Shown here one piece after another: positions 1 through 64,000 of a stretch of DNA of 64,000 nucleotides (positions within the stretch are counted from its first letter, which is position 1; every line of letters starts with the position of its first letter). The notes under the pieces are model-generated. The model was not told the origin of the DNA and made no database searches. It was given only the letters and a program-made list of their open reading frames with translations. A program made the position numbers and the translations under genes. The DNA lies in the IMG/VR virus record IMGVR_UViG_3300014720_000001, positions 140,622 through 204,621 of that record, one strand, 5' to 3'.

Positions 1-126
1 CACGTTTGCAAATGTCGTACGCTTGGTGGCCAAATTGTTCGGGTTGGCCGTATCGACAATCGGCAGCATGTCTGTGCTGGCGGGCGCAGACTTGGCCGGA
101 AGTGCGGAAATCTTTTTATTTGACAT
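1..126 (-). CDS. Partial CDS running off the left edge; N-terminus resembles phage virion/tail-fibre proteins
   Basis: Not in ORF track. ATG at 124-126 reads MSNKKISALPAKSAPASTDMLPIVDTANPNNLATKRTTFANV; the KIS.LP...D.LPIVD...TK pattern is common at the start of virion proteins. Confidence 0.55.
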   Translation of the reverse strand, partial: MSNKKISALPAKSAPASTDMLPIVDTANPNNLATKRTTFANV

Positions 127-196
127 GTGTTGCCATCCGTGCGCGTCGGGGTATTGCTATTTTAATCTGTCAACACACGACAAAAAACTGCCGCAA

Positions 197-499
197 TTAA
201 AAGTTGTTGTCGTCTTCGTCCTCGCGGCGGGGGCGGTATTTTCGCTTCTTATCGGCTTTTACGCCCTCTAAGTCGTCGGCCGCGCGGTTGAGCCATTTAG
301 CCAGTTTGCGGGCGTCTGCGGGCGACAGCAACGGCAACTGCGACCCAAATACGTCAACCGTGATGCCCGATTCCGTGTGACTACCTGCGTCCCAATCACC
401 AGCCTGAAAACTGACTGTTGGCGAGTCGTCTGGGTTCTTGACGGCGATTACGTTTTTAAATTCTATGTGATCGGGCGTGTTAACAACAACGGTAGCCAC
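197..499 (-). CDS. hypothetical protein
   Basis: 100 aa ORF, GTG start with GAGG RBS, co-oriented. Confidence 0.7.
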   Translation of the reverse strand: MATVVVNTPDHIEFKNVIAVKNPDDSPTVSFQAGDWDAGSHTESGITVDVFGSQLPLLSPADARKLAKWLNRAADDLEGVKADKKRKYRPRREDEDDNNF

Positions 500-502
500 G
501 AA

Positions 503-775
503 TTATTCCTCTTGTAGGTCATCAACAATTACGGGCGTCATATTCCCTACGCGCGTGGCTACAAATTTGCACGCGTAATACTCGTCGGCGTCTTCGCGAG
601 AAAACCCGTCGGCAAGTAATTTGGCGTACAGTTTGGAGCGGCTGTAAACAGGCACGGGGCCGTCGCCGCCGATGTAACCCACCCCGATCAGGGCGCAGTC
701 CATGTTGTCGAACAACACGGCTTCCGGGTTCAGGTCAGCTAGCTCGGCGAGAATGTGGTGCGGCGTTAAAGTCAT
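503..775 (-). CDS. hypothetical phage protein
   Basis: 90 aa, ATGA coupling; D.ALIG...PVYS..K motif seen in phage hypotheticals. Confidence 0.75.
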   Translation of the reverse strand: MTLTPHHILAELADLNPEAVLFDNMDCALIGVGYIGGDGPVPVYSRSKLYAKLLADGFSREDADEYYACKFVATRVGNMTPVIVDDLQEE

Positions 776-1293
776 CGCTTCATCCCCAGTTGGACATCTT
801 CTAGGAATAAGATAGCAATATCGCTTGCGCGGCGGTAGCCCTCGCGCACACCTTTTTGATATTCGGGGTCGCCGGGTGGGGTTGTTTTCTCCGGCATATC
901 GGCAATTGTGGCTAACGCCGCAATAAACCGATTGCGAAGTTTACGGTACTCCGGCGAGTTAGTTACAACAGCGTTTTCAACAGATCTTGTCGGCGCGCAT
1001 ACGTCGGCTTCCAGCGCCGGATTTAAGCCTAATCGCTGCAGCGCCCGAGTGGCCTGCGTCAGCGCGTCAAAGTCGCGAAATGTCTGCGCTGACCGCGGCG
1101 TGTATTTCTGCGCCAGCTCGTGCAAAATCAGGCACAGGTTTGTTATTTCTAGCTCGGCTACGCCCGGCGCCTTTTTGATATTTGCCCGTTCTTCCCGTCG
1201 GCGCGCCTCGTTGCGCGTCAGCTTTACAAAGCGGTCGCGTTCTACCTTTTTCTGTACGACTTCAAAAGCGGCGACCGTTGGCGTCATGCGCAT
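772..1293 (-). CDS. hypothetical protein
   Basis: 173 aa ORF, coupled to neighbours. Confidence 0.7.
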   Translation of the reverse strand: MRMTPTVAAFEVVQKKVERDRFVKLTRNEARRREERANIKKAPGVAELEITNLCLILHELAQKYTPRSAQTFRDFDALTQATRALQRLGLNPALEADVCAPTRSVENAVVTNSPEYRKLRNRFIAALATIADMPEKTTPPGDPEYQKGVREGYRRASDIAILFLEDVQLGMKR

Positions 1294-1934
1294 CCTTTCG
1301 CGGCGGGAGTACGAACTGCGGTGGTACGAGAAACAGACGAAAACAGCTTGTAGATTTCTTCGTGCGTCGAATCAACCGGCGAATCAGCGTTGATGTGATG
1401 CACGATGCTGGCGTGCGGCCGGTAAAGCGCGTGCGTCTTGTACGCCGCCCGCATCCGATGCTGGTCTTCGATGCACCGGCGCTCGTAACGATCTGGCCGG
1501 GTATGGCCGACTGGGCGCCGCTGGCGGACGTTCTCAGGCGCTATGTCCATAAGAAAAAGAATGTCCGGGCAGAGATACGACGTCTCTCGGAAGATGTTGA
1601 TGATCAGGTCAGTCGATATGTTATTTATTTCGCCCTGATACACCAGCGTTGATAGCAACCAGCGATCACAGATCACGACATGATCTTCGGCGAGTAGCTG
1701 CTGGATATGCGCGGACAGCTCAGCCCGCGCGGCCGAGAAAAGCAGCATTTGCGCTGCCGGAGAAATAGGCGCGTCATTGTGCAGCAAGATCTGCCGAATG
1801 GCGGTGCCGATGCTCGTCGTGCCCGGGTCAGCCACAATTGTCGCGGTTATACCTTCTTTGTTTAACCGCTGTGACAACATGCGCGCCTGCGTTGTTTTGC
1901 CGGCGCCATCGATTCCTTCGAAGCAGACGAACAC
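1284..1934 (-). CDS. tmk: thymidylate kinase
   Basis: FEGIDGAGKTT P-loop, DPG.T, LLFSAAR, DRW..S..YQG motifs. Confidence 0.93.
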   Translation of the reverse strand: MFVCFEGIDGAGKTTQARMLSQRLNKEGITATIVADPGTTSIGTAIRQILLHNDAPISPAAQMLLFSAARAELSAHIQQLLAEDHVVICDRWLLSTLVYQGEINNISTDLIINIFRETSYLCPDILFLMDIAPENVRQRRPVGHTRPDRYERRCIEDQHRMRAAYKTHALYRPHASIVHHINADSPVDSTHEEIYKLFSSVSRTTAVRTPAAKGCA

Positions 1935-1948
1935 TGGAGTCCTTTCGT

Positions 1949-2266
1949 TTAGCGGCCGGTGATCTGAAAGCTGGGCGCGTCGCCAGTGATCGGCTTGGTG
2001 ATTTTGCTTTGCGTGCCGGTGATGTTGACAGTCTCACCGGGAACAGGAATGACGAGTTCCGCGGGCGGCTCGAACAGCAGCATTTCGCGACCGTCGGCAA
2101 AACGCAGCGCCAGTCCGTTCGGTGTGTGGCCGACGCCGACTACGCCTTTTGTTGCCAGCCATGTTGCCGCGTATTCACAAAACGCGCGCAGCTGATCGGT
2201 AACCAGCTCAGACTTTTTTGCTGTAAAGTCGTCAAGGATGTTATTCAACACTTCGCTTGCGGGCAT
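1949..2266 (-). CDS. hypothetical protein
   Basis: Start re-called at MPASEV (2266), preceded by AAGGAGG. Confidence 0.7.
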   Translation of the reverse strand: MPASEVLNNILDDFTAKKSELVTDQLRAFCEYAATWLATKGVVGVGHTPNGLALRFADGREMLLFEPPAELVIPVPGETVNITGTQSKITKPITGDAPSFQITGR

Positions 2267-2993
2267 AACGAACCTCCTTCTTCTTTTTTGTTGGCGCCGA
2301 TTCTTTTTCAGCGGCAGCGGCGCGTTCTCGTATCCCGGTTGTATGTTGCGCCACGAGTTTGTCAAGTTTCGCCTTATGCCGACATTCTTTGATTGCGCGG
2401 CTGACGTCACCCAACAGATTACGGGCAGCGTGCGAGAACAAGCGCAAAACATAAAAGCGCTCGGTGGCGCGCAGCGCGAGTAAATCACCGTCAAGCTGGG
2501 TAAGCAGTTTTTTGGCTTTTGGAATAGCCGTGGTGCCTCTGGCGTTGACCAGCGTCATAATATCGCGGGCCGTGCAAATGATGTCCGCGAGCACAATGAT
2601 CTGCGCGCCTACTGGGCTACCGCTGACACGCCCCCGAAACTCCATATCGCGTTTTGTCTCAACCATGCGGAAATCGCGGCTAATGTCGGCAACCATGGCA
2701 GCGACCTGAACCGTCGAAATTTCGGCAATATTCTCAAACGCGCAGGCGCTCACGTTCAGCACGTCATGGAGCAAAGCGCCCTGAATGATGGCCGAAATGC
2801 TTTCTTTGCTGTCGTCCGGAAGATAATCGGCGCGTACGTCCTGATACAACTTGTGCGCAATCGTCTCCGCCTGCTGGGCCACCTGTTTACTGTGCGCGAT
2901 TAACTCTACGCCAACAGCAGTGTGCAGATCGCGGTAGTGCTGCGCGGCAAATGTCAGTATGTGCTGCAACGGCGACTCAATTGGTTTTTTCAT
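2241..2993 (-). CDS. SpoT/Mesh1-like HD-domain protein, possibly inactive
   Basis: FAAQHY...IAHSKQVA...GALLHDVL...VAAMV...IIVLADII follows the SpoT/Mesh1 hydrolase layout; ED and HN motifs missing. Confidence 0.7.
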   Translation of the reverse strand: MKKPIESPLQHILTFAAQHYRDLHTAVGVELIAHSKQVAQQAETIAHKLYQDVRADYLPDDSKESISAIIQGALLHDVLNVSACAFENIAEISTVQVAAMVADISRDFRMVETKRDMEFRGRVSGSPVGAQIIVLADIICTARDIMTLVNARGTTAIPKAKKLLTQLDGDLLALRATERFYVLRLFSHAARNLLGDVSRAIKECRHKAKLDKLVAQHTTGIRERAAAAEKESAPTKKKKEVRYARKRSVE

Positions 2994-3010
2994 TGCATCT
3001 CCATGTGCCC

Positions 3011-4054
3011 CTATACAAGTTTAAGTAGTGTTTGCCAGCCAAGATCAAACGACTTACGCCGCGTCGAGAGGTTGTAATTCACGCGTCGATTTAAGTTATC
3101 AATATGGTTTGGCTCCGCAATCAACGCTTGTAAAGTCGTAATCAACTTTTCGTAGTCCGGGGCGGCGTGCGGAACACCGTTCTCATCGTAGTCTACGCGT
3201 GTTTTGACAAGCACGCCGTTTGCGTCTTGATACACGAAGTCAATTTGCGGCGATAGTGCAAAAGACAAAATAGGTGTACCGCAGCTAATCGAGGTCAAAC
3301 CGCAAAAACCGTAGTTGTCGCATTCGGCCGGAAAAAGCGTAAGGTCGTGCGCGGTGTACATAGCCGGTCGTTTGGCCAGCGGTACGTTGCGCACAACTTT
3401 GACGCGGCCGGCTGTCTTGCGCCCGAGCGTCTGAAAAAACTTAGCGACAGACGGCGCAAACCGGCACGACGTAATCGCAACCGTGAGCTGTGCGTCCGGC
3501 ATGCGCTCCAGCAAATAGCCGAGCAGCCCAAGAAACTGCCCGTTTGCGCAGCGAGCATTTCGGTCAAACCACGGTAAAAATATCTTTACCTGCCGGCTGT
3601 TGACGGTTTTAGTTTTCTTAGTCGCCGGCAAGCCAACGTCAAACGGAATGTAAGTGACGTTTTTAAATTTGTAGACCTTGTTAAACAATTCGCGCGATTC
3701 CGAGTTCATCGCAATCACATGATCGACGCGCTGCATAACTTTGCGAAACGGCCGCGCTAGTTCTTGCCACATCGGCACGATAATCGTGCGCACCCCAAAC
3801 CGGCGCACGTAATTCAACGTGTCAAGCTTCGGCGGCTGCGTCCAAATAATCGTGTGGCAAGTTTTAGCCCACCGCGTAAAGGGGCACTTTTTCTTGTGCA
3901 CAACCGCGCGGTCGTACGCGGTGTGCAGCTTCGCCGGGGCTGCATCTGCGTACAGTGAGCACTCGGCGCCCTGTGCGCGTAAAAAATCGGCCAGACGAAT
4001 TGCAAAGTATGCTTCGTCGCAGTGGGCGTAATGTGTATAGATACCGATACGCAT
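3011..4054 (-). CDS. glycosyltransferase, GT-B (GT4-like)
   Basis: VDHVIAMN; C-terminal HDLTLFPAECDNYGFCGLTSISCGTPIL resembles D..V.PS..E.FG....EAM..G.PV; NGVLV. Confidence 0.75.
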   Translation of the reverse strand: MRIGIYTHYAHCDEAYFAIRLADFLRAQGAECSLYADAAPAKLHTAYDRAVVHKKKCPFTRWAKTCHTIIWTQPPKLDTLNYVRRFGVRTIIVPMWQELARPFRKVMQRVDHVIAMNSESRELFNKVYKFKNVTYIPFDVGLPATKKTKTVNSRQVKIFLPWFDRNARCANGQFLGLLGYLLERMPDAQLTVAITSCRFAPSVAKFFQTLGRKTAGRVKVVRNVPLAKRPAMYTAHDLTLFPAECDNYGFCGLTSISCGTPILSFALSPQIDFVYQDANGVLVKTRVDYDENGVPHAAPDYEKLITTLQALIAEPNHIDNLNRRVNYNLSTRRKSFDLGWQTLLKLV

Positions 4055-4057
4055 TTG

Positions 4058-5977
4058 TCACTGCGCCGGGGCGCCTTGGCCGTATTGTTGCGCCATAAGC
4101 ATTGCGCCGCCTTGTGAGCGGGCCTGCTGCCGAATATCGTCGATGATGCTGGTGACGAGCGCGTGCATCGTCGAGTCGGACCGCTTGAGCTTGATTAGCT
4201 CCGAGTCTTTTACAGACTCAGGCATAGACAGCAGCTGGTTAGCAATAAGCTGCGCTTGCTGCTGTAGATCTTCCGGCGTGCGCGGTACGTTCGGCGAGTT
4301 CTGCCGCTGGGCAAGAAACTGATCGACAGGGCTGGGCGCCTGCCCGGGCATGCCGCCGGCCGGAGCTGCCCCGGGTGCGCCACCCTGCGGCATCCCTGTT
4401 GCTCCGGCACCGGTGTCACCAACACCCGCGGCCATATCGGGCGCTTGACTCATGTCTTTCATCTGCTGCGCCTGCTGCATTTCGGCCTGCATGCGCTCCT
4501 GCTCTTCCGCGTAGATCTTCTCTTCTTCGAGCATCTGCTTGATTTCGTCGCGGTAGTCCAGACCCACGCTGGAGAGGCCCGTGCTCTTGCTGATCTGCTG
4601 ACCCTGCATGAGCTGCAGCTTGGCCATCTGACGGTTGAGATCGTCAGCGTGTGTGACGCGCTGTAACTTGGCGCCCACCGGCTCCCACGACATAACGCGC
4701 GAGACAGACGACACTAACTCGCTTAAAAACAGATTGAGATTGTGCGGGAGGTGACTCCAGTTGGCCTCGAACAGCCGCAGCGCTGCCGGAGCAGCCTGTA
4801 GCGTCAGCGTCCCGTTAAATAGCTCGACGGGCATGCCAATGCACTTCAGTAACGTTTCGAGGCCCTGATCCAATAGGTCGCGCGGGGCGAGCTGCGAGGC
4901 GTCGCCGCCAAGAGCCTGATACTGCACAGGAAACGGCAGGATGTTCCAGCGCGCCGGGTCGGTTCGGCGAGCGCGAATCATCGCATTTACGCGCGCCGTA
5001 AAGCTCGACAAGTTAATTGAGTGCACCGGGTCTGACGACTGCGCGTCGCCGCCGCGGGGCATGGGCGTGATCACGCGAAACGGAATCACGTAATCGAGCG
5101 CGACAGCTTCGTTGTAGCGCTTGAGAATCTGGTAGTACCACGCTTCGCGGAAATTCGCGAGTACGCGCGAGATGCCCCAGCCGCGATTTCGCATGCCGGC
5201 CAGCGCGTCTTCTTTCAGGTGAAAGATAATGCCCTTGTCAAATAACAAATTCTGGCCGTTCTTGATCGCTTGGATAACTTCCCAGCTGGCGCGCTCAAGA
5301 TGATGAAGATGACCCTGTTTGATCAGCGTGCGATAGTCTTCAGGAATCTTCCATACGTACGAACACTCGCCGGTATAGGGATCCCACAAGATATCAATTT
5401 CGTGCGGACTCCAACGCTTGACTGTAATGTGGCCTGTGTCTCCGCTGCGTCGGTCAACGTGCTTCCACGGACCGACGTATTTGCAATTTGGGCAGGTAGC
5501 GTGAAACTGAAAGTTCTGCCACGAGAACGCGCAGGCTTCAGAATTCACGACTCGGTCCAGCGGCATTTCAAAGCCGCAGCGGGCGCAGAACAGATAGCGC
5601 CGAAACGGAACGATCAAACTAGTGAAAGAATTACCGTAGGTCATGTAATCCATGCCTACAGTTTTCAATACGTTTTGTATGCTGAGCGTGTCGGCAATGA
5701 ACGTCTGGTATTTATCTTTCTCTTCGCGGCCTGTCTTATTCTCGCCAACGTCGTAAATTTCAACGTCCGTGATGAAGTAAGACACAACGCGATCAATGGC
5801 CTGCCGATACGGGCCATTCGCGTTCATGATGTATTCTGTCCACCGTAGAGCAGTCTGAATGCTCTCCGGCATTGACAGGCTGGCTACGTCACAGAACGGG
5901 TCGGGAAATCGCTCGTCGGCTTGTACGCCGCGGCCGAGCGAGTTGTAACCCATAGAAGCAGCGGGTAAGAGCGTCAC
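4058..5977 (-). CDS. probable portal protein with CxxC/CxxC insertion
   Basis: 639 aa; AIDRVVSYFIT, DYMTYGNSF, IFHLK...RGWGIS..., Q/M/G/P-rich tail typical of portals. Confidence 0.6.
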   Translation of the reverse strand: MTLLPAASMGYNSLGRGVQADERFPDPFCDVASLSMPESIQTALRWTEYIMNANGPYRQAIDRVVSYFITDVEIYDVGENKTGREEKDKYQTFIADTLSIQNVLKTVGMDYMTYGNSFTSLIVPFRRYLFCARCGFEMPLDRVVNSEACAFSWQNFQFHATCPNCKYVGPWKHVDRRSGDTGHITVKRWSPHEIDILWDPYTGECSYVWKIPEDYRTLIKQGHLHHLERASWEVIQAIKNGQNLLFDKGIIFHLKEDALAGMRNRGWGISRVLANFREAWYYQILKRYNEAVALDYVIPFRVITPMPRGGDAQSSDPVHSINLSSFTARVNAMIRARRTDPARWNILPFPVQYQALGGDASQLAPRDLLDQGLETLLKCIGMPVELFNGTLTLQAAPAALRLFEANWSHLPHNLNLFLSELVSSVSRVMSWEPVGAKLQRVTHADDLNRQMAKLQLMQGQQISKSTGLSSVGLDYRDEIKQMLEEEKIYAEEQERMQAEMQQAQQMKDMSQAPDMAAGVGDTGAGATGMPQGGAPGAAPAGGMPGQAPSPVDQFLAQRQNSPNVPRTPEDLQQQAQLIANQLLSMPESVKDSELIKLKRSDSTMHALVTSIIDDIRQQARSQGGAMLMAQQYGQGAPAQ

Positions 5978-5989
5978 AGGCGCCTCGTG

Positions 5990-6139
5990 CTATTTAGCAG
6001 TATTTTGAACAGTGTCAGCCGCGCGTTTGCGGAAGTCACTATCAAGCGCCTGAACCTGCGCTTTCTTTTCAGCAGGCTGCGGGGCGTCCTCGTGTTCGGG
6101 AGGTGTGACGCCGGCTTTTATAACTCCACACTTTTCCAT
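5990..6139 (-). CDS. small hypothetical protein (49 aa)
   Basis: MEKCGVIKAGVTPPEHEDAPQPAEKKAQVQALDSDFRKRAADTVQNTAK; fills the gap; GAGG upstream. Confidence 0.55.
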   Translation of the reverse strand: MEKCGVIKAGVTPPEHEDAPQPAEKKAQVQALDSDFRKRAADTVQNTAK

Positions 6140-6142
6140 GGT

Positions 6143-7066
6143 TTAAGCCTCGTCGTAATTTGCGCGAATAGCACGCTCAACGAGTAAAACACAGTACTCG
6201 CGGTTATCATAAACATACTGAAATCCCGTCGTATGAACAAGGTATAGTCGGCGGTCGTCACTGATTTGTACAGCCCACGGACGCTGATATGGATCGTTTG
6301 ACGGCGGAAACCAGCGCGCGGCATTTTGTTCAAAACGCAGGTCGTAAATTAACACGATGAAACCGGCCTCCTCGATACTGTCCGGGGAGACCTGCGCAAC
6401 TGACACAATTACGTCGTGAAAAAACGCCGGAACTGTGCCAATTCCCTCTTTTTCAAAGTACAGCAGTTTTTGCGGCGGCCCGGCTTTGTGTGCGGTCGCT
6501 GCGGCTGTCGGTACCGGATTGTTGGACTGCTTTTTTAACCCAAACGCGGCCATCGGACTGTAATTGCGGTCGATCTTTTCAATGGGCGGCATGGCCGGCG
6601 GCGGATCTAACTCAGCCATCATGTCAGCCACCATTTGCTCCTCGTCGTCCTGCGTTTCAAGCGGCAGTGGCGTTGTTGCAGGCACGGGCTTTTTCGCACG
6701 CACAACAGGTACACGCTGCACGCCAGCTTTTTCCATTTTCGACAGCTCTTCAAAAACCATCGCTGCTCTCTCCCTGATGGAATTAATATCATTACCGACT
6801 ATAGCCGCTTGCGCTGTTGCAATGGCCTGTTCGACGGCTGGGCCGGTCATCTGATCCAAGGTAAGCCCGCCGACGTTTGCGCCGTTCGGATCTACAACAT
6901 TGATTTTGATCTTTGTGCGGTCGTGCGGGTTGAAATTAATCGGAATACCGCCGGGCGTCGCGGGGGCTACAATCACGCCCTTAAGCCCCTTGCTGCCGCG
7001 CATGACGTCAAGCATCGTGCGCCCGTTTTCCATGCGCTCACTCGCCGGATCGCGATAGTCAGCCAT
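6143..7066 (-). CDS. hypothetical protein
   Basis: 307 aa ORF with GGAG RBS. Confidence 0.8.
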   Translation of the reverse strand: MADYRDPASERMENGRTMLDVMRGSKGLKGVIVAPATPGGIPINFNPHDRTKIKINVVDPNGANVGGLTLDQMTGPAVEQAIATAQAAIVGNDINSIRERAAMVFEELSKMEKAGVQRVPVVRAKKPVPATTPLPLETQDDEEQMVADMMAELDPPPAMPPIEKIDRNYSPMAAFGLKKQSNNPVPTAAATAHKAGPPQKLLYFEKEGIGTVPAFFHDVIVSVAQVSPDSIEEAGFIVLIYDLRFEQNAARWFPPSNDPYQRPWAVQISDDRRLYLVHTTGFQYVYDNREYCVLLVERAIRANYDEA

Positions 7067-7082
7067 AAAAGCTCCAATAGCT

Positions 7083-7126
7083 AAAAAAAGGGGGCAACGA
7101 GAGGCCGAAGCCTAAACGTTGCCCCC
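7083..7126 (-). terminator. intrinsic terminator
   Basis: Minus strand GGGGGCAACG..AGGC-TTCG-GCCT..CGTTGCCCCC followed by T7. Confidence 0.75.
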
Positions 7127-7399
7127 GAAAGATTCTGAACTCAACTCGGGGCATACCGCGTACAGCTGCGTTTTCGGGATATGAAAATACAGCCGGCCAA
7201 GGGGTACCCCGCCGCCGCACACTAGTTTGACGTGCTCTTCTGTGGGCAGTACTTCTGCTAGTACTTTGCCCGAGAGGAGCTGCGCTACCACTAAACCTGT
7301 TGCATTGTCGTCCGGAAAGAACGGCAACGTACACGGCGTGTCGTCGATGTTTAACAACCACGCCAACGCCGAATCTTCAGGTTTAATAAAGTAACGCAT
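7112..7399 (-). CDS. hypothetical protein
   Basis: 95 aa ORF. Confidence 0.7.
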   Translation of the reverse strand: MRYFIKPEDSALAWLLNIDDTPCTLPFFPDDNATGLVVAQLLSGKVLAEVLPTEEHVKLVCGGGVPLGRLYFHIPKTQLYAVCPELSSESFGGNV

Positions 7400-7415
7400 G
7401 TCAACTAGCTACGGC

Positions 7416-8699
7416 TCAATGCGCAATGCGCATACGAACACTTTCCGAGCACTCAACTGCTACCGCCGAATCATCGTGCTCCGCCGGCCGGTAATTCGAC
7501 CGCTTCGGAACAAAGTCGACTGGCGCCAACAGTTCGCCGCGGTAAGGGAACGGCGTGTTTTGCCACTCCTCTACCCAGTTAACCTGAATCGCGCTGAGGC
7601 GACTCAGCACTAAAGGTTTACCCGGGTTTACCGCCGCTGTAAATAGCTCCTCATCGGTCGCTTCGCGCTGCGCCCGCTTTGGAGCCTGCATCCGCAAATA
7701 CGTCGCGGCTGCTGACGGCATCTGATCAATCGCCGTCTTGACATCAATTTTCACTTCCAGCGGCTGCTCCGGTGACAACAGCGCGTCACACATCTCGCTT
7801 TCGGTCGGCTTGATATCGCCAACCTCGGCGTACATTCCGCTGAGAATGTCATCCAGAATCCACTGCGGCATCCCTTCAGCCGTCTCCAGCCCGTGCCGGG
7901 CCAGAATCTTGCCGGCCGGATTGGGTAGCGACACGGTCATATCGCTAACCGAACCAAAGGGATTCCTATCTATCGCGCCCAACACAGGCGAAAAGTCTTC
8001 AATCGCAGCGTCGTGCCTGATTGCCTTGGTTACGTCCTTTGCCGATTCTTTGGCAAGCGCAGCAACGTTAATGTAACTTTTGTTGCCGAACTCCTTAACC
8101 ATGCTGTCGCGCAGCTTTCGGCGATACGTTTCAACCAGCTCGGCCGGGGCGTTCTGGACGGCCAGCGCAGTCAACTTATCTTCGTCGATCTGCATGTGGT
8201 TACGTACCGGAACATAAACCGTCGGCCATCGGCACGGGTCGAACGCCATCGGTTCGCCCCGTCTGTCGCTGTAACCGTAGTTGCAGATGTTGTGCAACAT
8301 GTCACAGCCACGCTTCGCATTGAGCTTGTGCTTGTAGTTACGTTTATTCAGCTGCGGCCCAAAGCCCTCGTACGAAATGGGCGCACGGAAGTCCCACTTG
8401 CCTAGGGTTTCAAGCCACACACGACCAGACCTGTCAGCCAGCGCCATCACTGCAGACAACGTAAGCCCGGCGTGCTGCGTAACTTCGAGCACTAACGCAG
8501 ACGGACGAACACTATCACCAAATCGACGAGTCGGCGAATCGAATTTCTTACCCTCACCGGCTAGCCAGCTGACCGCTACGAGTCCTTCGCAACGGCCGGC
8601 GACGCGATCGAACGCCGCGATAATGTCCATCTGTGTTTTCGCAATATTCACTGCTAACTCCTTTTCTTGAAATACCATCCCTGTCGGATTGAGTTCCAA
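7416..8699 (-). CDS. hypothetical protein (start uncertain)
   Basis: Up to 427 aa ORF. Confidence 0.75.
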   Translation of the reverse strand: MELNPTGMVFQEKELAVNIAKTQMDIIAAFDRVAGRCEGLVAVSWLAGEGKKFDSPTRRFGDSVRPSALVLEVTQHAGLTLSAVMALADRSGRVWLETLGKWDFRAPISYEGFGPQLNKRNYKHKLNAKRGCDMLHNICNYGYSDRRGEPMAFDPCRWPTVYVPVRNHMQIDEDKLTALAVQNAPAELVETYRRKLRDSMVKEFGNKSYINVAALAKESAKDVTKAIRHDAAIEDFSPVLGAIDRNPFGSVSDMTVSLPNPAGKILARHGLETAEGMPQWILDDILSGMYAEVGDIKPTESEMCDALLSPEQPLEVKIDVKTAIDQMPSAAATYLRMQAPKRAQREATDEELFTAAVNPGKPLVLSRLSAIQVNWVEEWQNTPFPYRGELLAPVDFVPKRSNYRPAEHDDSAVAVECSESVRMRIAH

Positions 8700-8859
8700 A
8701 GTGTTTCGACGAATATAAGGCCCACTCGTTCGGCGTTACGACAATTTCTTCGTAGTCCCCATCGGAAGTCTTGTCATAAAACTGAATAAGTGTGCGAGTT
8801 ACATCTAAAACTTCTTGCCTGCGAACAGGCCGTCCTTGGAATCTCACAACGTTACGCAA
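8554..8859 (-). CDS. hypothetical protein
   Basis: TTG start after GGGGGA; overlaps next ORF. Confidence 0.4.
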   Translation of the reverse strand: MRNVVRFQGRPVRRQEVLDVTRTLIQFYDKTSDGDYEEIVVTPNEWALYSSKHFGTQSDRDGISRKGVSSEYCENTDGHYRGVRSRRRPLRRTRSGQLASR

Positions 8860-8965
8860 ACATCAGTCCCCCTTACAGCGCTATAGCTGCAGTTATTAAT
8901 GCGGTCCGCGCTAAACGATAAAGCGCAGTACAATAAATATGCCAGCTTATGCCGAAAAATTTAGT

Positions 8966-9412
8966 TCAGCTGTCGGGGTCTGGCAGCACGCCGTCGAAGA
9001 CGTTTAAAGAGCCGTCGTCTTCGTCAGAGAAGAAGTCGCCCGAGTTTACAGACGACTTTGACGCGGTTGGCGATTTGATTTCTGGCGGCGCTTCTAGATG
9101 AATCGGATCAAGGCCGAGATAGCCTGTGTCATCTGGCTCTAGCTCGTCCTGCTTGATATCAAAAAGCGGAAGGTTGCCCCACGGCGTAAGAAGGTGTCGA
9201 AACGGCGGTTTAGATATCGCCAGCCGCGTGCCGGCAAAACTGAACACGCTCACATCACGATCGACTAGCTCTTTCAATCGCGCTGTTAGCTTTTCAAGGG
9301 TGTCAAACTCTTCAACCTTAAACTCGCCGTCAGCCGTGAGCATAGCCGCGTAATAACGCTGCGTCTCGATGGGGTTCGGCTTATCGGCTTCGGGCTGCGG
9401 TTGTTCAGTCAT
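8966..9412 (-). CDS. hypothetical protein
   Basis: Start re-called at MTEQPQ; acidic C-terminus. Confidence 0.75.
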   Translation of the reverse strand: MTEQPQPEADKPNPIETQRYYAAMLTADGEFKVEEFDTLEKLTARLKELVDRDVSVFSFAGTRLAISKPPFRHLLTPWGNLPLFDIKQDELEPDDTGYLGLDPIHLEAPPEIKSPTASKSSVNSGDFFSDEDDGSLNVFDGVLPDPDS

Positions 9413-9413
9413 G

Positions 9414-10055
9414 TTAATCTCGCATGTCCAGCGGGTCTTTGCCGTTAAAACCACTCATCGCGCCGGCCCGATAAATGCCGCGCGGTAGAGACTGCAATTT
9501 ACTGGCGTCGATCTGCCGAACAACAGCCGGCGCGTTTAGTTGCGTTTCTGCGTACACAACACTCTTATTCGATATAACGCCAACGACATGCACCTCAAGG
9601 ATCTGCCCTGTTTTCGACGTTGGGTCTGGAACTGTGACTGCATGCAAAAACGAGTTAGCAAACCACTGTGCTTTTGGATTCGAGTATGCGATGCCGCCTA
9701 AGAACTCAAAGCATTCTTCCTGCCGCCGCTGATCAATGGCGTAAATCCGCTTATCCCAGTTTACGGGTCTCGACTTGCCGGGCGCGGGCATGACACCAAA
9801 GCCATAAAAGAACCGCTCATGCTCGCGCGTGAGGTCTACGGAAAACGGGCGCAGATCCCGCGACTCCGCCGGGAAGCGCGCGTCAAACTCGATTACTGGG
9901 TCGCGGTCAAAACCGCCGCGTGTAAATAACAGCGCCGGCGTAAACAGCACAAGCGGGTTGTCTCGCTGGTTAAACGCGTCGGCGCAAGAGATGGGCGCTA
10001 ATGAATCAGCGCCGGTTACTTCGTCAACTTGTACAAACGTGTCAGGACGGTCCAT
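9414..10055 (-). CDS. hypothetical protein
   Basis: 213 aa ORF. Confidence 0.75.
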   Translation of the reverse strand: MDRPDTFVQVDEVTGADSLAPISCADAFNQRDNPLVLFTPALLFTRGGFDRDPVIEFDARFPAESRDLRPFSVDLTREHERFFYGFGVMPAPGKSRPVNWDKRIYAIDQRRQEECFEFLGGIAYSNPKAQWFANSFLHAVTVPDPTSKTGQILEVHVVGVISNKSVVYAETQLNAPAVVRQIDASKLQSLPRGIYRAGAMSGFNGKDPLDMRD

Positions 10056-10064
10056 ACCGCAGCG

Positions 10065-10703
10065 TCATTTTTTAGCGTGGGTCAACCCGGCGTTGGTTGT
10101 TTGAATTAACAGCAGCAGCACAAACGCGGCGTCCACCACGTTGTCGATGCCGGTTGATTTGTATTTCGCTGAGTCAAACGCCGCGCCAAGAGATTTGTTA
10201 GCCGCCGAAATCATGTCTTCTTTGCTGGCCTTGCCGTTTCCGGTAGCAAATTTTTTGATCGTACTGATAGCAAAACCAGTAGATATCAGATCCGCTTCTT
10301 CAGCCCACGTCGCTACCGTCACTTTCATACCACCCAAAACTTCAGACGCCGTCGCGACTCTAGACAAAACAGCGGGGATCCCAAACTTCTTGTTTACAAA
10401 GAACTCGCGCGGCGGTGTGTATTTTACATCTTCGTAGCCGATAACGTCAGCCGCAACCGTGTTCAGAAAAGCCCGCAGCCGCACAAATCTAGACGCGCCA
10501 GATTCTAAGCCCTGTACAGACAAATCCCACTGAAACAGCTGCAGCTTTTCCTGCAGCATTTTTTTACCGGGGATGAAGTCGTAAACCGCGACCCCACAGT
10601 TACTGCCTAAGTCGAGCCCAAGGAACCGAATCGCGTCTGCCGGCTTTTTATCCAGCTTTGCCCCAAATTGCTTGGGGTCTTTGTACATCCTGTACTTGGG
10701 CAC
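10065..10703 (-). CDS. ruvC: RuvC-like Holliday junction resolvase
   Basis: FLGLDLG, GYEDV, IKKFATGNGKASKEDM, DNVVDA: RuvC acidic tetrad and the TG.G.A.K motif. Confidence 0.85.
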   Translation of the reverse strand: MPKYRMYKDPKQFGAKLDKKPADAIRFLGLDLGSNCGVAVYDFIPGKKMLQEKLQLFQWDLSVQGLESGASRFVRLRAFLNTVAADVIGYEDVKYTPPREFFVNKKFGIPAVLSRVATASEVLGGMKVTVATWAEEADLISTGFAISTIKKFATGNGKASKEDMISAANKSLGAAFDSAKYKSTGIDNVVDAAFVLLLLIQTTNAGLTHAKK

Positions 10704-10716
10704 GCAGCGCTCCTAA

Positions 10717-11391
10717 CTATTTCGGACCGGGGTAGTCAGTTTGCTTACCACACCAAGCAACTAAACGCCGCCACAACGACGGCTTAGTTTGTTTCGCCGC
10801 GGCGATGAGGGCGGCGGCTTCGCTGAGTTTTGCGTGAACGTCCTGTAACTCCTTATACACCACGTTGAGCCGAGTCTGCAATACGTCGTTTTGCATTTTC
10901 AAATGCTCGGCCATGAAGTTGGCGTTGTAAGTCGGCGTACCATTGCGCGCGGCAAACTCAACAACTGTAGCGGCAAAGCGAGCCATACCGCCGGCAGCAG
11001 GCGACTCTTCACCGATTACAGATACCTCGCGCACACCCTTGAACCACGCAGCGCAGAACACTTCGCCGATCGCTGCAAACAACGCAAGCCGAACAGGATA
11101 TCTAAAAGAAAAAAAGTCGCGACGGTTTAGCGCCTGCTCAAACGTTCGCACCGGATCTGCGCCGTTCACGAAGTCGCGCTGCGCTGCAGCCAACGCTTCC
11201 GCGATTTTGACGATCTCGTCCTGCGAAATGTTGTGCTCTTCGTACCATTTCGCGGCGTCGTCTGTGCGGGCTGCCGGGTCAAGGTTTTCAATCGCACGCA
11301 CCATCAGTGTTGGCGTGACATAGGCGTAATCCCGCTCGGGGTTGTACAGCGGGCCGCTATCGCCCTTTTGTCGATAACCAATGCTGCTCAT
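10717..11391 (-). CDS. hypothetical protein
   Basis: 224 aa, coiled-coil C-terminus. Confidence 0.75.
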   Translation of the reverse strand: MSSIGYRQKGDSGPLYNPERDYAYVTPTLMVRAIENLDPAARTDDAAKWYEEHNISQDEIVKIAEALAAAQRDFVNGADPVRTFEQALNRRDFFSFRYPVRLALFAAIGEVFCAAWFKGVREVSVIGEESPAAGGMARFAATVVEFAARNGTPTYNANFMAEHLKMQNDVLQTRLNVVYKELQDVHAKLSEAAALIAAAKQTKPSLWRRLVAWCGKQTDYPGPK

Positions 11392-11403
11392 AAACGTCCT
11401 TTC

Positions 11404-12255
11404 TCAATGAGCGGACTCTGCCGGCCGCGAGGCCGTATGTTTACAACGTACGCAAAGCACGCCGCCGTCTTGTGGGTCAAAAAATGCCTCTGTCTGACAA
11501 CCGTCGCAATGGCGTGTGACATAAGTGCGCGTATGGGTCGCAAAAGCGCACTGATCAGTGCCGAGCCAGCAGTGCACGCACGAATGTTCGTACGCGTCAG
11601 GGCACGGTCTGGCGCGAGTGCGAACTTCGATGAGCGCACGATTGTGCTGAAACATACTGCTGCTGACGCTGACCTTAGAAAACGCTGGCGTCTCGCGGCT
11701 CCGCTCCGCCTCTACATGCGCGAAAAATAGCAGATGCAAAAAGTGCATTGCCGTCGTATACGGGTACGCGCCCCACGGAGCAGAAAACCCCAACGACTGC
11801 GAAATAGCCCGACAACTATTCTGCGAAAAAAACTGATTAAACGTCATCGGACACGGGGAACCGCCGATTGCCCGACATTCCAGCATGTACCCCTGCATCG
11901 TCTTACGTTTATACGGACGAACGCTTTCAACACGGACCGGAACAAGCTCGTCTTCCAGCTGGCGCGTCCACGGTAAAACCGGCATGCCGGCTTTCAGTTT
12001 TTCGAGATTCCCGGCCAGCCGCCAAGCCAGCGCGTACGCGGCTTGTCGAGTCAACCGAGTACCGGCTAACGCGCGAATAGAGTCAAACAGCGCTGGCTGT
12101 GACACCGCCGCTGGTAACTCGGCTAACACGTCGCGACAAACGTCGCGCAACGTGTCGCCGGAAATAACAGCGTCGATATACGGCCGGAGCGATTGTTCTG
12201 CTAACCGGTCACGATATTTGCGAAGCCGCGCATAACTAAACGCTGGGCGTGTCAT
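11404..12255 (-). CDS. hypothetical protein with C-terminal Cys clusters (putative Zn-binding)
   Basis: Start MTRPAF; CP..YEHSCVHC...C, CDGC, CVRC. Confidence 0.7.
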   Translation of the reverse strand: MTRPAFSYARLRKYRDRLAEQSLRPYIDAVISGDTLRDVCRDVLAELPAAVSQPALFDSIRALAGTRLTRQAAYALAWRLAGNLEKLKAGMPVLPWTRQLEDELVPVRVESVRPYKRKTMQGYMLECRAIGGSPCPMTFNQFFSQNSCRAISQSLGFSAPWGAYPYTTAMHFLHLLFFAHVEAERSRETPAFSKVSVSSSMFQHNRALIEVRTRARPCPDAYEHSCVHCWLGTDQCAFATHTRTYVTRHCDGCQTEAFFDPQDGGVLCVRCKHTASRPAESAH

Positions 12256-12877
12256 TGACGCCTCGCAGCGTGATATCGGCCGGCGTAACAGGCGCGGCGG
12301 ATTCGGCCGGCGCTGTGGTGATCGCGCCAGACTCGCCGCCGCGCGCCACAATCTTGCGATCAGGATTGTTAGCCTCCCACTGCTGCCGCGCCTTGGTGCA
12401 GGTCGTCTCAGCAGAGGTTGCCGTCTCTTTTACCGCCAGCGCTTCCTGCTCCAGCGACAAAATGATCGTACCCAGCTCACTCGACAGCAGGTTTGCAATG
12501 TCGCCGACGCATACCACGTTTTTGATATGAGCGACCACCGGGTCTGCTTCTTTGCCGTCCTTCACGGGGCGAAACGTGATCGCGATGTCTTCGATCTTAA
12601 TGCTGGCAGGGACGGGCTCGCTCATCGACTTACCGTTGAGTTCCGCCCCTAGCTGGCGCAACGCATTGAAGCGCGTATACAGATCTTCCATGCGCGCTGC
12701 CGCTTCTTTGATCAATTCAGATGGGTTAACCCGAATTGTCTGCGGTTGCGAAGCAGCCATTTGCAGCGCCTTCGCGAGAGAGGACGCGTCCATTTTGATC
12801 GGCACGGTTACGTTCGTCGTGCCCAGCGTATTCGGGGTCTCTGACTTGACCGCGTCTACAATCGTCGTTTTTGTCAT
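12236..12877 (-). CDS. hypothetical protein
   Basis: Start MTKTTI with AAGGA RBS. Confidence 0.75.
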   Translation of the reverse strand: MTKTTIVDAVKSETPNTLGTTNVTVPIKMDASSLAKALQMAASQPQTIRVNPSELIKEAAARMEDLYTRFNALRQLGAELNGKSMSEPVPASIKIEDIAITFRPVKDGKEADPVVAHIKNVVCVGDIANLLSSELGTIILSLEQEALAVKETATSAETTCTKARQQWEANNPDRKIVARGGESGAITTAPAESAAPVTPADITLRGVNDTPSV

Positions 12878-12887
12878 TGCTTTGTCC

Positions 12888-13292
12888 TTAAAGAAGTTTG
12901 ACTGCGAAACCAAACCAATACCGTAAACCACTGTTCAATCCGGTGTCGGGATCATACAGCAGCTCTACGGGATTACCAGTCGCGATATAAAAATGGCGAA
13001 CGGGGCCGGGAAGATAACCCGCGCAGGCTAGACCGACCTGTAGCATAAACGCCATTGCCAAGTCAGCCCGCGGACTCAAATCGTACGAAAAAAGCGGAAT
13101 GCGTAAATACTCGTCGTGCTCGGAAAATGACCACGTGGGCTGCTCGCCGGGGTTGTACGCGGCATCCAAAATATGCCACCGCGAGCCCCCTACCGCCTCG
13201 ACGGGTTTGACTAGTGCCGGCGCGAACGGGACGCCTTCCGGCCAGTTGTCCCGCGTTTTTTTCATATCTAAACGGTCAACAGAAATTTTCAT
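12888..13292 (-). CDS. hypothetical protein
   Basis: 134 aa, ATGA coupling. Confidence 0.7.
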   Translation of the reverse strand: MKISVDRLDMKKTRDNWPEGVPFAPALVKPVEAVGGSRWHILDAAYNPGEQPTWSFSEHDEYLRIPLFSYDLSPRADLAMAFMLQVGLACAGYLPGPVRHFYIATGNPVELLYDPDTGLNSGLRYWFGFAVKLL

Positions 13293-13987
13293 GCTGTCAT
13301 CGTCCTCGGTTCAGCGGCTTCGACACCCGCTGAATTTACATTGATTTTGACGCCTTCCCGAAAATGACAAAACCGAATGTCCTGATGTTTGAAAGCGGCG
13401 CCGAGAATCCGGTCGCCATGTTTTTGCTTAAAGTCGGGCGGTGGAAAATCAAACCGCTGCAGTAATTCGGTTTTAATAGCCCACCAGCCGCCGATGACAT
13501 ACGGCAGGTACGTTTTTTCAAAAGCCGGGTTAAACCACGGCTGCTGCGTTAACCAGTCAAGCTGCTCGTCGGGAAGTTTGGCGCGCTCTACAGACCCCAC
13601 AAGATTGCAACCGTTCACGTTAGTCGTTACGCGGGCAAACCAGTTGTGTACGTCGTCCATCGGCTCTAGGTACGAGTCGTGATCGAACCACATCGTAATC
13701 GGCGCGCGGATAGGAGGCGCGTAAAACATCCGGCGCATCATCGGATATTTCATCAGGTTTTCGGCGCTGTGAAATACTGTTGCCGTATGAAAGTGGTCGG
13801 CAATCTGCTGCACAAGAAACCGGGTCGTGTCTGGCCCGACGGCATTACAGCCAAACCGAAACTCAACGTTTTGTTTGGCTAACTCGCGCATAGGTTCGTT
13901 AAGAACGCGCTGCGCCAGTTGAAAATGCTGGTCCTCTGCGCCGTAAAACAAAACGCAGATACAGACCGGTGCGGCTCCTTCCGCCAT
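13289..13987 (-). CDS. glycosyltransferase-like protein, GT-A fold
   Basis: ICVLFYG...EN..KYP...MWFDHDSYL (DxD)...GGWWAIKT...GDRILG. Confidence 0.6.
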   Translation of the reverse strand: MAEGAAPVCICVLFYGAEDQHFQLAQRVLNEPMRELAKQNVEFRFGCNAVGPDTTRFLVQQIADHFHTATVFHSAENLMKYPMMRRMFYAPPIRAPITMWFDHDSYLEPMDDVHNWFARVTTNVNGCNLVGSVERAKLPDEQLDWLTQQPWFNPAFEKTYLPYVIGGWWAIKTELLQRFDFPPPDFKQKHGDRILGAAFKHQDIRFCHFREGVKINVNSAGVEAAEPRTMTA

Positions 13988-14012
13988 ACACGACTCCGTT
14001 CTATTCCGGTAA

Positions 14013-14561
14013 CTACAGCTTCATCGGCGTCATTGCCGAACGAGCGACGGCTACCGGCATCACTACCGGCGGCACGCGAGAGCGACCAAGAAGCTTCAAC
14101 GCCCGCATTACGTCTTGCGGCGCAGGCGCGACATCCTTCTTGGCGTCTTTGACCATCTTATCGACCAGTTCAAGAAACGTCGTGCGATCTTTCACAGACG
14201 TAAAATTGAACCTGACGGAAAACTGCGTCACGGTTTTGCCGGCGTGTTCATCAGCAACGTCGCACCGCTCCCACGCCGACTTATCATCGCCGCGGGTGTA
14301 GACACAGGCAATCCGACCAAGAAAGTCATAGATAACAATAACCGCCGACTTCTCTACGTCCCCGAGCAACGAGAACACGTGTGGAAACTGGGTCGCCGGG
14401 ATAAACGGCAACTTGGAAACCACCGTCTCGTCGAGCGCAAGGCGCTGGAGCTGAAGCGGAAACGTGCGCTGACCGCGCGTCTCGTCTTTGATGAAGAACT
14501 CAGCCTCCAGCGCGCCTACACCGGGCTCAATCACAATCGGCACATTACGTACAGAAAACAT
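14013..14561 (-). CDS. hypothetical protein
   Basis: 182 aa with GGAGG RBS. Confidence 0.75.
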   Translation of the reverse strand: MFSVRNVPIVIEPGVGALEAEFFIKDETRGQRTFPLQLQRLALDETVVSKLPFIPATQFPHVFSLLGDVEKSAVIVIYDFLGRIACVYTRGDDKSAWERCDVADEHAGKTVTQFSVRFNFTSVKDRTTFLELVDKMVKDAKKDVAPAPQDVMRALKLLGRSRVPPVVMPVAVARSAMTPMKL

Positions 14562-14569
14562 AAAACCTC

Positions 14570-15457
14570 CTATCGCGTCATGTCGGAACGGCGACGCGGC
14601 GAGGCTTCCTGCTCTTCCGTATCGTCATCAATCTCTTCGCGCTTGGTCAGTTCTTCCCGAACCTTAGCACACATTGCACGGTGATCAGCCACGAGATCAG
14701 ACATTTTCTCGAAGTTCTCAAGGATCTCCGAAAAATAGCCCTGTAACGTAGCGTCAATCTTGGACGGCGGCGCATTTACGATATCGTCGTAAATGTTGTC
14801 GCGCTTCTCGTTGAGCCACAGAGACTCAGACCGAGAAATCCACCGCCGCTGATGCTGCAGCAGATCGTGCATCTGCTGCTTGAGGCCCTTGGGCGACTGG
14901 TGCGTCCGCCCGCTGCTCTTCTGCTTCCCGCGCATCTCCTGCAGCTCAGTGGCCAGCGATCGAGCTGTGAACGCCTCTTCGGCGCACTTCTCCTCGATGG
15001 CTGCCCGCTGCTTGTCATCCGGAATCTGCGTGAGCAGCTGAACATGAGACGTCGTGAGCCGCCATCGCGGACGATCCGGGCAGCGCATACTCAGCAGGCG
15101 AATCACCTCCGCCTCGCTGGGATACTTCTCGAAGAAGTTCACAGCGCCGCGCATCTGCTCGACCGTGTAGACAGGCGCAAAAATCGACATGAGCAGTGAC
15201 GCTCCGTCGATGTGCTGCGACTGCTGCTCGGCCGTCAGAAACCGCTCAGGGTCTCCCTTAACTTCACAGATCAACTTGCCGATCCGCCAGTAGGCGCGCA
15301 GACTAGCCTCCTGCGCGTCACTGAACAGCCCGTCGATCTCTGATACGACATCCTGAAGCTCAGGTGTCAGATTTTCTGCCGCTACTAAATACGGCGAATT
15401 GCGAGACTCGACCATATCAGCCTGAATCATCGCCGCCGCTTTAGACTTCCTACCCAT
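14570..15457 (-). CDS. DUF1016 (YhcG) N-terminal-like helical DNA-binding protein
   Basis: AYWRIGKLI and LTTSHVQLL..IPD..QR.....C.EEAFTARSL resemble YWEIG..I and LSWSH...L....R..Y...A....WS.R.L. Confidence 0.55.
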   Translation of the reverse strand: MGRKSKAAAMIQADMVESRNSPYLVAAENLTPELQDVVSEIDGLFSDAQEASLRAYWRIGKLICEVKGDPERFLTAEQQSQHIDGASLLMSIFAPVYTVEQMRGAVNFFEKYPSEAEVIRLLSMRCPDRPRWRLTTSHVQLLTQIPDDKQRAAIEEKCAEEAFTARSLATELQEMRGKQKSSGRTHQSPKGLKQQMHDLLQHQRRWISRSESLWLNEKRDNIYDDIVNAPPSKIDATLQGYFSEILENFEKMSDLVADHRAMCAKVREELTKREEIDDDTEEQEASPRRRSDMTR

Positions 15458-15483
15458 TGAATCTCTCCTTAAAAAGGAATCAA

Positions 15484-16638
15484 CTATTTACGCTTTCTGC
15501 TTTTCGGAGCAGGAAGCAGCAATTCAAGCGCTGTTGTTTGCAGTAAATCGCGAAGGGTATGGTAATGCCCACGCGAGCACCGCAACATAGCACAAAATAA
15601 GTCATAGGCGTTGCGCCGCTTCAATGACTCTTTTGTGTATACGTCCATGGCGTCACGCGGCTCAAGGTCCGCGCCCACCATGACCGTGTTTCGAATAATC
15701 TGTTTGGCGTCTTCCCGCGTAATTTTGAACTTCATCAAATACGCGGTCCACTTGTCAGTCGCGGCGTCCATCGTCGTTTTGTCTGGTGAAAACTCCATCG
15801 ACAGCCGCATGAGTGCCGCCACACGCTCCGCCACGACATTCATATCAATAACGCGTTCCGCTACGGTGCCCGCCAGTATGGCTGTCCGCCCTACTAAATC
15901 TGCGCCGGTGTGGTTTAACCGGCCGCCTTTGCCCGGCGATGACAATGCTGCGCCGAACTTTGTGTACAGGCACGTTGAGGCCCGGATCGCATTACCGGTG
16001 TCCTCGCGGTTCGAGAAATACCAGCCCGCCGCGAAAGTATGCCGCGGATCGGTATAGATATCAGTACGCCGCGATTTCGGGTCAATGAAGTACAGCCGAA
16101 GTTCCCGGCCCAGTAACTCCGCCCGAAAAAACTCGGCCTGCGGCTGCTTGTCGCGCAGCTCGTTGCTGACCGTCTCCAGAAAAACGCTGTTGTCCAGCAT
16201 GCGGTGGTCGAGGCCCAAAAAGCCCTCCACAGACTGCTCGCGGTGATTCACGAGCAACGTCCGCTCCCGCAGGGCGTCAAAGCGGACTCGCAGCGTGGTG
16301 TTGTAAATACTCACCGCTGCGGCGATATCAGTAGCCCGCGTGGTGGTCCGAATCTGCCGGACGTTCTCGCCCGACAGCTCGTTAAACAACTGCGCCAGCC
16401 CGACAGACAGCGCACCAGACAGCGCGCGAAAACCGATAGCATTAAACCGGTAGCCGTTTTCAGCAATCCGCCCGTCGGGTCCCATGATTAACTGGGACTC
16501 CTCGACAAGGGGCACAGATTCAGTGCTGGTCGAGCGGGCTTCCAGAAACGCCCGGCACTCCTCTAACTGGCTGGCCGAAAACGAGAACGCCGGCACGGGC
16601 GCAAAGACACTGCGCACAGTTGTTGTTGCCGACGCCAT
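15484..16638 (-). CDS. DUF932-like protein
   Basis: VEGFLGLDHRMLDN and AGWYFSNREDTG resemble DUF932 motifs. Confidence 0.5.
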   Translation of the reverse strand: MASATTTVRSVFAPVPAFSFSASQLEECRAFLEARSTSTESVPLVEESQLIMGPDGRIAENGYRFNAIGFRALSGALSVGLAQLFNELSGENVRQIRTTTRATDIAAAVSIYNTTLRVRFDALRERTLLVNHREQSVEGFLGLDHRMLDNSVFLETVSNELRDKQPQAEFFRAELLGRELRLYFIDPKSRRTDIYTDPRHTFAAGWYFSNREDTGNAIRASTCLYTKFGAALSSPGKGGRLNHTGADLVGRTAILAGTVAERVIDMNVVAERVAALMRLSMEFSPDKTTMDAATDKWTAYLMKFKITREDAKQIIRNTVMVGADLEPRDAMDVYTKESLKRRNAYDLFCAMLRCSRGHYHTLRDLLQTTALELLLPAPKSRKRK

Positions 16639-16656
16639 CCGGGCCTCCGTGCCGCA

Positions 16657-17220
16657 CTAATCGTAATACCAGTCTGCGCCGATCGCGTTAAAGAGCGTAG
16701 CGGTGTGCTCAACTGTAAACATATTCTTGACAGTTGGCGGAAAGCTGCAGATCCACTGAACACGGGGAATGCCGGTGTCGTCCGTTATGTGGTTGTGGGC
16801 GCACAGCATCGTACGAACCACAGGAAAACACATAATGAACCGGCGTTCTGTATTGATTTCCAGTCGGTGCAGGTTTTTGGCCACCGCGGCGAGTAATCTG
16901 TTTTTACCGTCTTTCGGGATTTTGAACAGATCCGCCATCGTCAATTCGTGAAGCCGGGGAATACGCCGGCCACACAGGACTCCGGGGAAGCGGTGAAACT
17001 CGGAGTTAAACCAGCTAAAGTTCAACTTGTTATGCCCGGTCATGTCCCGGCATTCGTTCGCCATCTTACCCCAGCTGGATATCTTAATCCCGCACTCCTT
17101 GAAGACGCGCTTGATAATGCGCTCCTCAAAAGCCAGTTGGCGCTGAAACCGGATGGCCTCAGCGCCATCACTGTCTTGATTGAACAGTTCGTTGAAAAAC
17201 TGGTCGCGTGGGTCGGCCAT
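16657..17220 (-). CDS. hypothetical protein
   Basis: 187 aa ORF. Confidence 0.75.
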   Translation of the reverse strand: MADPRDQFFNELFNQDSDGAEAIRFQRQLAFEERIIKRVFKECGIKISSWGKMANECRDMTGHNKLNFSWFNSEFHRFPGVLCGRRIPRLHELTMADLFKIPKDGKNRLLAAVAKNLHRLEINTERRFIMCFPVVRTMLCAHNHITDDTGIPRVQWICSFPPTVKNMFTVEHTATLFNAIGADWYYD

Positions 17221-17222
17221 GA

Positions 17223-17432
17223 TCAGGGCGCCGTATTGTTATCAAAGTAACTGGCGATAGACTCGCGCGGCGGGAGCGGCATCCACAGAAGCAACTCTGT
17301 CCGCGTTGCCAATTCGCCGCCGGTCACCATGAACTGGTCGTGCGTAATAGGATCAGCGGCGAGTACCTTTTCGTCGCGCCCCGGAAGCCTGTCGTTTACG
17401 TGCGTCCACCTTCCGAACTTTGGTTCTTTCAT
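17223..17432 (-). CDS. DUF551-like small phage protein
   Basis: W..V.DRLP....VL and WMPLPP motifs. Confidence 0.7.
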   Translation of the reverse strand: MKEPKFGRWTHVNDRLPGRDEKVLAADPITHDQFMVTGGELATRTELLLWMPLPPRESIASYFDNNTAP

Positions 17433-17691
17433 GAATCACCTTGTCTACGTTTTGTAGTAACTCTTCAGCGTCGATAATTTTTTCGCACGCCGACTGAAAC
17501 ACCGGATGAATAAACTCTTTCAACGCACGCCGCGTCGCTGCCGTGCCAACACATCCGTCATCCGAAGCGTCGTTTACAACGACATCCAATGCGTCGTTTA
17601 CAACGTCAGCCAACCAGCGCACTTCCTCTCGCGTAAACGAGATCGTGATGCTGGCTGGCTTGAGCATTTCTTTAATTGTTTTCTTGGCCAT
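17353..17691 (-). CDS. hypothetical protein
   Basis: Start MAKKTIK. Confidence 0.6.
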   Translation of the reverse strand: MAKKTIKEMLKPASITISFTREEVRWLADVVNDALDVVVNDASDDGCVGTAATRRALKEFIHPVFQSACEKIIDAEELLQNVDKVIHERTKVRKVDARKRQASGARRKGTRR

Positions 17692-17923
17692 CTGCTTCTT
17701 TCTTGTAAGCGCGCGGCGACACATGAAATTCGCCACACCATTCGCCTTGTGTCACGATCGGCCACCACGCCTCTTGCTGGCGTTCGTTCGCGATCTCGGC
17801 GACACGCGGACGCGGCGCGTAACGCCGGCACTCCCCCACCGTATCCAGTTCGGCCGAGGCAACAAAGTATATGCAATTTATGCAGTCTCGGCGTGGCGGC
17901 GTATGTTCAACTTTCAGAGTCAT
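17672..17923 (-). CDS. Cys-rich small phage protein
   Basis: CINCIYF...GECRRYAP...WPIV....WCGEF. Confidence 0.7.
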   Translation of the reverse strand: MTLKVEHTPPRRDCINCIYFVASAELDTVGECRRYAPRPRVAEIANERQQEAWWPIVTQGEWCGEFHVSPRAYKKEADGQENN

Positions 17924-18275
17924 CGTCTTCCTCGTCGTACTTGTCGGCGTTGTGCTGCTCGTCGTACTCGTCGACGGCTTCCATGAATTCATCAAACGTC
18001 AAATCTGGAGCGTTTTGACACTCCAAAAACTGATAGATGAATTTACTTTCGCCGGTCTCTTTGTCGACGCGTTCCATCAACCGGTAGTGCATCATGTCGC
18101 CGGTTTCGTGGTTGTACCCGCTGATAATCGTGTCAGCTTCGGGCAGCGGGACCGGCAACTTTGAACCGTCTACAGGGCCGCCAAAACATTCGGCGAGCGG
18201 GAACAAGCCTTTTTGCATGCCCATAAATTCATGTTCGATAACCCCGTCGTCTTCGTCTTCTTCTGCCTCGTCCAT
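17907..18275 (-). CDS. acidic hypothetical protein
   Basis: GGPVDG motif, D/E-rich termini. Confidence 0.7.
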   Translation of the reverse strand: MDEAEEDEDDGVIEHEFMGMQKGLFPLAECFGGPVDGSKLPVPLPEADTIISGYNHETGDMMHYRLMERVDKETGESKFIYQFLECQNAPDLTFDEFMEAVDEYDEQHNADKYDEEDDDSES

Positions 18276-19645
18276 TAGTCCACCTGTCCAAGAGGATCGA
18301 AATCCGCTCCAACAACTTCGCCAACTGTGCTAGACGCAGCCATTAGCTCGGGTACGTCGGTCATCTGGTTTTTCTTCAACTCTTCCATCACCTGCTCGCG
18401 GTACTTGCGCGCCGGATCGCAGACGGTGTAGTCGTTAACACCGAGTAAGCCGTGCAGCATGCCGAGGACCTTTGGGTTGTCTTCGAGCATGATGGACGCC
18501 TCGACTTCCGACACGGCTTCCTGCTTGGAAATACCGAGCGCCTTGGAGAAGACGAGCGGTGTTTCGGCGTTCTTGGTGCCGTGCTTGTACTCCAGATCGC
18601 AGACCTGCTTGAGCAAGCCCGGCAGCTTGGGGTCCATGCCCGGAACCGGCTTACCGTCGCCCGCCTGTAGCTCCATAAGGAGCCGGATGGACGCAGTGTG
18701 CCAGTCCCAGAAATGGAACTGCTGGTTCTTGTAGGTCTCGTTGCCGTTCTTATCGACGGCCGGTACGATCTCGTTGTACCAGAGCAGATTAACAACGATC
18801 TTGCGCCCGGGAGCGCCGAGATTGTTCTTAGTCGCTGCTATACGAATCGACGCACCCTCATAACGCGGCGGGATGTTCTTCTGCGACGCCTTCGACATGT
18901 CGAGGATCAACGTCGGATAGTAATCCAGACTGGCGCCGCCGGGAGCGTACTTCTTGGGCGGACCAAATCCCATGGAGTTAATTTCCTCCTTGAGATGGTT
19001 CGTCGCAACAAGCGCAATCGGGTAATGCCGCAGCGTAGGCACCAGCGCCGTCCGCATGAAGTCCGACAGATTGCGGGCGAGATACGGGTGACCGGCCGCG
19101 GCGTGACCCTCGTCGGCTACCTTCTCGACGCGCCTATCAACCTCGACAGCCGAGATAGAGTCGATGCCGATACAGATAGGAATAACCCTGTCCGGGGCGT
19201 TAGCGGCGTCAACTTGCTTGTGAATAGCCTGACAGAATTCCATGTAGTGCTTTTGCCATTCTTCCACGCTCGCTGCCGTCTTGATCCGGGTGCGCGAGAT
19301 GTACTGCTGGTTGTGACTGAACAAGCCCGACATCATCGTCGGCGAGCCCTTGTTTTCCGTGTCGATCATGATGGCGCCGCCGCCATACATGTGAAACCAG
19401 CGCATGATCTCGATGAGCAACGCGGACTTACCGGCGCTGAACTCGCCGCGAAGCTGCGTGAAGCGCGACAGCGGGAAAATGTTAGCCTGCAGCAGATAGC
19501 GGGCTGCAAGCGTGGGAAGCGGCAAGCCGATCAGCGGGTCTTGATCTTCCGCCGTCGCCTTGAGCACTTCCGTGATAACCGGATGCTCGCCGTTGCGGGC
19601 GAACACATCAACTTCGTCGTGATCTTCTTTGCGTTTCCTGCCCAT
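18275..19645 (-). CDS. recA: RecA/UvsX-like recombinase
   Basis: Walker A GEFSAGKS, IDTE, IGIDSI, ATNHLKE, APGGASLDYY, KNNLGAP. Confidence 0.9.
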   Translation of the reverse strand: MGRKRKEDHDEVDVFARNGEHPVITEVLKATAEDQDPLIGLPLPTLAARYLLQANIFPLSRFTQLRGEFSAGKSALLIEIMRWFHMYGGGAIMIDTENKGSPTMMSGLFSHNQQYISRTRIKTAASVEEWQKHYMEFCQAIHKQVDAANAPDRVIPICIGIDSISAVEVDRRVEKVADEGHAAAGHPYLARNLSDFMRTALVPTLRHYPIALVATNHLKEEINSMGFGPPKKYAPGGASLDYYPTLILDMSKASQKNIPPRYEGASIRIAATKNNLGAPGRKIVVNLLWYNEIVPAVDKNGNETYKNQQFHFWDWHTASIRLLMELQAGDGKPVPGMDPKLPGLLKQVCDLEYKHGTKNAETPLVFSKALGISKQEAVSEVEASIMLEDNPKVLGMLHGLLGVNDYTVCDPARKYREQVMEELKKNQMTDVPELMAASSTVGEVVGADFDPLGQVD

Positions 19646-19670
19646 AAATTCCCTTCTGATATGAAAGCCC

Positions 19671-19717
19671 CAGCTCCGGCGCACACGCACCCAGAGAACA
19701 ACGTGGCGCCGGAGCTG
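19671..19717 (-). other. intergenic 12-bp stem hairpin (processing or termination signal)
   Basis: CAGCTCCGGCGC / GCGCCGGAGCTG inverted repeat. Confidence 0.5.
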
Positions 19718-19728
19718 AAGCGAAAAGA

Positions 19729-21108
19729 TTACTTCTGCGCTGCGCGAGCACGAGCCCGCGCCAGAATATCAGCAGAGTCGCGCTTTGCGGGCCCAGCCTG
19801 CGCCATTGACGGCGGAGCGGGCGGCGCTGGCGGAGCCGAAGCAAAGATATCAGCAACGCTGGCATCTACCTCCGGCGAAACTTCAGCCTCCGGCTGCGGG
19901 TCCCACGGAGCCGGCGGATCAGCCTTTGGCGCCGATCGCTGCCCGTTCGTCGTCAGCGGGCGCTGACGCGGCGCGGGAGGAGGAGGAGTCTCCAGATCCT
20001 CTACCGGCGTCTCTACGCCCTGAAACGTCGACGTGCCCTTCGGCAGTGCCCGGAGGTACTGCGGGAAGTCACGCCACGCGTAATCCAGCGCTTCACGCGG
20101 AAACACGGGAGCCAGCATCTCAGCCTGCTCCTCGTAGGTCGGCAGCCGCAGGTAATCTTCCCACGTGCCGGCCTCCGACACAATCCGATCCGCGTACGGC
20201 TCCAGCGAAAGCTCCTGACCGTTAAACGTGTCATGGAGAATACCAAAGTGTGTGTACTCGCTGCGCGAGTGCGGATACCCAACGATGTACTGCGTGCCCT
20301 GCGGTCCGCGAGCAAACTTCGGGCACTGGAACGTCGTCGGACCTTCCAGACCTGTCGCGATCAAGTTAGCGCTGCCGCTCTTGAACGCTTCGGGCAGAAT
20401 CGTAAACAGCTTCGCCGGCCCAAGGGACAGCATATCGCCGCTCAGGTACTCACCGGTGCTTTCGTCGCGGACATTCAACGCCGCGTGCAGCGCCTCTGCC
20501 GCGCTGGTCTTCAGCCCGATGATCCGCGCGTTACGCTTGGAATCGTCGGAGAAAGCGCCCAGCACGATCTTTCCGTGCTCGTCAACATAGACCGCTGTGG
20601 CTGAAATAAACAGCGTCTTTTCCGGCTTCTTAAGCGAGCCGACGTGAGAGCTGCGGACAAACTCCTTCGACAGCAGGTCCGAAAACAGTCGCCCCAGTGT
20701 CGGGTGCGGGTTGTCCTTAGAGCTGTCATAGGCAACCTTGCGCAGAACGTGCAGCGGGCTCTCGTACAGATTCACGTCGGGGTTACCGTCGTGAATGATG
20801 TAGCAGATGCCCGGATTGCCGACCCAGTGCGCGCACGTCAGCAAACGACTCCAGTCGCCCATGGCAACGTTGTCGTGCCCTTCGCGGAAGCTGGCAAACG
20901 TTTCACCGTTTTTGCCCTCCTCGTAGATGGGAAGCAGCCGAAGGCAAAGGCCGTTTCCGAGGAGTTCACCGCCTGCCGCAATCAGAACGTTATTCTGCTT
21001 GCCGTAGGCGTATCGGCTCTTGTTATTCGAGCCGCCGGTACCGATGTTGTTAGCTTTACGGTACTCAGGATCAATCGCCGCAAAATTAGCCGCGTTATAG
21101 CGTGGCAT
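19729..21108 (-). CDS. putative ssDNA-binding protein (gp32-like)
   Basis: Lies between polymerase and RecA; LRLLP motif; Pro-rich linker ending ADILARARAR as in many phage SSBs. Confidence 0.5.
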   Translation of the reverse strand: MPRYNAANFAAIDPEYRKANNIGTGGSNNKSRYAYGKQNNVLIAAGGELLGNGLCLRLLPIYEEGKNGETFASFREGHDNVAMGDWSRLLTCAHWVGNPGICYIIHDGNPDVNLYESPLHVLRKVAYDSSKDNPHPTLGRLFSDLLSKEFVRSSHVGSLKKPEKTLFISATAVYVDEHGKIVLGAFSDDSKRNARIIGLKTSAAEALHAALNVRDESTGEYLSGDMLSLGPAKLFTILPEAFKSGSANLIATGLEGPTTFQCPKFARGPQGTQYIVGYPHSRSEYTHFGILHDTFNGQELSLEPYADRIVSEAGTWEDYLRLPTYEEQAEMLAPVFPREALDYAWRDFPQYLRALPKGTSTFQGVETPVEDLETPPPPAPRQRPLTTNGQRSAPKADPPAPWDPQPEAEVSPEVDASVADIFASAPPAPPAPPSMAQAGPAKRDSADILARARARAAQK

Positions 21109-21160
21109 ACAAACCTTTCTATGTAATTGAGGGCCCTATTGCCCTTTGTGGATGTCTGCA

Positions 21161-21188
21161 ACTATAGCAGACAAAACCAGTCTGTCTA
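21161..21188 (-). promoter_or_regulatory. sigma70-like promoter upstream of the SSB gene
   Basis: TAGACA-16 nt-TATAGT with extended -10 TG. Confidence 0.4.
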
Positions 21189-24100
21189 GCCCTTCTCATC
21201 GCAAAACCAATCGATCCCCAAACCCCTAGATTTCGCGGGTTTTAGGTTCTCTCCCCAGTGGAAAAACACGTCGCGACTCATGCCGAAATGGTATGGCCCG
21301 GCGTTCTCAATCTTGGTGCCGTCCAACCTATGCGGCCAGAACGGTACCCCAGTTACCATGCACTCTGGAATAACTTCTTTGTAAACGCGCTCGGCGTGCT
21401 CTAGCGGCACAATTAACACAATCGCGTCATGGATCTGCAGCGCGATTTTGTAATCAATATCCGAGTGCTCTTCGCGATACTTGTAGAAGTTGTAAAGCGC
21501 AATCGACACGGCGTCAGCTACTCCGCCTTGAATTGGGAAGTTCTGCGCCTGTCGCTCCTGCTCGCCACGTACAGCGCGGTCCTTGGTGGGCATGAACCGG
21601 CGGAAGCGGCCGTACGGACCAACTAACCAGCCCGGGTCTTGAGACCGCATACGGCACTCTGCCAGAAATGACTTCGTGCCGGGATAAGACTGAAAGTAGG
21701 CGTCAATCATCGCTTGGCACTGATCGGCCGTGACGTCGTGACCTTCCTCTTTGCACTGGCGCGCAAGAGCTTCTGAGCCGCGGCCGTACGGAATGCCGAA
21801 GTTCACGTTTTTGGCTGCAACCCGAAGACCCTTTACACCAGCGTCGGCCATACCCTGTTTTGTGGGCGTGACGCCGCTGAGCCGGAAGGTCTTAACCGCC
21901 TGCTGACTGTGGATGTCGTAGTGATCCGGGTGATCCTCTGGCAGAAGATTACGCCGGACGTGCTCGATCATATTTTTATCTTGGCTCAACCACGCGAGGA
22001 CCGCCAGTTCCGCACCAGTGAGGTCGGTTTCGATACCAACGCAGCCCTTGGGTACACGAAGGATCGAGCGCACGGGATGCTGGTATCGGTCCTTTCCGAG
22101 AATGCGCTTGTAGTCGTCTTCTCGGCGGGAACTGAGGTTCTGCAAAGGAGGTCGGCTGCTGCTGGCTCGGCCTGTTTCCTTCGTCTGAAACATGTGAGTA
22201 CGGACCTTACCGTCGGTGTGGACACAGCCGACAAGACCTTTCTCATACGTGTAATTACCGTTCTCATCGAGTTCGTATTCTCCGTCGTCTGTTTCAGAAG
22301 GTTTACGCAACACGGACTGCAGCACCTGACTGATAAATTTGTAGTCACGGATTTTCGCTGCGGTCGAGTTAATGTGGCCAAGGATGCCCAGACTTTCTTT
22401 GTCCGTGCTGGGTGTCACGGTGTCAGCGTTCAGCCCGCGGTACGTCAACTCGTTCCACAGCACGGGGCGCTTGCCGGTTGTTTTAACCGGCCGCAGATCA
22501 AGCGTCTGCGCCGCCTCTGGGATCGTCGGCGAGTTTGTATACCGGTCAGCGAAATCCCGGCCAAACAGCGCAATGGCGAGCTGCGGCTGCGACTTGGGAT
22601 TAAACTCTGGCCACTGCAGTTCTTCGCGAATCTCGGCCAGTAGTTGCTCCTGCGTGTTCATAAACAGCGTGGTCAACTCGTCCGCGCGATTGCGGTCGAT
22701 TTCAAGGCCAGTCATTTCCATCTCTAGAAACGCCAGCGACGCGTTATGGGCGGTCCAGTACGGCAGCCAGCAGTCGTGGCCTGTGCCGGACCGCGCGATA
22801 ATTCCGTCTTTGCCGTTGGTGCCGTAAAAACGCATCATGATGCGGCGCGTAACGTCGACGTCATACGAGGCGTACGGATGGAGCACGTGCGCCGGACACT
22901 CGCCGTACCCGCCGACTTCACTGGCTTTCAATTTGTTATCAGTACGATACTTTTTCTTCCAGTGGTCGAGCGGTTCCCAATAGGTCGGCGCCGCCGTAAA
23001 CCGCATAGAGCATTCGTCGAGCCCGTAGCGCGCGCACTCGTTCACGGCGTGATACATCAGGCTCGTGTCCCAGCCGCCGTGCGTGCGGTCGTCCGGGTCT
23101 TCGGCGGGCGCATACTCCGGCCGAACGTCCACACCGAAATCAACGAGCCACGGCAAGTCAGCGCGGAAGAAGTGCCCGCCAACGCGGACATGACGATCAG
23201 GCGTGCTTTTCAGCAGACGAATCATTTGCTGGCGAGCCGCGTTCAGATTTGGCTGGAACGCTTCCGCGCCGCCTTGGTGCCGCAGAACTATTGTTCGGGC
23301 CCACTTGTCTTTATTTGATATCTGAACCGTCCGCAGATACGCGCCGTCTTCCGTCGGATAGTCGCCGTGCCACTCACAATCGATGGCGATGATATTGGCG
23401 TTCGGGTCCGGGTCGGCGAGCATGGCGTCCACGACTTCCGCTAGCGCCTCTTCGGTATAGATATCAGCGTGGTCAACCGCTTCTTCGTCCAGCAGTTCGT
23501 CGTGAATAAGCGCTTTGAACCGCCGGATCTGCCCGACAAAATCTTCTGTTGCTTCAGGCTTGCGCACGACAAATGCCGGGTGCATCACCGACATGGCTTT
23601 CATAGTGCGAGTGTTGCCGTCCGCGTCGGGCGCTGAGATATCTAAAATCCGCCCGGCTAATCCCGTCACCGCGGCGTTGGTACGCATCACCGCTTTTATG
23701 GCCTCGTTGCCGAGACACAAAATAAACTCGGGCTGGACGATGCGGATTTCCTGCTCCAGCAAAATCGCGCAGTTCTTGATCCACGCGGCCGGTACAGCCG
23801 TGATTTCAAACGGCGCGGCAAACTTACACGCAAACGTGACGTACCAGCTTTCGTACATCTCGGGCGGAATACCGCACTCTTCGAAGATCTCGGCCAGCGC
23901 GGTCATGGCTGGACCGGCCGTGGCGTTCAAGCTTTCCATCTCGTAGTAGCCGGGCAGTTTGCCGACGACCATCACCCGCGCTTTGTGCCACGGGCCGTAT
24001 GTCTCGACGGCGGCTGATTTTTTGCCCCAGATATGGCCGGGCAAAAACGAAACCGGAATCAGCTCTTTTGACGACTTGTGCGAGATTGGCAGGTGAAAGT

Positions 24101-24353
24101 CCGGCCGGTAAAGCGCATTGCGATACAAGTTCGTCAAGTGCGTCCCAACCGGCACGCTCTTCTTTTTCTTCGCGCTCGCTTCATCAATTTCATCGCCCAG
24201 CACCACTGCGTGCGCAATGAAGTCTGGGCCGGCTGGCGGCATACCCGGATCCGTAAGCGGAATGAACGGGTATGCCGCAGCCGTAAAGTCTTCTGTATTC
24301 GGATCGTACAGCGTCTGCGTCAGACGGTGCGTAAGCGAAATACCCTGTGCCAT
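21186..24353 (-). CDS. polA: family A DNA polymerase with N-terminal UDG-like domain and 3'-5' exonuclease (SPO1-like architecture)
   Basis: UDG-like VMVVGKLPG...EIRIVQPEFILCLG...HPA; exo DCE, YASYD; pol motifs DLTGAEL, RVAAKNVNFGIPYG, NFPIQG, QIHD. Confidence 0.95.
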   Translation of the reverse strand: MAQGISLTHRLTQTLYDPNTEDFTAAAYPFIPLTDPGMPPAGPDFIAHAVVLGDEIDEASAKKKKSVPVGTHLTNLYRNALYRPDFHLPISHKSSKELIPVSFLPGHIWGKKSAAVETYGPWHKARVMVVGKLPGYYEMESLNATAGPAMTALAEIFEECGIPPEMYESWYVTFACKFAAPFEITAVPAAWIKNCAILLEQEIRIVQPEFILCLGNEAIKAVMRTNAAVTGLAGRILDISAPDADGNTRTMKAMSVMHPAFVVRKPEATEDFVGQIRRFKALIHDELLDEEAVDHADIYTEEALAEVVDAMLADPDPNANIIAIDCEWHGDYPTEDGAYLRTVQISNKDKWARTIVLRHQGGAEAFQPNLNAARQQMIRLLKSTPDRHVRVGGHFFRADLPWLVDFGVDVRPEYAPAEDPDDRTHGGWDTSLMYHAVNECARYGLDECSMRFTAAPTYWEPLDHWKKKYRTDNKLKASEVGGYGECPAHVLHPYASYDVDVTRRIMMRFYGTNGKDGIIARSGTGHDCWLPYWTAHNASLAFLEMEMTGLEIDRNRADELTTLFMNTQEQLLAEIREELQWPEFNPKSQPQLAIALFGRDFADRYTNSPTIPEAAQTLDLRPVKTTGKRPVLWNELTYRGLNADTVTPSTDKESLGILGHINSTAAKIRDYKFISQVLQSVLRKPSETDDGEYELDENGNYTYEKGLVGCVHTDGKVRTHMFQTKETGRASSSRPPLQNLSSRREDDYKRILGKDRYQHPVRSILRVPKGCVGIETDLTGAELAVLAWLSQDKNMIEHVRRNLLPEDHPDHYDIHSQQAVKTFRLSGVTPTKQGMADAGVKGLRVAAKNVNFGIPYGRGSEALARQCKEEGHDVTADQCQAMIDAYFQSYPGTKSFLAECRMRSQDPGWLVGPYGRFRRFMPTKDRAVRGEQERQAQNFPIQGGVADAVSIALYNFYKYREEHSDIDYKIALQIHDAIVLIVPLEHAERVYKEVIPECMVTGVPFWPHRLDGTKIENAGPYHFGMSRDVFFHWGENLKPAKSRGLGIDWFCDEKG

Positions 24354-24359
24354 AACGCC

Positions 24360-25427
24360 TCACAACAAAAACGAAAGATCTGCCGAAACATCCACAGCAT
24401 CTGCGGACGCCGACAACATTTCAAATAACTCAGACCGGGAGTAGTCAGCTGGATCACGATCATCGGGCAAGATGACCGGCACAACATTAACGTTCCGCTG
24501 GCAAAGAGCCGACACGACCTGCTCTAGCTCTGTCTGCGCGTCGTGGTCGAGCACAACGAACACAGGCTTATTTGCCCATGTCGTTGCGATCGTGTTGCAC
24601 TGCCACGCTGACAACGTCTTACCAAAAATGCAGACGCCGGCAACCCCTAGCCGCCAAACGCTCGGCACGCCCTCGACCACGACGGCAACCGGCTGCGTAG
24701 CCGCGTTGTCGTAGTTGTAAAGAACCTGACTTTTGCGCATGCCGTTGTAGTACTTGACGGTCATCTTGCTGTTGCCAACAACGCGACCCTGCCAGCCGAC
24801 CAACTGCCCGTGAAAATGAACCGGAATGTAAATACGGCCGTGCATAATCCGATGCTTGTCCAGCCGCGGATTTACGCACACGCCGATTTGAAACATTTCG
24901 GCTAGCTCGGCGGGGTCAAAACCGCGGCCGGTCAAATAATCAATCGCCGGGTGGTACGCAGGCAACGTAGCAAGCGGAAGTATCTCTCCCGGCGGTTCAA
25001 TCGTCTCGTGCGCCGTGTCGAGCGGCACGGAGCGAATTGGTGTCCGCAGCATGAGTCGCCGGCCGGCGCCGAAAACCATGTCTTCAAACTGCTCAAGCCG
25101 GCCGGGCTTATCGAGACAGTTTTCGTTGTAGCACACCACCAGATGCGTGTTTGCCCGACGACCGTTGCGAATGTCTGCTCCGTACCGGTGATTTACCCAC
25201 AGACGACTTCGCTGGTCGCGACAAAACGGACAACACACGCAGTAATACTCACCCCAGTTTCCGCGATACGTAACCTTACCGCGGCGGAGTGGATCATCAA
25301 ATTGTTCGACCTGCGCGGGCACACCTTCGTTTGCGATAGTTACCTCGCCGAACTTGTGCGCGAGCAGACCGTACAGTACGGGATTCAGGGGATTTGAACT
25401 TGGCGTCTTTGAAACCGCCATTTTCAT
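24360..25427 (-). CDS. DNA primase (Zn finger + TOPRIM)
   Basis: CPFC...CYNENC; RIYIPV, GWQGR, KY, VVEG, LDHD, DPAD. Confidence 0.9.
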   Translation of the reverse strand: MKMAVSKTPSSNPLNPVLYGLLAHKFGEVTIANEGVPAQVEQFDDPLRRGKVTYRGNWGEYYCVCCPFCRDQRSRLWVNHRYGADIRNGRRANTHLVVCYNENCLDKPGRLEQFEDMVFGAGRRLMLRTPIRSVPLDTAHETIEPPGEILPLATLPAYHPAIDYLTGRGFDPAELAEMFQIGVCVNPRLDKHRIMHGRIYIPVHFHGQLVGWQGRVVGNSKMTVKYYNGMRKSQVLYNYDNAATQPVAVVVEGVPSVWRLGVAGVCIFGKTLSAWQCNTIATTWANKPVFVVLDHDAQTELEQVVSALCQRNVNVVPVILPDDRDPADYSRSELFEMLSASADAVDVSADLSFLL

Positions 25428-25438
25428 ACTGACTCCTC

Positions 25439-27115
25439 TCACGACATCATGTCTTCAGCAAATGTGTCTACCGGAATAATACGCCGAACAGCCGAACGCG
25501 GACGGGTGAGTGCCGCCGCTTCTTCTGGACTAACCGGCGCGATGTCGCCGCGCTGAATGATGCGCTTGGCGGCTTCAGACGCGGTGTACTCGTCGTTTAC
25601 AAGACGAATCTCGGCAACTTTGTCATCAATCTTGATCAAACCTTTGAGGTTATCTGCCCGAAGGTAACGCAACTTCGACCAGTAGATCGTCGAAACATGG
25701 CACGCCTCATCGCGCGCATTTACGCAAAGGCACGCGTGCAGATTCTCCGCGAACGACTTTGAACCGGACGCGTCAGCATGCGAAACGTACCGATACGGGG
25801 GGATGTTTTTAACTTCACCCTGCGCGAGCTGATGCGCCAGCATAATTACAGCGCCCGACGGCACCGCAATCCTCGCCCGTAACTGGTCAACTGCGTTTTT
25901 GATTGGCCGCGCCATCGACTCTGAATACTTCGTCTTGACGTTGGCGTTCATTTCACGCTCAACCATGACGCCGCAATAGTCGATGGCCACAAACCCAATT
26001 TCCATTCCACGCTCGCGGGCCAGTTGCTCCAGCGCCACGACAATCTCCGCCACGCCGCCAGCGCCGCGATTACCGGTCTTCTCGTTCTGCGAAAAGTCCA
26101 GATACATAAAGTTATGATTAAACCACGAAATAGCGGCGACCCAACGCTCGCGTTCACCGAACATGACTTCGCCGTTTCGATTGACCGGCAACTCGCGATC
26201 GTAGTCTTTAAGGTTGTCAGCGGTCGACAGCTCATTCCAAAAGTCACGCCCGACGGCAAACAACGAACGATCAATTTGCGCAGCAGCAGACCAGAACGTC
26301 GGATTCATCTTTTCGGCCGGATCTTCGTAGCCGATAAATACCGACAGTTTATTGGGCGAGTTTGCGGCATACTGCTGTGCCATACGGACAGCCGTAACGG
26401 CCAGAAGTGTCGTCTTACCGCCGCCATAGGGCCCTAAGACGCCAATAATGTCACCTGCCCGAAAACCTTGCAGGTACTCGTCAATAAACGGCAGCGTCGT
26501 TGGGACCGCGACCGGCGGGAGCGCAATGGGCGATCCGGGCTCAGGCATCATGGCCGCGTTCTCAAACCGCTTGCCCAGTGCCTCGACCGATTGTGCTTTT
26601 CTCGTCCACTGCGCTAACTGCGACTCTAGGTTCTCCGGCGCGCCGCCCAAAGTATTCAGTACGGCCTGCGCCTCGCCTTTGACCATGCGCTCGCGAATAA
26701 ACCGGCGAGTGATGTCCTCGATGTAGGACTTCTCGGCGCGAGCTTCGGTTTCGGCCAGCGGAGTAACGCTAAAAGACGCGTCGACAAAACGGACCAACTC
26801 CTCGACCGCGTCGTTACTTAACGGAAGGGCAGAGGTACCGGCGACGGCGCTGTCACGCCACGCCAGTAATCGCGTGTTGATCATTTCGGCCGTGAGCGCG
26901 CCGAACTGTTCGTACAGTTCTTTCATCGCCGCAAACAGATAGTAAAACGGCAACTCGTCCAGCGTCTGACCGAAATGGCCGTGTGTAAGCCCAACGCGCA
27001 ACGAATCACGCAGCAGGGAGGAGTGCTGTAGAAACCCCGAGATCATCGTGCCAATCTCGGACGTTGTCACCGCGTCGACTGTCTTTAATTTTTCGTCTAT
27101 GAACTCACTAGGCAT
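25439..27115 (-). CDS. DnaB-like replicative helicase
   Basis: GPYGGGKTT, FIGYE, VAIDY, LAHQL; adjacent to primase. Confidence 0.85.
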   Translation of the reverse strand: MPSEFIDEKLKTVDAVTTSEIGTMISGFLQHSSLLRDSLRVGLTHGHFGQTLDELPFYYLFAAMKELYEQFGALTAEMINTRLLAWRDSAVAGTSALPLSNDAVEELVRFVDASFSVTPLAETEARAEKSYIEDITRRFIRERMVKGEAQAVLNTLGGAPENLESQLAQWTRKAQSVEALGKRFENAAMMPEPGSPIALPPVAVPTTLPFIDEYLQGFRAGDIIGVLGPYGGGKTTLLAVTAVRMAQQYAANSPNKLSVFIGYEDPAEKMNPTFWSAAAQIDRSLFAVGRDFWNELSTADNLKDYDRELPVNRNGEVMFGERERWVAAISWFNHNFMYLDFSQNEKTGNRGAGGVAEIVVALEQLARERGMEIGFVAIDYCGVMVEREMNANVKTKYSESMARPIKNAVDQLRARIAVPSGAVIMLAHQLAQGEVKNIPPYRYVSHADASGSKSFAENLHACLCVNARDEACHVSTIYWSKLRYLRADNLKGLIKIDDKVAEIRLVNDEYTASEAAKRIIQRGDIAPVSPEEAAALTRPRSAVRRIIPVDTFAEDMMS

Positions 27116-27875
27116 CGTAATTTCTCCAATACTGCCTTATCTCGACAACGCCGAGTTTAATTTCGTTTTCTATCCACCATGCGTATTCTGGATGCGTCGC
27201 GATTACGGCGTCATATGACCGCTGCTGCGCTTCGTAATCCAGCGCGGCTTTCCATAAATAACGCTCGACGGCTTTTTCGCAGTTACGGCGAGAGGCAAAC
27301 GCGTTTCGAAAAAACGGAGTCGCTGTGACGTAACTTTCGTCGCAGAGTACGTATAGTTCCTGCGTGGCCTCCGGCATTTTGTATATCGCGGTTGTTGACA
27401 TTCGTAACTTCAACGTCTCTGCCGCCACGTGAAAACGATCTTTAAGTATCCGCGGCATATGAGTCATGTAGTCGCGGTAAATCTCGGCTGACTTGGCGCT
27501 GTACAAAATCGCTGGGCGCATTTCCGTCAAACGCTGATTGCCGGTCGCAATGCGTTCGGTCGCAATGGCCGAAAAATGCGCGTATACCCAGCCGCCAAGA
27601 TCCGCGTCGACACGTTCTGCGGCGCGAAGAATTTTGCCCCAGACAGGCGTGTGTTTTACGCCGTAGGAGTCTTTACCGCCGTCCCATGACGGCCTACGCC
27701 GAGTATGCGTATTTGCGTCCCAGTCGTGGACGCGTTCATTTAGATATATGTACTGGTACCGGATGTAAGCAAGTTTTTGCTCCGGCGTCAGAAACCTGTA
27801 CCAGTCAGCTGATAATAGATCTACATCATTCCCCGCTATCTGCTCCGCGGGTTCGCCAAGAGCGCTGCGCGTCAT
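27108..27875 (-). CDS. hypothetical protein in the replication operon
   Basis: Start MTRSAL with GGAG; lies between the SF2 and DnaB helicases. Confidence 0.75.
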   Translation of the reverse strand: MTRSALGEPAEQIAGNDVDLLSADWYRFLTPEQKLAYIRYQYIYLNERVHDWDANTHTRRRPSWDGGKDSYGVKHTPVWGKILRAAERVDADLGGWVYAHFSAIATERIATGNQRLTEMRPAILYSAKSAEIYRDYMTHMPRILKDRFHVAAETLKLRMSTTAIYKMPEATQELYVLCDESYVTATPFFRNAFASRRNCEKAVERYLWKAALDYEAQQRSYDAVIATHPEYAWWIENEIKLGVVEIRQYWRNYDA

Positions 27876-29364
27876 GCCAATTCTGCTCCCATCCGAGGAG
27901 TTTATAGCTGTTTCGTCGCCCCAGACTCTTCCGATAGAAGGTCGGGTCGAACGTGTCCATGCAATCCAATACTTCGCCAAACTCTTTTCGCGTGCCGTCT
28001 GGAGCTGTGTAAATTCGACTTACACGCCCCGGACCCTGCACGTCCACAATATCGCTATCGCGGTCATCGGCGCGGACAAGAACATTTAGTTGTTCAAAGT
28101 CGACACCGGTGGCCCATACGTCCGTGGCGATTACGCGCTTGAGTTGTCCAGCCTCGAACTGAGAACGCATGTCGTACTTTTGAATGTCTGTGAGCGGCTT
28201 GTAGTCGGCGGGCAAAAGGCCCTTTTTCCGATAGCCGGCACAGTCATAAGGCGACATGTTTCCATATACGAGACTGAAATCAGGCAATTGCGCGCCGAGA
28301 TGAACAGCGTGTTCAATCGTCTCTACGAGGATCAGAATTTGGTGAGATTCTGGATATCCCCGCACGGCTTCGGCGATGATACGGTTCCGCTCATGGTTTG
28401 TCCAGATGCCGTATCGCTTTCGCGCCACACGGTTGTTGTAGCGCTCGGCAGGGTTCGCACGCAGCCGCATGGGAAGCCAATTGACTCGCACCGGCACAAC
28501 CAGCCCAAGCTCGACAGCGTTCTGGTAGGTCAACTCGAATACCATCGGGCCGAACATGGGCTCAAGCACCGCATGAGCGTTGTCCATTCGGGCGTATGGC
28601 GTCGCGCTCAAACCAAAGTTGCGGCTTGTGCGATAGCGGGCGGCTAGCGCCGTAGAGAAATTGATCGTAGCGAGCTGGTGAACCTCGTCGGCAAACAGGA
28701 AGTCTGCATCGCCATCCGAGTGCGCCAAGCTGCCAGCCGTGATCACCGTGACGCGCTCCCACTGTTTCCAGCCGTCGCCTACGCGGCCCACTTTCGGCAA
28801 AAGCCGTTTCAGGCTGCGCACGATACGGTCGGCTACGTCCACGGACTTTGTAACGACGTGGATCTTGGCGGTAGGAAACAACAGTGCGGCAGCGCCGATC
28901 AGGGTCGTTTTGCCGAACCCGGTGACCGCCTTGATAATTCCGCACGGCACACGAGAGATCGTGCGTAAACATTCTTCCTGTCGGGCGCGAAACGTAATCC
29001 GACCGTCCAGATTCTCCCACTGCGGCGTAAAGCAGTCTGGCCGCTTTCGCTGGCCGGACCGATCTACAAGCAACGTGGGACAACCAAGCTTTTTCAGGCG
29101 GTTGACCATGCGCGCCAGATATCCGCTCAGCACAACAACATGGCCGTGCTCGACGCGGTATAGCTTGTATTCTTTTGTCTGAAAGAACATGCGCTGTCCA
29201 GTAATCGGATCCCGGCGCGCTTGTCCGTGAACCTGCTCGACGTGAGAGTATCGCAGGTCGTGTGTGAGCCGCTTGATCAGCTCTTCGTTTAATGGCGCAT
29301 TGTCTGCGCCGGTCAGCGTTAAAACGTTGCCAACGCGTGTAATTGTTACCGGTTGTGCAAGCAT
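27826..29364 (-). CDS. superfamily 2 helicase (UvsW/XPB-like)
   Basis: R..Q, TGFGKT, DEVH, GLSATP, ATDVWATGVD, QGPGRVSR. Confidence 0.92.
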   Translation of the reverse strand: MLAQPVTITRVGNVLTLTGADNAPLNEELIKRLTHDLRYSHVEQVHGQARRDPITGQRMFFQTKEYKLYRVEHGHVVVLSGYLARMVNRLKKLGCPTLLVDRSGQRKRPDCFTPQWENLDGRITFRARQEECLRTISRVPCGIIKAVTGFGKTTLIGAAALLFPTAKIHVVTKSVDVADRIVRSLKRLLPKVGRVGDGWKQWERVTVITAGSLAHSDGDADFLFADEVHQLATINFSTALAARYRTSRNFGLSATPYARMDNAHAVLEPMFGPMVFELTYQNAVELGLVVPVRVNWLPMRLRANPAERYNNRVARKRYGIWTNHERNRIIAEAVRGYPESHQILILVETIEHAVHLGAQLPDFSLVYGNMSPYDCAGYRKKGLLPADYKPLTDIQKYDMRSQFEAGQLKRVIATDVWATGVDFEQLNVLVRADDRDSDIVDVQGPGRVSRIYTAPDGTRKEFGEVLDCMDTFDPTFYRKSLGRRNSYKLLGWEQNWHDAQRSWRTRGADSGE

Positions 29365-29365
29365 G

Positions 29366-29863
29366 CTATCCGTCGCTTCCCGGCCCTGAGACGGGTTCGA
29401 CGGAAAGGACTTCAAATGTCCCATATTTTTCCTGTGCGTTGTTGAACGGGGAAAACCCCCGATACTTCCCGACCAAGGTGAGTAAATGCACAAAGTCTCC
29501 CAGTGAAATCTCCTCCGGAAGCACCGCCGACAATATCACAATGTCGCCGGGGCGAAAAGCCTCGTGCAGCGCGTAGTGGCTGCGCATCTGATTATCGGCC
29601 TGTTGCGTCAAAATCGTGCGGCGCCAGTCGTTTCTGGGCTCGCCCATGACGATTGGGCACCAATCAATTTTTTTGACGTCGCTGTGGTGCCGGTTGGCGA
29701 TCTTGGCCGCATACCGCATACACGACAGCCACGCCGACGGCAGAAACATGACACGCTGGCTGGGGTCACGGTCGAAGCAGAAAATAATCTGTCCGTGCCG
29801 CCGCTTTTTGGCGGCTCCGAGGCACACGCGGTTGAACCGGATTTTGATAGTTATTTCCTGCAT
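29366..29863 (-). CDS. stand-alone RAMP (Cas7/Csm3-like) protein
   Basis: ITIKIRF...CLG; FDRD...RVMFLPSAW.S.MR.AA; HEAFRPG; LL..VGKYRGFSPF...YGTFEV (degenerate G-rich loop before the last strand). Confidence 0.6.
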   Translation of the reverse strand: MQEITIKIRFNRVCLGAAKKRRHGQIIFCFDRDPSQRVMFLPSAWLSCMRYAAKIANRHHSDVKKIDWCPIVMGEPRNDWRRTILTQQADNQMRSHYALHEAFRPGDIVILSAVLPEEISLGDFVHLLTLVGKYRGFSPFNNAQEKYGTFEVLSVEPVSGPGSDG

Positions 29864-29864
29864 G

Positions 29865-30800
29865 TTATTTCTTGCTCATATGCTCCGCGTACGCCGCCCG
29901 TTCTGCCGGTGTCTTGAAAAACAAGTTTGGCGCGAACAGCCCGTCTTTTGTGCCGCGTCGATTTTCAATCCCGTCTAGCCAGTTGTAACGCAGATAGCGC
30001 ACAAACGCCTGCGACGCTCGAAGATCGCCCTTCGGGCCGCCCTTGGCCGCTTTGTAAATGCGATACAAAAAGTTAGCGGGATCTTGTAAATCAATTGCGT
30101 CTGGTTCCACGGTCTTCCACGTCCGCAAAACATTTGCGCAACGCAGCTCGCGGCCTTTGTGCAGCAAGCGCTTCGGCGTTGACACGCTTGTTTGTACCTG
30201 CGGAGTCAGACCCAGAAACAGCTCCAGCTTAGCCGCACGATCCGGTGACTTACGGTCCACGTACCAGCGCGGATCTACAATCGTGGCCAGCAGCTGCGCG
30301 GCCACTTCCGCGTCCAACGTCGGAATAAACGTCAGCGCTTTATGTGCCGGGTGCATCCGAAAGTACGCCTGCGCCGCGTCGTCAAACACAAAGTTTGTCC
30401 GCTGCATGCGCCCGAGAATCGCGTACGTCGGGTAATCGTGGACCGAAAGCGCATGCCAGCCGCCCGCAGCCGGCGCTACGTCGACACTGCGCATGCGACG
30501 CAAAACAATCTGCGGGTCGTCAATATCTTCGGCAGTGTGCAAGACGTTCGGTCCGGCGATCTCAACGCGGTTAATCTCGTTTTTATGGCGGCGTAAATAC
30601 AGCGCCGAAATTAACTCGGCGTTTTGCGGCAGCCCAAGTACGCGCACCTGTACGCCAATGCCGTTTAGCACGGGAGACAGCAGAAACGAATCCAGCAGCT
30701 GCTCGGAGTTGGTTGCCGGGCCGATTCCGGTTGAAAACCAAACCCGACCATCCGTATGCGTGTGCAGTTTAATTACTGTTTCATCAGTTACGCTGTACAT
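29865..30800 (-). CDS. IS110/Nop (Tas-like) domain protein with degenerate RuvC-like N-terminus
   Basis: HPAHKALTFIPTLDAEVAAQLLATIVDPRWY...KLELFLGLTP resembles Transposase_20 L.TIPGIG...AA.LLAEIGD..RF...L..Y.GL.P. Confidence 0.65.
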   Translation of the reverse strand: MYSVTDETVIKLHTHTDGRVWFSTGIGPATNSEQLLDSFLLSPVLNGIGVQVRVLGLPQNAELISALYLRRHKNEINRVEIAGPNVLHTAEDIDDPQIVLRRMRSVDVAPAAGGWHALSVHDYPTYAILGRMQRTNFVFDDAAQAYFRMHPAHKALTFIPTLDAEVAAQLLATIVDPRWYVDRKSPDRAAKLELFLGLTPQVQTSVSTPKRLLHKGRELRCANVLRTWKTVEPDAIDLQDPANFLYRIYKAAKGGPKGDLRASQAFVRYLRYNWLDGIENRRGTKDGLFAPNLFFKTPAERAAYAEHMSKK

Positions 30801-32937
30801 GCCGCAGCTCCGGAGCTTCGAGTTCAATAGCCGATTCAAACAAGTGAGACAGATTAACCGCGTGGGTTACCAGTAAGCACTGCAACCCCTTGGCCGTTGA
30901 CAGCTCGCGCAGCTTTTCTAGCACCGGGGCCAGCGCTTGAATACGCGGCTGATCCAGTGACGCAGTCGGCTCGTCCAGCGCAAGCAAGCCGATTTCTTCG
31001 GCAAACATCGCGTTGACGGCGACGCGAAACGCAAGTGCCAAGACCGTTTTCTGCCCGACAGATAGTCGTTGAGCGACTTGTCGTCGTCCGTCAAAGAACT
31101 CGGCGATAAATGTTGGTGTTCCATCCGTGGCCACCTTGATAACAAAGTTTACACGAAACACCTGCAGCAACTCATTAATCGCCGCTTCAAGCCGCTGCAG
31201 GTTACGCTGTGCTACGAGCCGCGGCGCATTCTTCAAAGCCTCTCGCGCTGTTTCTGCCAGTCCAGACCAGCGCCGCAGCTTACCAGCCCGAACTTCCTGC
31301 GCTCGCACTTCTGCGCACTGCTCGTCAAACCGCTTCTTCTCGAACAGGATTTGCGCGCGCTGATCCGCCAGCCCCGTGCGCGTTTTCAGCTGCTCCTGTA
31401 ACTGCTGCAACTGCGTCTGCGCCAGATGCGCGTCAGCATGTGTGACAGATATCTCAGCCAACTCTTCTTCGAGCTGCTTCTTGCGGGCCTTGAGCGCTTC
31501 GATTGCGCCATTGACCTGCGCCCGTTCTTCCCGAGCTTTCTGAGCCAGCGGTTCAATCTCTTTCTTGACGCGCTGAAACTCTTCGTAATCCACGACCGCC
31601 TGCTGCAGCTCATCCTCGCTCGATTCTGGCGGCTTTACAGCGAGTAAGTCTTTTTCAGCTGCGTCAAGCTGCTGTTCTTTCGCTTCGCGCGCTTTCTGTC
31701 GCTTTTCCCAATCCTGCCACACGGCCTCTTTGAGTGTCTGACGACTGGCAGCGTTTTTCCACTCCACTAGGTCTTCTTCCATTTTCACAAGGTCAAGCTT
31801 GTACTGCTCAACCTGCGCCGCCAACTGCGACGACGGTGTGTGGCATGTGGGGCATTCGGCGCAACCGTCAGCCGAAAACATATCAATAAATCGTTTGGCG
31901 TCTTTGATACGCTGCTCACGCGAGTGCTGATCGCGGCGCATTTCTTCAGCAGTCGGCAAACCCGGCTTTTCAGGCTGCTGATCTTTCTCGCATTCGGCGG
32001 CTAGTTGCGCGCGCGTGGCCTGAAAGTTTTCCTTGGCTTTCGCGACGCTCTTGTAGCTCGCCCAATGCCCGAGCGCGACCCGGGCGGCGGCGTGCGCTGA
32101 TTCCTGCCCGTCAGCCGCCTGCGTCAACGCCAGCAGGTCTGCGTCGTACTGCGCAGAGGAGTTTACAAGCGCTTCCAGTGCTTGCTGTTGCTGCTCAAGT
32201 TGCTTTTCCAGCTTGGACAGCTCCGCCGCGCCACGCTCTCTGGCGTCCCACTGCTGAATTGTCGTCTGGTCGGCCCGCATGAGCGCCAGAATGTTATCTG
32301 GGTTCGGCAGTTGCGCGATCTGCTCCGCCAGCGCCTGCGCCCGCTTTGCCGCATCATTTGCCTGCGCCTCCAGCTCGTCAGCGGTATGCACGATCTCTGG
32401 AATGCTCAGCTTAGATAGCGACTTGCCAATTACGTCTTGGCACTTGTCAGCCCGCGACGTGTTAAACAGCCGCTGAAAAAACTTATCAGTGTCAGTTTGG
32501 TTGTCGTCAATGAACGAAAAGATCTCAGTCTGCGAGACAATGATAAACCGACTGATAAACTTGGCGTCGACACCCAACAGCTTCTCGATGCCGGCGGTTA
32601 CGCTCTTGTCGCCGCGGCCTATTTCTTTGCCATCCACGAGTAGGGTGGACTGCTCTTTCTCCGGCAGTAGGTGCCGTGTCACAACAGCGATATGCCCGTT
32701 ATGTTCGAACTCTAGCGTGGCGTACGCAGGTTCACCTTCGCGAGCATATTGCGAAATGTTGTCGGACTTTACGCCAAAATTTGGATTCTCGCCGGTGAGC
32801 AGCCATCGAATCGCGCCAAACAAGCTGCTCTTGCCAGAACCGTTTTCGCCGAGAATCGCGACTAACCCGCGGGTAAACTCACACACTCGATAGCGGTGGT
32901 GTACCCAATTCTTCACTTCCAGTCGCAAGAGCTGCAT
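30784..32937 (-). CDS. sbcC: Rad50/SbcC-like ATPase
   Basis: GENGSGKSS, coiled coil with CPTC hook, LSVGQK signature, LALDEPT, VTH. Confidence 0.93.
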   Translation of the reverse strand: MQLLRLEVKNWVHHRYRVCEFTRGLVAILGENGSGKSSLFGAIRWLLTGENPNFGVKSDNISQYAREGEPAYATLEFEHNGHIAVVTRHLLPEKEQSTLLVDGKEIGRGDKSVTAGIEKLLGVDAKFISRFIIVSQTEIFSFIDDNQTDTDKFFQRLFNTSRADKCQDVIGKSLSKLSIPEIVHTADELEAQANDAAKRAQALAEQIAQLPNPDNILALMRADQTTIQQWDARERGAAELSKLEKQLEQQQQALEALVNSSAQYDADLLALTQAADGQESAHAAARVALGHWASYKSVAKAKENFQATRAQLAAECEKDQQPEKPGLPTAEEMRRDQHSREQRIKDAKRFIDMFSADGCAECPTCHTPSSQLAAQVEQYKLDLVKMEEDLVEWKNAASRQTLKEAVWQDWEKRQKAREAKEQQLDAAEKDLLAVKPPESSEDELQQAVVDYEEFQRVKKEIEPLAQKAREERAQVNGAIEALKARKKQLEEELAEISVTHADAHLAQTQLQQLQEQLKTRTGLADQRAQILFEKKRFDEQCAEVRAQEVRAGKLRRWSGLAETAREALKNAPRLVAQRNLQRLEAAINELLQVFRVNFVIKVATDGTPTFIAEFFDGRRQVAQRLSVGQKTVLALAFRVAVNAMFAEEIGLLALDEPTASLDQPRIQALAPVLEKLRELSTAKGLQCLLVTHAVNLSHLFESAIELEAPELRHVQRN

Positions 32938-34060
32938 CGTTAGGTTCTCCCGTCATGTATTTTGAAAACTGTACATCAAGCTCTTTGGTTGCATCTTCGG
33001 CCGCCAACAGTGACGCCGCTAGTTTGTAAGCATCTGTGCCGTCGCCGAGCAGGTCGGCCAGCGCAGACAATAAATCGTTCTTGGCGCCGTCACGTGTACC
33101 AGCGCGCTTGTCGGCGTCGTACTTGTTCGTCAGCGCCTCGCAGAACACGTGCGCCGAATCACCAACTGCCGTGACCAACCGGATATACGCGTCGGGCAAC
33201 CGCTTGTCGAATTTCATGCGCACAATTGGCTTCATGATTTCCAGCGGATGACCAGCCTGCATAGCCTCCGAACGCGCCGCGCTAATATCTCGAACCAGCC
33301 ACTCAGCGCAGAGATTGTCGAGCAATTCTTGATCCTCGACGCGGTAGTCGAGAAACCGGCGGGTCTTCAGCGGCACAGGGCGGAACTCAAAATTGCCCTG
33401 CCCGTCGTCATAGATAACAAAAAAGAACTTTGACGGATCTTCGCCGCAGTCCTGCATGCAAATCGAACCCGGCGACAGCATCTGAATCGGCTGGCCTTGC
33501 GCGTTTGCGGCGGTCACTATCTTGGTCACATGAAAGTCGCCGGCCAGCACGGTCCGGACATGATGCACGTCAAACAGGTCGCACTCGGTGCGGCCTACGT
33601 TGCCCATGAAATCTTTCCAGACCTGATGCACAATCAAGATATCAGTATCTTCCGGCACTTCTTTGAACGCCGTCTGAATCTCGCCGCGCGGTAACCAGTC
33701 AAGGCCGTACACGCGCACACCGTTGATCGTTACGGTTTGCTTATGGATGTGCCGCGACCACTTATGCACGCTCAACCACGGCGCATTGCGGTCGTACTCG
33801 TGATTACCCTGAATGTAGTTCACGTCGAGGTTCGCGGCCTGCATGCGGCTCAGCCCGTTACACAACTGCGCAATCGGTCGAGCTGCGTTGCTTTTCTTCT
33901 CCAGCACGTCGCCGCCCAGAATTAACTGCAAGCCGTGATTGATGCAGTAGTCGATGATCTGATTAAAACTGTAATACGCGTCGCCGTAGATTCCGGGCCG
34001 CGTTGACCATGCACCATCTTCAAGGTGCAGGTCAGCGGTAAACACAAAAAGAGGTCTCAC
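32879..34060 (-). CDS. sbcD: Mre11/SbcD-like nuclease
   Basis: ADLHL, GGDV, GNHE, VHQ, GDFH, SPGS metallophosphoesterase motifs; next to Rad50. Confidence 0.92.
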   Translation of the reverse strand: MRPLFVFTADLHLEDGAWSTRPGIYGDAYYSFNQIIDYCINHGLQLILGGDVLEKKSNAARPIAQLCNGLSRMQAANLDVNYIQGNHEYDRNAPWLSVHKWSRHIHKQTVTINGVRVYGLDWLPRGEIQTAFKEVPEDTDILIVHQVWKDFMGNVGRTECDLFDVHHVRTVLAGDFHVTKIVTAANAQGQPIQMLSPGSICMQDCGEDPSKFFFVIYDDGQGNFEFRPVPLKTRRFLDYRVEDQELLDNLCAEWLVRDISAARSEAMQAGHPLEIMKPIVRMKFDKRLPDAYIRLVTAVGDSAHVFCEALTNKYDADKRAGTRDGAKNDLLSALADLLGDGTDAYKLAASLLAAEDATKELDVQFSKYMTGEPNDAALATGSEELGTPPLSSV

Positions 34061-34069
34061 GCCCCGCTC

Positions 34070-34693
34070 CTAGTCTTTGTCGTCCTCGTCGTCGTACTCG
34101 CTGTCGTCTTCTTCATCTTCGAAATACTCTTGTTCGTCATACTGCTTGCTGTTGTTCTTCTGGCCGTACGGAAGTTGCCAGTATGGATTTACCGGCGCAT
34201 CCGGTACGCCGTAGCCGTAGTCGAACGGTTTAAATAGCTTTATCAACGTGGCGATGTACGAACCGGCAATCTTAGGTAATTTGTTTACATCAATAGATTG
34301 AATCGTGTGCGCCATTTCCTTCCACGATTCGGGTTCGCCGCTGAACCACCCGTCGTCTTTCTTTTTGCCTTTCGGCGTGGTGGTGACCACCTTGAAAAAC
34401 GACAGCGTGAACAGCTCAGCTAGCTCCTCCATCGTCGGCGGCGGCGGCGCGATCGCTTTGTGCTTGAGTCTGTGCTTTTTCTGCAGCGCCATCAACTCGC
34501 CGTCGAATTCGGCCTGCAGCGTCCGCAATTCACGGGCTAGCCGGGCTGTCGGCACGATCTCTTTGGCGCCGAGGTTCGTGGGGTTCATCAGATCGAGAAC
34601 CGACCACAGCAGCAGATAGTCACGCCTCATGGCCGCGACATACGTGCGAATAAACTGGCGCTCTGCTTTAGAGATGTTGTTCAAATTGAACAT
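34070..34693 (-). CDS. hypothetical protein with acidic tail
   Basis: 207 aa ORF. Confidence 0.7.
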   Translation of the reverse strand: MFNLNNISKAERQFIRTYVAAMRRDYLLLWSVLDLMNPTNLGAKEIVPTARLARELRTLQAEFDGELMALQKKHRLKHKAIAPPPPTMEELAELFTLSFFKVVTTTPKGKKKDDGWFSGEPESWKEMAHTIQSIDVNKLPKIAGSYIATLIKLFKPFDYGYGVPDAPVNPYWQLPYGQKNNSKQYDEQEYFEDEEDDSEYDDEDDKD

Positions 34694-34727
34694 GCGGCAG
34701 CCTTGATTACACGCACGTTGTTAACAA

Positions 34728-34970
34728 TTACTCAGCCGGCGGTTCTTCCGTATCTGCGGCGCCTGCGCGCTGGATTATACCGTCGCGTTCAAGATCCTCC
34801 AGAAGCGGTTGCAGGCGGCGCAAGAACGAGCAAGTCATGTTTAACCAGCTCACCAACTCTTCTGGCGACCGCGTTAAAAACTTCGCCTTTAGCTCCTCTT
34901 CTGTAAGATGCTCAACTTCTATATTGTGCCATTCACCGTCGCGCTCAACGCGCAAATAAGCCCCTGTCAT
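34728..34970 (-). CDS. hypothetical protein
   Basis: MTGAYLRVERDG, GGAG RBS. Confidence 0.7.
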   Translation of the reverse strand: MTGAYLRVERDGEWHNIEVEHLTEEELKAKFLTRSPEELVSWLNMTCSFLRRLQPLLEDLERDGIIQRAGAADTEEPPAE

Positions 34971-35001
34971 AAACACTCCGTAGCTAGCGTCAGCCTCCGA
35001 A

Positions 35002-35077
35002 TAGCCGGGGTGAGATTCGAACTCACGGTCCCTAGCTTATGAGGCTAGTGAGGACGACCAGACTCCTCTACCCGGCG
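35002..35077 (-). tRNA. tRNA with CAT anticodon (Met, initiator-like features)
   Basis: Cloverleaf: anticodon arm CTAGC-CTCATAA-GCTAG, T arm GTGAG-TTCGAAT-CTCAC; no encoded CCA. Confidence 0.88.
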
Positions 35078-35111
35078 GCAGCTCTTATTGTGCCGCCGGG
35101 TGAGAAAATAG

Positions 35112-35468
35112 TCAATCGTAAACAGTGTCGTTGATCAGAACGACATGCGCCGTGTATCGCCCGCAGTACGTAGCGAACACAGACCACCCGCGATACTCAG
35201 GGAACCGAATAAACGTCCACTGATCTTTTTTATCGTGGTTTGTATCAAGCGTCCGTTCGTTTGCCGACACCATAATTCCCGGCAGAGGGTTGCCGGGATG
35301 TTCAGGGTCGTTGTCGCTCATCAATCCGTCGATCTCGGCGTACTTGGAGTCAAACCCAAGTTCGAGTGCGACTACGGTATCGGACTCGGCAACAATGCCG
35401 GCTTCGCGACAGCCGGCTTTGACTTCGCCTTCTTGTATGTCAAGCGGTGTAGTTTTGAATTGACGCAT
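35112..35468 (-). CDS. hypothetical protein
   Basis: 118 aa, AAGGAG RBS. Confidence 0.7.
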   Translation of the reverse strand: MRQFKTTPLDIQEGEVKAGCREAGIVAESDTVVALELGFDSKYAEIDGLMSDNDPEHPGNPLPGIMVSANERTLDTNHDKKDQWTFIRFPEYRGWSVFATYCGRYTAHVVLINDTVYD

Positions 35469-35477
35469 TGGTCTCCT

Positions 35478-35741
35478 TCAGTCGTAAACGCCGTGTTCTA
35501 CGCGCGTAGTCGTGTCGTCGTCCACTTTTTGCTTGAATTCGTCAAGCTTAAGCGTCGCCTTAAAGCTATCAAAAGCCTTATCGACACGCAGTTTGGTCAT
35601 TGTCGAAATGCCGAGCAACGCATTAGCGACATCATCCGTATCCATGTCGCGCTCTAAGATCGCCTCTACCACCAGATCAATGTCGTCGGCGATGTTGTAG
35701 AGGTTTGTGATATCCGTCTCAAGTTGAAAGCGATCAGCCAT
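35478..35741 (-). CDS. hypothetical protein
   Basis: 87 aa, AAGGA RBS. Confidence 0.75.
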   Translation of the reverse strand: MADRFQLETDITNLYNIADDIDLVVEAILERDMDTDDVANALLGISTMTKLRVDKAFDSFKATLKLDEFKQKVDDDTTTRVEHGVYD

Positions 35742-35759
35742 GTTTTTCCTTTTTACACG

Positions 35760-36122
35760 TTATCGATTAATAGTTTTATTCTGTTTTGGCAGACGAGAAA
35801 GTTGACTATACCACCAACGCGACCGCGCGTATTCGCAAAAATCGCGTAGTTCGACATCAAGACCGGGCCAAGAAGCGAGCGCGTCGTACAGATAATACCA
35901 ATCCGTAATTGCGTCTAATTTCCAAGCACGAATAGCCTTCATATCAGCTGCGATTTCTTTCAAATCAACACCGACGAGCGGCGCGTAATCAATCATTATG
36001 CGGCAAATGTTTTTAATTAGGTGTTTACGCAGCGGCCAACCGACTAACCGCCGTTCCGTTTTTTGCTTGGCTGTCCGGTAAGCCTGATAAACCAAATTAC
36101 GCTTACGCATATTATTCTCCAA
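35760..36122 (-). CDS. hypothetical protein (AT-richer)
   Basis: Up to 120 aa ORF. Confidence 0.6.
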   Translation of the reverse strand: MENNMRKRNLVYQAYRTAKQKTERRLVGWPLRKHLIKNICRIMIDYAPLVGVDLKEIAADMKAIRAWKLDAITDWYYLYDALASWPGLDVELRDFCEYARSRWWYSQLSRLPKQNKTINR

Positions 36123-36143
36123 AAGTAAAGTAAAACAAAACCA

Positions 36144-36214
36144 ATGCCCGACTAGGATTCGAACCTAGACAAAAAGAATCAAAATCTCTTGTGCTACCGT
36201 TACACCATCGGGCA
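36144..36214 (-). tRNA. tRNA-Gln (TTG)
   Basis: Acceptor TGCCCGA/TCGGGCA, anticodon loop TTTTGAT, T arm CTAGG-TTCGAAT-CCTAG. Confidence 0.9.
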
Positions 36215-36237
36215 ACCGCGCATTGATTCCGTTCATT

Positions 36238-36389
36238 TACGCTCTTCTGGCGCCCACCTTGAGTACCGTCTTGTTGAGCGTCGCCAGCTCGTGGTTATGA
36301 CCCACTCACGGTTTGGGTGCCGGGCCGTCGACATACGTCACGGCTTCAGGGATTTCAACCGGGGCGCCGGCACGCCCGCCGAGTGTCAT
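36238..36389 (-). ncRNA. candidate structured ncRNA
   Basis: Nested stems ATGAC-ACTC/GAGT-GG-GTCAT, GTGCCGG/CCGGCAC, GCCGT-GAC/GTC-G-ACGGC; second domain CTGGCG/CGCCAG or ACGCTC/GAGCGT. Confidence 0.35.
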
Positions 36390-36664
36390 TCTTCTTCTGC
36401 CACGACGTCGTTGAAGCTGACGAACTCGCCGCCCTCGTCGTTAAACAACAGGCCGGGTTCGCCGCCGTCGCCGGCTGCTTTTGCGGCCCGAGTGGCGTAC
36501 TTCTTCAGTAGCTTGTAGATCGCTGCGCCCCGTTTGTCGCCAAACTTGATGCACAGTAGCGCCTCTACCGTTAGGTACTCCTCGTAGCCTTCTTCAACGT
36601 TGTCCTCTTCGTACGGATTCTCGTCGTCGATAAACCCGCCGAAATCAAAATTTTCGTTATACAT
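36386..36664 (-). CDS. acidic hypothetical protein
   Basis: 92 aa. Confidence 0.7.
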   Translation of the reverse strand: MYNENFDFGGFIDDENPYEEDNVEEGYEEYLTVEALLCIKFGDKRGAAIYKLLKKYATRAAKAAGDGGEPGLLFNDEGGEFVSFNDVVAEEE

Positions 36665-36673
36665 AGTGCTGCC

Positions 36674-37831
36674 TTAATAAATCACGGTCAATGAAACAGC
36701 GCAATCGGTGAGCGGAAACAAGTACACACCGCGCGCAGAAAATTGCCTTGGACGATCCAGCCGCATAACAACGCGGCCAGAATGCAGAAGTGTCGCCACG
36801 ACGTAAGGCCCGGTTGACGAAACCGAGGCGTCGAGCGAGATAACATAATCCGTACCCGGCACAGGGACTTGGATCGCCGCGCCTTGCGGGCCTGTGGCGC
36901 CAGTAATTCCAAGCCTAACCGCTTCTTTGCCGCCGTCAATAACGCGTTCCAACGACGCTACGTCCTCACGCGGTACAAACGCCCAGTGCACCGGCTTTGT
37001 AAATTCGCCAAGGTACCCGGGCCGCTCAATCTGCTTGCGCTGCGCTTCGCTGATGACCGCGGCGATCTCAAGATGCCGCGCAGCAATGTTTACGTAGGCA
37101 AGCAGCGCCGGACAGATAGACGCGTAGTCTTCAGCCGTGTTTGTGCCGGTAACCGACGGCGCTGAACGCGGGTTGACCGGGAAAAACTCGCCGGTCTCAA
37201 GTAGCAGGCAATGCGTGTTGGTGCCGTTGTCGAATGAAATACCGCGGTAAGCCGGGCCAAGTTCGCCGCTGGGAAGCTTATCGCGAAAATTCACAAGACT
37301 GGCCGACAGCGCAGACGCCATCGTGTCTGTGAACTGCGCGGGCGAGAACACACGCGCCAGCATGCGCTCGTTGTAAATCTCAGGCGCAGACGGGTTCACT
37401 GTTAACGGATTTTTTGGGGACTCCGCGACCTCTGCGATCACGGCGTCAAAGATATCTTGGGCAGGAACTTCAGCGCCCGCCAATCCGTTCTCGATCAGGT
37501 CCGAGAACAACACAAGCGCCGCAGTCACAATCGCGGGCGCTGTTTCTTTGGTCGCGCCGTACTGCATCGCGACGTCCAGCCCGCGATTGAGCGACGCGTG
37601 TGTAATCGAAAACGGCACGGCGCCCCAGTTGATGTCGCCAGCTTTCTGTGCCAACGTAGCCAGCGCCTTGATGAACGCCGGATCTTTCTTCGGCGTGCAC
37701 GACTGGCGAAACAGTTCGAGCGTGCAGGCCAGCAGCCGTAGCTGCCCCAGATCGTCCGATGCTCGAAACTTTCCTATGAACTCCCTAAGTAGAACCGACG
37801 GTTTTGGTGATTTGTCCACTGAATACTCCAT
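36674..37831 (-). CDS. hypothetical protein
   Basis: About 385 aa ORF. Confidence 0.75.
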   Translation of the reverse strand: MEYSVDKSPKPSVLLREFIGKFRASDDLGQLRLLACTLELFRQSCTPKKDPAFIKALATLAQKAGDINWGAVPFSITHASLNRGLDVAMQYGATKETAPAIVTAALVLFSDLIENGLAGAEVPAQDIFDAVIAEVAESPKNPLTVNPSAPEIYNERMLARVFSPAQFTDTMASALSASLVNFRDKLPSGELGPAYRGISFDNGTNTHCLLLETGEFFPVNPRSAPSVTGTNTAEDYASICPALLAYVNIAARHLEIAAVISEAQRKQIERPGYLGEFTKPVHWAFVPREDVASLERVIDGGKEAVRLGITGATGPQGAAIQVPVPGTDYVISLDASVSSTGPYVVATLLHSGRVVMRLDRPRQFSARGVYLFPLTDCAVSLTVIY

Positions 37832-38987
37832 CACAAGCGTGTAAAAGTGTCATCACGTTCGATTTAAAAGTGCCAGAAAGATTGTGTGCTGTGCCGCTGT
37901 GGCTATTCACATAAGGGGCAAAGTCAGGTTGAACGTGACGGTCGATAAGAACTGCGTGAAAATCTGCCGCGCGCTCCTTGTCGGACAACGCGCACCGAGC
38001 TTGAATAAACAACTGCAATCCGCGCATAGCGTCGCCTATAAACAACACTACGCCGTTTTGCGTTTGACATATCTGACGCACTTGCTCGGCAAACACCAGC
38101 AAGTCTACGTACGTCGCGGCGCCAAAAGCCGCGCCAATTTCTGCGCCGGGCCCGTCAGGATAAATGTGCCCAGCCATCTCGCCCAGTTCGACATGAATAG
38201 TCGCCGGGACACCCATTGCGTACGCGGACCGCAGCAGGCTGCGCTCTGTCGCGGCGCTAGCTGAATACGCCCACCGACCAGCCGCCTCGCCGTAACCTAG
38301 CCCCTGATTGGCCGCCATACGCGCCACGTAATTCAGGTCGTGCGTGAGTCCCGTTTCGGCCATCCGGATGTCAGCCACGAGGCCGGCGCCTGTAGTCGCG
38401 ACGGCGGTCACGTACTTTTTGCGCAGTAGTTCAACGGCAGCGATGCCAGCGCCGGAGTTAATCGCCGGCGCCGAAATAAATAACAATACCGGCTGGTCAG
38501 CGCCGCGAGCGTTATAGATTGCGCGCGCAACGTCTACGTGCTCGTCGCTAACGGGACAGGGGACCTCAGCGGTTACAGGCGGCATGGCGTCACACGGCGG
38601 AGTCGTGGCCCGAAGGGTGTCGAAAAGCGCAAAGGAACTATTAAGCTGCTTCGGCAGCGCAAGCGCGCTGGGGTCGTCGCCGGCTGTGGCGCGCAGCATA
38701 GCGCCGTTACCCCAAATGAGCCAATTGGCGCTGACGTGTGTGCGGCTGAGCACCTGCGCCAGCAGCGCCGGCGTCACGCGCAGCCGTCCTGCCAGCACCT
38801 GACTCAAGTGCGACGGGTCGAGTGCCAGCGCCCGGGCAAACGCCGGCACATTGTTATCAAAAAGCGTGGCGCAGATGTAATCAAGTCTCTGCAGCCACGG
38901 TTGGTCGCCGTGTTCCAGTTTGCGCTTGTGCTCTTCGAACTTCTTCTGCTGGTGCGGGCTGCGCTGCCCGTTTTTGGGTCTCGGCAT
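37785..38987 (-). CDS. XRE-HTH fused to a deoxyhypusine-synthase-like domain
   Basis: FARALALDPSHLSQVLAG...SANWLIWGNG.M HTH; VTAVATTGAG, GLGYGEAAGR, SLL..AY..GVPATIHV..G, G.ATYVD...F. Confidence 0.6.
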   Translation of the reverse strand: MPRPKNGQRSPHQQKKFEEHKRKLEHGDQPWLQRLDYICATLFDNNVPAFARALALDPSHLSQVLAGRLRVTPALLAQVLSRTHVSANWLIWGNGAMLRATAGDDPSALALPKQLNSSFALFDTLRATTPPCDAMPPVTAEVPCPVSDEHVDVARAIYNARGADQPVLLFISAPAINSGAGIAAVELLRKKYVTAVATTGAGLVADIRMAETGLTHDLNYVARMAANQGLGYGEAAGRWAYSASAATERSLLRSAYAMGVPATIHVELGEMAGHIYPDGPGAEIGAAFGAATYVDLLVFAEQVRQICQTQNGVVLFIGDAMRGLQLFIQARCALSDKERAADFHAVLIDRHVQPDFAPYVNSHSGTAHNLSGTFKSNVMTLLHACDGVFSGQITKTVGST

Positions 38988-39978
38988 GGTCGACCTTTCG
39001 TTTCTGCTGTGTCACCAAGCTACGCCCGGCTGACCGCAAGATACCAGTCCCCGCTAGTAAACGCATCCGATGCACTGCGCGCAAGTAGGCGGCTACCAGT
39101 TCGTCGTAACCGACGAGCAGCTGTTGCGGGTACCGCGTAAACTCACCAAAGATATGAAAGAAGTCAGACGCCGGTTCGTTATAGCAGTCCGAGACTTTGA
39201 TCGACTTTATGTACGTCACGCGGCTACCCCGCACCCGCACTGCCGGCAGCTTTGTCTTTGCCGCGTGCAGAAAAAACTGGCGTGCTTCAATCAACCAGCC
39301 GCCGTCTTGCGGAACTACGGCCAGCCGCCACATCGATCCAAGCACGTGCCTGTTTAATGTCTTAACGCATTTGCTGTAGGCATCGCGCTCACGCTGAAGC
39401 TCGCCCCACAACAACCGCGCGTACACACGCACTTTCTCGGGGCCGCACCCGACGCGCGGATCCCAGTCAGGCGCCGCAACAAATCGCGCTGCCACCCGGC
39501 ACGTCGCGACTAGTTTGGTGTCTTTGTTGTGCCGACCGACAGCCCGCAACTTGTGCTTGACGTCACGATACTGAGCCGCGCTGATGCGGGCATAACAAAA
39601 CGGGCAGATGTGCGCCCGGTTGCACGGACGATATACAGCTTTTCGGCGCCAACGAAAGTACATGTACGTCGGCCGGCAAAACATGCACCGTTGAAACGAC
39701 AGCCGAAACTTATCAAAGTCAAAGTCAGGTGCGTTCGAGTCGGCATTTGTACCGGTCGGAAACCAGAGCGCCCGAATGGCCAGCTCTTTTAGTTTCGACA
39801 CCCACTGCTGCCGAATCGTGTTCGTGCGGCCAGTCACCGTGTTGTGGGTCTTGGCGCCGGTCAGCCCCAGTACAAACTGCTGCACAAAAATATGCGCAGT
39901 CCGCACGCTAATCCGCCGCACTCGCCACGTCGGTATTCTGTACCGGCGAATGAACTCAGCAAACTCAATTAGTGCCAT
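38881..39978 (-). CDS. rolling-circle Rep_1-like protein with degenerate HUH motif
   Basis: C...CNRAHICPFC; G..WRL.V....GW then LIEAR where HxHxH is expected; EFTRYP; MRLLAGTGILR. Confidence 0.45.
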   Translation of the reverse strand: MALIEFAEFIRRYRIPTWRVRRISVRTAHIFVQQFVLGLTGAKTHNTVTGRTNTIRQQWVSKLKELAIRALWFPTGTNADSNAPDFDFDKFRLSFQRCMFCRPTYMYFRWRRKAVYRPCNRAHICPFCYARISAAQYRDVKHKLRAVGRHNKDTKLVATCRVAARFVAAPDWDPRVGCGPEKVRVYARLLWGELQRERDAYSKCVKTLNRHVLGSMWRLAVVPQDGGWLIEARQFFLHAAKTKLPAVRVRGSRVTYIKSIKVSDCYNEPASDFFHIFGEFTRYPQQLLVGYDELVAAYLRAVHRMRLLAGTGILRSAGRSLVTQQKRKVDHAETQKRAAQPAPAEEVRRAQAQTGTRRPTVAAET

Positions 39979-40186
39979 GCGTAGTGAGCGTCTTGGGCCG
40001 CGGCGGAATCTTACCAAACCATACCGAGCAGCCTAGCACGATAATACGCATAGCCGGCGCGCTGTGCATGCCAATTGACAAGACGTGTCCCAGCCCGACC
40101 CAATCAAACCGCACACCCCAGTACCGTTTATCAGTAACGGACAACGTAACCGTCCACGATTCATAGTTGTTAACACTGTGACTCAT
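39965..40186 (-). CDS. hypothetical protein
   Basis: 73 aa, ATGA coupling. Confidence 0.55.
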   Translation of the reverse strand: MSHSVNNYESWTVTLSVTDKRYWGVRFDWVGLGHVLSIGMHSAPAMRIIVLGCSVWFGKIPPRPKTLTTHGTN

Positions 40187-40350
40187 TTCTTCGCTTTCTT
40201 GCGGCGCTTTGGTTTAGTGGCGTTTTCCAGTTCAGTCCACAACTCTTCAACCGTAAATTGATCGCAGTCAACGGCGCGCAGAGGGACGTATCGAATCTCA
40301 TGTAGAAACTGCCGCACGAGCTTTTTCAGTTTTTTCAGTTCGGCGCTCAT
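40183..40350 (-). CDS. small basic hypothetical protein (55 aa)
   Basis: MSAELKKLKKLVRQFLHEIRYVPL...KPKRRKKAKK; GAGGA RBS; below the ORF-track cutoff. Confidence 0.6.
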   Translation of the reverse strand: MSAELKKLKKLVRQFLHEIRYVPLRAVDCDQFTVEELWTELENATKPKRRKKAKK

Positions 40351-40597
40351 CGTTTTCCTCTGTTTCGTTTACCAATCTGTCCAGCGCGGCCATATACGAA
40401 CACTCCCACTCGTGCGGCGGTTTTGCAGGATATCGCGCGTTCACGTTGTTAAGCAAATCGCTAATGGCGCCACGCAAACGCATTACCTCAGCGCGAAGTA
40501 GTACAACTTCATCTTGCGCCGCGGCTAATGCAACACCGTCAGCAAGCCATTCGCCTCTCATGCACAAATAGATGTCACCACCAAGCTCACCGCTCAT
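40298..40597 (-). CDS. hypothetical protein
   Basis: 99 aa. Confidence 0.65.
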   Translation of the reverse strand: MSGELGGDIYLCMRGEWLADGVALAAAQDEVVLLRAEVMRLRGAISDLLNNVNARYPAKPPHEWECSYMAALDRLVNETEENDERRTEKTEKARAAVST

Positions 40598-40830
40598 CGC
40601 GCATCTCCTTTTTTATTTATCCAGTTGCGCACGTCAACCGGCGGCGGATCAATAGCGTCACGCATTTTGGCGGCAAACGCGTCACACGCAGATAAAAAAT
40701 CACGAACGTGCGCGTTTACATACGGCAACGGCACGTCGATGTGATGCTCTAATTTGATTGTGCAGCGATAACCACCGACGAGCGGCAAAGATGACATCGC
40801 GATAGTTTCAAATTTTGATTCGGTGGTCAT
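40594..40830 (-). CDS. hypothetical protein
   Basis: 78 aa, ATGA coupling. Confidence 0.65.
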   Translation of the reverse strand: MTTESKFETIAMSSLPLVGGYRCTIKLEHHIDVPLPYVNAHVRDFLSACDAFAAKMRDAIDPPPVDVRNWINKKGDAR

Positions 40831-41141
40831 TGTTCATTACCTGTTTGATCTAACGCCCACCACGCACCCATCAGCGCCAAACAAATCGCGAGATATACGC
40901 TCGCAATCACCGCGCCCAGCGTGCGTGATTTTGCGCCTGCAACTGAACAGGCCACGCCGTAGGCTACCGGGTACAGCAAAGACAGCCGCAAGAACGATCC
41001 GGCCACCGCAGTTTTTAGCCACGGTGTATTTGGATTTGGCGGCGCGGCCAACCCCATAATGCCCGCCATAAAAATACCGGGATAAATGCACAACGGTAGC
41101 GCGCACAAAACCAAAACAATACCAGCAATTCGGGTACTCAC
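40827..41141 (-). CDS. small membrane protein (about 3 TM)
   Basis: Hydrophobic segments; GTGA coupling. Confidence 0.65.
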   Translation of the reverse strand: MSTRIAGIVLVLCALPLCIYPGIFMAGIMGLAAPPNPNTPWLKTAVAGSFLRLSLLYPVAYGVACSVAGAKSRTLGAVIASVYLAICLALMGAWWALDQTGNEQ

Positions 41142-41464
41142 TCATAACCTCCCGCGTGCCGCTTCAGCAGTTCATCGAGCGCTTGCGCGTCGGCCGTATT
41201 GCCAACGCGTTCAGTCAGTCGCCTTGCTCGCGCAATGACGTCCCGCTCCGCGTCGGTGAGCGCGGGCTGCGGCCTCTCGTACAGCGGCACAACCGCCATC
41301 GCATGGGCCGCAATACTTTCTGCCTCATCCCTGTTGGCCGTCACCCGATATGTAGCGCCGCCGTTCATTGAGATTGCCTCTATGGCGTTCAGCACAACCG
41401 CCCACGCCACTGGTTCGTCCACAGAACCAGTCGATGCAACAGACCGCTCATTCGTATCGCTCAT
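41138..41464 (-). CDS. hypothetical protein with LTDAER module
   Basis: EPVAWAV...PLY..PQPALTDAER; its RBS and start lie inside the attC-like site. Confidence 0.7.
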   Translation of the reverse strand: MSDTNERSVASTGSVDEPVAWAVVLNAIEAISMNGGATYRVTANRDEAESIAAHAMAVVPLYERPQPALTDAERDVIARARRLTERVGNTADAQALDELLKRHAGGYE

Positions 41465-41510
41465 GTTTGCCGCCTCCTTCGTTCGCGGCTGTTGATCTTT
41501 CGTGTTCTGT
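41421..41510 (+). mobile_element. integron attC-like recombination site
   Basis: R'' ACAGAAC-5nt-L'' GATGCAAC ... L' GTTGATC-6nt-R' GTTCTGT; single extra base in L''; inner AGACCGC/GCGGCT stem. Confidence 0.65.
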
Positions 41511-41512
41511 GG

Positions 41513-41749
41513 TCACTTCAGCCGCTCCAGTAGGCCGCGAAGGGTGGCAGGAATGGAGTCATCAAGCGGATACACGCCGATAGCAAACTCCAATGCCCGA
41601 CGCTCCCCGCGAGTGAGTCTCCCAAACTGCCGCAGGCGTTCAATCTCCTCGCGTGCTTCCTGCAAAATATTCTGCACGTCCGCTCTTGCGGCAACGCTGC
41701 TCAGCGGCATCGTTTCGGTATCGCGGATGCGGTCGATGATGTCACTCAT
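41513..41749 (-). CDS. hypothetical protein with LTDAER-like module
   Basis: DIIDRIR...EAREEIERLR...LTRGER...TLRGLLERL. Confidence 0.7.
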   Translation of the reverse strand: MSDIIDRIRDTETMPLSSVAARADVQNILQEAREEIERLRQFGRLTRGERRALEFAIGVYPLDDSIPATLRGLLERLK

Positions 41750-42525
41750 TCGCCACCTCCTTTGGTTCTCTCCAGCAGGGCGCGAAGAGTGTCTGCGTCT
41801 TGCTCTGTTTGTGTTTTCCCGTAGTCCGCCTGCAAGTAGCGAAGCGTCTCCGAAGCCCGATCAACCGCCGCACGCTCCGCGTCAGTGAGACGCAAGCGGG
41901 CAACCTCAGCCCGCAGTGATTCCACTTCTGCGATAACAGCGGGGGCCATATTTAGCACGATATGGTCGTCAGATTGCGCGACATATTTGCGAAACGTTTG
42001 CCGGTGCCACAATTCTTGCAACGCCTTTGCCGACTGAACAAACGGCGTTGACGCAGCTATGTTACCGCTGGCCTGCAATTGACCGGCGCGTTCGTACAGC
42101 AGGTCATATGCTCGCGACACCGCCTTTCGCTCCTCGTCGGTGAACTTAAGCGGCCCGGGCACAAGCATGACAGCACGCTTTTTGTCGCGCTCAATTGCCG
42201 CGGCCAATACTGCACGTTGCTCTTCGGTAAGTTCAAGTTTTAATTCGGTTGAGCAGTCGATTGTCACGTTGCCGTTGCAGACCGACAGCGTGGCATCCTG
42301 ATCGGCTAGACGGCGAATAGCCTCGCGCATCATGTAGATTTCTGGTTCAGCCGCGCGCATCCCGTGAATAAACCCAGTCGTCCAATACCATTGCGCTTGC
42401 GCTGGGCCGGCGCTATCAGCGTTTTCATACGCGCCGTCAGCAACTAGCTCGGCCCATTTGTCGTCAGCCATCTTCAATCGAACGGCGTGCTGCGCCCGTT
42501 CTTCTGGTGTTGCTGGCTTGCTCAT
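41746..42525 (-). CDS. hypothetical protein with repeated LTDAER-like modules
   Basis: Start MSKPAT with GGAGG; three L/FT..ER/QR repeats. Confidence 0.75.
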   Translation of the reverse strand: MSKPATPEERAQHAVRLKMADDKWAELVADGAYENADSAGPAQAQWYWTTGFIHGMRAAEPEIYMMREAIRRLADQDATLSVCNGNVTIDCSTELKLELTEEQRAVLAAAIERDKKRAVMLVPGPLKFTDEERKAVSRAYDLLYERAGQLQASGNIAASTPFVQSAKALQELWHRQTFRKYVAQSDDHIVLNMAPAVIAEVESLRAEVARLRLTDAERAAVDRASETLRYLQADYGKTQTEQDADTLRALLERTKGGGE

Positions 42526-42605
42526 TCGTACCTCCGAAAGAAAAAGTACATGAACGCAATAGCAATCACTGCGCCACAAACTTCGCCTACCCACGCACAA
42601 TTCAC
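42522..42605 (-). CDS. 27-aa membrane peptide
   Basis: MNCAWVGEVCGAVIAIAFMYFFFRRYE; GTGA and ATGA coupling at both ends. Confidence 0.45.
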   Translation of the reverse strand: MNCAWVGEVCGAVIAIAFMYFFFRRYE

Positions 42606-42946
42606 GTTGTCTCCTTCACAAAAATACCTTCGGGCGTCAGTGTGCCCTTGCGGTCTTTGATGGTGTTGTACGCCTCATCAAGGCAGTACGTCAGATCCAG
42701 CTGCGCGTTGTACAGCTTGACGTACAGAATCAGCGTTACGAGAACGTCGCCGATTCCGTCGATGATTCCTTCGCGATCGTTTTTGAGCGTCGCGTCAGCT
42801 AGCTCCCCTAGCTCCGACATGGTCTTGAGCAACTGCGCCATCGGGTTGCTGTTCGGGATGATCTGGCGCGCTTGGGCCCACTGAACCACGAGGCTCTGTA
42901 ATTCCGCAAACGTCCGATCCTTTTCCTCCGGCGATTCCTGCGTCAT
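42602..42946 (-). CDS. MazG-like nucleotide pyrophosphohydrolase
   Basis: QLLKTMSELGELA...DGIGDVLVTL...CL..AY..IKDRKG. Confidence 0.85.
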   Translation of the reverse strand: MTQESPEEKDRTFAELQSLVVQWAQARQIIPNSNPMAQLLKTMSELGELADATLKNDREGIIDGIGDVLVTLILYVKLYNAQLDLTYCLDEAYNTIKDRKGTLTPEGIFVKETT

Positions 42947-43391
42947 TGCGCTTCAACTCCTCGATTTCTTTCGTTAAGGCTTCGATATCCACACCGCCCT
43001 TGATCATCATGTCAATCACCGGCTGCTGCGGAAGCTGCCGGCGTTTCTTGCTGACCCAAATAACAGGACCCCATTCAGGGTTCTTCTCAAAGTGCATATA
43101 CACATCTTTGAGTTCGTCGTACGTGATATCCTCGGCGTCAGCGCAGCCCCACGCAAACATGTCATTCATGTTCAGGAAGATGCAAAACTGCTCGCGTGCT
43201 TTCTCGGGCCAGTCTTTCTCCCACCAGTGCTTGTTCATGCCGATCCAGCCATTTGCTATCAAAACGGCCAACATGCCCGGCTCTTCGTACATCTCTTCCT
43301 TGTACGGTTTGCCGGGACAACCCGTACCTTCCCAGTCCATCGTCCAGTGCGCGTCTGTTGGGTCGATGGTGTAGTTAATTTCCTTCGGCAT
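42795..43391 (-). CDS. hypothetical protein
   Basis: 198 aa; ND.FAWGCADAE motif. Confidence 0.7.
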   Translation of the reverse strand: MPKEINYTIDPTDAHWTMDWEGTGCPGKPYKEEMYEEPGMLAVLIANGWIGMNKHWWEKDWPEKAREQFCIFLNMNDMFAWGCADAEDITYDELKDVYMHFEKNPEWGPVIWVSKKRRQLPQQPVIDMMIKGGVDIEALTKEIEELKRNDAGIAGGKGSDVCGITEPRGSVGPSAPDHPEQQPDGAVAQDHVGARGAS

Positions 43392-43626
43392 TGCTGCGCC
43401 CTTTCTGCCGATCGTATGCTTCCATATCGTTCAACAGTTGTTCTTCGTGTATCGAAAAAAGTTCGAGCGCATACGCGCGCAGCTTCTTCTTCATCTCTTC
43501 GCGCTCGGGGCGCAGCAGATTAAGCAGGGCGAGAATGTTCCGCATCTCTTGCGGCGTCATCTCGCCCATTGCCAGCCTGATAGACTGCTTGTCGCCGGCC
43601 CAGATGGCTTCAAAGTCTGTAGGCAC
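43375..43626 (-). CDS. hypothetical protein
   Basis: IRLAMGEMTPQEMR motif. Confidence 0.65.
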   Translation of the reverse strand: MPTDFEAIWAGDKQSIRLAMGEMTPQEMRNILALLNLLRPEREEMKKKLRAYALELFSIHEEQLLNDMEAYDRQKGRSNAEGN

Positions 43627-43629
43627 GGC

Positions 43630-43872
43630 TCACCACGTTGGCGTCCACGTTGGCGACCACGGACCTGCCGGCCAGCTCGGCGCGTCTGGCTTGTGCGGCT
43701 GCGGGTACGGATACGACATCGGGATACGAGTGACAGCAGTCTTTACTTCGGATAGTTGCTGCTGCAGTATTTCAATCTGTACCCGCAGATGCGCTATCTC
43801 CAGCGCTAGCTGCGTCATTGGTGACGGCTTGCGGGCTTTCTTCTTCTTTGCTTTCTTGGCTTTCTTGGCCAC
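43630..43872 (-). CDS. Lys-rich hypothetical protein
   Basis: GTG at 43872 after AGGAG. Confidence 0.55.
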   Translation of the reverse strand: MAKKAKKAKKKKARKPSPMTQLALEIAHLRVQIEILQQQLSEVKTAVTRIPMSYPYPQPHKPDAPSWPAGPWSPTWTPTW

Positions 43873-44311
43873 TGATTTGCTCCTGCATCTTGGCAATCCG
43901 AGCGCGCACTAACTCGACGGCGCGCTCAACACTCTCTACTTCAACAAACGGCAGCTTGGCCTGTAGGTGCTCCCACTTGGTCGGGCCTACGCCGGCTACG
44001 TTGATCTCGCCGGGCTCTTGGCTGCCGAACTCGTCCAGCAGCGCCACGGCGGTTGCAATCTCGCGCGACGGAAACACTAGAATCTTGTTGTCGACGTCGG
44101 AGAAAAACTTCACGCCAGTACGATCGCAGATTACATAGCGCACAGCCGACTCACCAGTATCGATGTACTGCATGGCTCGCGCCTGAGTAGCGTACTGGCT
44201 TGCGTGGTTATGCGGGGCGGTTGGGCTGTGGCACGATTTAAACTTTTTGCCGCTGCCGCAAGGACACCGGTCGTTGCGCTTGATAATGCTATCTTTGCGA
44301 ATCGTGCTCAC
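43772..44311 (-). CDS. SEC-C motif protein
   Basis: RNDRCPCGSGKKFKSCH. Confidence 0.85.
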   Translation of the reverse strand: MSTIRKDSIIKRNDRCPCGSGKKFKSCHSPTAPHNHASQYATQARAMQYIDTGESAVRYVICDRTGVKFFSDVDNKILVFPSREIATAVALLDEFGSQEPGEINVAGVGPTKWEHLQAKLPFVEVESVERAVELVRARIAKMQEQISGQESQESKEEESPQAVTNDAASAGDSASAGTD

Positions 44312-44597
44312 GAAAAACCTCCGTGTTGCCGTTGAGCTGGATTAATCTCCGGCCAGTTGGACCGGGTTGGGCTATTGTCTCTTTTTCTCTCGCCTGTGCA
44401 ATACGTAGCCAGTTCAGGCGAAACTCTTCAATCGTGACCCCTTCCCGCGGCAGCAGCAGTTCAAGCGACATGCGGCACGTATTGCGCTCGTCGTCGGCCT
44501 GCATTGTGATACCGATGAGCTGCGCGTTAAACAACAGCGCAATGCCCTCCTGCAGCTGCTCTAGCGGGTCGGGGTTCGATTCAAACGGCGCCCTCAT
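44289..44597 (-). CDS. hypothetical protein
   Basis: 102 aa, ATGA coupling. Confidence 0.65.
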   Translation of the reverse strand: MRAPFESNPDPLEQLQEGIALLFNAQLIGITMQADDERNTCRMSLELLLPREGVTIEEFRLNWLRIAQAREKETIAQPGPTGRRLIQLNGNTEVFREHDSQR

Positions 44598-44842
44598 GGT
44601 TCGACCGTTACCTGCGCCGTCGTCATGATCAAGCCGGCGCGCATGGTTGAGATCCCGTGAATGGTGATCCGGTCTCCCACCACGATCGTGTCGCGAAACT
44701 GGACACTGAGCCGTTCAGGCGCCGTCGGGTCGGGGTAGATCAGCTTGGGGGCTCCCTCCGCAAGCACAGTCGGACCCACAGGCGGGCTGCTGGGCGGCAG
44801 CTGTGGCTCGCGCGGAATCGTCACTACTCCGGGTGTTGTCAT
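44594..44842 (-). CDS. hypothetical protein
   Basis: Start MTTPGV with GAGGT RBS. Confidence 0.55.
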   Translation of the reverse strand: MTTPGVVTIPREPQLPPSSPPVGPTVLAEGAPKLIYPDPTAPERLSVQFRDTIVVGDRITIHGISTMRAGLIMTTAQVTVEP

Positions 44843-44978
44843 TTTCGAGACCTCGGTTAAAAAAGACGTGGAAGCACAACTTACCTGTCGGGCCGCGAAG
44901 CACAATGCTGTCGAGAAACGAACGGGTCTCGTTGGCGGCAGATTCATCAGCGGAAGATGCACTCGAATCGTTTTGCAT
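44715..44978 (-). CDS. hypothetical protein
   Basis: 87 aa, GAGGTG RBS; overlaps next ORF. Confidence 0.45.
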   Translation of the reverse strand: MQNDSSASSADESAANETRSFLDSIVLRGPTGKLCFHVFFNRGLENDNTRSSDDSARATAAAQQPACGSDCACGGSPQADLPRPDGA

Positions 44979-45273
44979 GGTCAGGTCACCTCAGCTCGCG
45001 GATTATGTTGTCATAATCAGTGGCGAGACGTTTGTAGGGGGGTAAATTGGTCAAAAAACGCAACGCAAATGCTTGTGCCAGTTGGACTTACAACACGCGG
45101 TTTGCGCAAATTTTGTCCGTTTTATGTGGACCTAGAGTAAGTCCTTCGGACTTACAAGGAGAAAGGCATTTTTCGAGACATGCAGGCATTGTTTGAATGC
45201 CTACTGCATGATCGGGGGGTTGTCCAATTCACGTTGGGCAAACTGGGTAGTTTGCACTCAACGTTTGGATAGC

Positions 45274-45326
45274 AAAAAAAGAGATGGCGTAGGGGCGGGG
45301 AAATCCCGCCCCTACGCCATCTCTTT
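45274..45326 (-). terminator. intrinsic terminator (22-bp perfect stem)
   Basis: AAAGAGATGGCGTAGGGGCGGG / CCCGCCCCTACGCCATCTCTTT with a T-run, just after the ParB-like gene. Confidence 0.8.
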
Positions 45327-45330
45327 GCCA

Positions 45331-46623
45331 TTAACGGGTCAATCCGTTGTTTTTCTTTTGCCACCAATAGTCTGGCATGCCTTTGTTACTGCAGAATTTA
45401 CGGTGCCCCGTAATGTGCTCTGCGCGGGTATTCGCGTCGGCATAAAACAGCTCAAACAAGGATTTGAACCTCGGCAGATAATCCGTTTTCGGCTTGTTGC
45501 GATCTTTGAACAGCTCGGCTACCTGTTTTACAAGCGCCGTGCATGTTTTGACTGCTCGTCCGTCCTCGGAACCCAGATCTTTTGCTGCTGGGCACATTAC
45601 GCGGTTGAACACCTCGCTGGCAATCGGTTTGGTGATTGGTGCAGCTAGGTTTTCAATCAACGTTGGCGTTGTGTTGTGCAGCATGTGCGCCGTCATATTG
45701 CTGTGAATGAAACCGGGGCGCTCAAACTCTTCAATATAAAGCGCTAAACCCGCAATCATGTCGGCGCGCAATGAAGACGCGTTGCCGTGCCAGTGCGTAA
45801 ACTGTTCGTCTCCAAGTAGCTCAAAGACACGCTGCAGTACTTCTACGCCGTATCGCCGCACAATGCGTTCCAGCGTAGGCACCGCGCCAATTTCCGGCCA
45901 CGGCTTGATGCCTACGCGCAGCGCCAGAGAAAACCCGTGCGCTTCTACAAGTTCTTTGAGCGCCAGAAGCCGTTCTTCTTCAGACGTCAAGCGATTCTTG
46001 AGGATGTCAGAGATTGAGTGTGATCGTCGGCCGTAATTGCAATCGCTTGAAATCTCGGCTTCTTCTCGCACATTTTCCACAATCTGCACGCTGGCTTTGA
46101 TGTGCGTATAACCTAGTTCTTGCGCGGCAACTGTGCGGTGTACGCCGTCCGGCAGTGAGAAAATGATATCAATCAGTTCCTGCCGCTGGTCGTAAATACA
46201 CCGCACTGACACGCTCGGCAGCGACATCGATTTTGGGTGGAAATCCATGGCAATGTCAGCCACGTGATTCCAGTCCACAAGGCGATTGCGCGCCCACGCG
46301 TCATCAACCGTAAGCATGTTAATAGGAATCATGTGCGTCGGAATATCGAGCAGCTTGATTCCCTGCTGCTGCATACGGGCAACGTCCCGCTGCGAGTCTT
46401 CATGCAGCATTAGGATTTCGTCGTACAGCTCTCGTTTTTCGGCGAGCGTTGCTTCAGTGGTTTGAAACAGCAGCTTTCCTTGTCGCGCTGAGTCAAAGTT
46501 TTTGAACGTATACTTCTTGTGCGGGTTGCGCTTGCCGTGCACCGTAAATGCGCGCTGTTTTACTCCGCCAATAATGTCATCGTTGCTAGCGTTGTCGGCG
46601 TCGTCGGCATTGTTTGTTGCCAT
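45331..46623 (-). CDS. ParB/Srx-like N-terminal domain protein (DUF6551-like)
   Basis: LTVD...R.VD..HV..IA.DF...PDGVHRTVAA..LG...EEA. Confidence 0.7.
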   Translation of the reverse strand: MATNNADDADNASNDDIIGGVKQRAFTVHGKRNPHKKYTFKNFDSARQGKLLFQTTEATLAEKRELYDEILMLHEDSQRDVARMQQQGIKLLDIPTHMIPINMLTVDDAWARNRLVDWNHVADIAMDFHPKSMSLPSVSVRCIYDQRQELIDIIFSLPDGVHRTVAAQELGYTHIKASVQIVENVREEAEISSDCNYGRRSHSISDILKNRLTSEEERLLALKELVEAHGFSLALRVGIKPWPEIGAVPTLERIVRRYGVEVLQRVFELLGDEQFTHWHGNASSLRADMIAGLALYIEEFERPGFIHSNMTAHMLHNTTPTLIENLAAPITKPIASEVFNRVMCPAAKDLGSEDGRAVKTCTALVKQVAELFKDRNKPKTDYLPRFKSLFELFYADANTRAEHITGHRKFCSNKGMPDYWWQKKNNGLTR

Positions 46624-46641
46624 AATTTTCTCCCTAAAAAT

Positions 46642-46980
46642 TTAGCTTTGCGTAGCTACTTCCGGTTCGCCGCGCTCTACCTCTGCCGGCACCTCAATAT
46701 CCGGCAGCATTTCGTACATCCCCATTTCCATGTCGAGAATCAGGGGATTTTGTACGTCTGGGCCGCCGTAGATCAGGCAGCGCATATGCGGGTCTGCCGG
46801 TTTGCCCGCAATATGTTCGTGGATCATAGCCCACGTAATGATATAAAAGCGCTCGGCCGGCAGTCGGTCGACAAGGCTCTGCGGCAGGCTGCGGTTGTAG
46901 TGCAGCACGTCGCGAGAGATAAAGTTAATCTTGTCGAGCAGTTCTTTATCGAGGTACTTGTACTTACGGGGCTCAGCCAC
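46642..46980 (-). CDS. hypothetical protein
   Basis: 112 aa, AGGAG RBS. Confidence 0.7.
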   Translation of the reverse strand: MAEPRKYKYLDKELLDKINFISRDVLHYNRSLPQSLVDRLPAERFYIITWAMIHEHIAGKPADPHMRCLIYGGPDVQNPLILDMEMGMYEMLPDIEVPAEVERGEPEVATQS

Positions 46981-46989
46981 CGTTGTCTC

Positions 46990-47244
46990 CTAGCGTTTCC
47001 GCGCTTCTTGCGCGTTGTGAAATTTTATGATTGCTGCGGCGGCTTCGGCCGACTCTTTGTCTGAATAGCCTTCGAGCTTGACGCGCTCTTTGACGTAGCG
47101 GTACTCGCGCGAAGATGTATCGGGCTCAAAAGACTGAGTGGTGCTGGTTGTTGAGCCGGAAAATGACCCGGCAAGTAAACACCCAAGAACGAGCAGCACA
47201 ATGAAAACCGGCCACATGGATGCGTTGTTATTCTGATTGCTCAT
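46990..47244 (-). CDS. small membrane-anchored protein
   Basis: N-terminal hydrophobic helix. Confidence 0.7.
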   Translation of the reverse strand: MSNQNNNASMWPVFIVLLVLGCLLAGSFSGSTTSTTQSFEPDTSSREYRYVKERVKLEGYSDKESAEAAAAIIKFHNAQEARKR

Positions 47245-47572
47245 GTTTTTTCCTGTTGGTGCACCATTCGTCGATAGCTTTTATGGCGTTGGTGAGTTCG
47301 GGAATCCGTTCGTCTTCGTCAAAAATACCGTCGCCACGCGTATTGGTCGTGTAGACAGTCTCGCCGCCGCAGTACGGTACGTCGGCTCTAAAGTACCCGT
47401 GTCGCAAGCGCAGGTAGCCAACAAGTTCAATAACGCCCGGTTTAGTTTGCGTAAACACGTCGTACTGTTCTGGGCAGGCCGGGCACGTGCACTTGAGGAT
47501 GTAGTCCCCGATTTCGTAGTTGCGACCGTAGTACTCGTCGTCGCCGTAATCGTCTTCAGCTGGTTGGCTCAT
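47228..47572 (-). CDS. hypothetical phage protein
   Basis: TC.ACPEQYDV...VGYLRLRHG motif. Confidence 0.75.
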   Translation of the reverse strand: MSQPAEDDYGDDEYYGRNYEIGDYILKCTCPACPEQYDVFTQTKPGVIELVGYLRLRHGYFRADVPYCGGETVYTTNTRGDGIFDEDERIPELTNAIKAIDEWCTNRKKHEQSE

Positions 47573-47810
47573 CTGGCATCCGTTGAATATTTGGGAAGTG
47601 CTGATGAAATTGCTCTCGCGTCCAGAACAGCTCTGGCGCTTTCTCAGCTGCTAGTTCCATTTCGCTTTCCATGGGGTAATGCCTGAGAACTCGGCGCGCC
47701 CAGCCCCGGATATCTTTTGGAACGCGTGGTGTCTTCTTGGGGTCCAGCAGCGCGTACATGAATTCGCGCGCATAGTTTACGGCGCGCAACCGTTCGTCAG
47801 GCATTGTCAT
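47556..47810 (-). CDS. BPSL0761-like small phage protein
   Basis: MT.PDER.RA...PRVP..IR..AR..LRHYP. Confidence 0.75.
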   Translation of the reverse strand: MTMPDERLRAVNYAREFMYALLDPKKTPRVPKDIRGWARRVLRHYPMESEMELAAEKAPELFWTREQFHQHFPNIQRMPDEPTS

Positions 47811-47814
47811 TTGA

Positions 47815-48045
47815 TTAACCTCTTGTGTTACTACCTACGTACGCCCGCAGCCGCACAATTTCGGCTGCGGTAATAAGCCCGCCGCCCCATTCAACGAGTT
47901 TGTCAATTTGATCGTGTGTCCATTCGTCGTGGCCTGATTTGATGGAATCCCAGTCAATGACTTCCCATTCAACGCCTTTATCCATTTTGGCGTCGGCTAG
48001 GCCGCCTTCGACGACCACTAGTACGCGTTTTACTTTTTTAGCCAT
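47815..48045 (-). CDS. hypothetical protein
   Basis: V.VEGG...EVIDWD. Confidence 0.7.
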   Translation of the reverse strand: MAKKVKRVLVVVEGGLADAKMDKGVEWEVIDWDSIKSGHDEWTHDQIDKLVEWGGGLITAAEIVRLRAYVGSNTRG

Positions 48046-48259
48046 TGTCTATGTACTCATTAAAATCAAATCCAACTGCGTCGCCTAGCTTTTTCATATC
48101 TTCGCGAAAAGATTCGTCGTTGAGGTCCATTTCCGTCAGAATACGATCGGTTTCTTCGATGTAGTACGTGGACGCTACTCGGACAAACTCTAACGCCGTG
48201 ATTAGCTCGCTCTCGATACTACTGATTGGCTGGCGGGTTTTCTTTTTCTGGCTCGCCAC
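48038..48259 (-). CDS. hypothetical protein
   Basis: 73 aa. Confidence 0.65.
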   Translation of the reverse strand: MASQKKKTRQPISSIESELITALEFVRVASTYYIEETDRILTEMDLNDESFREDMKKLGDAVGFDFNEYIDNG

Positions 48260-48275
48260 TGTCGTGTGGTGTCCT

Positions 48276-48614
48276 TTACTCTAATGAAAACGAATTATTT
48301 CTGACGTCGTAATGATATGTAGGCACGGCCCACTCTTGCCGTCCTCGATCTGCGACGTAGCGCGCTTCTGCTTCTTTTTCTGTCCAGCGGCTGCGGGTTT
48401 CAAGCAGCAGTTGTTCCATTTCTTCCGGAGTGGGGTCAACGCCGCGCGACTTACCAGCGCCTCCGCGGCGTCTTCGCGGCAGCTTGTGTGCTTTGACAAG
48501 CCGCCGCAATTGCGAGTCGCTGATGCCCAGTTGCAGGCACATGTCCGCAAGCGGCACTTCGTTGTGCCATAGTTCAAACAGCTTCGGTATGTCCGCCTTC
48601 GGTCGCGGCGCCAT
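48276..48614 (-). CDS. HTH-like small protein
   Basis: LFELW....LADMC.QLGIS...L.RL...HKLPRR; start MAPRPK. Confidence 0.6.
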   Translation of the reverse strand: MAPRPKADIPKLFELWHNEVPLADMCLQLGISDSQLRRLVKAHKLPRRRRGGAGKSRGVDPTPEEMEQLLLETRSRWTEKEAEARYVADRGRQEWAVPTYHYDVRNNSFSLE

Positions 48615-49041
48615 TGTCGTCATCCTTGTCGTCGTCTTGGCGATACGGTACGTAGTTGTTTTTCTCGGCTTCAGTTGGGGATAGGGTGCGCATCCATGTA
48701 CCAGCGTGACACAGTTGCCCGCGTTCGCCGGTAACTTCGCACACAACGTATGACATGAGTTCCGCCATGTTGCACACACCCGACACGTATTCGTCACCGC
48801 CTTGGTAGTACAACCGCAGCCCACCGAACTTTTCTTTGATCTGCACAAACTCAACCGGCGGACATTCGGGTCGGTACTTCATGTGACTGGTGATGAGGTT
48901 GCACGCGCGGTTGATAATTTCAAACCACCCGTCGCCACACTCACAGCCAAAACACATCAGCGATTCCGTCGGGGGTTTGTCTTTGCCCTGAAACAGCTCT
49001 GGGTAGTCTTTGACGAGTTTCTGTTCAAGTTCGTCTCTCAT
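48574..49041 (-). CDS. hypothetical phage protein
   Basis: CGDGW..II...QIKEKFGGLR.Y...CEVTG family motif. Confidence 0.8.
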   Translation of the reverse strand: MRDELEQKLVKDYPELFQGKDKPPTESLMCFGCECGDGWFEIINRACNLITSHMKYRPECPPVEFVQIKEKFGGLRLYYQGGDEYVSGVCNMAELMSYVVCEVTGERGQLCHAGTWMRTLSPTEAEKNNYVPYRQDDDKDDDNGAATEGGHTEAV

Positions 49042-49312
49042 TTTTGCCGTCCTTTGGCGGTTTGCGTTTCTTCTTTGGCGCCGGTTCGTTTAAAGCTTTT
49101 TCCAGCTTACGGAGCAGATTACACAACGCATCTTGTACGTCAAATGCCTTGTCTAACTCGGTGTATTTTGGCTCTGGTACGTACGGATCGTCCTGTGTTT
49201 TGCGGCTCTCGTTGTACTCTCGAATTAGGTCAATCTTGTGCTTCACCAGCGCTGCGTTTACGACGCGCAGCGCTTCATACGCTAACTGCGCTTCTTGCGC
49301 TGTGAGTTTCAT
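49025..49312 (-). CDS. hypothetical protein
   Basis: 95 aa. Confidence 0.7.
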   Translation of the reverse strand: MKLTAQEAQLAYEALRVVNAALVKHKIDLIREYNESRKTQDDPYVPEPKYTELDKAFDVQDALCNLLRKLEKALNEPAPKKKRKPPKDGKNERRT

Positions 49313-49313
49313 G

Positions 49314-49841
49314 TCACTCTGCCGCGGCCATTACGCGCCGGCGGCCTTTCTTTTCGACGCTGTTAACAGGCTGAATGTGCGCCAGTTTGTCGATAGGAAT
49401 AATACCGGCCATGTGCCGGATAAACGACTGCTCAAACTGTTGCTTGGTCATCGTTTTGTTGCATTCCAATCCTTCGGTAATCTCGACAAGGTCGCCTAGG
49501 TATTTGACCTGTCCATCTTTAGCGAGCCGGCATTTCCACGTGGCTTCGCCGCCACCTCGTCGGCGCATTTTGATGCCCACGATTGCTTCGCCGCAGCGAA
49601 CATAGCTGCCAAAACGCGCCAGCGGTATGTGTAACTCGTCGCGTTCAGGAAGAAAGTGCGGCACGTCTAGATCGAGCTTTTTGATATTTTCCCAAAGGTC
49701 CGGAAGGCACGTCTCTAAGAACGCTTGCTGCCGGCGGGCTATTCGGTCTTCTTCTTTCTTCTCTTGCGCACGCAGCTTGTCGCAAACTGCTCGCTGCTGC
49801 GCCACGATTAAACCTAGTAGCTCATGGTTTTGCTGTTCCAT
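49314..49841 (-). CDS. hypothetical protein
   Basis: 175 aa. Confidence 0.7.
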   Translation of the reverse strand: MEQQNHELLGLIVAQQRAVCDKLRAQEKKEEDRIARRQQAFLETCLPDLWENIKKLDLDVPHFLPERDELHIPLARFGSYVRCGEAIVGIKMRRRGGGEATWKCRLAKDGQVKYLGDLVEITEGLECNKTMTKQQFEQSFIRHMAGIIPIDKLAHIQPVNSVEKKGRRRVMAAAE

Positions 49842-50091
49842 TGTCGTTCTCCACGACCTCCCAGCCGATGTGTTGAAAGACGCGCTGTGTCGCGCGGAAA
49901 TCGTCTCCGTCGTCTAAACCCGGGATAACCAGCACGAGCGTTTTGTTTTTCTTATCAATACGAAACGTCGTGCCGGATCTCGGGATGCCCCACACTGCGT
50001 CCTGCGCTGCCGCAGCTACAAGGCTGCGGCACCAATCCAGCACAGACTCAGACGGATTGTCCAGCTCAAAGTTATCATTGAGCGCTACCAT
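49822..50091 (-). CDS. hypothetical protein
   Basis: Start MVALND. Confidence 0.65.
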   Translation of the reverse strand: MVALNDNFELDNPSESVLDWCRSLVAAAAQDAVWGIPRSGTTFRIDKKNKTLVLVIPGLDDGDDFRATQRVFQHIGWEVVENDNGTAKP

Positions 50092-50602
50092 CAGTTTGCT
50101 CTGCTCCGGAGGACAAGGGTTCCGTTTTAAAGTAATTGTTAGCGACCGCGGCCCGGATATAGTCGCCCACCAATAGATCGTGCCCAACTTCGAGCTTGGC
50201 AAACTCTCGCAGAAGGTCGCTGGGGTACGTGGTTTTGTAGTTCAGCACGTCCGGCCAGCTGGCGGCTTCTTCGGCGTAATGCTGGTCAAACCCGGCGGCT
50301 TTGTACAGGTTTACTACGGCCGCGTGGTAGAAATTCTCAGCGTTCTCGCCCTGAAACGACACCGGGCCCGCTGGCTGCGGCTGCCCGTCTTCTAGTTCGT
50401 CGCACGCGGCTTGGTGATCAAGTTCTGCCAGATCGACGAGTGCTCGCGATAAGGCAGACACAACGATCTCCGCCTGTTCAATTTTGTCGTCGTCACAGAA
50501 GCTGGCAGCAAACGCACGCAGCGCTAGTTCCCGCAGACTGTCCGCGGTTGCCAGCTCTTTATTGGCCACGATATAGCGCAGCCGCAGATCGTCTTTGCTC
50601 AT
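50075..50602 (-). CDS. hypothetical protein
   Basis: 175 aa. Confidence 0.7.
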   Translation of the reverse strand: MSKDDLRLRYIVANKELATADSLRELALRAFAASFCDDDKIEQAEIVVSALSRALVDLAELDHQAACDELEDGQPQPAGPVSFQGENAENFYHAAVVNLYKAAGFDQHYAEEAASWPDVLNYKTTYPSDLLREFAKLEVGHDLLVGDYIRAAVANNYFKTEPLSSGAEQTDGSAQ

Positions 50603-50976
50603 ACCGAACTGGTCTCCGTTTGCGTTTCAAAGTATTTTTTTATCTCGTCGCGCCAGACATATGCCTGTGACCCGCGCCCGAATTTAGCCGGCGCAATAAT
50701 CCCAAAGTCTCGAATCATGCTGGACAGTGCGTCGAGCCCGTAGACCCCCCGCATTTGGTTTACAGGTTTACCGTCGGGACCAGAGATTGTGTATTTGGGG
50801 TTGCTGAAGTCGCTTTCGTAGATCGACGTACACCGGCTCACCATGGCCGGCGGGACACCAATTTCTTCAAACGCTTTTGGGTCCATGATCGTATGGCCGT
50901 CACAAAGTTCCGCCGCGGCTAGCACAATGTCTTTGGGAATGTCTGTCCAGCGAATTGTCGTGTCGTCAAGCGTCAT
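50599..50976 (-). CDS. hypothetical protein
   Basis: 125 aa. Confidence 0.7.
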   Translation of the reverse strand: MTLDDTTIRWTDIPKDIVLAAAELCDGHTIMDPKAFEEIGVPPAMVSRCTSIYESDFSNPKYTISGPDGKPVNQMRGVYGLDALSSMIRDFGIIAPAKFGRGSQAYVWRDEIKKYFETQTETSSV

Positions 50977-51220
50977 CGATTTGCTCCTCGTATACGCTGT
51001 CGTAGTTGTCCTCGTTGTCTGCGGTCAGACCTTCGTACTCGGCAAGGCACTCAGAACAAACAAGCCGGTTAACCCAGCGCTGCGCGTCCGAGACTTCAAT
51101 CTCTTTGTCGCACGCGGCGCACGGAATGATGGTGTCGTTCAGGTAGGCCAGCAGCTGCTCTTCGTCCAGCTCGGCCATGTCTTCGACTGTGGAATGGATG
51201 GACTGCATGGGCGTCTCCAT
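50966..51220 (-). CDS. acidic Zn-finger-like small protein
   Basis: CAAC...CSEC. Confidence 0.65.
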   Translation of the reverse strand: METPMQSIHSTVEDMAELDEEQLLAYLNDTIIPCAACDKEIEVSDAQRWVNRLVCSECLAEYEGLTADNEDNYDSVYEEQIDDA

Positions 51221-51227
51221 ATGAGAT

Positions 51228-51260
51228 GCCCGGGCGGTAGTTTTTGCCTACCGCCCGGGC
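51228..51260 (-). other. intergenic 13-bp hairpin
   Basis: GCCCGGGCGGTAG / CTACCGCCCGGGC. Confidence 0.5.
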
Positions 51261-51279
51261 GAGGGGATTCTTTTAGATA

Positions 51280-51921
51280 TCAGTCAAGCACGCGGGCCAC
51301 AGTGTTGTCCCGGGCAATGGTGCGCTGGTACGTGATCCGATACGTTCCGGGCGGCAGCAGCCAGTCGCCATGCTCGGGATGCGTGACAGTGTTGGGCTTT
51401 TCCAGCCGGAAGATCGGGCCGGCAAACTCCAGCAAGGCGCGGGCGTCCTGACTGAACACGATACCTGTGCTGTTTGATGTGGCGGCGTTGAAGTTGCTGC
51501 GCCGGCGGATCTCCCACTCGGCGTTGTTCAGCTTGGTACGCCAGTCAGCGTCAGCCGACGTCAAGCCGTGCTGCTTCGCCAGATGCTGCCGCATGGTGTC
51601 GCTATCGCGGCCGACCGGCTGGTACACCGTCACGCCGTCGCCGTGTGCAAGGCAGTGTCGGCTGCCCTTGGTGTTACCCTCAGCAAGCTGCATGGGAAAG
51701 CTGGGCGTAGCCGGCTCGTACAGCATGGGCGCCTTGTCGACGTCGGGGATCAGCTGAATGTAAATATCGCCCTGCCGAACGGCGTCGCCAACGCTGGCGG
51801 CTTCCGGAAACTGCTGGGGCTGGTCGTTTTTGATCTGCTCGACAATATGCTGCGCAAGGCGTAGCGCCGCAACGGTCGGGTGCGTGGGGAGAGAAGGGGC
51901 GTCAAGAACTGCAGTGCTCAT
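51280..51921 (-). CDS. conserved phage protein, partner of DUF6745
   Basis: RQGD, LAEG..GSRH, HPEH...LPPG.Y...QR. Confidence 0.75.
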   Translation of the reverse strand: MSTAVLDAPSLPTHPTVAALRLAQHIVEQIKNDQPQQFPEAASVGDAVRQGDIYIQLIPDVDKAPMLYEPATPSFPMQLAEGNTKGSRHCLAHGDGVTVYQPVGRDSDTMRQHLAKQHGLTSADADWRTKLNNAEWEIRRRSNFNAATSNSTGIVFSQDARALLEFAGPIFRLEKPNTVTHPEHGDWLLPPGTYRITYQRTIARDNTVARVLD

Positions 51922-51930
51922 GTAAACCTT

Positions 51931-53370
51931 TCAGGAAGCGCCGACAACGCGAATAGGCGATGCGGCATAGGAAAGCGCAAGACTAGAACCAGAGTTAGCC
52001 ATCCAAGCCTGTGCTTCTGCGCATGAAGTAACGTCGCGCGGAACGCTCAGGAAATACTGCCGACCAGTAGACCGGCAGAACAACACCATACGATTAGGTC
52101 CAATCATGGCAGAGCTGTCATTAGCTTGCCGCGGCGGACCAACCAGCATCTCGACCGTGTTGTCGACGTCGTTACGCCGCTGATCGAGTACCGGGCAGTC
52201 TGCCTCTGCAATAAACTTTTCCCAGCCGTACTTTTCAATGGCCAGTCGCCGGGTTTCTTCGTTGCGGATCTGGAGAATCTGCGACGTGGTTAATTTGTGG
52301 GGCTCCATGACGATGCGCTTACCGCACTCGTCCATCTGGTGCCCGTCGTTAAACCACAGCCGCGTGCCGTCAGCCCACGACACAGCTGGGCCAGAAGCGT
52401 TATGCAGGTTGTCTTCGTCGTTCAGGCAAACCGTTGGCCGATCCGCGAGCACGATGCAAGACTTCTGGAACGTGACAAACGCCGTGCAGTGGTGAAACAC
52501 TTCGTGCTCCCACGTCATCTCCGGGTCGTCGATCTTCAGGATGCGACACAGAATCTCGGCGTCGGCGGCCTTTGGAATCATACCCAGAAACACAGAGCCG
52601 TTGTCTTCTTCCTGCGTTTGCATCAAGTCATTGATATCAATAGCCCGGCGCAGGCTGTTGCTGGCGTGCAGCGTCGTGTTGCTGTCCCAGATAATCTGCC
52701 CCACCACCGGACGCAGTGCAAGCTCTGCCTTTTGCGTTACGCTGGTTACGGGCCGACCATCCCAGCCGCGCGACGTTTGAGACACGCCTTCAATACCGTA
52801 GTGGTCGTACAGCATGGACCGAAGGATCGGTACAACGAGCGACGTGTCGTTAGACCGGTAGGCCAGCTCTACAGCGTTGCTCTGATTAAACACGCGACTG
52901 CGCCACCAGCGCCGGTTCAGGCCGGTCGTACTTGCCGCGCTGTGCTCACGCGTCAGATACTCTTCGTGAATGGCGCGCAGCCACGTACGGATAAATTCGT
53001 TTTTGTTGGCGTGCCACCACTTGTTGGTGTCGGAGTTCCACTTGGAGAGATTGTCTCTGCGCAACGCGGACAGAAAGCCGTCGTCAATATCCAGCGTCTT
53101 GCACAGTTCCGCGGCGTCCTTTTTGTTCATACGCCCGCGGACAACCGTCGTTGCAATCGCCAGCGCAGCGGGCGATTTGACGACATGAAACGTCACGTCT
53201 TGATGCTTGTTGCGGTCGTAGCGAACTGCGCCAATGCCGTTTTTGTAGCCGGCGCGCAGATACTCCTTGGCTTTCTCAATATTGGGCGTGCCCTCGGTAA
53301 GCGTGTGCACCCAGCGTTCAAGCGTATTGCGGACAATCGTGCGATTTGCTTTTGAGATTTTGGACTTCAT
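51931..53370 (-). CDS. DUF6745 domain protein
   Basis: LHNASGPAVSWADG, NEETRRLAIEKYGWE, C.STGR.YFL.VP. Confidence 0.75.
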   Translation of the reverse strand: MKSKISKANRTIVRNTLERWVHTLTEGTPNIEKAKEYLRAGYKNGIGAVRYDRNKHQDVTFHVVKSPAALAIATTVVRGRMNKKDAAELCKTLDIDDGFLSALRRDNLSKWNSDTNKWWHANKNEFIRTWLRAIHEEYLTREHSAASTTGLNRRWWRSRVFNQSNAVELAYRSNDTSLVVPILRSMLYDHYGIEGVSQTSRGWDGRPVTSVTQKAELALRPVVGQIIWDSNTTLHASNSLRRAIDINDLMQTQEEDNGSVFLGMIPKAADAEILCRILKIDDPEMTWEHEVFHHCTAFVTFQKSCIVLADRPTVCLNDEDNLHNASGPAVSWADGTRLWFNDGHQMDECGKRIVMEPHKLTTSQILQIRNEETRRLAIEKYGWEKFIAEADCPVLDQRRNDVDNTVEMLVGPPRQANDSSAMIGPNRMVLFCRSTGRQYFLSVPRDVTSCAEAQAWMANSGSSLALSYAASPIRVVGAS

Positions 53371-53825
53371 GTCAGGTTTACGTGGACGATCGGGTCAACA
53401 AAGCCACAGTCGATCATGTTGTTATTGATAACAATTTCGAACGTCTCGAACTGGTCGCAGGCGTCTTCCCAGCTTTTGGGAATTCGAATCACTTCTGCAA
53501 AATCGTCGCCGCCTACTAACTCGCGGCTATTGTCGTACCACTCGTCGTCTTCGTTCGGATTGCAGTACTGCGCGTAGACGACGTGCGAACCAGACTGCGC
53601 GGCGTCCAGATCTCGCGGAATGCCGTTGCTCATCAGGTAAATACCGCGGTCGTGCACGAACAGCAGACCCGGGCCGACTGGCGTGCGCTCGGTCGGCGGC
53701 GTCAGTCCGAGCTGTTCAAACTCGGCGTCCGTCATGTTTTCGTGCCCCATGTCAAACTCAGTGGCGGCACGGGCATGCACGATAATCCGCTTTAAATCAG
53801 CTGCTTTGAACCGGCAGATCGGCAT
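53367..53825 (-). CDS. DUF3085 family protein
   Basis: VHDRGIYLMSN, YA..CNP, GGDDFAE. Confidence 0.8.
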   Translation of the reverse strand: MPICRFKAADLKRIIVHARAATEFDMGHENMTDAEFEQLGLTPPTERTPVGPGLLFVHDRGIYLMSNGIPRDLDAAQSGSHVVYAQYCNPNEDDEWYDNSRELVGGDDFAEVIRIPKSWEDACDQFETFEIVINNNMIDCGFVDPIVHVNLT

Positions 53826-54024
53826 CTTTTAACTCCAGTACTACAAAACCGACGGGGTTGTATTTGGTCAGCCGGGCCGCGTCGGTTTCGGCTTCGGTTT
53901 TATCGGTGTATACCTGCCCGGGTGTTACCCCGGCGGCGGCACACGTCGGCCCGCGGTATGCCCACGGGGCTGTGGCGCCTTCAAACGCCCGCGACGACTT
54001 CATGATGATGTACTTGGTCGGCAT
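53797..54024 (-). CDS. hypothetical protein
   Basis: 75 aa, AGGAG RBS. Confidence 0.65.
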   Translation of the reverse strand: MPTKYIIMKSSRAFEGATAPWAYRGPTCAAAGVTPGQVYTDKTEAETDAARLTKYNPVGFVVLELKDADLPVQSS

Positions 54025-54379
54025 CAGCCAGCTCCTTCTCTAGGTTTTTACCGCGCCCAAACATCCACGCGTCGTTGTCGTTGGGCTTGATGCAGCGGAG
54101 CCAGTCAGCGAGGGTGGGTATGCGCCCAAGATCTTCGTTGACGTGCTGTTCGCCGATGTAGCGGACTGGCACAACGCGGCCGTCGCTGTTTGTGATCGTT
54201 TTGCCAAAGATCCTTTCTGATAAGAAAATACCTTCGGAGTGGTGCCGCAGCGCGCGGTGGCGAAAGTCGGCCATGTGCGCCTTGGATTCATCAAACCAGT
54301 CATGAATCGGCTGGTAGTCTTCTACGCAGCCGCCCCACTTGCGCACTGACGATAGCGCGTGGTGATAGGGATGGGCCAT
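53981..54379 (-). CDS. DUF6915-like protein
   Basis: HPYHHALSS..KWGG...HDWFDESK...HRALRHHSEG...EQHV.ED.G.IP. Confidence 0.75.
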   Translation of the reverse strand: MAHPYHHALSSVRKWGGCVEDYQPIHDWFDESKAHMADFRHRALRHHSEGIFLSERIFGKTITNSDGRVVPVRYIGEQHVNEDLGRIPTLADWLRCIKPNDNDAWMFGRGKNLEKELADADQVHHHEVVAGV

Positions 54380-54380
54380 G

Positions 54381-54590
54381 TTACTCGTTTGTGTACATGT
54401 CTAAAGTCATTTGCAGGTCTTCGTGCGTAGCAGACCAATCGTGTTTGTCTTCAACTACAGACGCTGCATGCTCCCACGCGTCGTCGTCTTGTCGGCTAAA
54501 CTGCAGCGCGTCCCACCACGCCAAAATAATGCTTTTTACGCCGCGGCTTTTTGCGTCTTTGAGGTTTTCAATTGCATCGTCAATAGTCAT
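54381..54590 (-). CDS. hypothetical protein
   Basis: Start MTIDDA. Confidence 0.6.
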   Translation of the reverse strand: MTIDDAIENLKDAKSRGVKSIILAWWDALQFSRQDDDAWEHAASVVEDKHDWSATHEDLQMTLDMYTNE

Positions 54591-54591
54591 G

Positions 54592-55038
54592 TCACCACTC
54601 TTGCCGGCTTGTGTTGGTTTCGACAATGCGCTCGTTGTGCACAAGCTTGACTTTGCTTTTGAGTACGTCGATTTCAATGTCGCCGTAACTGCCTTCGTTA
54701 ATCTCCCAGCCGCCGGGCAGCAGTTCAAAAAGCAGCTCGTAGAGCGCGTCGAGCTGTTCGGCCGTGATCAGCGGGTTAGGGTTGGCCCCTGTTGGAACAG
54801 CGTACATGCCTTTAAACTGCTCAAAGTACATGTAACGGCCGTTCGTATTTGAATCTATTGCGTCGCTATCGTGCGTTGTATACCTGTCTGCGAAACAGAA
54901 CCGGGTGTCAGACAGGTCGCCGGAATCGCCGCTATTGTCGTACGTTGTTAAAACGCGCGTGACGCCGATCGCTGCAAGCAGCGGGCAAAACTCTTTAATC
55001 TTTTCGGCCGGGGGAAGGATTTTTTTGGTCTTAGCCAT
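54592..55038 (-). CDS. DUF6878-like protein
   Basis: YD.SGDSG and GWEINEGSYG motifs; typical neighbour of DUF6915. Confidence 0.7.
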   Translation of the reverse strand: MAKTKKILPPAEKIKEFCPLLAAIGVTRVLTTYDNSGDSGDLSDTRFCFADRYTTHDSDAIDSNTNGRYMYFEQFKGMYAVPTGANPNPLITAEQLDALYELLFELLPGGWEINEGSYGDIEIDVLKSKVKLVHNERIVETNTSRQEW

Positions 55039-55041
55039 ATG

Positions 55042-55545
55042 TCAGTAGGAGGCGTAAACGGTGCAGGGCTTTCCGGTTTGTCGTTCTTTCTCTTCTGCGA
55101 GCGCGACAAAATCTCTAAACGACTTGACCACGCGTTCGACGTGTTCGCTGTCTTCGCCGTATAGCCTACGCTGGCGTTCGCGCACTGCTTCTTCTACGGT
55201 CATAGGGCGCGTGTTGTCGCTCTGGATGCCGCCGCCGGATACGATTTCGGCGCCGGTGTCTTGAATCATACCGACGAGCATTTGCGCAAGCTGGTGACCT
55301 TCGCCAGTCATTGCGGGCTCAGTGACGTGCGTTAGCCGCTCGCGCATAATTTCAGCCGGGATCTGCGCGCGGCAGTCCTCAGCCTCGAATGCTTCGCGGA
55401 CAAGGATGCGGGTGGCGTACGGCCCGCCGTGATAGGCTTCGCGCAGGTAACCCACGTTGCCCGACGTGATGGAGAAACCAGTTGCCTGCGCGCTTTTCTC
55501 CTCTTCTTCCATTCCGTCCCATTCCAGATAGATATCAATACCCAT
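55042..55545 (-). CDS. hypothetical phage protein
   Basis: MGIDIYL...GYLREAYHGG...ASY. Confidence 0.75.
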   Translation of the reverse strand: MGIDIYLEWDGMEEEEKSAQATGFSITSGNVGYLREAYHGGPYATRILVREAFEAEDCRAQIPAEIMRERLTHVTEPAMTGEGHQLAQMLVGMIQDTGAEIVSGGGIQSDNTRPMTVEEAVRERQRRLYGEDSEHVERVVKSFRDFVALAEEKERQTGKPCTVYASY

Positions 55546-55775
55546 TACTTGCGTGCCTTTTGCTGCTTGAGTGCGGCGGTCCAGCCAGCTTTGTCGGTCT
55601 CGGCGGCCGCGATTGACGAGTTACTGCTTGTACCCAGCTTGACAATCTTTTTGTTGTCGCACTTACCGAGTCCGTCCGCAGTTAGCGCAATGCTCTCTGC
55701 CGTCTCGCGGTCCGGGGCCATAACTACGTATTGCGTGCTAGCACTCTGCGAAATGTCGATGTGGAAATAAGGCAT
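55545..55775 (-). CDS. hypothetical protein
   Basis: Start MPYFHI with GGAG. Confidence 0.6.
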   Translation of the reverse strand: MPYFHIDISQSASTQYVVMAPDRETAESIALTADGLGKCDNKKIVKLGTSSNSSIAAAETDKAGWTAALKQQKARK

Positions 55776-55794
55776 GGTTGCTCCAGTTAAATGA

Positions 55795-55836
55795 GGAGGG
55801 CGCCGGGGCCGAAACCCCGACGCCCTCCATGGCGTC
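55795..55836 (-). promoter_or_regulatory. overlapping hairpins: CsrA-type AUGGA loop versus terminator-like stem
   Basis: GACGCC-ATGGAG-GGCGTC overlaps GGAGGGCG.CGGGG/CCCCG.CGCCCTCC. Confidence 0.4.
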
Positions 55837-55862
55837 AAAAGTCGTTACCTAGGACCGGTAGT

Positions 55863-56192
55863 TCACCGGCAGCCGCAGCTGCCGCGGCAGGCACGGCCGG
55901 CACGGACAACCCGCACCGGAGCCGCCACGACGCGCACGGGCACTTCGACCACAGCGCGAGTGACGGTACGCGTCCGCTCAACCGTGCGGCCGAACAGACC
56001 AGCGCGGCACGAGCTGCGGGACGAGCTTTCCGTGCAGCAGGTGCCTTCGGCGCAGGCCGTGGCGGGCTCCGCAGCGATAGCCGGCGCAGCCGGTACAGGC
56101 TGCTTTAGCACGCTCTGCGGCTCACCGGCATCGCCAGCGAAAGCAACGGACGAAACGAACGCCAGAACCACCGCAACAAAACAAGACTTCAT
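55863..56192 (-). CDS. secreted Cys/Arg-rich small protein
   Basis: Signal peptide MKSCFVAVVLAFVSSVAFA; AAGGAG RBS. Confidence 0.75.
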   Translation of the reverse strand: MKSCFVAVVLAFVSSVAFAGDAGEPQSVLKQPVPAAPAIAAEPATACAEGTCCTESSSRSSCRAGLFGRTVERTRTVTRAVVEVPVRVVAAPVRVVRAGRACRGSCGCR

Positions 56193-56261
56193 GTCAGTCT
56201 CCTTGAACTACCGAACGAATACCGCGACACGCGTCGCGGCAACCCACTCGGCTACACTACT

Positions 56262-56289
56262 TGTATAACCGCGTAGGATTTGATTGCAA
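56262..56289 (-). promoter_or_regulatory. possible sigma70-like promoter
   Basis: TTGCAA-16 nt-TATACA in an intergenic region. Confidence 0.3.
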
Positions 56290-56338
56290 CCCCAAAAATC
56301 CACGTGGATTATGGGGAGTTTTGGCAAAATACGTAGCG

Positions 56339-56605
56339 CTATTCGCGAACTACGTGCACGTTGTACCAGCGCATTTTGTCGTTTAACCATTTCGCCTCGG
56401 CGGCGAGGGCGTCGGCTCGCGACTTAAACCCGTTGAACAGCGGACCGCCGACAGGCGCAAGATCCGCGATCCATTCGCCGGGTTTGGTCGCATCTGGTTC
56501 AACGTGGCTCGCGCGTTTGATATCCAATACGCCGAGCGCTTTCAAATCAATCTCTTCGCCGTAAAGGCACTGGGCTGCGCCGTTAGGCCGCACATAGATT
56601 TGCAT
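56339..56605 (-). CDS. conserved small protein of AAA/DUF1257 loci
   Basis: Y.E.IDL..LG...I.RASHVEP...W.ADL.PV.GP. Confidence 0.75.
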   Translation of the reverse strand: MQIYVRPNGAAQCLYGEEIDLKALGVLDIKRASHVEPDATKPGEWIADLAPVGGPLFNGFKSRADALAAEAKWLNDKMRWYNVHVVRE

Positions 56606-56612
56606 GGGCGCC

Positions 56613-57614
56613 TCACATCGATATTAGACGGCGGGTCGGGACCAGTTCATTCATGTTTACAGGCGGCCGGGCGTTTGCGGCGGCTGGGGGTCGGTACAGG
56701 TTCTGCTGCCGCTGGTCTGCGCGCGACACATTAAACGCGTTGAACTGGTCGATCCGGTCGATAAACGTGTTGGCAAACAACGCCTGCTCATGTGTGTCAA
56801 GGCGCACGTATCGCCCGAGCGAGGAGTCGTGCTGCGGACGGAAAATGATATGACCACCAGCAACAACGCTGTGCCCGCAGAACGCGATGAGTGCGTTGAT
56901 CTGGTCTGAGTTTGCGATGATCGCGTAGTCAACGACTTTGAGTCGCGACAACTCAACAGTTGGGTCATCGTCATGACGCGAGTAGATTGACACTTGCATT
57001 AGCTTGCTGCCAATCACCTGTGCTTTTCCGGCTACTGTTATGAAACCGCGCAACGACGAACTACTTACCTGCGCCTCGCCGCCAATGTAGGACATGCCCT
57101 CTATCGCCACTTGAATCGCGATTGCTCGACCCGCAATTCCGCTCTGTCCGCGAACGGTGCAACTGACAACGCGCGCCGAGTCACGAACAAACGTTTCGTC
57201 GTAAAGATTGGTAGATCCTGACACCGAGCCGCCGTACACGCGCGCGTTGCTCCACAGCTGGGAATCTTCGCTGACGAGGCCGCGGCCGCTAACGATAGCG
57301 TTATTTCGCACCCGCACGTTGTCGCGCACGACAGCGTTTCCGCATACATGCGAGCGGTCCATGACGCTGACTCGGCCCTCTACGGTGGCGTTGTGGTACA
57401 CCTGCGCCCACTTAGTAACTAATACAGAATCAGCCACTTTTGCTGTGTCGGCTACCCAGCCGTTACCGTTTACATGTCGGTGCGCAAACACGCGACCGCG
57501 CCCGTCTTTGAAATCATGTTTGGACGCCCGCTTCTTTCTTGGTTTGACAGCGGGCGCCACGGCCGCCGGCGCGTCTAATACGCCGACGGCTTCGTCTTTC
57601 TGTTCCTCCATCAC
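56613..57614 (-). CDS. left-handed beta-helix (hexapeptide repeat) protein
   Basis: GWVADTAKV and repeated V..NA.V hexads. Confidence 0.75.
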   Translation of the reverse strand: MMEEQKDEAVGVLDAPAAVAPAVKPRKKRASKHDFKDGRGRVFAHRHVNGNGWVADTAKVADSVLVTKWAQVYHNATVEGRVSVMDRSHVCGNAVVRDNVRVRNNAIVSGRGLVSEDSQLWSNARVYGGSVSGSTNLYDETFVRDSARVVSCTVRGQSGIAGRAIAIQVAIEGMSYIGGEAQVSSSSLRGFITVAGKAQVIGSKLMQVSIYSRHDDDPTVELSRLKVVDYAIIANSDQINALIAFCGHSVVAGGHIIFRPQHDSSLGRYVRLDTHEQALFANTFIDRIDQFNAFNVSRADQRQQNLYRPPAAANARPPVNMNELVPTRRLISM

Positions 57615-58558
57615 GACTCCATAGGAAGGACACGACGCCGCGGGGCGTTCGTGATCAGGTTGTCCAGCGCGGTCTTGACCTCACCCATCTGGTGGGTCAG
57701 ATTCTGCCGCAAGTTGGTGTTTTTGCGCAGATCTTTCACGTCGACACCCGAAACAATGTCAGTCGCGCGCTGGATTAAGTTATCAAGCTGCGCATTGGAT
57801 CGAACGTTCATGCTGCGGAAGTTATCGTAGAACTCTTTGAAGTTCTCGATAGCCGACGCCTTGAACGTCTTCTTGGTACCATCCGGCTCATCTGTCAGTC
57901 GCTCGATCAGGTGCGAGATCATGTCTTGCAGCTGCTCGGCAAACGCGTTCTCGGCCATGACCACAGCGGTCTCGAACCGGTGCTGTACGCGCTGCTGCTC
58001 CTGCTGGTACAGCTCGGGATTGAACGTCATGAGATAGTTTGGCGGGTCAACCGGCGGGTACTCCCACCGCAGGTCAAACACGCCCTCCAGCGACGCCGGG
58101 TAGTCGCTCGGGTTGTATAAATCGCCCAGCTTTTCGCGGGCGGCGACCTTGATTGCTTCGTACTCCAGCTGCAGGTTTGCAGCAGCAGCCACTAGCTGTT
58201 CTTTGTATTCGCGCATCCGTTCCTCAAACGCGCCGATGTCGGACTGTTTGATGAGGCGAACGCCTTCCTGCGGATACGGCAGCGTCATGGAACGCCAGTA
58301 CGCCGAAGCCTGACTCTTGAGCGTGGTCAGTACGCGATAGGTCGTATTTTTTGTATCAATCAGGCGCTTAGACGCGGTGACCAGATCGGTAGCGGCGTGA
58401 AACGTGTCAGCTGCCTGCTTGGTCTGCGCGTCCGAAAGCTTGCGCTGCGTCCCTAGCCACGAGAACGACAGCTTGACCGCGCCCATCGTCTGGCGCAGCT
58501 CGCTAGCTGTCTGTTCAACTGTCGTGTTTTCTTCGGGCGTTGTGTCGGCTGTAGACAT
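57611..58558 (-). CDS. DUF3150-like protein
   Basis: ASKRLID, TLPY...GVRL, LGDLYN..DYP; typical neighbour of this AAA module. Confidence 0.6.
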   Translation of the reverse strand: MSTADTTPEENTTVEQTASELRQTMGAVKLSFSWLGTQRKLSDAQTKQAADTFHAATDLVTASKRLIDTKNTTYRVLTTLKSQASAYWRSMTLPYPQEGVRLIKQSDIGAFEERMREYKEQLVAAAANLQLEYEAIKVAAREKLGDLYNPSDYPASLEGVFDLRWEYPPVDPPNYLMTFNPELYQQEQQRVQHRFETAVVMAENAFAEQLQDMISHLIERLTDEPDGTKKTFKASAIENFKEFYDNFRSMNVRSNAQLDNLIQRATDIVSGVDVKDLRKNTNLRQNLTHQMGEVKTALDNLITNAPRRRVLPMES

Positions 58559-59158
58559 TCAGTCTCCTTCTTCGTCTGTGTCGAGTTCGTCTTCAATTGT
58601 TTGTTCCACCCACTCGTTAATTGCAAACGCTTTAATGAGATCTGGCGGTAATTTTGCCAGCTCATCAAAATTGCTTGGCACGCTAAACTCTGTAACTTTT
58701 CCGTTTTGGTAAATACCACAAAACCCTACGCCCGGCTCAAAGCAGTAGGCTGTGATATCAAAACCTTCAACGGTCCGCAGGTGGTTATAGAACTCAATTG
58801 GGGGCGACCACGCAGAATCAAATACCAGCGTGAGTCTTTTGGCTTGTGCCGGGAGCCGCCGCAACGGATGATCCTTCTCGCGCCCGACGTCCCACTTTGT
58901 TCCCCAATTACCGATCTGCCATTCGTACCAGTTTCTAGCTCCGTACAACTCAACGTTTTGTCGCTCTTGCGTTTCTAGTGCAAGCTGCGCCGCTGAGCCA
59001 TCAGCTCCTGCGCGGCCGGCGACCGTTGCTTTTAACTCTTCTGGGCACGGCAGAAACGTGCCCATTAGACAACCACTGTTCCATGCACGCACTAACTTGT
59101 GCAATTGCTGCGGGTCGGTGTGTTTAAACGTAACTTTGTTGGCGCACCAGTTAGGCAT
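58559..59158 (-). CDS. DUF1281/Api92-like protein
   Basis: MPNWC.N, WY.W...NWGTKWD, FDSAWSPP, EPG..FCG. Confidence 0.75.
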   Translation of the reverse strand: MPNWCANKVTFKHTDPQQLHKLVRAWNSGCLMGTFLPCPEELKATVAGRAGADGSAAQLALETQERQNVELYGARNWYEWQIGNWGTKWDVGREKDHPLRRLPAQAKRLTLVFDSAWSPPIEFYNHLRTVEGFDITAYCFEPGVGFCGIYQNGKVTEFSVPSNFDELAKLPPDLIKAFAINEWVEQTIEDELDTDEEGD

Positions 59159-59179
59159 TGTGTTGGCCCGCAATCCGCA

Positions 59180-59205
59180 GCTGCGGGGCAGTGACGCCCC
59201 GCAGC
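59180..59205 (-). other. intergenic 10-bp hairpin after the AAA gene
   Basis: GCTGCGGGGC / GCCCCGCAGC. Confidence 0.45.
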
Positions 59206-59222
59206 CGCAGTATTGCTAGCAC

Positions 59223-60707
59223 TTAGCCCTTTGCCGGCGCGGCGACGCGACGGGGACGCTGACCGACGACGGCCGGCTTGCCAACACGCGTATAAATACC
59301 GCGGTTGTCAGCCGACAGGCAACGACCTTCGGCCCAGCCACGCAGACGCTCGATCTGCTCGGCAGACGTCACCGAAATCGGCACGACATTCTGCGCAGCT
59401 TCTACCAGCGGGATATCAAGCAGCGCAGCGAGCCTGCAGCACGACTTGATCTCGGCGCCGGTCCAGTTGGCGTCATCCGGCTTTTCCTGCGACTCATCCA
59501 CGCCGAAGTGCTTCAGGTAAATATCCCAGATCGCGGCGCGCTGTTCAGCGCCGGGCAGATCCACGAAGAAGATACCGTCGAAGCGCTCGGCACGGGCGAA
59601 CGGCGCCGGCAGTTGGCTGGCGTCGTTGCAGGTGCCGATGAAGAACACGTCGGACGTGTGGTCGTTGAGCCACGTCAGCAGCGTACCGAACAGGCGCGCC
59701 GAGACACCAGAGTCCGTCTGGCCAGAGCTTCCGACGCCGGCAAGACCCTTCTCGATCTCGTCGACGAACAGCACGCACGGGGCCATGGCGTCGACCTGCT
59801 TGAGCGCGCGCCGCATGTTACCCTCGGACTCGCCCACGAACTTGCCCATGAGCGAACCGAAATCCAGCATTACGGTCGGACGGCCGACCTCGTTGCCAAG
59901 TGCTTTGGCAAACTGCGACTTGCCGCAACCCGGAGGCGACAGCAGTAGCACGCCCTTGGGGCGCTTTTCTACGTTGGTCTCACCCTGACGCCGCATGGCG
60001 CGCAGGCAGAAACTCTTTAAGTTTTCGAGACCACCAAGGTTCTCGAAGTTAGCGTCGCCGCGGTACAGCGTCATAGTACCGCTCTTTTCGAGCGTCTGGG
60101 CCTTGATACCCCAGATCGTGTCCGGCGACAGTTTGTTATTGCGTACCAGCGACAGCGCAAAGGCGTTCTCCGCCTCCTGCCGCGTCAAGCCGCGCGAGGC
60201 GTCTACAACGGCGGCAACGTCCTGCTCCGTCGGTTTGGCGAACGGCGAGCCGTCCGGGAACAGCTCGTTGCAGACCGTGGTCAGCTGCGGGAGATCCGGC
60301 AGCTCGTGATGCACTACCGTGAACAGCTTCTCAACCTCGGGCTGCAGCTGCAGCACCGGCGCCACGATAATGATATGTTTGCCCTCGCCCTTGCCCTGCA
60401 CCACGCGGTTGGCCAGAGCCTGCAGCACCTCGGGGTTGCCAAGGAAGCGGTGGAAGTTCTTCAGGACGAGCAGCATCGGCTGCTTGGGCTGCGGCTGGTC
60501 AAGAAACCGCAGCGCCTGAAGCGGGCCGGGAGCCGGAGCGGCACCCGAATACAGCTGGCGGTCGATGTCCCACACATCGAAACCCCATTCCTTCTCTTCA
60601 GTTACGCGGCGAATCGACGCAATCGCGTCATCGCACTCCTGTGATTCAACCCAGATGCCGGAGAAGCCGGCGCAAACCAGCTCCTTGATTTCTTTTTCGA
60701 GCGACAC
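59223..60707 (-). CDS. Ycf46-like AAA+ ATPase
   Basis: SPPGCGKS, FVDEIEK, RAERFD, WTGAEI; degenerate N-terminal AAA (LKNFHRFL). Confidence 0.9.
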   Translation of the reverse strand: MSLEKEIKELVCAGFSGIWVESQECDDAIASIRRVTEEKEWGFDVWDIDRQLYSGAAPAPGPLQALRFLDQPQPKQPMLLVLKNFHRFLGNPEVLQALANRVVQGKGEGKHIIIVAPVLQLQPEVEKLFTVVHHELPDLPQLTTVCNELFPDGSPFAKPTEQDVAAVVDASRGLTRQEAENAFALSLVRNNKLSPDTIWGIKAQTLEKSGTMTLYRGDANFENLGGLENLKSFCLRAMRRQGETNVEKRPKGVLLLSPPGCGKSQFAKALGNEVGRPTVMLDFGSLMGKFVGESEGNMRRALKQVDAMAPCVLFVDEIEKGLAGVGSSGQTDSGVSARLFGTLLTWLNDHTSDVFFIGTCNDASQLPAPFARAERFDGIFFVDLPGAEQRAAIWDIYLKHFGVDESQEKPDDANWTGAEIKSCCRLAALLDIPLVEAAQNVVPISVTSAEQIERLRGWAEGRCLSADNRGIYTRVGKPAVVGQRPRRVAAPAKG

Positions 60708-60746
60708 GTGTGACCCTTGGTTTTGTTTGGAAAAGACCCGCTATTG

Positions 60747-60938
60747 TCAGTTGCTTTCAGCGATCTGCTCATCATTTCTGGCGGCGTAAAACTCGCCTGT
60801 CAGCTGCTCATCAACCTTCGCGCCCAGCGCCTGCTCCAGCGCGCGGGTCGCATCCTGACAAGAGCTGCCCGTAAAGCCGCTCGTTTCGATCTTGGTGCCG
60901 CCCTTGGGGTCAACGATAATTTCGATGGTCTTCGACAT
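60747..60938 (-). CDS. DUF2997 family protein
   Basis: IEI.V...G...IET.GF.G.SC...T..LE.ALG...T.EFY. Confidence 0.85.
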   Translation of the reverse strand: MSKTIEIIVDPKGGTKIETSGFTGSSCQDATRALEQALGAKVDEQLTGEFYAARNDEQIAESN

Positions 60939-60940
60939 GT

Positions 60941-61306
60941 TTAGAAACCTCCCGTCAGGCTGAGTTTGACCGAACCGTCCGGCAGCATCTCCTCGAACAC
61001 CGAGTAGCCGCCCTTCTGCGCCTCATAGATCGCCTTCTCGACCGCGTACGCCTGCAGGAAATGATCCAGCTCTTCCTGCTTGCCCCACGCACCGTTGTAG
61101 TTGTCGTACGCCGCGGCGCCCGTCTCCGTGTTGAACACGGCCGGGAACTGCCACCCGGGAAGCTTTACGGCGAGACCGTCAGCCGACTGACCGGCAAACA
61201 GCACGTGATGCCCGGCCTTCGGGGCCTCAAGCCCGAGACGCTTGCAGGCCGCTTCAATCGCGGCGGCGTCTTTTACTTCCGTCTTGATCTGAACAATGTG
61301 AGACAT
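60941..61306 (-). CDS. DUF1257 family protein
   Basis: MSH...IKT...D...A...LG...QAYA...G.V.E....DGS..L. Confidence 0.85.
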   Translation of the reverse strand: MSHIVQIKTEVKDAAAIEAACKRLGLEAPKAGHHVLFAGQSADGLAVKLPGWQFPAVFNTETGAAAYDNYNGAWGKQEELDHFLQAYAVEKAIYEAQKGGYSVFEEMLPDGSVKLSLTGGF

Positions 61307-61333
61307 GCTTAGCCTCTTCTGTCCTTTGTTTGG

Positions 61334-61633
61334 TTAGGGTAGTTCTTGAAGTGCACACACAATTGTGTTTTCGAATTGTTCCGGCAGGATGTAATCATTG
61401 CCGGCAAAGTATTCCAATACGGTGACCGCTGTTTTGCGGTCATATACATCTTTAAATGCGCGCGGACCACGGGGCGTGTCCAACCGGTAATCAGTGATGT
61501 CGTGAAGCGTCACGACTTCCGGTATAGCTAGTACGTCTTTGTATTTCGTACGTAGCGCATCCAGCTCATCAAGCGCCGTTAAGATCCGCTCGCGATCGTC
61601 AGAGTAAGAACTATCGCTCGCGTAAATATTCAT
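61334..61633 (-). CDS. hypothetical protein
   Basis: 99 aa, ATGA coupling. Confidence 0.65.
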   Translation of the reverse strand: MNIYASDSSYSDDRERILTALDELDALRTKYKDVLAIPEVVTLHDITDYRLDTPRGPRAFKDVYDRKTAVTVLEYFAGNDYILPEQFENTIVCALQELP

Positions 61634-61938
61634 CTGTAAGCAACAACCTCTGCTTTGGTCTCAACCCAGACATGAGCGCCACAAGAGAGCGGGGCATCTG
61701 GGGAGTAAACAACTTGCGACGCGCCGCGTATGTCGACGCTTTTCGCCGCGTATGTTTTATTTCGCCACTTGATTGTCAGCGGCGGGACGCGCAGGTTCTG
61801 ACTTTTGTTGCTGCGAATTATGTGCTGGTTGACGTGTATACGTTTAATCGTCCCAGCCGGCATTGTCATTTCATCGGCGTCCCCCGGAAAACGCAGCGGA
61901 ATGCGGGGTTCCAACAGGCAGACGTCTTCTGTCGCCAT
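61630..61938 (-). CDS. conserved phage hypothetical protein
   Basis: IHVNQH.IR.N...VVY.PD.PLSCGA.VW.ET. Confidence 0.75.
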   Translation of the reverse strand: MATEDVCLLEPRIPLRFPGDADEMTMPAGTIKRIHVNQHIIRSNKSQNLRVPPLTIKWRNKTYAAKSVDIRGASQVVYSPDAPLSCGAHVWVETKAEVVAYR

Positions 61939-61949
61939 GGATAAAGATA

Positions 61950-62000
61950 TTTATCTGCGTCGGTGCGGTCGTCCATGACCATCACCGGACGCGGATAAAA
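61950..62000 (-). promoter_or_regulatory. long intergenic hairpin with a CsrA-type AUGGA apical loop
   Basis: TTTATCCGCGTCCGGTG..GGTC-ATGGAC-GACC..CACCGACGCAGATAAA. Confidence 0.4.
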
Positions 62001-62006
62001 ACAGGC

Positions 62007-62852
62007 TTACGCCACGACCGAGCGCAGCTTCTTGTGCTCAGTCAGGATCTCGTCGGCTTTGTCGTAGCAACCGTCGCAGGCCGCCAGAAACGCCGTCGCG
62101 GCCTTGAGCTGGTCCATCGGCAGCGTCGTCGAACCAGACAGGCTCTTGGCGACAGGGCGCTTCGGCGCCGCCTTCGCCGGCTCGTCCTTCCGCTTGTGCC
62201 GGGCAGCGTCCCGGGTGCGCTCTTCGCCGACCGCCACCGGGGTCCGCTTACCAGACGCAACGCCAGCCTTCTTCAGCAGCTGGCTGACCTGCGCCGGGCT
62301 AACCGTCACGCGCTTCTTGGCGAGCGCCGCCACGATGTCTACGCCGCGGAGCGAATCACCAGACTCCTGCCGACGCTCGATCTCCTCGCGGATGTGATCG
62401 GCGCCGCTCTTCTTCTCGGCCATATCCTTCACCTTCCCTTTTTGGGTCTTGGTCGCTTTGGGCGCCTCGACCGGGTCATCGTCTTCGTCGGTCTCCACAG
62501 TGGAGTCGACAGCCTCGTCAGAAACGTCGTCATCGCCCTCTTCGGGTTCGTACTCGGTTTCGTCGTCGTCATCGCCAGCAGCTTCTTCATCCGTCAGCTC
62601 TGCCGCTGTCTCGCGAACATCGTCGCCGCTTTCGTCTTCGTAGTCGTCGCCGGCATAAGCAGCCTCGTCGTCGACTACGTCTTCTTCAAGCTCGGCGTCG
62701 ACATCAGCGTCAACATCTTCGTCGTCGTACTCGTCGGTCCGCATCCGTGTGACCTTCTCTTCCTTCTTTTCTTTGGGTGCCTTGCTGGTTGCGCCCGGCA
62801 GCGGTTTCCCCCACAGATTCGCCGGACTCACAAACTCTTCAGCCTTGGCCAT
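62007..62852 (-). CDS. protein with a long acidic region and a basic putative DNA-binding C-domain
   Basis: About 90 D/E-rich residues, then KSGADHIRE...DIVAAL.K..V.VSPAQVSQL; AGGAGG RBS. Confidence 0.8.
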   Translation of the reverse strand: MAKAEEFVSPANLWGKPLPGATSKAPKEKKEEKVTRMRTDEYDDEDVDADVDAELEEDVVDDEAAYAGDDYEDESGDDVRETAAELTDEEAAGDDDDETEYEPEEGDDDVSDEAVDSTVETDEDDDPVEAPKATKTQKGKVKDMAEKKSGADHIREEIERRQESGDSLRGVDIVAALAKKRVTVSPAQVSQLLKKAGVASGKRTPVAVGEERTRDAARHKRKDEPAKAAPKRPVAKSLSGSTTLPMDQLKAATAFLAACDGCYDKADEILTEHKKLRSVVA

Positions 62853-62958
62853 GTTGTCCTCTCCTATAGCGCCGCGATCGAAACATATCGATCTCCCGTG
62901 CGGCTAAATGAAAAATACACTGCCGAAAACAAAAAGCAACTAACGTGCAAAATAGCCG

Positions 62959-63321
62959 TTATTTGCTGCTTTTGTATTTGGCCGGCACGTTGCCGTCTTT
63001 ATCGCGCAGCATATCGGCGTTTAGCTCGGGCCATTTCTCTAACGAGTGAATAGCCCCGATGACATTCCACGCAGCGTGCCCGAGATGGTCTTCGCTGCGA
63101 TCGCCGTTCAAGAAGTTGTAGATGTGCGCAATGGCGTGATTCAGCAGGTCCGCTACGGGCATGCCGTTCTCCCAGTTGTACGGACCAAATTTTTCGGCGC
63201 CTTCGTGATAGGTTTGAGCTAGCGCGCGCAAACCAATCGGCGAGATTAGATCGTAGCGCACGGCGTCGCAATCGGCACTGCGCACGGCGCCTGTGTTGTA
63301 CTCGTGCCGTTCGTTGCTCAT
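62959..63321 (-). CDS. dATP/dGTP diphosphohydrolase-like (DUF5664) protein
   Basis: TGAVR, RYDLISP, GAEK.G..NWE.GMP, GDRSEDHL.HAAWN. Confidence 0.8.
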   Translation of the reverse strand: MSNERHEYNTGAVRSADCDAVRYDLISPIGLRALAQTYHEGAEKFGPYNWENGMPVADLLNHAIAHIYNFLNGDRSEDHLGHAAWNVIGAIHSLEKWPELNADMLRDKDGNVPAKYKSSK

Positions 63322-63626
63322 TTGCAGGGTCCTTCCGGTCTAAATGCAAAGTAGAATCGCGGATCATCGTTGAAGGCTACAGTTCCGCGCGCCCCGTCTG
63401 ACTTGCGAATCACGTGGACGTATGGCGGATCAAAATGCGACACCTCAAACGTGTCCATGAGTTGTTCGCTATTCCAGACCTGCTCGTTGCACTGTCCTTC
63501 AAGAACTGCGCGTATCTCGTCTGGGCCCCGTAGCTCTAATTGTTCTTTGATAACATTGCGCAGCATTACGTGCCCAAGGTCATCTAACGGAACATCGGTT
63601 ACGAGATCTTTAACTTTGTTGGGCAT
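63318..63626 (-). CDS. hypothetical phage protein
   Basis: Start MPNKVK; FEV..F..PYV.V.RKSDG.RG...F...PRFYF. Confidence 0.7.
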   Translation of the reverse strand: MPNKVKDLVTDVPLDDLGHVMLRNVIKEQLELRGPDEIRAVLEGQCNEQVWNSEQLMDTFEVSHFDPPYVHVIRKSDGARGTVAFNDDPRFYFAFRPEGPCK

Positions 63627-64000
63627 TGGTGTCGTCGGGTACAAGCTTGTCCAGTTCTTCTTTCTGTTGTCTGATTTGTTCTGCCACGTGTGCAGCATAC
63701 TGGTCAAGCATTCGCAACTGGCCGACAAGATCCTTGTGCACGTCGACGCTAAACATCGACAAGCGCCGAAGCAGCATGAGCAGGCTGGCGGTAAACGGCG
63801 GTTCTTTGCTGCGCAGACTAAGTAAACCGGGCGGAGCATTTTCTGGCTGCGACGACCAGAGTGGCACCAGCGCAATGCCGTGCAGCTCCGGTACGGCGGC
63901 GAGCACCGTGTTGCAGAACTCTTCGCCGCGTCGCATGAACTCGACGTCAAATGGTAGGCGGTCAGATTGAATTTCAGTTTGCTGATCAGTTTGCTGCGGC
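63610..64000 (-). CDS. partial hypothetical protein, start probably beyond the window
   Basis: Frame is open to the right edge (..QQTDQQTEIQSDRLPFDVEFMRRGEEF..). Confidence 0.65.
   Translation of the reverse strand, partial: PQQTDQQTEIQSDRLPFDVEFMRRGEEFCNTVLAAVPELHGIALVPLWSSQPENAPPGLLSLRSKEPPFTASLLMLLRRLSMFSVDVHKDLVGQLRMLDQYAAHVAEQIRQQKEELDKLVPDDTNAQQS

Follow-up and report, generated by a model that had tools for sequence, protein, structure and literature searches.

Genomic context of the RAMP gene

The window, that is the whole stretch of DNA analysed here, covers the final 64 kb of a viral record that is complete at 204,621 bp and has terminal repeats. On its minus strand lies the gene for a 165-aa protein, embedded in a replication-recombination operon (Table 1). 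The order of transcription is 207-aa protein, SbcD, SbcC, 311-aa protein, RAMP, SF2 helicase, ~255-aa protein, DnaB, DnaG primase, UDG-PolA fusion, 459-aa protein and UvsX. Both junctions of the RAMP gene consist of a single base, TAAcATG upstream, at the stop codon of the 311-aa gene, and TAGcATG downstream, at the start of the helicase.

Table 1. Genes around the RAMP gene (positions in the window) and predicted elements of its product (residues).
Feature	Position	Strand	Remarks
SbcD/Mre11-like phosphoesterase	32879..34060	(-)	
SbcC/Rad50-like ATPase	30784..32937	(-)	
TasR/IS110-like RuvC-Nop protein	29865..30839	(-)	311 aa, probable ATG 30800
Vipr-like minimal RAMP gene	29366..29863	(-)	ATG start, 165 aa, stop codon within span
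SF2 (ResIII/DEAD-type) DNA helicase	27826..29364	(-)	likely ATG 29364
Conserved ~255-aa protein	27108..27980	(-)	between helicase and DnaB
DnaB-like replicative helicase	25439..27115	(-)	
DnaG-type primase	24360..25442	(-)	
Family A DNA polymerase	21186..24353	(-)	N-terminal UDG-like domain, 3'-5' exonuclease
UvsX/RecA-like recombinase	18275..19690	(-)	end of module
Strand 1			RAMP model; ending CLG
Basic beta-hairpin	residues 17-32		RAMP model
Helix 1	residues 42-56		RAMP model
Thumb-like hairpin	residues 81-99		RAMP model; ending in invariant H100-E101
Helix 2	residues 121-135		RAMP model
G-loop	G132, G136, S138, P139, G148		between helix 2 and last strand
Strand 4	residues 150-157		RAMP model

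Relatives at 64-98% identity share this gene order, as do the loci L044 (37%), L059 (38%) and L058 (27%). One base separates the RAMP stop from the helicase start in 12 of the 17 loci, with an overlap between these genes in a further 3. The RAMP gene also ranks among the best-conserved genes of the replication module. It is a fixed core gene of the operon, universal in the lineage, and is translationally coupled to the downstream SF2 helicase gene and usually also to the upstream RuvC-Nop gene. The upstream adjacency is common, not absolute, with coding inserts present in L032, L033 and L035. A reading of the letters alone, with no database searches (hereafter the sequence-only reading), had described the protein as stand-alone; this is correct in that it is the sole RAMP and has no array, but the gene is tightly embedded in its operon.

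Strong purifying selection acts on the 165-aa ORF, which is a real gene. Its homologues form 228 clusters at 90% identity, mostly on ~200 kb contigs, and 180 clusters at 50% identity, all of 140-260 aa (exhaustive profile search). Pairwise dN/dS against relatives is 0.025-0.09 and is equally low in the adjacent helicase. The homologous clusters and the low dN/dS thus place it far beyond a chance ORF. RNA runs contain just 4-6% of the words of the RAMP gene.

Between 2020 and 2025 the source phage turned up repeatedly in lake and freshwater metagenomes. A tblastn search of 50,697 isolate phages gave no match for the RAMP, the SF2 helicase or the TasR-like protein, and the best polymerase relatives among isolate phages are merely 21-25% identical; hence the phage is without a cultured counterpart. 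In IMG/VR the record is listed with direct terminal repeats, yet its first and last 50-2000 bases differ. A 12-nt tandem (TCAGTTTGCTGA) lies near both genome ends (G000:C1:97-119 and 204595-204617), so the terminal repeat would be short or offset.

Several further features of the module and its surroundings were noted. The UDG-like domain of the polymerase matches PF03167 (E 2e-12), and the fusion is kept in the distant relative L059. In L006, L007, L027, L028 and L033, at ~10500-11500, the helicase match begins ~1 kb later and covers ~390 of 512 residues, which suggests that in these five relatives an insertion of 1 kb (possibly an intron, an intein or the gene of a homing endonuclease) interrupts the helicase gene towards its 5' end. 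Upstream of the module a gene-poor stretch holds tRNA-Met(CAT) at 35002-35077 and tRNA-Gln(TTG) at 36144-36214 (-) of the window. The 400-aa protein at 37785-38987 (-) has a weak sub-threshold match to the iHD-CE family (PF24401, E 0.003).

Predicted fold of the 165-aa protein

Scans of the protein against Pfam, PHROGs, NCBIfam and PADLOC gave no match, and a PDB sequence search returned chance WD40 matches only. The RAMP profile PF03787, proposed as a check in the sequence-only reading, matched neither the protein at E<=1 nor anything in the genome at E<=10. The proposed comparison with Cas7 structures turned out positive. The AlphaFold2 model, built from 41 homologs (pLDDT 82, pTM 0.77), has a beta-alpha-beta-beta-alpha-beta core (RRM/ferredoxin-like) with a loop before the last strand, and the best 50 Foldseek matches in the PDB are all Cas7-type RAMP subunits (E 3e-5 to 8e-4), drawn from Csm3, Cmr4, type VII Cas7, type I Cas7 and gRAMP. 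A close relative modelled in the ESM Atlas reaches TM 0.74 against a PF03787 cluster. We conclude from the models that the protein has the fold of Cas7-type RAMPs with a single RRM. Since structural matches to RAMPs exist, the outcome that the sequence-only reading named as refuting it did not occur. The RAMP/Cas7-like identity proposed from the letters is right, because the AlphaFold model matches Cas7-type RAMPs, the AlphaFold DB (AFDB) seed proteins described below match and the profile-profile probability is 94%.

In the sequence, strand 1 ends RFNRVCLG (residues 9-16) and is followed by FDRD (30-33), FLPSAW..CMRYAA (40-53), EAFRPG (101-106) and GKYRGFSPF...YGTFEV (132-152). All motifs quoted in the earlier reading are therefore present, with the spacing of the final one in error: 10 residues, not 5, lie between G136 and Y147. 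Among 101 diverse members H100 and E101 are conserved at 98-99%, G132 at 98% and G136 and G148 at 100%; these glycines align with Vipr G170, G174 and G183. In the predicted structure the region of the hairpin 81-99 carries the conserved W80-R81-R82 and H100-E101.

Cas6 and Cas5d also occur among the structural matches. Several RAMPs (Cas6, Csm3) are metal-independent RNases, and the near-invariant H100 and E101 could form the active site of an RNA-cutting or processing enzyme like Cas6, Cas5d or Csm3, acting for example in primer trimming or transcript processing. However, backbone subunits of the Cas7 and Vipr types are structurally closer than Cas6, and the Csm3-type catalytic Asp (D33 in the phage protein) is not conserved across the wider family. 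H100, moreover, sits by position at the base-contacting R138 of Vipr, in a low-confidence alignment, which favours binding over catalysis. We thus regard an RNase as highly unlikely.

The Cas7-like fold in a phage that has no CRISPR locus of its own had also suggested a Cas7 mimic, an anti-CRISPR that would poison host class 1 effector complexes. Anti-CRISPRs are typically accessory, patchy and fast-evolving, unlike the RAMP gene, which is a core gene with a fixed operon position down to 27% identity and a dN/dS of 0.025-0.09. Neither PADLOC nor PHROG gave any anti-defence context. Core position, fixed synteny and purifying selection together leave this idea with hardly any likelihood.

Remote homology to Vipr

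The viral RAMPs paired with short GGY-NN tandem repeats, which the sequence-only reading mentioned, do exist and are the VIPR systems (10.64898/2026.04.26.720920). A VIPR system consists of a ~20 kDa phage RAMP (Vipr), guide RNAs and a vap accessory gene, and its guides are 9-16 YNNGG repeats in flanking intergenic DNA (10.64898/2026.04.26.720920). Vipr polymerises on these guide RNAs made of pentanucleotide repeats (vrRNAs), which end in a 3' tail and may use another 5-mer unit with a fixed trinucleotide, and the resulting RNP filament binds dsDNA through a gapped code.

Five AlphaFold DB proteins were named as seeds for the VIPR discovery (10.64898/2026.04.26.720920). Among 2.3 million AFDB clusters compared with the RAMP model all five come within the best 14, at ranks 1, 2, 5, 12 and 14, and X1U2U4 aligns with TM 0.60/0.56. 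For a sequence comparison the validated SUSP1 VIPR locus (KT454805.2), which also served as positive control, was located through its YNNGG arrays. The RAMP family profile (101 sequences, 25-48% identity) matches SUSP1 at one place only, within its Vipr gene. Against a 50-member SUSP1-clade Vipr alignment hhalign gives a probability of 94.3% (E 9.5e-8) over 44 C-terminal columns, which span strand 3, helix 2, the G-loop and strand 4; unrelated profile pairs gave 0.1-0.2%. A Vipr HMM search of the phage's own genome did not recover the RAMP gene. The RAMP belongs to the Vipr branch and is a remote homologue of Vipr; by modelled structure the relation appears mutual, each being most closely related to the other.

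The guide-reading features of Vipr are lost, however. In the cryo-EM structure of SUSP1 Vipr, G1 is read by H17 and D177, G2 by R138 and W178, and Y3 by R179, while a helical bundle (K33) holds the target at its skipped base; the D177A, R138A and K33A variants are inactive (10.64898/2026.04.26.720927). In the hhalign register D177 corresponds to P139, which is 94% Pro in the RAMP family, R179 to a position that varies, and nothing matches H17; of the GGY-reading residues, leaving aside R138 with its uncertain alignment, only the aromatic of W178 is kept. Between strand 1 and helix 1 there are 25 residues in the RAMP versus 48 in SUSP1 Vipr. Since these few residues form a basic hairpin in the model, the helical bundle is absent, its place seemingly taken by this short hairpin.

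Search for guide repeats and VIPR islands

No YNNGG run of at least 4 units is present on either strand of the 204,621 bp, where 0.4 would be expected by chance. Tolerant unit-count and composition-blind period-5 spectral scans reach a genome maximum of 3.7-3.8 versus a Markov background of 3.3-4.8, and the SUSP1 and L019 arrays, used as positive controls, score 5.4-7.9. These scans also cover the non-canonical 5-mer repeats that have been reported (10.64898/2026.10.21.760802), and a guide without periodicity is invisible to them. The complete genome likewise has no CRISPR array, no second RAMP (PF03787 search), and no TIGR array or regularly spaced short repeats. The sequence-only reading had seen neither a CRISPR locus nor GGY-NN repeats, and both statements are now confirmed for the window as well as the 204,621-bp genome, the latter by the 5-nt periodicity scan.

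Other repeats were considered and rejected as guides or RNA arrays. A 180/189-nt tandem repeat at 20984-21861 of G000:C1 lies inside an open frame of >630 aa, which rules it out as an RNA array and indicates a probable repeated protein domain. Period-9, 18 and 27 repeats at G000:C1:17143-19388 and 125699-127208, outside the window, are typical of collagen-like Gly-X-Y coding sequence and have the wrong period besides being coding. The inserts between the TasR-like and RAMP genes of relatives were dismissed as noncoding RNA, since they too are coding: L033:8258-9995 (ORFs of 147-189 aa), L035:8908-10013 (270 aa) and L032:9740-9990 (~120 aa), the last encoding a small hydrophobic protein.

Canonical VIPR does occur among the relatives. 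L019 (IMGVR_UViG_3300022752_005685), whose RAMP is 82% identical, also carries a VIPR island at 2245-3897, immediately upstream of SbcD in its replication module. It comprises a tRNA, then ~500 bp in which YNNGG units form nine runs (4-6 units each), an HNH-like ORF of 120 aa and a Vipr of the SUSP1 clade (234 aa; hhalign probability 100%, E 4.6e-39). The gene-poor tRNA stretch of our phage is the kind of site that holds this island. A clustered YNNGG array is found in one of the 10 near-complete relatives, G003 (the genome of locus L017), at C1:65075-65690 with 8 matches in ~600 bp, ~50 kb from the RAMP gene; the others have 0-2 isolated matches, equal to the reversed-pattern control. Because the L019 island has its own Vipr and arrays are sporadic among near-complete relatives, canonical VIPR in this lineage is a sporadic accessory island, and the RAMP is a core gene.

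Hence, the RAMP gene is not part of a VIPR system: repeats are absent, the GGY-reading residues are replaced, and both the helical bundle and intergenic flanks are lacking. The interpretation offered in the sequence-only reading is partly supported; its RAMP identity stands.

A cryptic VIPR-like system would be a different matter. Here the RAMP would be an RNA-guided effector whose guide is aperiodic or comes from the host, a satellite or a co-infecting phage, and the SF2 helicase and RuvC-Nop protein would serve as vap-type accessory enzymes. Vipr is indeed the nearest structural family, both flanking proteins are from DNA-acting families, and the upstream one resembles RNA-guided enzymes. 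VIPR types III-V carry nuclease or helicase vap genes (10.64898/2026.04.26.720920), so that the adjacent helicase could formally be a vap; orphan vrRNAs without Vipr, carried by other elements, have been described, and non-canonical 5-mer repeats exist (10.64898/2026.10.21.760802). Against this, period-5 signals are absent from the complete genome regardless of composition, the gene lacks intergenic flanks, and the residues and bundle that read the guide and hold the target are lost. In addition, the gene is universal and fixed in the replisome operon, whereas the true VIPR islands of the lineage are sporadic and bring their own Vipr, and a dN/dS of 0.03-0.09 with invariant synteny is seldom seen in accessory conflict systems. 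We consider a cryptic system unlikely.

The upstream RuvC-Nop neighbour

The confident model of the 311-aa protein (pLDDT 89) combines a RuvC/RNase-H-like domain at the N-terminus with a helical, Nop/Transposase_20-like one. Its best Foldseek matches in PDB and AFDB are concordant, with weak E-values of ~1e-2 and probabilities of 0.7-1.0, and NCBIfam matches (sub-threshold only) and Atlas features concur with a TasR/IS110 assignment. Its nuclease activity is uncertain because no acidic residue occupies the strand-1 position of TasR Asp11. Judged from its model, this protein adjoining the RAMP is probably related to a second RNA-guided family and, like the RAMP, has no array.

Proposed function

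We suggest that the RAMP is most likely a Vipr-derived, or pre-Vipr, RAMP with a putative nucleic-acid-binding function in replication or recombination. The specific form of this reading, to which we give about an even chance, has the Vipr-branch RAMP binding single-stranded nucleic acid independently of any repeat code and cooperating with its coupled helicase in replication or recombination. The conserved surface, formed by helix 1, the G-loop, the base of the thumb-like hairpin with H100/E101 and S138/P139, would hold RNA or ssDNA in an extended form, on which the protein probably assembles as a short oligomer. Together with the adjacent helicase it might then act on intermediates such as R-loops, D-loops and ssDNA gaps. 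No SSB or gp32 is recognisable in the genome; this is a weak negative, since many genes are unannotated, and it is compatible, as weak evidence, with single-strand binding. Gene order alone does not prove function.

A broader and more speculative version, which we hold to be improbable, joins the array-less Vipr-like RAMP, the TasR/IS110-like RuvC-Nop protein and the SF2 helicase in one phage replication/recombination machine. It might, for example, form, stabilise or resolve R-loops or D-loops from which DNA synthesis starts or restarts. Such a machine would represent what RAMPs did ancestrally, before guides, and VIPR and then CRISPR effectors would have been drawn from it.

In 2026 the CRISPR RAMPs were all proposed to descend from Vipr proteins, which have so far been known only as guide-RNA-dependent weapons between phages. 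The present family is a large sister of Vipr (180 clusters at 50% identity, with repeated finds in lake metagenomes) that has the RAMP scaffold and no guide repeats, wired into the replisome of a widespread uncultured freshwater clade of ~200 kb jumbo phages. The literature searched contains no description of a guide-less Vipr homolog or a replisome-operon RAMP; some members of the family, to which the MAG protein EBZ69_00175 belongs, may be placed in one of the seven types of the VIPR preprint (10.64898/2026.04.26.720920), perhaps the helicase-associated one. If the role in replication or recombination is true, RAMPs act outside RNA-guided interference, and a pre-guide RAMP function becomes testable with one small, well-behaved protein. 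If instead a non-periodic guide is hidden, this would be a new mode of RNA-guided recognition.

Comparison with known systems

Compared with the Cas7 backbone subunits (Csm3, Cmr4, type VII Cas7), the phage protein is shorter than Csm3. Cas7 of class 1 CRISPR-Cas comes with an array and cas genes, unlike the RAMP, whose genome has no array, second RAMP or PF03787 match. Similarly, TIGR-TasR has a TIGR array, made of 36-nt dual-repeat units (PMC12045711), whereas the genome encoding the 311-aa protein has none, nor does it contain a bridge-RNA-like repeat as for the IS110 bridge recombinases.

The closest comparison is Vipr (Escherichia phage SUSP1 ALH47069.1; AFDB X1U2U4), also a phage RAMP of ~20 kDa with a single RRM and a G-loop; the thumb of Vipr has a thumb-like hairpin as its putative counterpart in the RAMP model. 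Vipr and the RAMP family have in common the three glycines at 98-100%, the aromatic at the W178 position and the FG.F of strand 4. The two differ in genomic setting: VIPR is a two-gene accessory island with long intergenic flanks, whereas the RAMP gene sits flush between its neighbours in a core replication operon.

Follow-up and report, generated by a model that had tools for sequence, protein, structure and literature searches.

An integron-type attC site of a Pirellulales family in a 204-kb lake phage, with the translation start of a phage gene in its loop

Introduction

The present study asks why a short hairpin-forming sequence in a large lake phage should resemble the recombination site of a bacterial integron, when the genes around it run on the opposite strand and one of them takes its start codon from the hairpin loop. 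The sequence lies in a window of 64,000 nucleotides, which is the whole stretch of DNA analysed and forms part (positions 140,622 to 204,621) of IMG/VR record IMGVR_UViG_3300014720_000001, a phage genome of 204,621 bp. A preliminary description had proposed from the letters alone that the site is attC-like, that it reads antisense to the genes and carries the ribosome-binding site and ATG of one of them in its variable loop, that no integrase is present in the window, and that the phage either may use a host IntI to gain or shuffle accessory genes or retains a co-opted relic. Integrons are known as bacterial gene-capture devices, whereas attC sites in phages were reported only recently and as small clusters.

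Results

Every sequence element named in the preliminary description was confirmed base for base (Table 1). The predicted minimum-energy fold is exactly the attC-type structure on both DNA strands and as RNA, with z-scores of -2.45, -2.56 and -3.52, respectively. A scan for the same architecture, requiring a 7-bp R box with AAC/GTT, spacers of 4-7 nt, and an L box of 3 bp, a bulge and 4 bp, found this one site on both strands of the whole genome, against 0.11 per genome expected from second-order Markov simulations, and the real site has further pairs and a second bulge beyond those criteria. The site is 90 nt from R'' to R' with a 37-nt loop, within the 57-141 bp reported for attC sites (PMC3053210). 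Absence of an integrase extends from the window to the complete phage record, in which there was no PF00589 match at E<=1.

Table 1. Coordinates of the attC-type site and its neighbouring features in the window.
Feature	Position	Strand	Description
Whole attC-type site	41419-41512		Top strand is window +; recombinogenic-type bottom strand is window -, the gene-sense strand
R'' box	41421-41427	+	ACAGAAC; pairing extends to CCACAGAAC from 41419, giving 9 bp (41419-41427 with 41504-41512)
Spacer, R''-L'' side	41428-41432	+	CAGTC, 5 nt, unpaired
L'' box	41433-41440	+	GATGCAAC, with G41436 extrahelical
L'' box and stem arm	41433-41447	+	GAT, G41436, CAACAG, A41443 (second bulge), CCGC; the two extrahelical bases read C and T on the bottom strand (T-N6-C)
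Variable terminal loop	41448-41484	-	37 nt
Shine-Dalgarno sequence	41479-41473	-	AAGGAGG, in the loop
ATG	41464-41462	-	Start of the cassette ORF, in the loop
L' box and stem arm	41485-41497	+	GCGG, CTGTTG, ATC
L' box	41491-41497	+	GTTGATC
Spacer, L'-R' side	41498-41503	+	TTTCGT, 6 nt, unpaired
R' box	41504-41510	+	GTTCTGT; predicted exchange point between G41504 and T41505 (AA|C on the minus strand)
Cassette ORF	41138-41464	-	108 aa; residues 1-15 (MSDTNERSVASTGSV) encoded inside the attC
Upstream gene	41513-41749	-	78 aa; stop codon abuts the site
Further gene	41746-42600	-	284 aa
Degenerate relic-like box	41765-41770		Upstream of the neighbouring gene

The site belongs to a large family. 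An nhmmer search gave 209 hits in IMG/VR contigs, of which 136 are distinct full-length copies, in arrays of up to 10-11. The AAC and GTT triplets are near-invariant, being kept in 179 and 176 of 181 family copies, and the span is 80-83 nt. The inner helix is 96.9% paired across 136 copies with changes on both sides in nine of 13 pairs, and covariation was 0.273 against 0.109 in shuffles, with 0 of 500 shuffles as high and slid controls reaching at most a third of the score. The two bulges are T in 132/136 and C in 133/136 copies. A megablast of the 1.9-kb region against deposited phage genomes found no match, and a genome-collection scan with an 18-mer gave 20 hits, about the number expected by chance, of which only a Pirellulales MAG contig carried a full copy, while a 204,660-bp 'Nitrospirae' MAG contig of nearly the same length as the phage had none. 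A 17-mer of the 5' arm also matched an unrelated conserved coding gene in about 30 viral contigs, and these hits were set aside.

Recognition by attC covariance models was examined next. Because MAFFT misaligned the 3' arms of real attCs of unequal length, a model was seeded with three 60-nt attCs and extended by model-based alignment. The three-sequence model, R1, was too narrow, giving only 14-15 bits on two phage sites and nothing at the window site at E<=10. Model R2, built only from seven class-1 integron attCs, hit exactly 41421-41510 on the + strand only and over its full length at 27.6 bits (E 1.9e-4), while the next best hit in the window scored 11.2 bits; this is not IntegronFinder's model, but the score lies within the range of held-out real attCs (12-49 bits). 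R2 also hit about 19 sites in two phage arrays, all antisense to the genes. Reciprocally, model R3, built from the phage sites, scored the window site at 96.7 bits on the minus strand, among the best family members, and found only three places in 220 kb of integron loci, all of them true class-1 attCs on their bottom strand: dfrA14 at 28.9 bits, GES-5 at 27.3 and aac(6')-Ib4 at 17.9. Twelve 12-kb stretches beside IntI genes of an unnamed bacterial class showed no attC arrays by the architecture scan, by self-BLAST, or by R1, R2 or R3, and could not be used to train a model.

The arrays of related phages show the integron cassette signature. For 90 consecutive site pairs, the 4 nt after GTT of one site (Y) pair with the 4 nt before AAC of the next site (X) at 3.54/4, with 67/90 perfect, whereas the figure within one hairpin is 2.29/4 and permuted pairs give 2.19 +/- 0.09. 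Mutual-information mapping puts the linkage break exactly at the AAC triplet, with z 0.5-2.2 for X against spacer or stem, z 10-18 for spacer against stem, and z 16.6 for Y against the next X. The same cassette cluster has different neighbours in different phages. Nearer to the present phage, two relatives carry the site at the syntenic place with a different cassette gene (35-39% identity, against 50-76% for flanking genes), and one of them has a further site right after the cassette. Gene-content breakpoints were thus found in relatives, and with the R2 hit they support the interpretation in the preliminary description.

The family is also found in bacteria. R3 hit 45 of 151 Pirellulales genomes, in arrays of up to 26, with E 1e-8 to 1e-15. 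True IntI was present in 26 of 151 and the overlap was 19 genomes (odds ratio 10.3, Fisher p 6e-7). Family copies lie within 5 kb of intI (TIGR02249 above cut-off, or pseudogene) in nine contigs of eight genomes, for example contig C82 of Pirellulales genome G213 with an array at 1222-4520 and intI at 5564-6505, and R2 scored those sites at 13-41 bits.

Interestingly, phage and chromosomal copies differ in layout. Of 136 phage copies, 114 have an ORF of 50 aa or more starting in the loop, 92 with an SD-like motif, whereas only 2 of 19 chromosomal copies have such an ORF and none has an SD. The chromosomal cassette ORFs lie on the top strand, upstream of the attC, which is the canonical layout, whereas in phages the genes run the opposite way, and Pfam hits (DUF551, methyltransferases) confirm the coding strand in related cassettes. 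The 3' arm of the phage attC encodes residues ~9-15, and all cassette proteins therefore share an MSDxNERSVASAGS-like N-terminus. The cassette ORF of the window has no Pfam or PHROG family, but homologues of 35-47% identity head cassettes in other phages. The upstream 78-aa gene is a homologue of cassette-associated small genes, and elsewhere (L009) its homologue also ends just before a family copy, while the 284-aa gene has a C-terminal part homologous to a cassette protein of another phage (L022) with the same LTxxER...LRxLLER motifs.

Discussion

Patterns detected are best explained, with fairly high confidence, by an integron-type attC site of the family of Pirellulales (Planctomycetota) chromosomal integrons in a phage-adapted form, whose gene-sense strand, as single-stranded DNA, is predicted to fold into an R box, a 6/5-nt unpaired spacer, an L box and stem with two extrahelical bases on the same side, and a 37-nt loop. 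An integron integrase would exchange strands between the second A and the C of AAC on that strand. Related lake phages of 49-97 kb hold arrays of such cassettes in differing order, with flanks bearing the signature of exchange at G|TT, and these arrays count as CALINs (definition in PMC4889954), although the single site of the 204-kb phage, at a variable spot downstream of mazG, does not. With no tyrosine recombinase in this genome, any recombination here needs an integrase in trans, most likely the IntI of the host. That IntI is the enzyme acting in phages, that the host is a Pirellulales bacterium, and that the solo site is still active are inferences without experimental support.

The site may be compared with several known systems. 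Integron attC sites and CALINs without a neighbouring integron integrase have been reported in virulent and temperate phages, with DNA methyltransferases among the cargo as here, and IntI1 recombined 5 of 6 tested phage attCs (Qi et al. 2023, PMC9892861). That survey reported 17 CALINs, each with at least two predicted attCs and mostly with cassettes in the usual orientation, whereas the present family is large and inverted relative to its genes, exchange at G|TT is shown by comparative linkage analysis, and the bacterial source family is identified. With the attCs of Pirellulales/Planctomycetes chromosomal integrons, for which a taxon-specific model exists (Ghaly et al. 2021, PMC8352920), the length of ~90 nt, 6/5 spacers and T-N6-C bulges match. 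Class-1 attCs such as those of aadA, dfrA14, blaGES-5 and aac(6')-Ib (Larouche and Roy 2011, PMC3053210) have R''/R' boxes with AAC/GTT, a 5-nt and a 5-6-nt unpaired spacer by our hand identification, and an L box with a bulge after 3 bp and a second 6 bp further on the same side. In the phage site the second extrahelical base is C rather than the usual G, R'' and R' depart from the strict RYYYAAC/GTTRRRY consensus in the four outer bases, and there is no resistance cargo, but C-type sites are known to recombine well and T-N6-G/C is the pattern of the attCs most readily excised by IntI1, with T-N6-C sites efficiently excised by several IntIs (PMC3053210).

It is possible, though somewhat less likely than not, that phages of Planctomycetes keep an inverted, phage-specific kind of integron cassette, in which the attC at the 5' end of the gene supplies ribosome-binding site, start codon and a common ~14-residue N-terminus, and that a shared pool of methyltransferases, DUF551 proteins and many unknowns is exchanged among unrelated phages of 49-204 kb by hijacking the integron integrase of the host. 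Integrons would then serve as an accessory-gene shuffling system for viruses and not only for bacteria, and because the recombinogenic strand is the non-template strand, folding might be coupled to transcription. The phage form does show that an attC can come to carry a translation start and part of a coding sequence without losing its fold. The family also offers a lead to host assignment for this jumbo phage and dozens of other phage contigs, and a defined set of mobile phage accessory genes, likely with anti-restriction and host-takeover functions. It is interesting that cassettes of host integrons elsewhere have been reported to encode anti-phage defence systems, which raises the question whether a host IntI also shuffles the genes of its own viruses.

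An alternative that remains possible, if tentative, is that in this particular genome the site is an inactive relic, the cassette having arrived once by IntI action or by recombination with another phage, so that the site now serves only as the translation-initiation region and N-terminal coding sequence of its ORF. This is consistent with the single copy in 204 kb, the lack of an integrase, the absence of a second site or R' remnant at the far end of a cassette (the ORF stop overlaps the start of the next gene), and the degenerate relic-like box upstream of the neighbouring gene. When contigs of four other lake runs were compared over 39000-44500, no joints or loose ends appeared at the site, and contigs from three other lake samples spanned it without any alternative junction, but this is a weak test, because contigs drop rare variants, and is not evidence against activity. 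Against a relic, the site is intact in every structural feature, R'' and R' are still perfectly complementary over 9 bp, one relative has its second site right after the cassette, and variation between samples is confined to the loop, as expected if the arms are under constraint.

A second explanation, which appears unlikely, is that the element is primarily an mRNA structure, such as a translational operator or stabiliser displaying the SD and AUG in a loop, with genes shuffled by ordinary homologous recombination within the conserved 90 nt and the attC likeness due to convergence. The position of the SD and ATG, the RNA fold having the best z-score, and the lack of an integrase but presence of a UvsX-like recombinase in this phage would all fit. 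The mild excess of G-T over A-C mismatches on the gene-sense strand (22 vs 8, p 0.016) fits bottom-strand folding but would also fit an RNA structure. There is a precedent in the PeSL mobile regulatory cassettes of T4-type phages (Arbiol et al. 2010, PMC2839356; PMC4122927), which are likewise short conserved stem-loop-containing repeats between small accessory genes in plastic regions of large phages, associated with modular gene shuffling, but PeSLs are promoter-terminator motifs thought to act through homologous recombination. No sigma-70-like promoter or intrinsic-terminator-like site was found at 41400-41520, although promoters of an unknown host type are not covered by that scan, and Rfam gave nothing at the site at gathering thresholds or at E<=1. 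Moreover, homologous recombination inside the repeat predicts neither complementarity between the two flanks of a gene nor a sharp linkage break, yet both are seen at the AAC triplet; the same family, without SD or ATG and with genes on the other strand, sits beside intI genes in bacteria; and class-1 and phage models recognise each other's sites in the predicted strand sense. An RNA role may still exist as an added layer on the DNA role.

Equally doubtful is a phage-own cassette system, in which the sites are substrates of a phage-encoded Xer-like tyrosine recombinase rather than of a host IntI. All 7 near-complete (91% or more) element-bearing phage records of 49-97 kb encode one such recombinase of ~290-350 aa, and these form a single family, six copies compared (four from near-complete records, one from a partial record, plus the query) being 37-56% identical; Xer-type enzymes can probably act on folded single-stranded sites, as XerCD appears to do on CTX phage. 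However, the gene is never next to the arrays but 14-58 kb away, it fails the IntI model (18.7 bits or less against a cut-off of 265) and has no significant BLASTP similarity to IntI1, and the present phage has the site but not the recombinase. In the 151 Pirellulales genomes its homologues, present in 27, show no association with the attC family (8 of 27 carry it against a baseline of 45 of 151, odds ratio about 1). The recombinase is most simply the lysogeny integrase of temperate Pirellulales phages. Finally, a chance inverted repeat, although relaxed attC-like architecture does occasionally arise at random, is refuted by nucleotide-level conservation of the 90 nt across more than 100 copies whose flanks are unrelated, by the strong covariation, and by the reciprocal model hits.

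Genomic setting and architecture of the site

The window (bases 140,622-204,621 of a 204,621-bp IMG/VR virus record with direct terminal repeats, estimated complete) encodes a DNA polymerase, helicases, a UvsX-like recombinase, an SbcC-like protein, a MazG-like pyrophosphatase and two tRNAs, and the same DNA occurs in lake-water metagenomes. No tyrosine recombinase is detectable anywhere in the genome. The preliminary description had proposed an attC-like site on the strand antisense to the genes, with the ribosome-binding site and start codon of a gene in its variable loop, and all the bases it named were confirmed at their positions. The minimum-energy folds of both DNA strands and of the RNA are exactly the structure listed in the table (z -2.45, -2.56 and -3.52). 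A scan for this architecture finds only this site in the genome, whereas simulated genomes give 0.11 such sites each.

Positions and strands of the features described, in window coordinates
Feature	Coordinates	Strand	Remarks
R'' box	41421-41427	+	ACAGAAC
Spacer		+	5 nt, after R''
L'' box	41433-41440	+	GATGCAAC, with G41436 unpaired
Continuation of stem		+	CAACAG, a second unpaired base (A41443), then CCGC
Loop		+	37 nt; on the minus strand carries AAGGAGG and the ATG of ORF 41138-41464
Mirror arm	41485-41497	+	GCGG, CTGTTG, ATC
Spacer		+	6 nt, before R'
R' box	41504-41510	+	GTTCTGT
Outer pairing	41419-41427 with 41504-41512		9 bp
Match to class-1 attC model R2	41421-41510	+	whole length of the model
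Differences in a contig from one other lake sample (X8)	41454-41468		seven positions, all inside the attC loop
ORF starting in the loop	41138-41464	-	108-aa protein; its stop overlaps the next start
Stop of the upstream gene	41513-41515		abuts the site
Upstream gene	41513-41749	-	78 aa
Region upstream of the 78-aa gene	41750-41775	-	GAGAAC at 41770-41765
Three consecutive genes	41138-42600	-	108, 78 and 284 aa
Stretch collinear with relative L075	48957-42602		up to mazG
ORF with SEC-C-type motif	43772-44311	-	motif stretch at 44238-44284
tRNA genes	35002-35077 and 36144-36214	-	within a ~6-kb block
Block absent from relative L097	34693-40827

A family of related sites in phages

Homologues of the 108-aa protein in other viral contigs are only 35-47% identical overall, yet the ~95 nt from 48 nt upstream of the ATG to codon 15 are almost identical at the nucleotide level while the flanks are unrelated. 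Pattern scans and an iterated nhmmer profile gave 209 hits, of which 136 are distinct full-length copies, and many contigs hold arrays of up to 10-11 copies, 240-1,500 nt apart and all on the gene strand. AAC is kept in 179 and GTT in 176 of 181 aligned copies, and the AAC-to-GTT span is 80-83 nt. The 17-mer GATCAACAGCCGCGAAC of the 5' arm also occurs in a highly conserved coding gene (translation ...INSRELRQQLKRDELLPKYLDYVQRYRDSGL...) of an unrelated group of viral contigs (L018, L024, L026 and about 30 further viral loci), but this is a coincidental match and not part of the family.

The structure is under selection. On an alignment of the 136 copies, the 13-bp inner helix is paired in 96.9% of cells, nine of its 13 pairs show changes on both sides, and whole arm sequences are swapped for complementary alternatives. 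The covariation score is 0.273, against 0.109 +/- 0.006 in shuffles (0 of 500 as high) and at most 0.086 when partners are slid. The two bulges are T in 132 and C in 133 of 136 copies, always 6 bp apart on the 3' arm of the gene-sense strand, and T-N6-C variants are excised as well or better by IntI1, IntI3, IntI2*179E and SonIntIA (PMC3053210). In this orientation the window + strand is the top strand and the gene-sense strand is the bottom strand.

Interestingly, the four to six bases beyond AAC and GTT are often not complementary within one hairpin (2.29 of 4, equal to permuted pairs at 2.19 +/- 0.09), but the bases after GTT of site n are complementary to the bases before AAC of site n+1 (3.54 of 4; 67 of 90 perfect; 51 of 90 run to 5-6 nt). 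Each gene is therefore flanked by its own inverted repeat, which is what integron cassettes show, because exchange takes place at G|TT and splits R' between neighbouring cassettes. Mutual-information mapping places the break precisely: the bases before AAC are unlinked to the spacer and stem that follow (z 0.5-2.2), spacer and stem are tightly linked to each other (z 10-18), and the bases after GTT are linked to the next site's upstream bases (z 16.6) but not to its spacer or stem (z about 0). Homologous cassette genes occur between different neighbours in different phages, where they keep their own stem type and downstream box, but not the upstream box.

Comparison with class-1 integron attC sites

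Class-1 integron arrays were taken from six plasmids and their attCs were located by hand downstream of annotated cassette genes. They show the same layout, with a 7-nt R'', a 5-nt spacer, 3 bp, a bulge and then the stem, followed by a 7-nt L', a 5-6-nt spacer and R'. A covariance model of three 60-nt attCs (R1) recovered other real attCs but was too narrow for the phage sites. A model of seven attCs (R2), run without filters, hit the window site at 27.6 bits (E 1.9e-4), with the next best hit in the 64-kb window scoring 11.2 bits. R2 also hit about 19 sites of two phage arrays, always on the strand antisense to the genes. Conversely, a model of the phage sites (R3) searched against 220 kb of integron loci returned three hits, all of them true class-1 attCs on their bottom strand: dfrA14 at 28.9 bits, GES-5 at 27.3 and aac(6')-Ib4 at 17.9.

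Scores of model R2 on real attC sites left out of its training
Held-out real attC	R2 score (bits)
blaGES-5	49.2
qacG2	46.6
aac(6')-Iae	27.0
unannotated site	24.3
dfrA14	14.1
blaIMP	12.1

The family in Pirellulales genomes

One full copy lay on a small contig of a Pirellulales MAG that also encodes a true integron integrase, and R3 then found 12 copies in that MAG. Among 151 sampled Pirellulales genomes, R3 found copies in 45, with arrays of up to 26. True IntI (TIGR02249 above cut-off or near it) is present in 26 of the same 151 genomes, and 19 of those carry the family (odds ratio 10.3, p 6e-7). In nine contigs of eight genomes, copies lie within 5 kb of intI or an intI pseudogene, as for example in contig G213:C82, with an array at 1222-4520 and intI at 5564-6505. 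R2 scores these chromosomal sites 13-41 bits on the strand opposite to R3. Planctomycetes are already known to have a taxon-specific attC type (PMC8352920), and the window site is thus a member of a bona fide integron attC family. It is interesting that in G213:C82 and in a second contig, G327:C230, intI reads towards the array on the same strand as the cassette genes, the "inverted integrase" arrangement, while in G327:C155 intI and the array are divergent, the classical arrangement; both use the same attC family, and the two occur within one genome (G327). By contrast, in an unnamed bacterial class in which 33 of 182 genomes encode a true IntI above the curated cut-off, no attC was detectable by any of the three models in 12-kb stretches on the expected side of 12 of these genes. 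Either the arrays lie on the other side or their attCs are very different.

In the chromosomal arrays, the ORFs that fill the cassettes lie on the top strand and end just before the attC, which is the canonical layout. Only 2 of 19 sites have an ORF of 50 codons or more starting in the loop on the bottom strand, none with a Shine-Dalgarno motif, whereas in phage contigs 114 of 136 do, 92 with such a motif. The coding strand in phages is confirmed by Pfam matches of the translations, which comprise DUF551 in 10 of 108, four DNA methyltransferases of three Pfam families, and an HNH protein, with no family match for the rest. All these proteins begin with the same ~14 residues, encoded by the 3' arm of the attC. 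The phage form is therefore an inverted cassette in which the attC doubles as translation-initiation region and N-terminal coding sequence. The interpretation of the site as an integron attC is supported, in a form adapted to phages. Clusters of attC sites in phages have been published (PMC9892861), but we found no description of the inverted layout with the translation start inside the attC, of the size of this family, of its link to Pirellulales integrons, or of proof of exchange at the canonical point, which here, as with all our evidence for recombination, is comparative and obtained without raw reads.

Candidate recombinases

A host IntI acting in trans, as suggested in the preliminary description, is the best candidate for the enzyme, although this step is inferred. 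IntI-mediated insertion of cassettes outside att sites has been reported in bacteria (bioRxiv 10.1101/2022.09.11.507474), and this could explain solo sites. An alternative could be the Xer-like tyrosine recombinase of about 290-350 aa, one of which is encoded by each of the seven near-complete array-bearing phage genomes (49-97 kb), the six copies compared belonging to a single family. However, the gene lies 14-58 kb from the arrays, it fails the IntI model and has no significant similarity to IntI1, and in the 151 Pirellulales genomes its homologues (27 genomes) show no association with the attC family (8 of 27, equal to the baseline). It is most simply the lysogeny integrase of temperate Pirellulales phages, which in turn supports that host assignment. 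Also supporting Pirellulales as the host group is a 42.8-kb contig of a Pirellulales MAG (G008:C24), which has family copies at both ends and a homologue of the phage Xer-like recombinase (36% identity) and is probably a phage or prophage genome whose assembly broke in its cassette array.

The site in this genome and its surroundings

The window site is the only copy in 204 kb. Of two relatives of this phage, L075 is collinear with bases 48957-42602 of the window up to mazG and then has different small genes, a family copy with a cassette gene 39% identical to the window's, and the start of a second copy. The other, L097, begins inside a copy, its cassette is 35% identical to the window's, and it has 1.6 kb not present in the window before the conserved membrane-protein gene. 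The site is thus at a conserved position in a variable region, and gene content differs on both sides. The solo site may or may not still be recombined. In the window no R' remnant marks the far end of a cassette. Contigs from three other lake samples span the site unchanged and a fourth differs only in the loop; in the X8 contig the differences fall in codons 2-4 and the SD-ATG spacer, and the arms are identical.

Upstream of the 78-aa gene, GAGAAC on the minus strand is followed directly by an SD and start region, CAAAGGAGGTGGCGAATGAGTGAC, which closely resembles the family's AAC box joined to its loop, as if the 5' arm had been deleted between two GAAC repeats. It may be a decayed second attC, which would make the three consecutive genes an old cassette array. 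The 108-, 78- and 284-aa proteins and many cassette proteins of other viral loci (L019-L099) share short motifs, VPLYRxPxPTLTDxEREAI and a C-terminal LRGLLERxx, while another group shares EIERLREAIRRLADQDATLSV; no Pfam or PHROG family covers them. Elsewhere in the window, about 45 nt have roughly 20-fold higher contig depth in four lake metagenomes, with loose ends on both sides, but this stretch encodes a SEC-C-type metal-binding motif (CPCGSGKKFKSC) shared by many unrelated genes and is not a repeat element. Finally, the two tRNA genes lie in a block that is absent from L097, where the homologues of the two flanking genes are adjacent.
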